Assembly (NCBI GenBank): GCA_009103225.1
Contig: RHPI01002464.1
Span: forward strand, 1 to 21,873
Origin: Chlorokybus atmophyticus
Lineage: Eukaryota > Plantae > Mesostigma and Chlorokybus algae
Length of the DNA: 21,873 nucleotides
Reading direction: 5' to 3'
The notes beneath the pieces are model-generated. The model saw nothing but the letters and a program-made list of their open reading frames with translations. It had not been told where the DNA came from and did not search any database. Position numbers and translations under genes: made by a program. Every line of letters begins with the position of its first letter. The stretch's first letter is position 1. Of the stretch, positions 1 through 21,873 are shown piece by piece.

Positions 1-903
1 ATTCCCATGGCATCAAGCTCGCGCGTGCATGTGAAGGTGCCAAAGCCCAAGCCATTCAAGGGTCAACGTGATGGAGATGCAGTGGGTGAATGGATTTTTC
101 AAGTATCGTCTTGGTTGAAGCTCACGGAGGTGCCCACGCATCTGCACGTGGAGGTTGCGGCGACCTTGCTTGAAGGTGCGGCACTTGTGTGGTGGACGCA
201 TCGATGTACGCGAGTTGCAAACGGGTTGGCGCTACCATTGACCACCATGGAAGAGTTGGCACTGGAGGTCAGGCATCAATTTGTTCCCGTTGAGAGCGTG
301 AAGGCCGCACGCGACAAACTTGCAGCCCTTGTGCAAATGGGGTCGGTGATGGCGTACACGGCCGCGTTTCAGCGATTGGTGATGTCCATACCCAATATGA
401 CCGAGGAGGAGCAGTTGGACAGGTATACACGTGGTTTAAAACCTTTGGGGCGTAAAGAAGTGGAGCTACGGGACCCCAAGACACTCGCGGAGGCTATACG
501 CATCGCGGAGCGTCTCGACGCGTTGTACTTCAAGTCCACCACAAGAAACACTGACTGGAGGCAAAGGCATGGTGATCAGCCCCGGGGAGGCTTTCAACAT
601 GCATGGAGACGAGGAGAACCAAGTTCAGCACTTGCCAATGGAGGTGGAGCGGACTCTGGGCCTGCACCAATGGAGGTGGGTGCCATACACACGCATGGAA
701 GTGAGGCGAAGCACGGCGGACGTAATGAAAGAGGTAAAGGTGTGCGCAAGTGTTATGCGTGTGGGTCGACGGAGCATTTGGCGTACGGATGCCCCAAACG
801 AAGCACGCAAAGGCCAACACCGGATGGCAACCCTCGCCGTGATCGTCGCGTCAACACCATGGAGCAAAATGGCGTGGAGCAGGAAAACGACTTCCCCCAG
901 TAG
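1..903 (+). CDS. gag: Gag, copy A (5'-partial)
   Basis: Frame is open from base 1 and matches copy B Gag, whose start lies further upstream. Retrotransposon Gag core (KPKPFKG...W...LEGAALVWW) and CX2CX4HX4C knuckle CYACGSTEHLAYGC; stop TAG 901-903. Confidence 0.95.
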   Translation: MPMASSSRVHVKVPKPKPFKGQRDGDAVGEWIFQVSSWLKLTEVPTHLHVEVAATLLEGAALVWWTHRCTRVANGLALPLTTMEELALEVRHQFVPVESVKAARDKLAALVQMGSVMAYTAAFQRLVMSIPNMTEEEQLDRYTRGLKPLGRKEVELRDPKTLAEAIRIAERLDALYFKSTTRNTDWRQRHGDQPRGGFQHAWRRGEPSSALANGGGADSGPAPMEVGAIHTHGSEAKHGGRNERGKGVRKCYACGSTEHLAYGCPKRSTQRPTPDGNPRRDRRVNTMEQNGVEQENDFPQ

Positions 904-940
904 GTGAGGAGGCTACTGCTGGGGATAGGAAGGAGCCTCA
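882..940 (+). other. Candidate gag-pol -1 ribosomal frameshift signal (G GAA AAC plus downstream stem/pseudoknot)
   Basis: The pol frame is -1 to gag and open from 843, overlapping gag to 903. GGAAAAC at 882-888 is in phase. 893-903 can pair with 913-925, and 905-909 TGAGG with 936-940 CCTCA. Confidence 0.6.
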
Positions 941-956
941 TGCACGGACGGATGCT

Positions 957-3900
957 GTGACATTTCCATTAAAGAAGCAAGAAGAGATGGCTTTGAACGC
1001 GCCAATGGTGGTGAGTTATGCAAACGAGGAGACAACAAAGTACTTCGGGCTTCGAGCACACATTTGCGATGACCAAGGACGATGGAGAGAGTGTAAGCTC
1101 ATGATTGATAGCGGTGCCAACAGCAACTTTATGAGTATTGATATTGCGCGGCGTTACGGTTGGCTTTCGTCATTACGAGGAGGTGAAGTGAAGCTCGCTG
1201 ATGGAGAGCCACCCTCTGGAGGTGATGGCGCTGCGTTTATGACCAAAGAGTTGTGCGTTCGCATTGGGAAGATGAAGGAGAGCATGCGATTTTGCTGCAT
1301 CACCCTACGGAACGGGTTTGATGGGATTTTGGGACTACCGTGGCTATGGCAACATAATCCAGCCATCAATTGGAGGAAGCGCGTGCTCACCATCGAGCGA
1401 AACGGTGGAGAGTCCATTCAAGCTGCATCGGACGTCATCGAGGCGCGGCACGCACAATTAGGTGGTACGACAATTGCCCAGATCTCTTATGTGCAATTGA
1501 GGAAGTTATTGTCTCCACGGAAGGCAAAGGCTGCATGGTTGTGCGTGGTGCGCGAAAACACTGCAAAGTCAGCACCGGAGCTGAGTGACGATGTTCAGAC
1601 GGCTACTATGGACCCCGAGGTGTGTAAACTTGTTAAAGAATACCAAGATATCATGGTGGACGGACTTCCATCTGGTCTACCACCTCCACGGAGCGTAGAC
1701 CACCGTGTGGAGCTGATTGAGGGCGTGCACAAGCCACCGTATCGACCCGTATACAAGTTGTCACCTTTGGAACTGGAAGAGGCCGAGAGGCAGGTGGCGG
1801 ACTTGCTGGAAAGAGGCTACATCAGGCCTAGTAAGTCCCCCTATGGTGCACCTATTTTGTTTGTACGAAAGAAGAACGGGAGCTTGCGCATGTGCGTCGA
1901 CTACCGAGCTCTCAACAACATCACGAAGAGGAATTGCTTTCCACTCCCACGTATCGACGAGTTGCTGGAGCAATTGCAAGGTGCGCAGTACTTCACAACA
2001 CTTGATCTTGCTGGAGGTTATCACCAAATTCGCATCGCGCCCGAGGATGTGGAGAAAACAGCTTTTAACACACGTTATGGGCACTACGAGTGGTTGGTCA
2101 TGTCCTTCGGACTTACGAACGCACCGGCAACATTTCAAACGCTTATGAACAGCGTTTTTGCTGACTTGATTGGTAAGGGAGTCCTCGTGTACCTCGACGA
2201 CATTTTGGTGTACGCGACAACAAAGGAGGAGCACGTGGCACTTCTACGGCGCGTGTTGCAGCGTTTGCGCGAACACAAGTTGTACGCCCAGCTACAAAAG
2301 TGCAAATTCTTGCTTCGAGAGGTGGAGTACCTAGGCCACATTGTGTCGCATGAAGGCATCAAGCCGGACCCCAACAAAGTGCAGGTGGTGCGCGAGTGGG
2401 CTGCCCCGACCAATGTAAAGGAGGTGATGTCCTTTTTAGGCCTTGCGGGGTATTATCGCAAGTTTATCATGGGGTTTTCGCGCATAGCTGCTCCCTTGAC
2501 TACCCTACTCAAGAAGGGAAAGCATTGGAGCTGGTCAGCAACAGAGGAACATGCATTTGCTGCGTTGAAGAAGGCGCTGACGGAGGCACCAGTCCTGGCT
2601 CACCCCAACATGGAAAAGACATTTATTTTGGCTTGCGACGCGTCCGACACAGCCGTAGGAGCTGTTTTGCAGCAAGACCATGGCAACGGCCTTCAACCAG
2701 TAGCATTCTTCAGCAAGAAGATGAGTGGTGCGGAGCTGAATTACCCCGTGCACGAGAAGGAACTTTTAGCGCAAGTCATGGCGCTACGACAATGGCGTTG
2801 TTTTTTGGAAGGCAAAAAGTTCGTGCTTGAGACGGATCACTCTCCACTGAGGTACTTACAAACACAACCTCATCTGAGTCGCAGACAAGCTCGATGGCTT
2901 GAGTTCTTTCAACTTTTTGACTTCGATATCAAGTACAAGCCCGGTACGTCAAATGGTGTTGCTGACGCGCTGAGCCGGCTTAATGCAATTGAGGCACTCG
3001 CTCAAGTGCAGCCCGAGTGGACCGACCAGATTCGGCAAGTGCTTCGTGAAGACACGGAGGGTATGAAAGTGTTGCAAGAGCTGGAAAATACAGCTACGGA
3101 CACAAGTGGGCACTGGTCAATGCGCGACGGGCTGCTGTGGCACCATGGGCGCTTGTACATCCCCAACGTCGCGCATATCCGTGTGAAGTTGCTGAAGGAA
3201 GCTCATGACGTGCCCATTGCTGGTCACCAAGGGTTGGAAAGGACTTTGGCAAGCTTAAAACAGCGTTTTTACTGGCGAGAGATGCATCGCGATGTGCGCG
3301 ACTACGTGGCGTTGTGCGACGCATGCCAAAGGGTGAAGGCAAGCAACCAAAAGCCAGGTGGGTTGCTGCAACCTCTCCCTGTGCCATTGTCCAAGTGGGA
3401 GCAAGTTACCATGGACTTTATCACGGGGCTACCAAAGACAAAAGAAGGGTACGACGCTATACTTGTGTTCGTCGATAAAACCAGCAAAATGGTACGCTTG
3501 GCACCGTGTAGTGAGTCTTGCACGGCACCGGAGGCAGCACGCTTGTTCGTGAAGCATGTATTTCGTTCTCATGGATTACCACGAAGCATTGTGAGTGATC
3601 GCGACCCGCGCTTTACAAGTAAGTTTTGGGAGGCGCTGCATAGTGCACTGGGTACCACACTGAAGTTTAGCACGGCATTCCACCCGCAAACTGATGGGCA
3701 AACGGAGCGGGCCAACCGTGTGATCGAGGACATGCTGCGTTGCTACGTTAACGCGCGACAAGACAATTGGGAGGAGCTGCTTGAGTTGGTTGAGTTTGCG
3801 ATCAACAACCACCACAATGCAAGCACAGGTGTCACTCCCTTCCTTATGAACTACGGGCAACATCCATTGACACCGTTGACGGCATGGACACCGCGACGAC

Positions 3901-4490
3901 ATGACGTGCGTGTGGAGGCAGCTAATGACTTCCTTACAAAGTGCGCGGACATTAACAAGGCAGCTAGGGATGCGTTATTGGTGGCACAAAATCGGCAGAA
4001 GCAATACGCGGACGCGCATCGCCGACACCTCACGTTTCAGGAAGGCGACATTGTGTTACTCTCCGCGAAGCACGTCCAGGTTCGTACGGGAGTTCGCAAG
4101 TTGAATGAACGCTGGTTGGGACCATTTAAGGTCAGCAAAGTTATCTCGGACGTGGCGTACAAGTTGGAGCTACCCGACACCATGCGTGTGCACCCCGTTT
4201 TTCACGTCTCCCTTCTGAAAGCATATCGAGGACAACCGCCAGAAAGGCCACCCCCCGAAGTTGGCACGGACGGTGAACCCGAGTGGGAGGTAGAAGACAT
4301 CCTTGGTGAGAAGTTTGTGCATGGCGTACGCAAGTTCTTAGTGAAATGGAAGGGCTATCCGTTGCATGAAGCATCCTGGGAGCCAGAGGCACACTTGACT
4401 AATGCTCAAGACGTTGTGCGTGCCTATCTCGCTCGACGACAACCTCGCGAGCTTCGAGGACGAAGCTCACCTGGGGGGGGAGGAGTGTAA
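957..4490 (+). CDS. pol: Pol polyprotein, copy A: aspartic protease, reverse transcriptase, RNase H, integrase, chromodomain (intact; probably expressed as Gag-Pol from ~885)
   Basis: LMIDSGANSNF (PR); PYRP..., CVDYRALN, YLDD (RT); ACDASD, TDHSPL (RH); HDVPIAGH...CDAC, MDFI, SDRD, TERAN (IN); GPFKV (GPY/F); WEVEDIL...FLVKWKGY...SWEP (chromodomain). Confidence 0.98.
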   Translation: MTFPLKKQEEMALNAPMVVSYANEETTKYFGLRAHICDDQGRWRECKLMIDSGANSNFMSIDIARRYGWLSSLRGGEVKLADGEPPSGGDGAAFMTKELCVRIGKMKESMRFCCITLRNGFDGILGLPWLWQHNPAINWRKRVLTIERNGGESIQAASDVIEARHAQLGGTTIAQISYVQLRKLLSPRKAKAAWLCVVRENTAKSAPELSDDVQTATMDPEVCKLVKEYQDIMVDGLPSGLPPPRSVDHRVELIEGVHKPPYRPVYKLSPLELEEAERQVADLLERGYIRPSKSPYGAPILFVRKKNGSLRMCVDYRALNNITKRNCFPLPRIDELLEQLQGAQYFTTLDLAGGYHQIRIAPEDVEKTAFNTRYGHYEWLVMSFGLTNAPATFQTLMNSVFADLIGKGVLVYLDDILVYATTKEEHVALLRRVLQRLREHKLYAQLQKCKFLLREVEYLGHIVSHEGIKPDPNKVQVVREWAAPTNVKEVMSFLGLAGYYRKFIMGFSRIAAPLTTLLKKGKHWSWSATEEHAFAALKKALTEAPVLAHPNMEKTFILACDASDTAVGAVLQQDHGNGLQPVAFFSKKMSGAELNYPVHEKELLAQVMALRQWRCFLEGKKFVLETDHSPLRYLQTQPHLSRRQARWLEFFQLFDFDIKYKPGTSNGVADALSRLNAIEALAQVQPEWTDQIRQVLREDTEGMKVLQELENTATDTSGHWSMRDGLLWHHGRLYIPNVAHIRVKLLKEAHDVPIAGHQGLERTLASLKQRFYWREMHRDVRDYVALCDACQRVKASNQKPGGLLQPLPVPLSKWEQVTMDFITGLPKTKEGYDAILVFVDKTSKMVRLAPCSESCTAPEAARLFVKHVFRSHGLPRSIVSDRDPRFTSKFWEALHSALGTTLKFSTAFHPQTDGQTERANRVIEDMLRCYVNARQDNWEELLELVEFAINNHHNASTGVTPFLMNYGQHPLTPLTAWTPRRHDVRVEAANDFLTKCADINKAARDALLVAQNRQKQYADAHRRHLTFQEGDIVLLSAKHVQVRTGVRKLNERWLGPFKVSKVISDVAYKLELPDTMRVHPVFHVSLLKAYRGQPPERPPPEVGTDGEPEWEVEDILGEKFVHGVRKFLVKWKGYPLHEASWEPEAHLTNAQDVVRAYLARRQPRELRGRSSPGGGGV
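4473..4485 (+). other. Polypurine tract, copy A
   Basis: GGGGGGGGAGGAG directly before the TG of the LTR. Confidence 0.93.
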
Positions 4491-4689
4491 CAGTCAAAGC
4501 CAAATTCTGTGATTTTCATGGCCGTTTTAGGCCTTATTTGTAAGGTACATGTTGTTAATGACTTGTGGCGGATATCGGCGAGTTATGAGTCTGCCGCGGA
4601 TATCGACCGGGGCCCCAAGACCAGTCCGGAAGGTGCCAGAAAACGGAGGGCCAGTCGAGAAGGGCTCGACCAGATTTCTGGAAGGGCCT
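4486..4689 (+). repeat. 3' LTR of copy A (first 204 bp only)
   Basis: Starts TGTAACAG and is nearly identical to the reverse complement of 16073-16276 and 21450-21653. Confidence 0.95.
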
Positions 4690-5032
4690 NNNNNNNNNNN
4701 NNNNNNNNNNNNNNNNNNNNNNNNNNNNNNNNNNNNNNNNNNNNNNNNNNNNNNNNNNNNNNNNNNNNNNNNNNNNNNNNNNNNNNNNNNNNNNNNNNNN
4801 NNNNNNNNNNNNNNNNNNNNNNNNNNNNNNNNNNNNNNNNNNNNNNNNNNNNNNNNNNNNNNNNNNNNNNNNNNNNNNNNNNNNNNNNNNNNNNNNNNNN
4901 NNNNNNNNNNNNNNNNNNNNNNNNNNNNNNNNNNNNNNNNNNNNNNNNNNNNNNNNNNNNNNNNNNNNNNNNNNNNNNNNNNNNNNNNNNNNNNNNNNNN
5001 NNNNNNNNNNNNNNNNNNNNNNNNNNNNNNNN
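4690..5032. other. Assembly gap (343 N)
   Basis: Run of N. True length is unknown, so adjacency of the two sides is not proven by this sequence. Confidence 1.
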
Positions 5033-6494
5033 AACCCAAACGCATTTGGCCGTGACGTGGCAACCTCGGCCGTCAGCAACCCTTCCCCAAGCAAGTGGAA
5101 GATTGGCAACGAGGTAAGCACTGTGTGACACTGTGACACTGTGTGTATGTGTGTAACGGATTGTTCTTCTGTGGACAGCATTTGCGAGATGCCGTCGTTG
5201 AAATCATAAACGGCCACTGGGTAGAGAGCCACGTTTATCCCAAGGAGGACACTATTCGTAACGTCATGTGTCAGGTGCTGTGAATGCTTCATGACCGCAC
5301 TGCACCGTGACACTGACCAACCTGCCCGTGACAGGTAGTTGGCTTCGACCATGACGATGAGGCCAATGCGGCCAAGTTCTATGAGGTGTACTGGACTCCC
5401 AAGGAGTGCCCCTTCCACTGGAGTGTCGCCCTGAAGAAAGCTACGCAGCTCCGGTCTAAGAACGTCACCAAGATCAAGCATGTCCTTCAGAAGGAGTACA
5501 AGTGGACACTGTTTAACAGCAACAAGCGCAAGTGAGTTGGGTCCCTCACCACCATGTCTGCTATGCAACACTGCCTTCTTACTCAGCCTCCATACACACG
5601 TACTCATCTCGCCTATTGTAACCGATTCAATCAGGCATATCGACGCCCTAATGGACCCCGAGACCCAAAAAGCCCAGATGCGCAACGCGCTCCAAAGTAA
5701 GTCACAGGCACTATTCTAGCCTGGTGCAGGCGCAACTTGAACTACCTATTTCGTGACCAATGCCTTATCGGTATGAATGTCGCAGACAAGTCATGGCGGA
5801 GATTTGAGGTGACCGACACTGCAGACTCGGAGCGAAGGAGATACATCCATGAATGGGGCAATCCCATAATCTGGCAAATGATCGTGCAATGCTGGTCTTA
5901 CGCCGTCACTACACCTGGTCGCCGGCAGCTGACAGTCAACCACCTCGCATACCTGTTGCTTACGGTGAGCACTCTGAACTCCATCATTAGCAATTCAGGA
6001 ATGCTGTAGCCCCAAACTACAGGCTTGCAGACGCGTTGCAGTGAATAGTGGCTTTCGATGCCACTAAGACATGCCTGTAAACTACGCAGGTGGAGCGCAT
6101 CCTAAAGGGCAAGGATGGAGACCCTCTCCTAGCTGCCAGCATAAACACACATGAAGAGTACCTCAGCGAAATCAACACCACGATCATGTCAATGAAGCGG
6201 GAGATGAGGCAACGGTACGCAGCCCTCCAGCCATTTACCCTTGTGAAACGCCGCACTGCATCTCGTGTCGAATACCTGAAAGATCCCAGTCGGCGCCGGC
6301 CGCAAGAGACAGCAGCTCGTGACCCGCTCGCTGAGGCAGAAGCGGCATTTGATTGGCTGGCACAACCGTTTGAGGAGGAAGAGCAAGCTCCGGCGTCTCC
6401 TCCACAGACCCCAGCGCGTGGTGCTTTGTTCCGTAAGAGCAAAGCGATGATGGAGAGGAGCTGTAGCGCAGTTGGTAGTCCGTTTAGCTGGTAG
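5033..6494 (+). CDS. Spliced gene of unknown function, 5'-partial, ~361 aa visible; predicted exons 5033-5113, 5179-5274, 5335-5531, 5635-5696, 5720-5964, 6090-6494
   Basis: GT..AG introns of 65, 60, 103, 23(?) and 125 nt (donors gtaagc, gtgctg, gtgagt, gtaagt, gtgagc; branch-like TAAC/CTGAC in several). Phases 0,0,2,1,0 join into one stop-free frame ending at TAG 6492-6494. Intron 4 is uncertain. Confidence 0.72.
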
Positions 6495-6824
6495 TGTATA
6501 TAGCTACAAGGCTCTTGTGACTGAGTGTTGTGCATCTTAAACCAGCTCAGTCAATCGTCATTATGCTCATGCACATCAATACTTGCATCCCTATGATATA
6601 CAACAGAACTGCATTCGAGTCACATAATCGAACTACAAGCCTTGGCAAGTGACTGAGAGACACTGTACACATTTCAGGTACATGTACACAGCACAAGCAC
6701 ATAACAATGCTGGAAGTCAGTGACAGTCGCGTGTAGTCAAGCTATGCAACTACATATGACGACAGTTAGGCATTAGTCACCTTCAGTTCTTAAAGAATGC
6801 CTTATTCTGTCGATAATTACCTAG

Positions 6825-7142
6825 TTGGTGCTTGTAAATTAGGCTTAGTCGCCTGCGCTGGACTGGTCTGTAACCTGCAGGTGCCTGTCACATAGGCTGA
6901 GTCATCTAAGTAAGACTGATGTGTAACTTACAGGTGCCCGTTGATTAGTTGTAGTCACCTAATAAGGCCTGATGTGTAACTAACCGTTGCCTGTAAATTA
7001 CACAAAGTCATTTGTTAAGGCCTGGTGTGTGACTAACAGGCGCCTGTTAATTATATAAAGTCACCTGTTAAGGCCTGATAGGTAACTATCAGGCGCCTGT
7101 TAGTTAGGCATAGTCAACTGTTAAGACTAAATTGTAACAAAA
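6825..7142. repeat. Diverged tandem repeat, 6 units of exactly 53 bp
   Basis: Units start at 6825, 6878, 6931, 6984, 7037 and 7090. Recurring blocks are caggYgcctgt, agtcacct, taaggcctg and tgtaact; a partial unit lies near 6764-6782. Confidence 0.88.
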
Positions 7143-7288
7143 AGGGCCTTACAGTAATGATAGTTACTATTAGTTCCCTGTATCAAGATTACAGGTGGCC
7201 TGAGCCACGACAGTCTAAATTAGCGTCCTTAGGTGCACGGCCGTTGCCAATATTTAGTCGGCCGGCAGGGAAAACATATTGCGACGAT

Positions 7289-7387
7289 CTTCTTGTGGAT
7301 GAGAAGCGCTTTTATCTCCACACACCATGTGCTGTAGTTGTCGATGTCCAACTTTGCGATCAACCCCTTGTCGTAGCTAGTTTCCAT
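7289..7387 (-). pseudogene. gag: Copia gag N-terminal fragment
   Basis: METSYDKGLIAKLDIDNYSTWCVEIKALLIHKK aligns with MATNYDKVTVEPLDADNYNTWSVRKKMLLVHKN at 10584. Confidence 0.85.
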
Positions 7388-7491
7388 CTTCGCCGCGCCT
7401 GCTCCTCTCTGGCAGATGGCACCCAAGACTCACAAGCTATCAAGGTGTGGTACTACAAATGTCTGCTTCTATCACACCCTTGACACGTGGT

Positions 7492-7505
7492 GTGGGCCCA
7501 TAACC
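7492..7505 (-). other. Primer binding site for tRNA-iMet 5' half (Copia 1)
   Basis: GGTTATGGGCCCAC directly after the LTR-terminal CA; complementary to the anticodon arm of plant-type initiator tRNA. Confidence 0.85.
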
Positions 7506-7628
7506 TGTCCAAGAAGCTAGCAACACATGTTGCTAAGGCTGATGCTGGACATGCACACATACAACTCTACAGCCGCGAGAGCATACACAAGGGCAACACT
7601 TTCACTTGATTACAACTCAAGAATGGGC

Positions 7629-7635
7629 TTTTATA
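7629..7635 (-). promoter_or_regulatory. TATA box of Copia 1 LTR
   Basis: TATAAAA in the same GCGGG...GCCC context as in the Copia 2 LTRs. Confidence 0.65.
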
Positions 7636-7851
7636 CCCGCTGCAGATACACCTGTCAACTCTCGAAGCAACTGTGTACGCTACACGTTACCTATCATCAT
7701 GAACTTTAAATGCATGACGTAGCTAACTTCAAGACCTTTCTAACAAGCTAAGCCACGCGCCAATCGGTGCAGTAACCACCGATTTATGAGTGTTCTTCTA
7801 CGCGCCTGGAAGTCGCGCCTGCAACCTTCTCTTCGACTGGAGTCTCCGCCT

Positions 7852-7888
7852 AGAACCTTCTTGAATGGAGTCCGCGCCTAGAACCTTC
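7852..7888. promoter_or_regulatory. Heat-shock-element-like sites in Copia 1 U3
   Basis: aGAAccTTCttGAAt at 7852-7866 is a perfect three-unit HSE consensus; a second GAAccTTC lies at 7881-7888. Confidence 0.55.
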
Positions 7889-8215
7889 TGGCGGCCAAAC
7901 CTTTGGAGTTGACGCCTATGCCTATATAAAGGGCAAGGCTGACCGGATATAGAATTATCCTCAACAAAGGCTGACCGGATATAGAAATATCATCAACAGA
8001 TGAGTCCCAGAAGGATGCCACTAAAGAAGTGGCATCTTTCTGCCCAACAAAAAGCATCTGAACGCTGTTGGTGCGCACAAGTGGTCGCACATTGACTACT
8101 AATCAGACCACGGCTCATTGCACGGTTCCCTCTCTACAAGGACCTAGCTGCAGTCTAGGAGCAATACCAGGTGGCCATTGGAGTAGTGGAGTTCCACATG
8201 TTTCGCCAACAACAA

Positions 8216-9180
8216 GGCATCAGAGTGTTGGAACTGTTTCGAGGTATATGTAGTGGCCTCGCCGCTGTCCTCAACACCGGCGCGACGGTCACCAAGTACC
8301 TCTACTGCGACCCTGATCCACACGCACAGATTGCCCAAAGCCACCACTTGCACCGCCTAAACGAGTGCTACCCGCGGCAGCTGCCACTATTAGCAGTGCA
8401 AGGTAGTCTGAAGGCACTGCCACAGGACATTCATTTAATCACTACGGAGCACCTCCAAGCTGAGGGCAACATCGACCTGCTGATAGTATGATGGGAGTGT
8501 CACGAACACTTTAGAGCAGGCAGAGGCCAAGGACTCTCTGATCTTCGCTCGTAACTGCTGTTGGAGCTGACGCGCGTTATCAAACTCTTGCAGAGCAACC
8601 AGACTTTTAGGCCTCTGGGGTACATCATCGAGTTAGTGCACTTCGAGGACGATAAGCGTCATCACGTGGCCATCAGCTTTCGATAGGTGTGCTCCTTGTT
8701 GGGGCATCCTTATAAAATCAACACAGCGCATCATGGATCTCGTGCTCACCGTATTCGCGCCAAATGAACTAACCTGGCCACAGCGGAGGATTTTTTCGCT
8801 GTAAAGCATATGCATAGAAGTCGTCCACGCGATCTAACCGTTGACGCCATCCAGGACCCTGGGGGCACAGCACAATCGGTCACCCGACACGATCACCAGC
8901 ACTTTTACCAATGCAACAAGTCTGGGTAACCACGTCGTGCGCTCCCCACTCTGGTGTCTTACCCAGGATAATACGCATTCCGCGACTACGGCGAAGGCAT
9001 GGTGTTGGATTTCAATAAAGGCCAACTGGAGGAACCCAACACACATGAGCGCAAACGCGCCATGAGATTCTCTCTAGGCAATATCACAGGTTCCACGCTG
9101 ACCGACAATTAGCAACGTCAGCTGTTGGGACGCGCCATGGACCAGAACAGCATGGTATGGTCATTGGGAATATGCTTTGC
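8216..9180 (+). pseudogene. DNMT3-like C5 cytosine DNA methyltransferase catalytic domain (7 in-frame stops, no frameshift)
   Basis: One reading frame gives motif I IRVLELFRGICSG, motif IV region GNIDLLIV*WEC (Cys codon 8498-8500), motif VI GYIIELV, motif VIII HPYKINTAHHGSRAHRIRAK*TNL and motifs IX/X EEPNTHERKRAMRF...QRQLLGRAMD. These parallel DNMT3 [54 protein letters not shown] and EMERVFGF...RQRLLGRSW. Confidence 0.9.
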
Positions 9181-9385
9181 TCACAAGGACCGCCATGTGT
9201 CCTTTAAAAAACTCAAACACCTGGCGGGGGGTGGAGTCGATCGCGTGCAAGAGACTAAAGCGGCACACACCGCCCTCGAAATCGCCCACATGAAGGAGCA
9301 GGCAGCAGTCACTGTGGAGGACATTCCAGTGGTCGCCAAGGCTACCTCCCATGCCATTGAACCGCTGGCTACAGGTAAGACATGA

Positions 9386-10002
9386 GAACAACTCGAGGCT
9401 CTCCTCAACAAGTGGAGGAGGCAGTTCAGCTTTCAGCGGGATAGAGCTTAGCAGCTGTTCAGTTTACCAGATGGACATCGAGTTGGTGGACACTGAACCA
9501 GTGTTTCGACAACCGTACAGATTTTTAAAGTTGGAAGAAATCTTGGTGGAGCAGAGGTGCAAGACTCTATTAGATGCAGGCCTGATCAAGGAGTCCACAT
9601 CGGACTTTGCGGCCGCGACCGCCTTGCCCCTAAAGAAGGATTCAGCAGGCAACTGAACAGACCGGCGTATGTGCGGTGACTACCGCCCCCTCAACAGCAA
9701 GACAAGTATCCAATGCCTACTGCAGAATGTATCTTTGATGATGTAAGAAGGATTCAGCAGGCAACTGAACAGACCGGCGTATGTGCGGTGACTACCGCCC
9801 CCTCAACAGCAAGACAAGTATCCAATGCCTACTGCAGAATGTATCTTTGATGATGTAAGAGACTGTACCGTCTTTAATATCCTGGAAATGTGCCAAGGGT
9901 ACAACCAGATCGCCATCAAAGAGGAGGACAATCACAAGACCTCCTTCTTGGGCAACCGGCAGCTATACCAGTGGAAGGTCATGCCCTTCGAGCTGAAGAA
10001 TG
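9386..10002 (+). pseudogene. Gypsy reverse transcriptase, N-terminal part (frameshifts, stop, internal duplication)
   Basis: EQLEALLNKW; EPVFRQPYR; KKDSAGN*TDRRMCGDYRPLNS; KYPMPT; QGYNQI...KTSF; WKVMPFELKN. Confidence 0.9.
9633..9860. repeat. Perfect 112-bp tandem duplication
   Basis: 9633-9744 equals 9745-9856; AAGA recurs at 9633, 9745 and 9857. Confidence 0.93.
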
Positions 10003-10058
10003 TGTTGAGGATATTCTTGTATCCGGTCAGCTTGCCTTGTGGATAAGAGTAGCCGCGA

Positions 10059-10160
10059 GAAAATTCAGGCGCGAGAAGGTTCCAGTCGAGAAAGGTCCAG
10101 GCGACGACTTCAGTCGAGAAGGTTCCAGGCGCGGAGTCGAGTCCGGAGTCTAGAGACTTC
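10059..10160. promoter_or_regulatory. GAAnnTTC (HSE-like) repeat array in Copia 2 U3
   Basis: Perfect GAAnnTTC at 10059, 10075 and 10118; degenerate units at 10090, 10104 and 10153. Each is followed by CAGGCG or CAGTCG. Confidence 0.5.
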
Positions 10161-10333
10161 CAGGCGCTGTAGAAGAAACGTTGTAGCTTAGTGGTTACGT
10201 CATTATATGGCGCGTGTCATAGCTTGTTGGAAAGCTCTTGAAAGTAGCTACGTGGTGCAACTTAGAGCGCAGGAATCGGTTGAGTGTAGAAGTCGTGGTG
10301 GCTTCTAGAGTAGACAGGTGCAGAACTGGCGGG

Positions 10334-10340
10334 TATAAAA
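10334..10340 (+). promoter_or_regulatory. TATA box of Copia 2 5' LTR (copy at 12646-12652)
   Basis: TATAAAA within GCGGG-TATAAAAG-CCCGC; context conserved in related LTRs. Confidence 0.7.
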
Positions 10341-10471
10341 GCCCGCGGTGTGACTTTGTTGTAATCCTTAGAAAGCCTTTTGGATCAACCTTGTGTGTAT
10401 GCTCTGGTAGAGTGTGTGTACTTGTGCTTGTACCAACTCCATGCATGGTCAGTAGTGTCCGAATCTCAACA

Positions 10472-10485
10472 GGTTATGGGCCCAC
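10472..10485 (+). other. Primer binding site for tRNA-iMet 5' half (Copia 2)
   Basis: GGTTATGGGCCCAC directly after the LTR CA. Confidence 0.88.
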
Positions 10486-10583
10486 ACTACGCTGGTCTAG
10501 CATGTGTTTAGAGTCGTGAGAACGGTAGTAGGCTAGGCAAGGGTTCTAGCTGAGTCTTGTGAGGTGTGGTTGAGTCCGAGAAG

Positions 10584-11732
10584 ATGGCAACCAACTACGA
10601 CAAGGTGACCGTGGAGCCTTTGGACGCGGACAACTACAACACATGGAGCGTGCGCAAGAAGATGTTGCTGGTACATAAAAACTTGTGGGAGTGGGTGGAC
10701 CCGGAGGCTGACCCTATGTCTACAAGGCAGAGCTCGGTGTTCAAGCAGCAAAGTGGGAGAGCGCTTGCCCTGATCGGACTAAACGTGAAGGATCATCACT
10801 TGGTGTTGGTGGACGGCTGCAAGACGGCACGAGAAGCTTGGGAGAAGTTGGCATCGCACTTCAAGGCGAAGAATAGCGCGAGGAAGGTGCAGCTGAAGAG
10901 AGAGCTTGCTGGGTTGAAGAAGCAAGGAGCAGCGGAGCCTATTACCAAGTATGTGTCGCGTGCACGAGAGTTGCAGAAGGACCTTCAAGGTGTTGGCTAT
11001 GAGGTGAAGGAGTCCGAGTTGGTGTGGCAAGTGCTGTCTGGATTGCCTGAAAACTATGACACGGTGATCACGATCTTGGAGGGCTTGGAGGCAAAACCCA
11101 CGGTGGACGAGGTGGTTCAAAAATTGCTGCAGGTGGAGTCAAGGCTAGCGAAGAAGCATGAGGAATGCCCGGAGGCGACGGCTTTCTCAGCGACTTCAGG
11201 AAGAGGTACTGATCGTTTTCAGCATGGGTCTGGGCGTTTCAGTGGTGATGGTGGCGGTGGTAGTGGTGGTGGAGCGTCCAGGAGTGACAGGGTCTGCTAC
11301 TATTGCGGGAAGAAGGGTCACATTAGGGTGCATTGCTCGATGAGGAAGCAGCACGAAGAGGAGCGTGGTGGAGAGAAGCATCATGCCATGACGGGACGTG
11401 TTCGAGAGACGCCTATTGCCTTTCATGCAACAACGGATGGTGAGGCAGCTGGTTGGGTGCTGGACTCGAGTTGCACGAGGCATATGACGGGTGATCGTGA
11501 GAAGTTGGCAAAGTACAAGGTCTTGAAGAAGCCAATCAAGGTGAAGTTTGGCAAGACGGAGGTGCTCGCGGTTGGTGTAGGAGAAGCGAAGATCCTATCT
11601 CAAGTTGGAGGAAGGACGAGGCAAGTATTTTTGAGAGAGGTGATGTATGTCCCAGGGCTAGAGGTTAGCCTATTCTCTGTGCGCATCGCGGCGAGAGTTG
11701 GTGCTGTGACAGTGTTTAGTGGGGACATATGA
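10584..11732 (+). CDS. gag: Copia Gag-protease; TGA 11730-11732 is probably a nonsense change in a frame that continues to 12260
   Basis: LDADNYNTW; Gag core AREAWEKL...RKVQLKREL...; knuckle CYYCGKKGHIRVHC; protease WVLDSSCTRHM (DSG changed to DSS); VMYVPGL..SLFSV. Confidence 0.92.
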   Translation: MATNYDKVTVEPLDADNYNTWSVRKKMLLVHKNLWEWVDPEADPMSTRQSSVFKQQSGRALALIGLNVKDHHLVLVDGCKTAREAWEKLASHFKAKNSARKVQLKRELAGLKKQGAAEPITKYVSRARELQKDLQGVGYEVKESELVWQVLSGLPENYDTVITILEGLEAKPTVDEVVQKLLQVESRLAKKHEECPEATAFSATSGRGTDRFQHGSGRFSGDGGGGSGGGASRSDRVCYYCGKKGHIRVHCSMRKQHEEERGGEKHHAMTGRVRETPIAFHATTDGEAAGWVLDSSCTRHMTGDREKLAKYKVLKKPIKVKFGKTEVLAVGVGEAKILSQVGGRTRQVFLREVMYVPGLEVSLFSVRIAARVGAVTVFSGDI

Positions 11733-12260
11733 AGGGTAGTGCCGCGTGGTGTCACAGAGTTGGTTGGCATCAACGTTGGAGGGCTCTACATCATTAAGGA
11801 TGTCAAGGGTGCGGAGATGCACAAGAAAACCAAGGTGGAGGTGTCCAAGTCAGCACCGATTGTAAAGAAGATGAAGAAGAAGGCGAAGGTTGTGCCTGTT
11901 GCTGAAAAGGGAGCGCGAGCTCAAGAGAAGGTGACCAGGAGCGTGTCACAGGCGAGTGGTGGAGTGATTCCACGTGTGGAGGTTGCTGAGGGTTTCAAAA
12001 AGGTTGAAGATGCAGTTCCTGAGCCCGTGGGAGCTATAAAAGGCGTTGGCATCATCAAGGACAAGAAGGAGAAGCATGGTGGTGGTGTTGTGCAGGACGT
12101 TGCCAAAAGTGAGCACGTGGGAGCACATGCAAATGACAATGAGAGTTTTAACAAGGGTGAGCAAGTGAAGAGCTTCAAGGAGGCGCTCATGAGAGGTGCG
12201 GGAAGTGTCTTCAAGATGGTTGGAAGATCAAAGGATGGCGTGGGAGTTCGTCGCGCATGA
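11733..12260 (+). pseudogene. In-frame C-terminal extension of Copia 2 Gag-PR (GLY motif, then K/V/G-rich region)
   Basis: Same frame as 10584-11732 past one TGA. GGLYII is the usual pre-integrase motif, but no HHCC, DDE or RT motif follows. QVKSFKEAL resembles the pre-RT EPKSFKEA motif. Confidence 0.65.
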
Positions 12261-12301
12261 GTACGCAAGGAGTTGGCATTGACGGTGTTGAAGGCCAAGC
12301 T

Positions 12302-12314
12302 GCCCGCGTGGGAG
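12302..12314 (+). other. Atypical PPT-position motif of Copia 2
   Basis: GCCCGCGTGGGAG directly before the 3' LTR; identical to the motif in Copia 3. Confidence 0.75.
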
Positions 12315-12778
12315 TGTTGAGGATATTCTTGTATCCGGTCAGCTTGCCTTGTGGATAAGAATAGCCGCGAGAAAATTCAGGCGCGAGAAGGTTCCAGTCG
12401 AGAAAGGTCCAGGCGAGGACTTCAGTCGAGAAGGTTCCAGGCGCGGAGTCGAGTCCGGAGTCTAGAGACTTCCAGGCGCTGTAGAAGAAACGTTGTAGCT
12501 TAGTGGTTACGTTATTATATGGCGCGTGTCATAGCTTGTTGGAAAGCTCTTGAAAGTAGCTACGTGGTGCAACTTAGAGCGCAGGAATCGGTTGAGTGTA
12601 GAAGTCGTGGTGGCTTCTAGAGTAGACAGGTGCAGAACTGGCGGGTATAAAAGCCCGCGGTGTGACTTTGTTGTAATCCTTAGAAAGCCTTTTGGATCAA
12701 CCTTGTGTGTATGCTCTGGTAGAGTGTGTGTACTTGTACCAACTCCATGCATGGTCAGTAGTGTCCGAATCTCAATCA
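12315..12778 (+). repeat. 3' LTR of Copia 2 (464 bp)
   Basis: Differs from the 5' LTR by 3 substitutions, a 6-bp indel and an extra T near the end (hand count). Confidence 0.95.
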
Positions 12779-12782
12779 AATG

Positions 12783-13433
12783 CTCCTGCCAAGTTTCAGC
12801 GCATCATGAACAAAGCCCTTAAGGGATTGGACTTCACACGGTGCTACATCGACGACATCCTCATCTTCAGTCGCAGTAATGAGGAGCATCTCAGGCACAT
12901 CGGAGGAGGTGCTACAGAGACTGAAGGAAGTAGGGATGACGGTGCACCCCGACAAGTGCACCTTTTTCGCCCACAATGTACCCTACCCAAAGCACATGAT
13001 TGTGCCCCGCGGTGTGTATGTACAGCAGGCCAAGGTGGAGGCACTGGTAGCCATCCCTGCCCCCCCACATCTCACGCAACTGCGTGCTTTCCTCGGCCAT
13101 ACCAACTACTACAGACGGTTCGTCAAGGACTTCGCAAAGAATCGCGCAGCCACTCGATGAACTGCTGAGGAAGGACACGGAGTTCCTGCGGAAGGAGGCA
13201 CAACAAGAGGCCTTCGAGGAGTTGAAGCTTTGACTCACCACAGCTCCCATTCTTTAGCGACATGACTACAATAGGTTATTCATCCTGCACACGGATTTGG
13301 GCAAGCTCGGCATGAGAGCAGTGCTCGTGCAGCACGATGACAACAAGAAGGAGCGCGTAGCGTCGTATGCCAGCCGCAGCAACAATAGCGCTGAGACCAA
13401 CTACAGCAGCTATGAGGCGGAGTGTCTCGCCGT
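12783..13433 (+). pseudogene. Gypsy RT C-terminal part and RNase H N-terminal part (frameshifts, stops)
   Basis: APAKFQRIM; CYIDDILIFS; HPDKC; QLRAFLG..NYYRRFV; FILHTD; YASRSNNSAETNYSSYEAECLAV. Confidence 0.92.
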
Positions 13434-13901
13434 TGTGGAGAATATAGCATGATTTGCAGTATTCTCTACATGTACAGCATATGACACTTATGTGCTATTG
13501 TCCAGTCAGCTTAGCTAGCCCTATTGTAGCTTATTAAGCTGGTACTTAAGCTACTCACAGACTGCAGTTGCATGTATAGGCTGCAGGCACTTAGGACTGG
13601 TACATTGTGGTCTAGTGTTTGGTAAGACCCAGATTGAGGGCCCAGAGCCGACAGGCCGCGGATTATTGAGTTAGGTCACTTCTATGGTCACTTCGTTGGC
13701 GGTGTAGCTCTGCTCTTACCACTGTGCTGTATATGCTTGTTGTGCATGGTTGCATGCAGCAACTATAGTCAACAGGTTATGGGCCCACATCTACGTATGT
13801 AGAGCTAGCTACTGTGAGAGAGTGTTCTCCTATGTGTGTGAGGTTGTTGGAGTTGTTAGCTAAGAGTCTGAGAGATACAGCGGACAAGCAGGTGGACTGT
13901 G
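13434..13901 (+). mobile_element. Truncated Copia element 4: 5' LTR (13434-13774), PBS (13775-13788) and leader
   Basis: TGTGGA...GTCAACA followed directly by GGTTATGGGCCCAC. Starts where RNase H homology stops. The left boundary is uncertain by a few bp. Confidence 0.75.
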
Positions 13902-14296
13902 TGTTGAAAAGCAAGCATGCAAGCGAAGAGGGCAAGCAATGACACATAGGAGAAGGCAACACACTTCCCAAATTATTACTAACAGACCGCGGGGTTATGT
14001 ACCCGCCAGTTAGTACACAGTTTGTACACACTGCTGGTCTACATGCAACAGCGTCCGATACACTTAACCATATCCTACGCTGTATCATGTGCCACGTAGT
14101 TAACGTGACAAGCTTTTTAACAAGCTATGCCACGTCCTATAAGACTGAGTATCCTAGGAGATATGACGATTCTCCTAGGACCCTTCTCTGCAGTCCGCGC
14201 CAGGACCTTCATGTCCGGAGTCTTCAAGGTCCTCCCATCGAGGTCCCTTCTCTTGTATACAGGGCAGGCTGACCGGATGTAAGTATATCTTCAACA
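13902..14296 (-). repeat. 3' LTR of Copia 3 (395 bp)
   Basis: Perfect 7-bp terminal inverted repeat; blocks shared with the Copia 1 and Copia 2 LTRs. Confidence 0.88.
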
Positions 14297-15020
14297 CTCC
14301 CACGCGGGCAGCTTGGCCTTTAATACTTGGTCCTGCTCACGCACATATGCCGAGTCCCGTGCAACATGCCTTGAACTTTAGCGGTGACAGTGGCTTTGTC
14401 ATGAAGTCCGCGAGCATGTCTTCTGTATTGCAATACTAAAACTCAACCTCCTTGCGTGTGACTCTGTTTAGCACAAAGCGATGGATGACATCAATGTGCT
14501 TTGTCCTTGTCGAGGCAATGGGGTGCTTCAGCAACTTGATGGCGCCTTGGTTGTCGCATTTGATCGTGATACACGCCATTGGGTGCTCCAGATCTGCCAT
14601 CAGCTTGCGAAGCCATAATGCCTGCTTCACTGCAGCGGATGCTGCCATGTACTCCGCTTCCAAAGTAGATGCTGCTGTTGTTGGTTGCAGCCTGCTGTTC
14701 CAGCTCACCACGCCTCCATTTAGTTTGAAGACGTAAGCAATAGTGGACCTCCTGCTGTCAAGGTCATCTGCAAAGTCTGCGTCGCAGTAGCCCTCCATCT
14801 TTATGCTTCCGCAACCAAACTTGATGCCAACACTTGTGCTTTGAGCCGCGTAGCGCAATACTCCCTTCGCGGCACGCCAATGCTCCATGCTTGGTGCAGA
14901 CATGTAGCGCGCAAGCACTCCAACTGCATGTGCGATGTCGGGTCTTGTGCACGCTGCCAAGTAGAGCATGCTCCTAACAAGCTCACCATATGGGCCATAA
15001 AGTGGCCAGCTTCCTTCCAA
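13902..15020 (-). mobile_element. 5'-truncated Copia element 3 (RT C-terminus, RNase H, PPT motif, 3' LTR)
   Basis: On the - strand: RT/RH remnant, then GCCCGCGTGGGAG (14297-14309), then an LTR with TGTTGAA...TTCAACA ends. Confidence 0.92.
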
Positions 15021-15023
15021 CAT
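14337..15023 (-). pseudogene. Copia RT C-terminus and RNase H
   Basis: PYGELVRSMLYL...TRPDI; YCDADFADDLDSRRST; STLEAEY; CDNQGAI; TKHID; then TAG (14436-14438) and YCNTEDMLADFMTKPL...GLGICA*. Confidence 0.93.
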
Positions 15024-15606
15024 GAGTGCACGAGAGAAAGATCGTGTTAGTCAACGCACCCGCCACTATTGGTGGGCGGATGACAAGGTGTATCGCCGCG
15101 TCCAGGACGAGGACAAGGAGGTGCCAACACCAGCCACACGCGAGGGCATCATCGCTGCCCTCCACACTGAGCTTGAACACGTTGATGTCAAGCGTACCGT
15201 CAGCCTGGTAAGGCCGCAATATTGGTGGTATGGGCTGTCCAAACAGGTGCAGGGGATCGTCAATCGCTGCCAACAGTATGACATGGTACATGTCAGCCTC
15301 AACACACGCGGCGCCACCTTGCACCCTCTCCCCATCTCTGGTCTGTTCTATCGCTGGGGGCTCGACATCTTGGGAGACTTGGCACCCTCCGCACGGGGCA
15401 ACCGCTACATCCCGGTCACGATCGAGCACTTCTTCAAATGGGTGGAGCTGGTGCCACTACCCGACAAGAGCAGCAGGGGGGTGTCTCAAGCCTTCCTCTC
15501 CCATGTCCTCAGCTGGTTCGGCAGCTGCGCTGAGGTCATCACCGACCAGGGCACTGAGTTCAGAGGGGAGTTCGCCACCATGCTGGACAGATGCTCCATC
15601 GATCAT
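15004..15606 (+). pseudogene. Gypsy integrase fragment, cut by copy B
   Basis: LHTELEH...YWW...C (decayed HHCC); LHPLP; RWGLDILG; ITDQGTEF; ends at SIDH, where the LTR of copy B begins. Confidence 0.9.
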
Positions 15607-16276
15607 TGTGACGGTGCTCGTGCCTTGTCACCTGTGAGTTGGTCCAATCCACAACCCTCTCACCAAGACACGGTATTCACACCGGAACCTTGCCCCCTCT
15701 GCCATGCACACACACGCGCCCCGCCACTCGCGTACGCACGCGCATGCGCTCGAAGCTACACCGACTTGTGTAGCGCCCTGGATCGTCACACAAGCAAGCA
15801 CACACCGGTGGCCACACGCTAGCAACCCCTGCTAACCACCACCAAGCTTGCACACCAGAAACTAGGGAGCTAAAGGTTGTATTGCAAATTGTAGAATGTC
15901 ACTTTTATACCTACCAGTCTGCACATGCTACTGTCTAGACGATTCTAGCACTAGACGGAACTAGAAGCTAAGATATTCTTGCAGAATCTTGTAGTACACT
16001 TCTAGACCTTTCCAACGCACCAAAGATCTCCTAATGTGCTGCTCATATGGTCAAGTTATACTACTTGGCGCCAGGCCCTTCCAGAAATCTGGTCGAGCCC
16101 TTCTCGACTGGCCCTCCGTTTTCTGGCACCTTCCGGACTGGTCTTGGGGCCCCGGTCGATATCCGCGGCAGACTCATAACTCGCCGATATCCGCCACAAG
16201 TCATAAACAACATGTACTTTACAAATAAGGCCTAAAACGGCCATGAAAATCACAGAATTTGGCCTTGACTGTTACA
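15607..16276 (-). repeat. 3' LTR of copy B (670 bp)
   Basis: TGTAAC...GTCACA on the - strand; PPT at 16277-16289; left flank ATCAT (15602-15606) is a candidate TSD half. Confidence 0.97.
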
Positions 16277-19200
16277 CTCCTCCCCCCCCAGGTGAGCTTC
16301 GTCCTCGAAGCTCGCGAGGTTGTCGTCGAGCAAGATAGGCGCGCACAACGTCTTGAGCATTAGTCAAGTGTGCCTCTGGCTCCCAGGATGCTTCATGCAA
16401 CGGATAGCCCCTCCATTTCACTAAGAACTTGCGTACGCCATGCACAAACTTCTCACCAAGGATGTCTTCTACCTCCCACTCGGGTTCACCGTCTGTGCCA
16501 ACTTCGGGGGGTGGCCTTTCTGGCGGTTGTCCTCGATATGCTTTTAGAAGGGAGACGTGGAAAACGGGGTGCACACGCATGGTGTCGGGTAGCTCCAACT
16601 TGTACGCCACGTCCGAGATAACTTTGCTGACCTTAAATGGTCCCAACCAGCGTTCATTCAGCTTGCGAACTCCCGTACGCACCTGGACGTGCTTCGCGGA
16701 GAGTAACACAATGTCGCCTTCCTGAAACGTGAGGTGTCGGCGATGCGCGTCCGCGTACTGCTTCTGCCGATTTTGTGCCACCAATAACGCATCCCTAGCT
16801 GCCTTGTTAATGTCCGCGCACTTTGTAAGGAAGTCATTAGCTGCCTCCACACGCACGTCATGTCGTCGCGGTGTCCATGCCGTCAACGGTGTCAATGGAT
16901 GTTGCCCGTAGTTCATAAGGAAGGGAGTGACACCTGTGCTTGCATTGTGGTGGTTGTTGATCGCAAACTCAACCAACTCAAGCAGCTCCTCCCAATTGTC
17001 TTGTCGCGCGTTAACGTAGCAACGCAGCATGTCCTCGATCACACGGTTGGCCCGCTCCGTTTGCCCATCAGTTTGCGGGTGGAATGCCGTGCTAAACTTC
17101 AGTGTGGTACCCAGTGCACTATGCAGCGCCTCCCAAAACTTACTTGTAAAGCGCGGGTCGCGATCACTCACAATGCTTCGTGGTAATCCATGAGAACGAA
17201 ATACATGCTTCACGAACAAGCGTGCTGCCTCCGGTGCCGTGCAAGACTCACTACACGGTGCCAAGCGTACCATTTTGCTGGTTTTATCGACGAACACAAG
17301 TATAGCGTCGTACCCTTCTTTTGTCTTTGGTAGCCCCGTGATAAAGTCCATGGTAACTTGCTCCCACTTGGACAATGGCACAGGGAGAGGTTGCAGCAAC
17401 CCACCTGGCTTTTGGTTGCTTGCCTTCACCCTTTGGCATGCGTCGCACAACGCCACGTAGTCGCGCACATCGCGATGCATCTCTCGCCAGTAAAAACGCT
17501 GTTTTAAGCTTGCCAAAGTCCTTTCCAACCCTTGGTGACCAGCAATGGGCACGTCATGAGCTTCCTTCAGCAACTTCACACGGATATGCGCGACGTTGGG
17601 GATGTACAAGCGCCCATGGTGCCACAGCAGCCCGTCGCGCATTGACCAGTGCCCACTTGTGTCCGTAGCTGTATTTTCCAGCTCTTGCAACACTTTCATA
17701 CCCTCCGTGTCTTCACGAAGCACGTGCCGAATCTGGTCGGTCCACTCGGGCTGCACTTGAGCGAGTGCCTCAATTGCATTAAGCCGGCTCAGCGCGTCAG
17801 CAACACCATTTGACGTACCGGGCTTGTACTTGATATCGAAGTCAAAAAGTTGAAAGAACTCAAGCCATCGAGCTTGTCTGCGACTCAGATGAGGTTGTGT
17901 TTGTAAGTACCTCAGTGGAGAGTGATCCGTCTCAAGCACGAACTTTTTGCCTTCCAAAAAACAACGCCATTGTCGTAGCGCCATGACTTGCGCTAAAAGT
18001 TCCTTCTCGTGCACGGGGTAATTCAGCTCCGCACCACTCATCTTTTTGCTGAAGAATGCTACTGGTTGAAGGCCGTTGCCATGGTCTTGCTGCAAAACAG
18101 CTCCTACGGCTGTGTCGGACGCGTCGCAAGCCAAAATAAATGTCTTTTCCATGTTGGGGTGAGCCAGGACTGGTGCCTCCGTCAGCGCCTTCTTCAACGC
18201 AGCAAATGCATGTTCCTCTGTTGCTGACCAGCTCCAATGCTTTCCCTATTTGAGTAGGGTAGTCAAGGGAGCAGCTATGCGCGAAAACCCCATGATAAAC
18301 TTGCGATAATACCCCGCAAGGCCTAAAAAGGACATCACCTCCTTTACATTGGTCGGGGCAGCCCACTCGCGCACCACCTGCACTTTGTTGGGGTCCGGCT
18401 TGATGCCTTCATGCGACACAATGTGGCCTAGGTACTCCACCTCTCGAAGCAAGAATTTGCACTTCTGTAGCTGGGCGTACAACTTGTGTTCGCGCAAACG
18501 CTGCAACACGCGCCGTAGAAGTGCCACGTGCTCCTCCTTTGTTGTCGCGTACACCAAAATGTCGTCGAGGTACACGAGGACTCCCTTACCAATCAAGTCA
18601 GCAAAAACGCTGTTCATAAGCGTTTGAAATGTTGCCGGTGCGTTCGTAAGTCCGAAGGACATGACCAACCACTCGTAGTGCCCATAACGTGTGTTAAAAG
18701 CTGTTTTCTCCACATCCTCGGGCGCGATGCGAATTTGGTGATAACCTCCAGCAAGATCAAGTGTTGTGAAGTACTGCGCACCTTGCAATTGCTCCAGCAA
18801 CTCGTCGATACGTGGGAGTGGAAAGCAATTCCTCTTCGTGATGTTGTTGAGAGCTCGGTAGTCGACGCACATGCGCAAGCTCCCGTTCTTCTTTCGTACA
18901 AACAAAATAGGTGCACCATAGGGGGACTTACTAGGCCTGATGTAGCCTCTTTCCAGCAAGTCCGCCACCTGCCTCTCGGCCTCTTCCAGTTCCAAAGGTG
19001 ACAACTTGTATACGGGTCGATACGGTGGCTTGTGCACGCCCTCAATCAGCTCCACACGGTGGTCTACGCTCCGTGGAGGTGGTAGACCAGATGGAAGTCC
19101 GTCCACCATGATATCTTGGTATTCTTTAACAAGTTTACACACCTCGGGGTCCATAGTAGCCGTCTGAACATCGTCACTCAGCTCCGGTGCTGACTTTGCA

Positions 19201-19805
19201 GTGTTTTCGCGCACCACGCACAACCATGCAGCCTTTGCCTTCCGTGGAGACAATAACTTCCTCAATTGCACATAAGAGATCTGGGCAATTGTCGTACCAC
19301 CTAATTGTGCGTGCCGCGCCTCGATGACGTCCGATGCAGCTTGAATGGACTCTCCACCGTTTCGCTCGATGGTGAGCACGCGCTTCCTCCAATTGATGGC
19401 TGGATTATGTTGCCATAGCCACGGTAGTCCCAAAATCCCATCAAACCCGTTCCGTAGGGTGATGCAGCAAAATCGCATGCTCTCCTTCATCTTCCCAATG
19501 CGAACGCACAACTCTTTGGTCATAAACGCAGCGCCATCACCTCCAGAGGGTGGCTCTCCATCAGCGAGCTTCACTTCACCTCCTCGTAATGACGAAAGCC
19601 AACCGTAACGCCGCGCAATATCAATACTCATAAAGTTGCTGTTGGCACCGCTATCAATCATGAGCTTACACTCTCTCCATCGTCCTTGGTCATCGCAAAT
19701 GTGTGCTCGAAGCCCGAAGTACTTTGTTGTCTCCTCGTTTGCATAACTCACCACCATTGGCGCGTTCAAAGCCATCTCTTCTTGCTTCTTTAATGGAAAT
19801 GTCAC
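16272..19805 (-). pseudogene. pol: Pol, copy B, split by one in-frame TAG at 18246-18248
   Basis: The 519-aa and 641-aa ORFs are in frame and match copy A Pol; AAG AAG in A reads AAA TAG in B. Confidence 0.96.
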
Positions 19806-19858
19806 AGCATCCGTCCGTGCATGAGGCTCCTTCCTATCCCCAGCAGTAGCCTCCTCAC

Positions 19859-20887
19859 CTACTGGGGGAAGTCGTTTTCCTGCTCCACGCCATTTTGCTC
19901 CATGGTGTTGACGCGACGATCACGGCGAGGGTTGCCATCCGGTGTTGGCCTTTGCGTGCTTCGTTTGGGGCATCCGTACGCCAAATGCTCCGTCGACCCA
20001 CACGCATAACACTTGCGCACACCTTTACCTCTTTCACCACGTCCGCCGTGCTTCGCCTCACTTCCATGCGTGTGTATGGCACCCACCTCCATTGGTGCAG
20101 GCCCAGAGTCAGCTCCACCTCCATTGGCAAGTGCTGAACTTGGTTCTCCTCGTCTCCATGCATGTTGAAAGCCTCCCCGGGGCTGATCACCATGCCTTTG
20201 CCTCCAGTCAGTGTTTCTTGTGGTGGACTTGAAGTACAACGCGTCGAGACGCTCCGCGATGCGTATAGCCTCCGCGAGTGTCTTCGGGTCCCGTAGCTCC
20301 ACTTCTTTACGCCCCAAAGGTTTTAAACCACGTGTATACCTGTCCAACTGCTCCTCCTCGGTCATATTGGGTATGGACATCACCAATCGCTGAAACGCGG
20401 CCGTGTACGCCATCACCGACCCCATTTGCACAAGGGCTGCAAGTTTGTCGCGTGCGGCCTTCACGCTCTCAACGGGAACAAATTGATGCCTGACCTCCAG
20501 TGCCAACTCTTCCATGGTGGTCAATGGTAGCGCCAACCCGTTTGCAACACGCGTACATCGATGCCTCCACCACACAAGTGCTGCACCTTCAAGCAATGTC
20601 GCTGCAACCTCCACGTGCAGATGCGTGGGCACCTCCGTGAGCTTCAACCAAGACGATACTTGAAAAATCCATTCATCCACTGCATCTCCATCACGTTGAC
20701 CCCTGAATGGCTTGGGCTTTGGCACCTTCACATGCACGCGCGAGCTTGATGCCATGGGAATTTGTACACGCGCCATCGCATGCTCATACGCCTCGCGTTG
20801 TGCTTGTGCCGCCGCTTGAGTGTGATGAAGCTCTTCCCTCAGTGCCAAGATGGCAGCTTGAAGCTCTTCCATGCGAGCATCCTCCAT
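19859..20887 (-). CDS. gag: Gag, copy B (342 aa from the first ATG, MEDARMEELQ...)
   Basis: N-terminal heptad-like helix, Gag core and CCHC knuckle; GGAAAAC at 19874-19880 as in copy A. Confidence 0.94.
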   Translation of the reverse strand: MEDARMEELQAAILALREELHHTQAAAQAQREAYEHAMARVQIPMASSSRVHVKVPKPKPFRGQRDGDAVDEWIFQVSSWLKLTEVPTHLHVEVAATLLEGAALVWWRHRCTRVANGLALPLTTMEELALEVRHQFVPVESVKAARDKLAALVQMGSVMAYTAAFQRLVMSIPNMTEEEQLDRYTRGLKPLGRKEVELRDPKTLAEAIRIAERLDALYFKSTTRNTDWRQRHGDQPRGGFQHAWRRGEPSSALANGGGADSGPAPMEVGAIHTHGSEAKHGGRGERGKGVRKCYACGSTEHLAYGCPKRSTQRPTPDGNPRRDRRVNTMEQNGVEQENDFPQ

Positions 20888-20967
20888 CTCCACTAACACA
20901 CTACACTCCGCTTCCGAATGAAAAGTGTAAACGCCCACACACTTCCTCTCTCACCTTCGTAAACCGT

Positions 20968-20979
20968 GCTCCGATACCA
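20968..20979 (-). other. Primer binding site for tRNA-iMet 3' end (chromovirus)
   Basis: TGGTATCGGAGC, 2 nt after the LTR CA; differs from the plant iMet PBS TGGTATCAGAGC by one base, which allows a G:U pair. Confidence 0.88.
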
Positions 20980-20981
20980 GT

Positions 20982-21653
20982 TGTGACGGTGCTCGTGCCT
21001 TGTCACCTGTGAGTTGGTCCAATCCACAACCCTCTCACCAAGACACGGTATTCACACCGGAACCTTGCCCCCTCTGCCAAGCACACACGCGCGCCCCGCC
21101 ACTCGCGTACGCACGCGCATGCGCTCGAAGCTACACACCGACTTGTGTAGCGCCTTGGATCGTCACACAAGCAAGCACACACCGGTGGGCACACGCTAGC
21201 AACCCCTGCTAACCACCACCAAGCTTGCACACAAGAAACTAGGGAGCTAAAGGTTGTATTGCAAATTGTAGAATGTCACTTTTATACCTACCAGTCTGCA
21301 CATGCTACTGTCTAGACGATTCTAGCGCTAGACGGAACTAGAAGCTAAGATATTCTTGCAGAATCTTGTAGTACACTTCTAGACCTTTCCAACGCACCAA
21401 AGATCTCCTAATTTGCTGCTCATATGGTCAAGTTATACTACTTGGCGCCAGGCCCTTCCAGAAATCTGGTCGAGCCCTTCTCGACTGGCCCTCCGTTTTC
21501 TGGCACCTTCCGGACTGGTCTTGGGGCCCCGGTCGATATCCGCGGCAGACTCATAACTCGCCGATATCCGCCACAAGTCATTAAAAACATGTACCTTACA
21601 AATAAGGCCTAAAACGGCCATGAAAATCACAGAATTTGGCCTTGACTGTTACA
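20982..21653 (-). repeat. LTR shared by copy B (5') and copy C (3') (672 bp)
   Basis: PBS on one side, PPT (21654-21666) and pol end on the other. About 10 substitutions and one 2-bp indel versus 15607-16276. Confidence 0.97.
21280..21286 (-). promoter_or_regulatory. Candidate TATA box of the chromovirus LTR (copy at 15903-15909)
   Basis: GGTATAAAAG on the - strand, ~300 bp before the LTR end. Confidence 0.55.
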
Positions 21654-21873
21654 CTCCTCCCCCCCCAGGTGAGCTTCGTCCTCGAAGCTCGCGAGGTTGT
21701 CGTCGAGCAAGATAGGCGCGCACAACGTCTTGAGCATTAGTCAAGTGTGCCTCTGGCTCCCAGGATGCTTCATGCAACGGATAGCCCTTCCATTTCACTA
21801 AGAACTTGCGTACGCCATGCACAAACTTCTCACCAAGGATGTCTTCTACCTCCCACTCGGGTTCACCGTCTGT
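21649..21873 (-). CDS. pol: Pol C-terminus (chromodomain), copy C; continues beyond the window
   Basis: DGEPEWEVEDIL...KWKGY...GGGGV*, near-identical to copies A and B. Confidence 0.95.
   Translation of the reverse strand, partial: TDGEPEWEVEDILGEKFVHGVRKFLVKWKGYPLHEASWEPEAHLTNAQDVVRAYLARRQPRELRGRSSPGGGGV

Follow-up and report, generated by a model that had tools for sequence, protein, structure and literature searches.

The window, by which the whole stretch of 21,873 nucleotides of Chlorokybus DNA is meant, was analysed for a methyltransferase associated with a retrotransposon. It holds what is very probably an old, dead copy of a DNMT3-carrying Ty3/Gypsy lineage, the intact members of which have the order gag-PR-DNMT-RT-RH-IN(-PHD). 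The first-pass annotation had placed a DNMT3-like C5 cytosine methyltransferase inside the pol of a Ty3/Gypsy element, and this was borne out. RT, RNase H (RH) and integrase (IN) were all found on the (+) strand and all are of Gypsy type.

Methyltransferase domain

A complete C5 cytosine methyltransferase domain was obtained at 8201-9208 (+) when the sequence was translated through its stop codons. The domain is intronless and occupies one reading frame with no frameshift, and seven in-frame stops lie within it, at 8489, 8552, 8684, 8765, 8927, 8969 and 9110. The read-through in the frame of base 8171 (+) spans 8171-9382, where it reaches an eighth stop in the linker (9383). An HMM was built from the DNMT domains of 61 retrotransposon-borne relatives, and the read-through, having X in place of each stop, scored 324 bits against it (E 4e-101 for one target) with profile positions 11-351 of 364 aligned to 8201-9208. 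With intact relatives as queries, tblastn aligned ~330 residues as one HSP confined to one frame, with E values down to 1e-58 and identities of 33-40%. Comparison with the family profile revealed all six blocks, motifs I, IV, VI, VIII, IX and X, in canonical order, and the strings IRVLELFRGI, SRAHRIRAK*TNL and QRQLLGRAM were found in the read-through. The HMM score, the tblastn HSPs and the six ordered motifs confirm the earlier claim that a whole domain can be read through the stops.

The eight stop-free pieces (13-106 aa) were also scanned separately with Pfam and gave zero matches even at E<=10; these pieces are too short, and the blank result is therefore not evidence against the domain. 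PF00145 was matched by 30 of the 38 intact relatives, with a best E value of 5.6e-13. A protein search with the piece 9113-9382, carrying motif X and the linker, gave no match in a length-restricted search of a collection without the transposon proteins of this host.

The DNMT copy in the window is dead. Stop codons occupy three conserved positions (Gly in motif IV, Trp in motif VIII, Ser in motif IX), the Ser of motif IV is changed to Phe, and the ENV motif reads ELV (Asn to Leu), while the catalytic Cys, ENV and R-x-R motifs are kept in intact relatives. Inactivation had been stated in the first-pass annotation, and the seven stops together with the lost conserved positions establish it.

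The class of the enzyme was assigned by comparison with known structures. The longest stop-free piece (106 aa, 8171-8488) matched DNMT3A/B/C only in the PDB, and weakly (E 0.05-1.7), over motif I and the segment leading to motif IV. A profile made from 38 sequences of relatives gave DNMT3A (3e-18) and DNMT3B/C (~1e-15) as the best PDB matches, followed by DRM (3e-10), M.HhaI (3e-7) and DNMT2 (5e-4). The match between profile and DNMT3A falls in three colinear stretches, so that the order of the motifs is unpermuted, unlike that of DRM. The AlphaFold model of the corresponding domain of the intact relative P0243 (residues 1005-1345) had a pLDDT of 92.9 and a pTM of 0.91, and the best 50 PDB matches in a fold search with this model were all DNMT3A/B/C catalytic domains (E ~1e-20, target TM ~0.8). 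The profile ranking and the fold search both favour DNMT3 and so uphold the DNMT3-like label given earlier. PWWP or ADD reader domains were found in none of the relative polyproteins scanned by Pfam, which is expected for a captured catalytic domain. The domain is thus confirmed as the catalytic part of a C5 cytosine methyltransferase of DNMT3 type, lacking PWWP/ADD.

The catalytic domain of mammalian DNMT3A/3B (e.g. PDB 2qrv, 6w89, 6u8p), the best match by profile and by fold, shares with the transposon-borne domain the colinear motifs I, IV, VI, VIII, IX and X as well as the wording R-x-R...W-x-N-L and LLG-R/N. The two differ in that identity is only ~21-23% and the transposon-borne domain lacks PWWP/ADD and is embedded in a retrotransposon polyprotein. 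The residue before the catalytic Cys is Glu in about half of the transposon-borne domains, whereas it is Pro in mammalian DNMT3A/3B.

Relatives and order of the domains

The 106-aa piece served as the HMMER query for collecting relatives among 1.84 billion representative proteins, and 394 matches were obtained at E<=1e-3, the long ones being mostly retrotransposon polyproteins. Two orders of domains were seen among them. The order RT-RH-DNMT-IN-PHD, termed type A, was found in every long relative of the first search and in most of the 314 relatives retrieved, 112 of which are full length. The order gag-PR-DNMT-RT-RH-IN(-PHD), termed type B and having CCHC in its gag, was uncovered by a region-restricted search with an intact relative. 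Type B is represented by metagenomic single ORFs, 2300-2400 residues long (P0243, P0246, P0247, P0256, P0274), and by four Closterium sp. NIES-53 proteins, among them P0280 and P0254; this alga is the only named streptophyte with type-B relatives. The Pfam scan gave the order (CCHC-)PR-DNMT-RT-RH(-IN) for P0243, P0247, P0254 and P0255. Intact type-B members consist of one ORF or of two ORFs in one frame, PR lies ~150-250 residues upstream of DNMT in intact relatives, and many relatives carry a PHD finger at the C-terminus of the integrase. The proteins P0144 and P0122 were considered as support for DNMT before RT/RH and were rejected, being internally deleted or chimeric gene models in which ~110-150 DNMT residues are joined straight to mid-RT/RH.

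The window copy was aligned with P0243 by tblastn and found to be colinear with it. The DNMT (P0243 1014-1336) corresponds to window 8213-9187 at 40% identity, the RT (1432-1584) to 9444-10004 at 36%, the RT-RH part (1571-1801) to 12743-13437 at 43-50% in three frames and the integrase (1926-2132) to 15004-15621 at 47%. The linker and pre-RT region at 9209-9443 (+) holds the stop 9383 and a frame change near 9420-9443, and the spacer between DNMT and RT measures ~80 codons against 96 residues in P0243. The N-terminal half of RT (9444-10001, +) contains stops, a frameshift and a perfect 112-nt tandem duplication (9633-9744 and 9745-9856). RT is then split by a later insertion at 10002-12775 (+), a nested gag-only Copia-like element recognised by its LTRs (10002-10469 and 12314-12775, 98% alike) and by its gag ORF, which matches Retrotran_gag_2 and Pol_BBD of Pfam. 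This insertion is clean, the flanks MPFELKN and APAKFQRIMN being the two halves of one RT motif. The C-terminal half of RT and most of RNase H follow at 12776-13450 (+), with RT up to 13140 and RH reaching 13450; two frameshifts and three stops were seen here when all three frames were read. The integrase at 15001-15605 (+) is represented by its H2C2 zinc finger and, after it, the beginning of the DDE core, Pfam giving Integrase_H2C2 (3.5e-10) and rve (1.5e-5) over 15022-15606; it is open for 200 codons and cut at 15606.

The junction between DNMT and RT was also looked for in sequencing runs. Run X1 (Logan contigs, low coverage) is the only run containing the stretch and probably belongs to the same organism, as one of its contigs is identical over 7990-8185; the same contig backs the assembly at 7999-8200. 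Another 210 contigs of X1 are 80-99% alike to the stretch and represent paralogous copies, and such contigs bridge 9035-9348, 9239-9432 and 9290-9617, that is from DNMT through the linker into RT. The contig at 9290-9617 has a k-mer depth of 71, compared with ~3 for unique contigs. It differs from the window copy by a 1-nt indel at 9433, which coincides with the frame change near 9420-9443. Runs X2 and X3, from the same study and another organism, gave no contig at 80% identity or more, and none of the listed runs holding the stretch is on record as RNA.

A maximum likelihood tree of 65 DNMT domains, made by a quick IQ-TREE search with transposon-borne sequences only, split the type-A and type-B clades at 100% SH-aLRT and placed the window on the type-B side, with P0276 as one apparent exception on the type-A side. 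The integrase tree did not separate type A from type B, and so the integrase of the window is not assignable to either. The type-A polyproteins of green algae (e.g. Haematococcus lacustris QJQ45_013313, Monoraphidium neglectum MNEG_11595 and Chromochloris Cz02g39130) have in common with the window a DNMT3-like domain of 33-39% identity with the same motifs, including GW[E/P]CQ, and a related integrase of 37-44% identity, often followed in type A by a C-terminal PHD finger. Their DNMT lies between RNase H and integrase, whereas that of the window belongs between protease and RT.

The colinear match to P0243, the length of the spacer, the DNMT tree and the bridging paralogous contigs show that the linkage of DNMT and RT is native. 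As judged from the sequences compared, it is a property of the family, neither a chance juxtaposition nor a local rearrangement. The order DNMT-RT-RH-IN proposed in the first-pass annotation is likewise found in the intact polyproteins P0243, P0256 and P0247 and in P0280 and P0254 of Closterium, in agreement with the contigs that bridge the junctions.

A chimera of two copies had to be weighed, as foreign DNA replaces the stretch between RH and IN. Copia-type debris, identified by blastn to the nested LTR, takes the place of the RNase H end and the RH-IN spacer at 13451-15000. Two of its pieces lie on the minus strand, an LTR at 13983-14297 and the C-terminus of a Copia pol at 14436-15023; the ORF at 14436-15023 (-) has zero Pfam matches and bears what we take to be Ty1/copia RNase H motifs. 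The alternative that survives best supposes two copies of one type-B family, DNMT-RT-RH being derived from one and the integrase from the other, joined through a rearrangement of 13451-15000. The junction is indeed not a clean insertion, the Copia fragment being itself truncated at ~15000, and the 200 codons of the integrase are free of stops, as opposed to seven stops in 340 codons of DNMT and several stops and frameshifts in RT-RH. In view of the rearranged junction and the differing stop densities, the integrase could be that of another copy in the family. However, order, strand and spacing fit one element (the gap between RH and IN in the P0243 alignment is 125 residues), the integrase zinc finger already has a missense change at a Cys position, and the absence of stops could be due to chance (~2% at a uniform rate). 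We therefore consider a second source of the integrase unlikely, though it deserves some weight, and prefer a single copy.

A further alternative is that the position of DNMT before RT arose locally, by fusion of a truncated type A copy to the RT of a second copy. It would suit the prevalence of RT-RH-DNMT-IN-PHD among the 314 relatives, and the DNMT could once have been in the RH-IN stretch that foreign DNA has replaced. Such a fusion is nevertheless very improbable: the DNMT groups with type B in the tree, the identity of the RT-RH part is higher with type B (43-50%) than with type A (35-45%), the linker length matches that of P0243, and the junctions are common to the paralogous contigs. 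Least credible of all is a processed pseudogene of a host DNMT3 that came by chance to lie beside an unrelated Gypsy RT, for although an intronless and dead domain would fit a retro-pseudogene, DNMT, linker and RT follow each other in intact single ORFs, the DNMT of the window lies inside the transposon-borne type-B clade, the same junctions recur in many paralogous contigs and the closest relatives are all polyproteins.

Known systems and possible function

The precedent cited in the first-pass annotation, namely DNMT-carrying retrotransposons in Klebsormidium (Gypsy) and Symbiodinium, is correct (PMC5890265). KnitGypsy-Dnmt3 of Klebsormidium nitens was described in 2018 (de Mendoza et al., Nat Commun 9:1341, PMC5890265), and later work has cited it as "streptophytes (Gypsy-DNMT3)" (10.64898/2026.05.21.726589; PMC12344493). 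The DNMT domains of the K. nitens Gypsy-Dnmt3 are under purifying selection, and retrotransposon DNMTs introduced into yeast were found to bring about de novo CG methylation, after which de Mendoza et al. proposed a mechanism of self-methylation (PMC5890265). KnitGypsy-Dnmt3 has in common with the window an intronless DNMT3-type catalytic domain in a Ty3/Gypsy Pol ORF, a streptophyte alga as the host and unpermuted motifs. It differs in its host species, K. nitens, and the window copy is dead and truncated. The domain order of KnitGypsy-Dnmt3 is not stated in PMC5890265, and the architecture is presumably the same. No protein attributable to K. nitens was present among the named matches, and probable membership in the KnitGypsy-Dnmt3 family is judged from the architecture that the two have in common. 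The repeats of KnitGypsy-Dnmt3 have a DIRS-like A-coding-B-A-B layout (PMC5890265). An intact type-B element on L003 shows an A...B-A-B layout, where A at 9368-9667 equals 17465-17764 and B at 17146-17442 equals 18038-18334.

SymbioDIRS-Dnmt3 and SymbioLINE-DNMT of Symbiodinium are likewise C5 methyltransferases encoded by retrotransposons, but these belong to the DIRS (tyrosine recombinase) and LINE classes, are found in another host kingdom and were acquired independently; the domain order in Pol also differs among sub-families (PMC5890265). The literature searched contained neither a report of Gypsy-DNMT3 from Chlorokybus nor an account of the two architectures. The novelty is limited, since an element of this kind was published in 2018 for a streptophyte alga.

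Tentatively, and with somewhat more reserve than confidence, Gypsy-DNMT3 can be regarded as one old and widespread Gypsy lineage of green algae with a related integrase, often PHD-ended, in which the DNMT3 module is placed at either of two positions in Pol, each with its own DNMT clade. The two positions may be PR-DNMT-RT, as in the window and Closterium, and RH-DNMT-IN, as in Haematococcus, Monoraphidium and Chromochloris. With Chlorokybus as host, the PR-DNMT-RT type would, if this is true, reach the deepest streptophyte branch, which would imply either that the domain was captured in ancient times and then relocated or that one lineage captured it twice. In a sub-family of P0260-like elements (L004), a single in-frame stop appears to separate gag-PR-DNMT from RT-RH-IN, which suggests that the dose of methyltransferase may be regulated by read-through. 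The stop at 9383 of the window was considered as a candidate for the conserved read-through stop of this sub-family and was rejected, because the L004 stop precedes the pre-RT motif by ~45 codons more than the stop at 9383 does. The two orders with their separate clades, the related integrase that often has a PHD finger at its end, the hundreds of clusters from metagenomes and algal genomes and the sub-family with the in-frame stop form the part that may be new, a pattern wider than this window.

As the DNMT sits between PR and RT in intact relatives, it is translated within Pol. The domain might then be cut out by the protease of the element or stay attached to RT, and in either form it would be present in the particle or in the pre-integration complex. 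There it could methylate de novo the new DNA of the element or the DNA around the new insertion, and the insertion may gain a CG methylation state like that of gene bodies. This mechanism cannot apply to the window copy, which is inactive. A retrotransposon equipped with the host's own type of silencing enzyme is a rare and counter-intuitive case in the conflict between transposon and host. No new principle comes from the window copy, which is a fossil. It does help to show the DNMT3-carrying Gypsy lineage in a further green-algal genome, the two domain orders of this lineage with their separate DNMT clades, and a spread over hundreds of protein clusters, well past the single species of 2018. 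Intact natural sequences are now at hand with which methylation of new insertions by these enzymes, and its sequence context, can be examined.

Ends of the copy, decay and neighbourhood

On the 5' side the copy breaks off at ~8170 or earlier and adjoins there a minus-strand Copia-like LTR at 7625-7998 (-), which is the left bound and has 68-70% identity to the nested LTRs in reverse orientation. The start of this LTR is doubled (7966 and 7998), and 7319-7391 matches the gag start of the nested Copia-like element. The stretch 7999-8200 (+) is without gag/PR homology and may be a relic of the spacer between PR and DNMT. A tblastn search of 5033-8170 with N-terminal portions of 36 relatives revealed no gag or PR at E<1; the noise of this search consisted of CCHC-knuckle matches only, located in other elements. 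It had been noted earlier that the linker has no protease motif. None was seen there, but the cause is the 5' truncation, as intact relatives carry PR upstream of DNMT.

On the other side the integrase is interrupted by a young chromovirus (15606-21873, -), recognised by its LTRs and an inverted second copy. Its LTRs at 15606-16496 and 20981-21873 are 98.5% alike. The chromovirus extends past the window end, so that the window does not include the C-terminal part of the integrase, a PHD finger, if there is one, or the 3' repeats. Within the window there is no gag, PR, terminal repeat or target-site duplication of the DNMT element, which is not delimitable here because both its ends are missing.

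The damage to the DNMT element thus comprises the loss of gag/PR, the stops in DNMT, the frameshift in pre-RT, the duplication in RT, two insertions and the replaced RH-IN junction. The observed/expected ratio of CpG is 0.61-0.84 in the DNMT element, a mild depletion, compared with 0.92-0.95 in the young chromovirus. The stops show no clear deamination pattern, and no claim of methylation-driven decay is therefore made.

The first-pass annotation had described an intron-rich neighbouring gene. None was found in the window, where 957-4490 is an intact chromovirus pol of 1177 aa and the remainder consists of transposons. Positions 1-4689 are the second chromovirus copy, inverted and 99.4% identical to the internal part of the copy at 15606-21873. 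The window as a whole is a nest of transposons.

Pol architectures of the DNMT-bearing elements

The relatives of the window's DNMT domain in public collections revealed that the same DNMT family is present in two Pol architectures. The majority order was RT-RH-DNMT-IN-PHD (type A), found in hosts such as Haematococcus, Monoraphidium and Chromochloris, while the order gag-PR-DNMT-RT-RH-IN(-PHD) (type B), to which the window's element belongs, was found in Closterium. The DNMT clades of the two architectures were split at 100% SH-aLRT, whereas their integrases were not separated from each other. Among the retrieved relatives (P0001-P0314), motif IV of the DNMT3-like domains borne by transposons read GWECQ in roughly half of the cases and GWPCQ in the remainder, and each variant was present in both architectures. 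In GWECQ, the near-universal proline preceding the catalytic cysteine is replaced by glutamate. Motif IV of the window's DNMT lies at 8492-8530 (+).

In one type-B sub-family, represented by the sequence L004, the gag-PR-DNMT ORF (525-4832, 1435 aa) and the RT-RH-IN-PHD ORF (4860-7985, 1041 aa) share one frame with a single stop between them. At least 14 protein clusters (P0257-P0270) share this end point, which lies 80-117 residues past the DNMT. The stop is a candidate for programmed read-through, which would fix the ratio of DNMT to RT/IN.

The repeat layout was analysed for the intact type-B element of the sequence L003 (8595-18801, ORF 10001-17059). The element is flanked by split direct repeats, namely A (9368-9667 = 17465-17764) and B (17146-17442 = 18038-18334), along with an outer pair, 8595-9040 = 18355-18801. 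This arrangement matches the DIRS-like layout reported for KnitGypsy-Dnmt3, the DNMT3-bearing Gypsy elements of Klebsormidium nitens (de Mendoza et al. 2018, PMC5890265).

Condition of the window's copy and its surroundings

The DNMT and RT of the window's element are full of stops, whereas its integrase segment (15004-15606) runs for 200 codons without one; this segment may have its origin in another, younger member of the family. The RT carries a perfect 112-nt tandem duplication (9633-9744 / 9745-9856, +), which looks private to this copy since the depth of paralogous contigs falls across it. A non-autonomous Copia-like element (10002-12775, +) is nested further along. Its LTRs, 468/462 nt long, are 98% alike. 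One of its ORFs (10566-11732) encodes gag and Pol_BBD, while another (11739-12260), 173 aa long and rich in Lys, had no Pfam match; the element itself encodes neither RT nor IN.

Two young chromovirus copies in inverted orientation, 1-4689 (+) and 16073-20761 (-), showed 99.4% identity. The plus-strand copy encodes an intact 1177-aa pol (RT-RH-IN-SH3-chromodomain), and the LTRs of the minus-strand copy lie at 15606-16496 / 20981-21873 (-). The inverted pair may be an assembly artefact, because an N run (4690-5032) directly adjoins the plus-strand copy. To the left of the DNMT element, a degenerate tandem array (6827-7125; 6827-7019 against 6933-7125, 69% identity) is probably part of a minus-strand Copia-like element.
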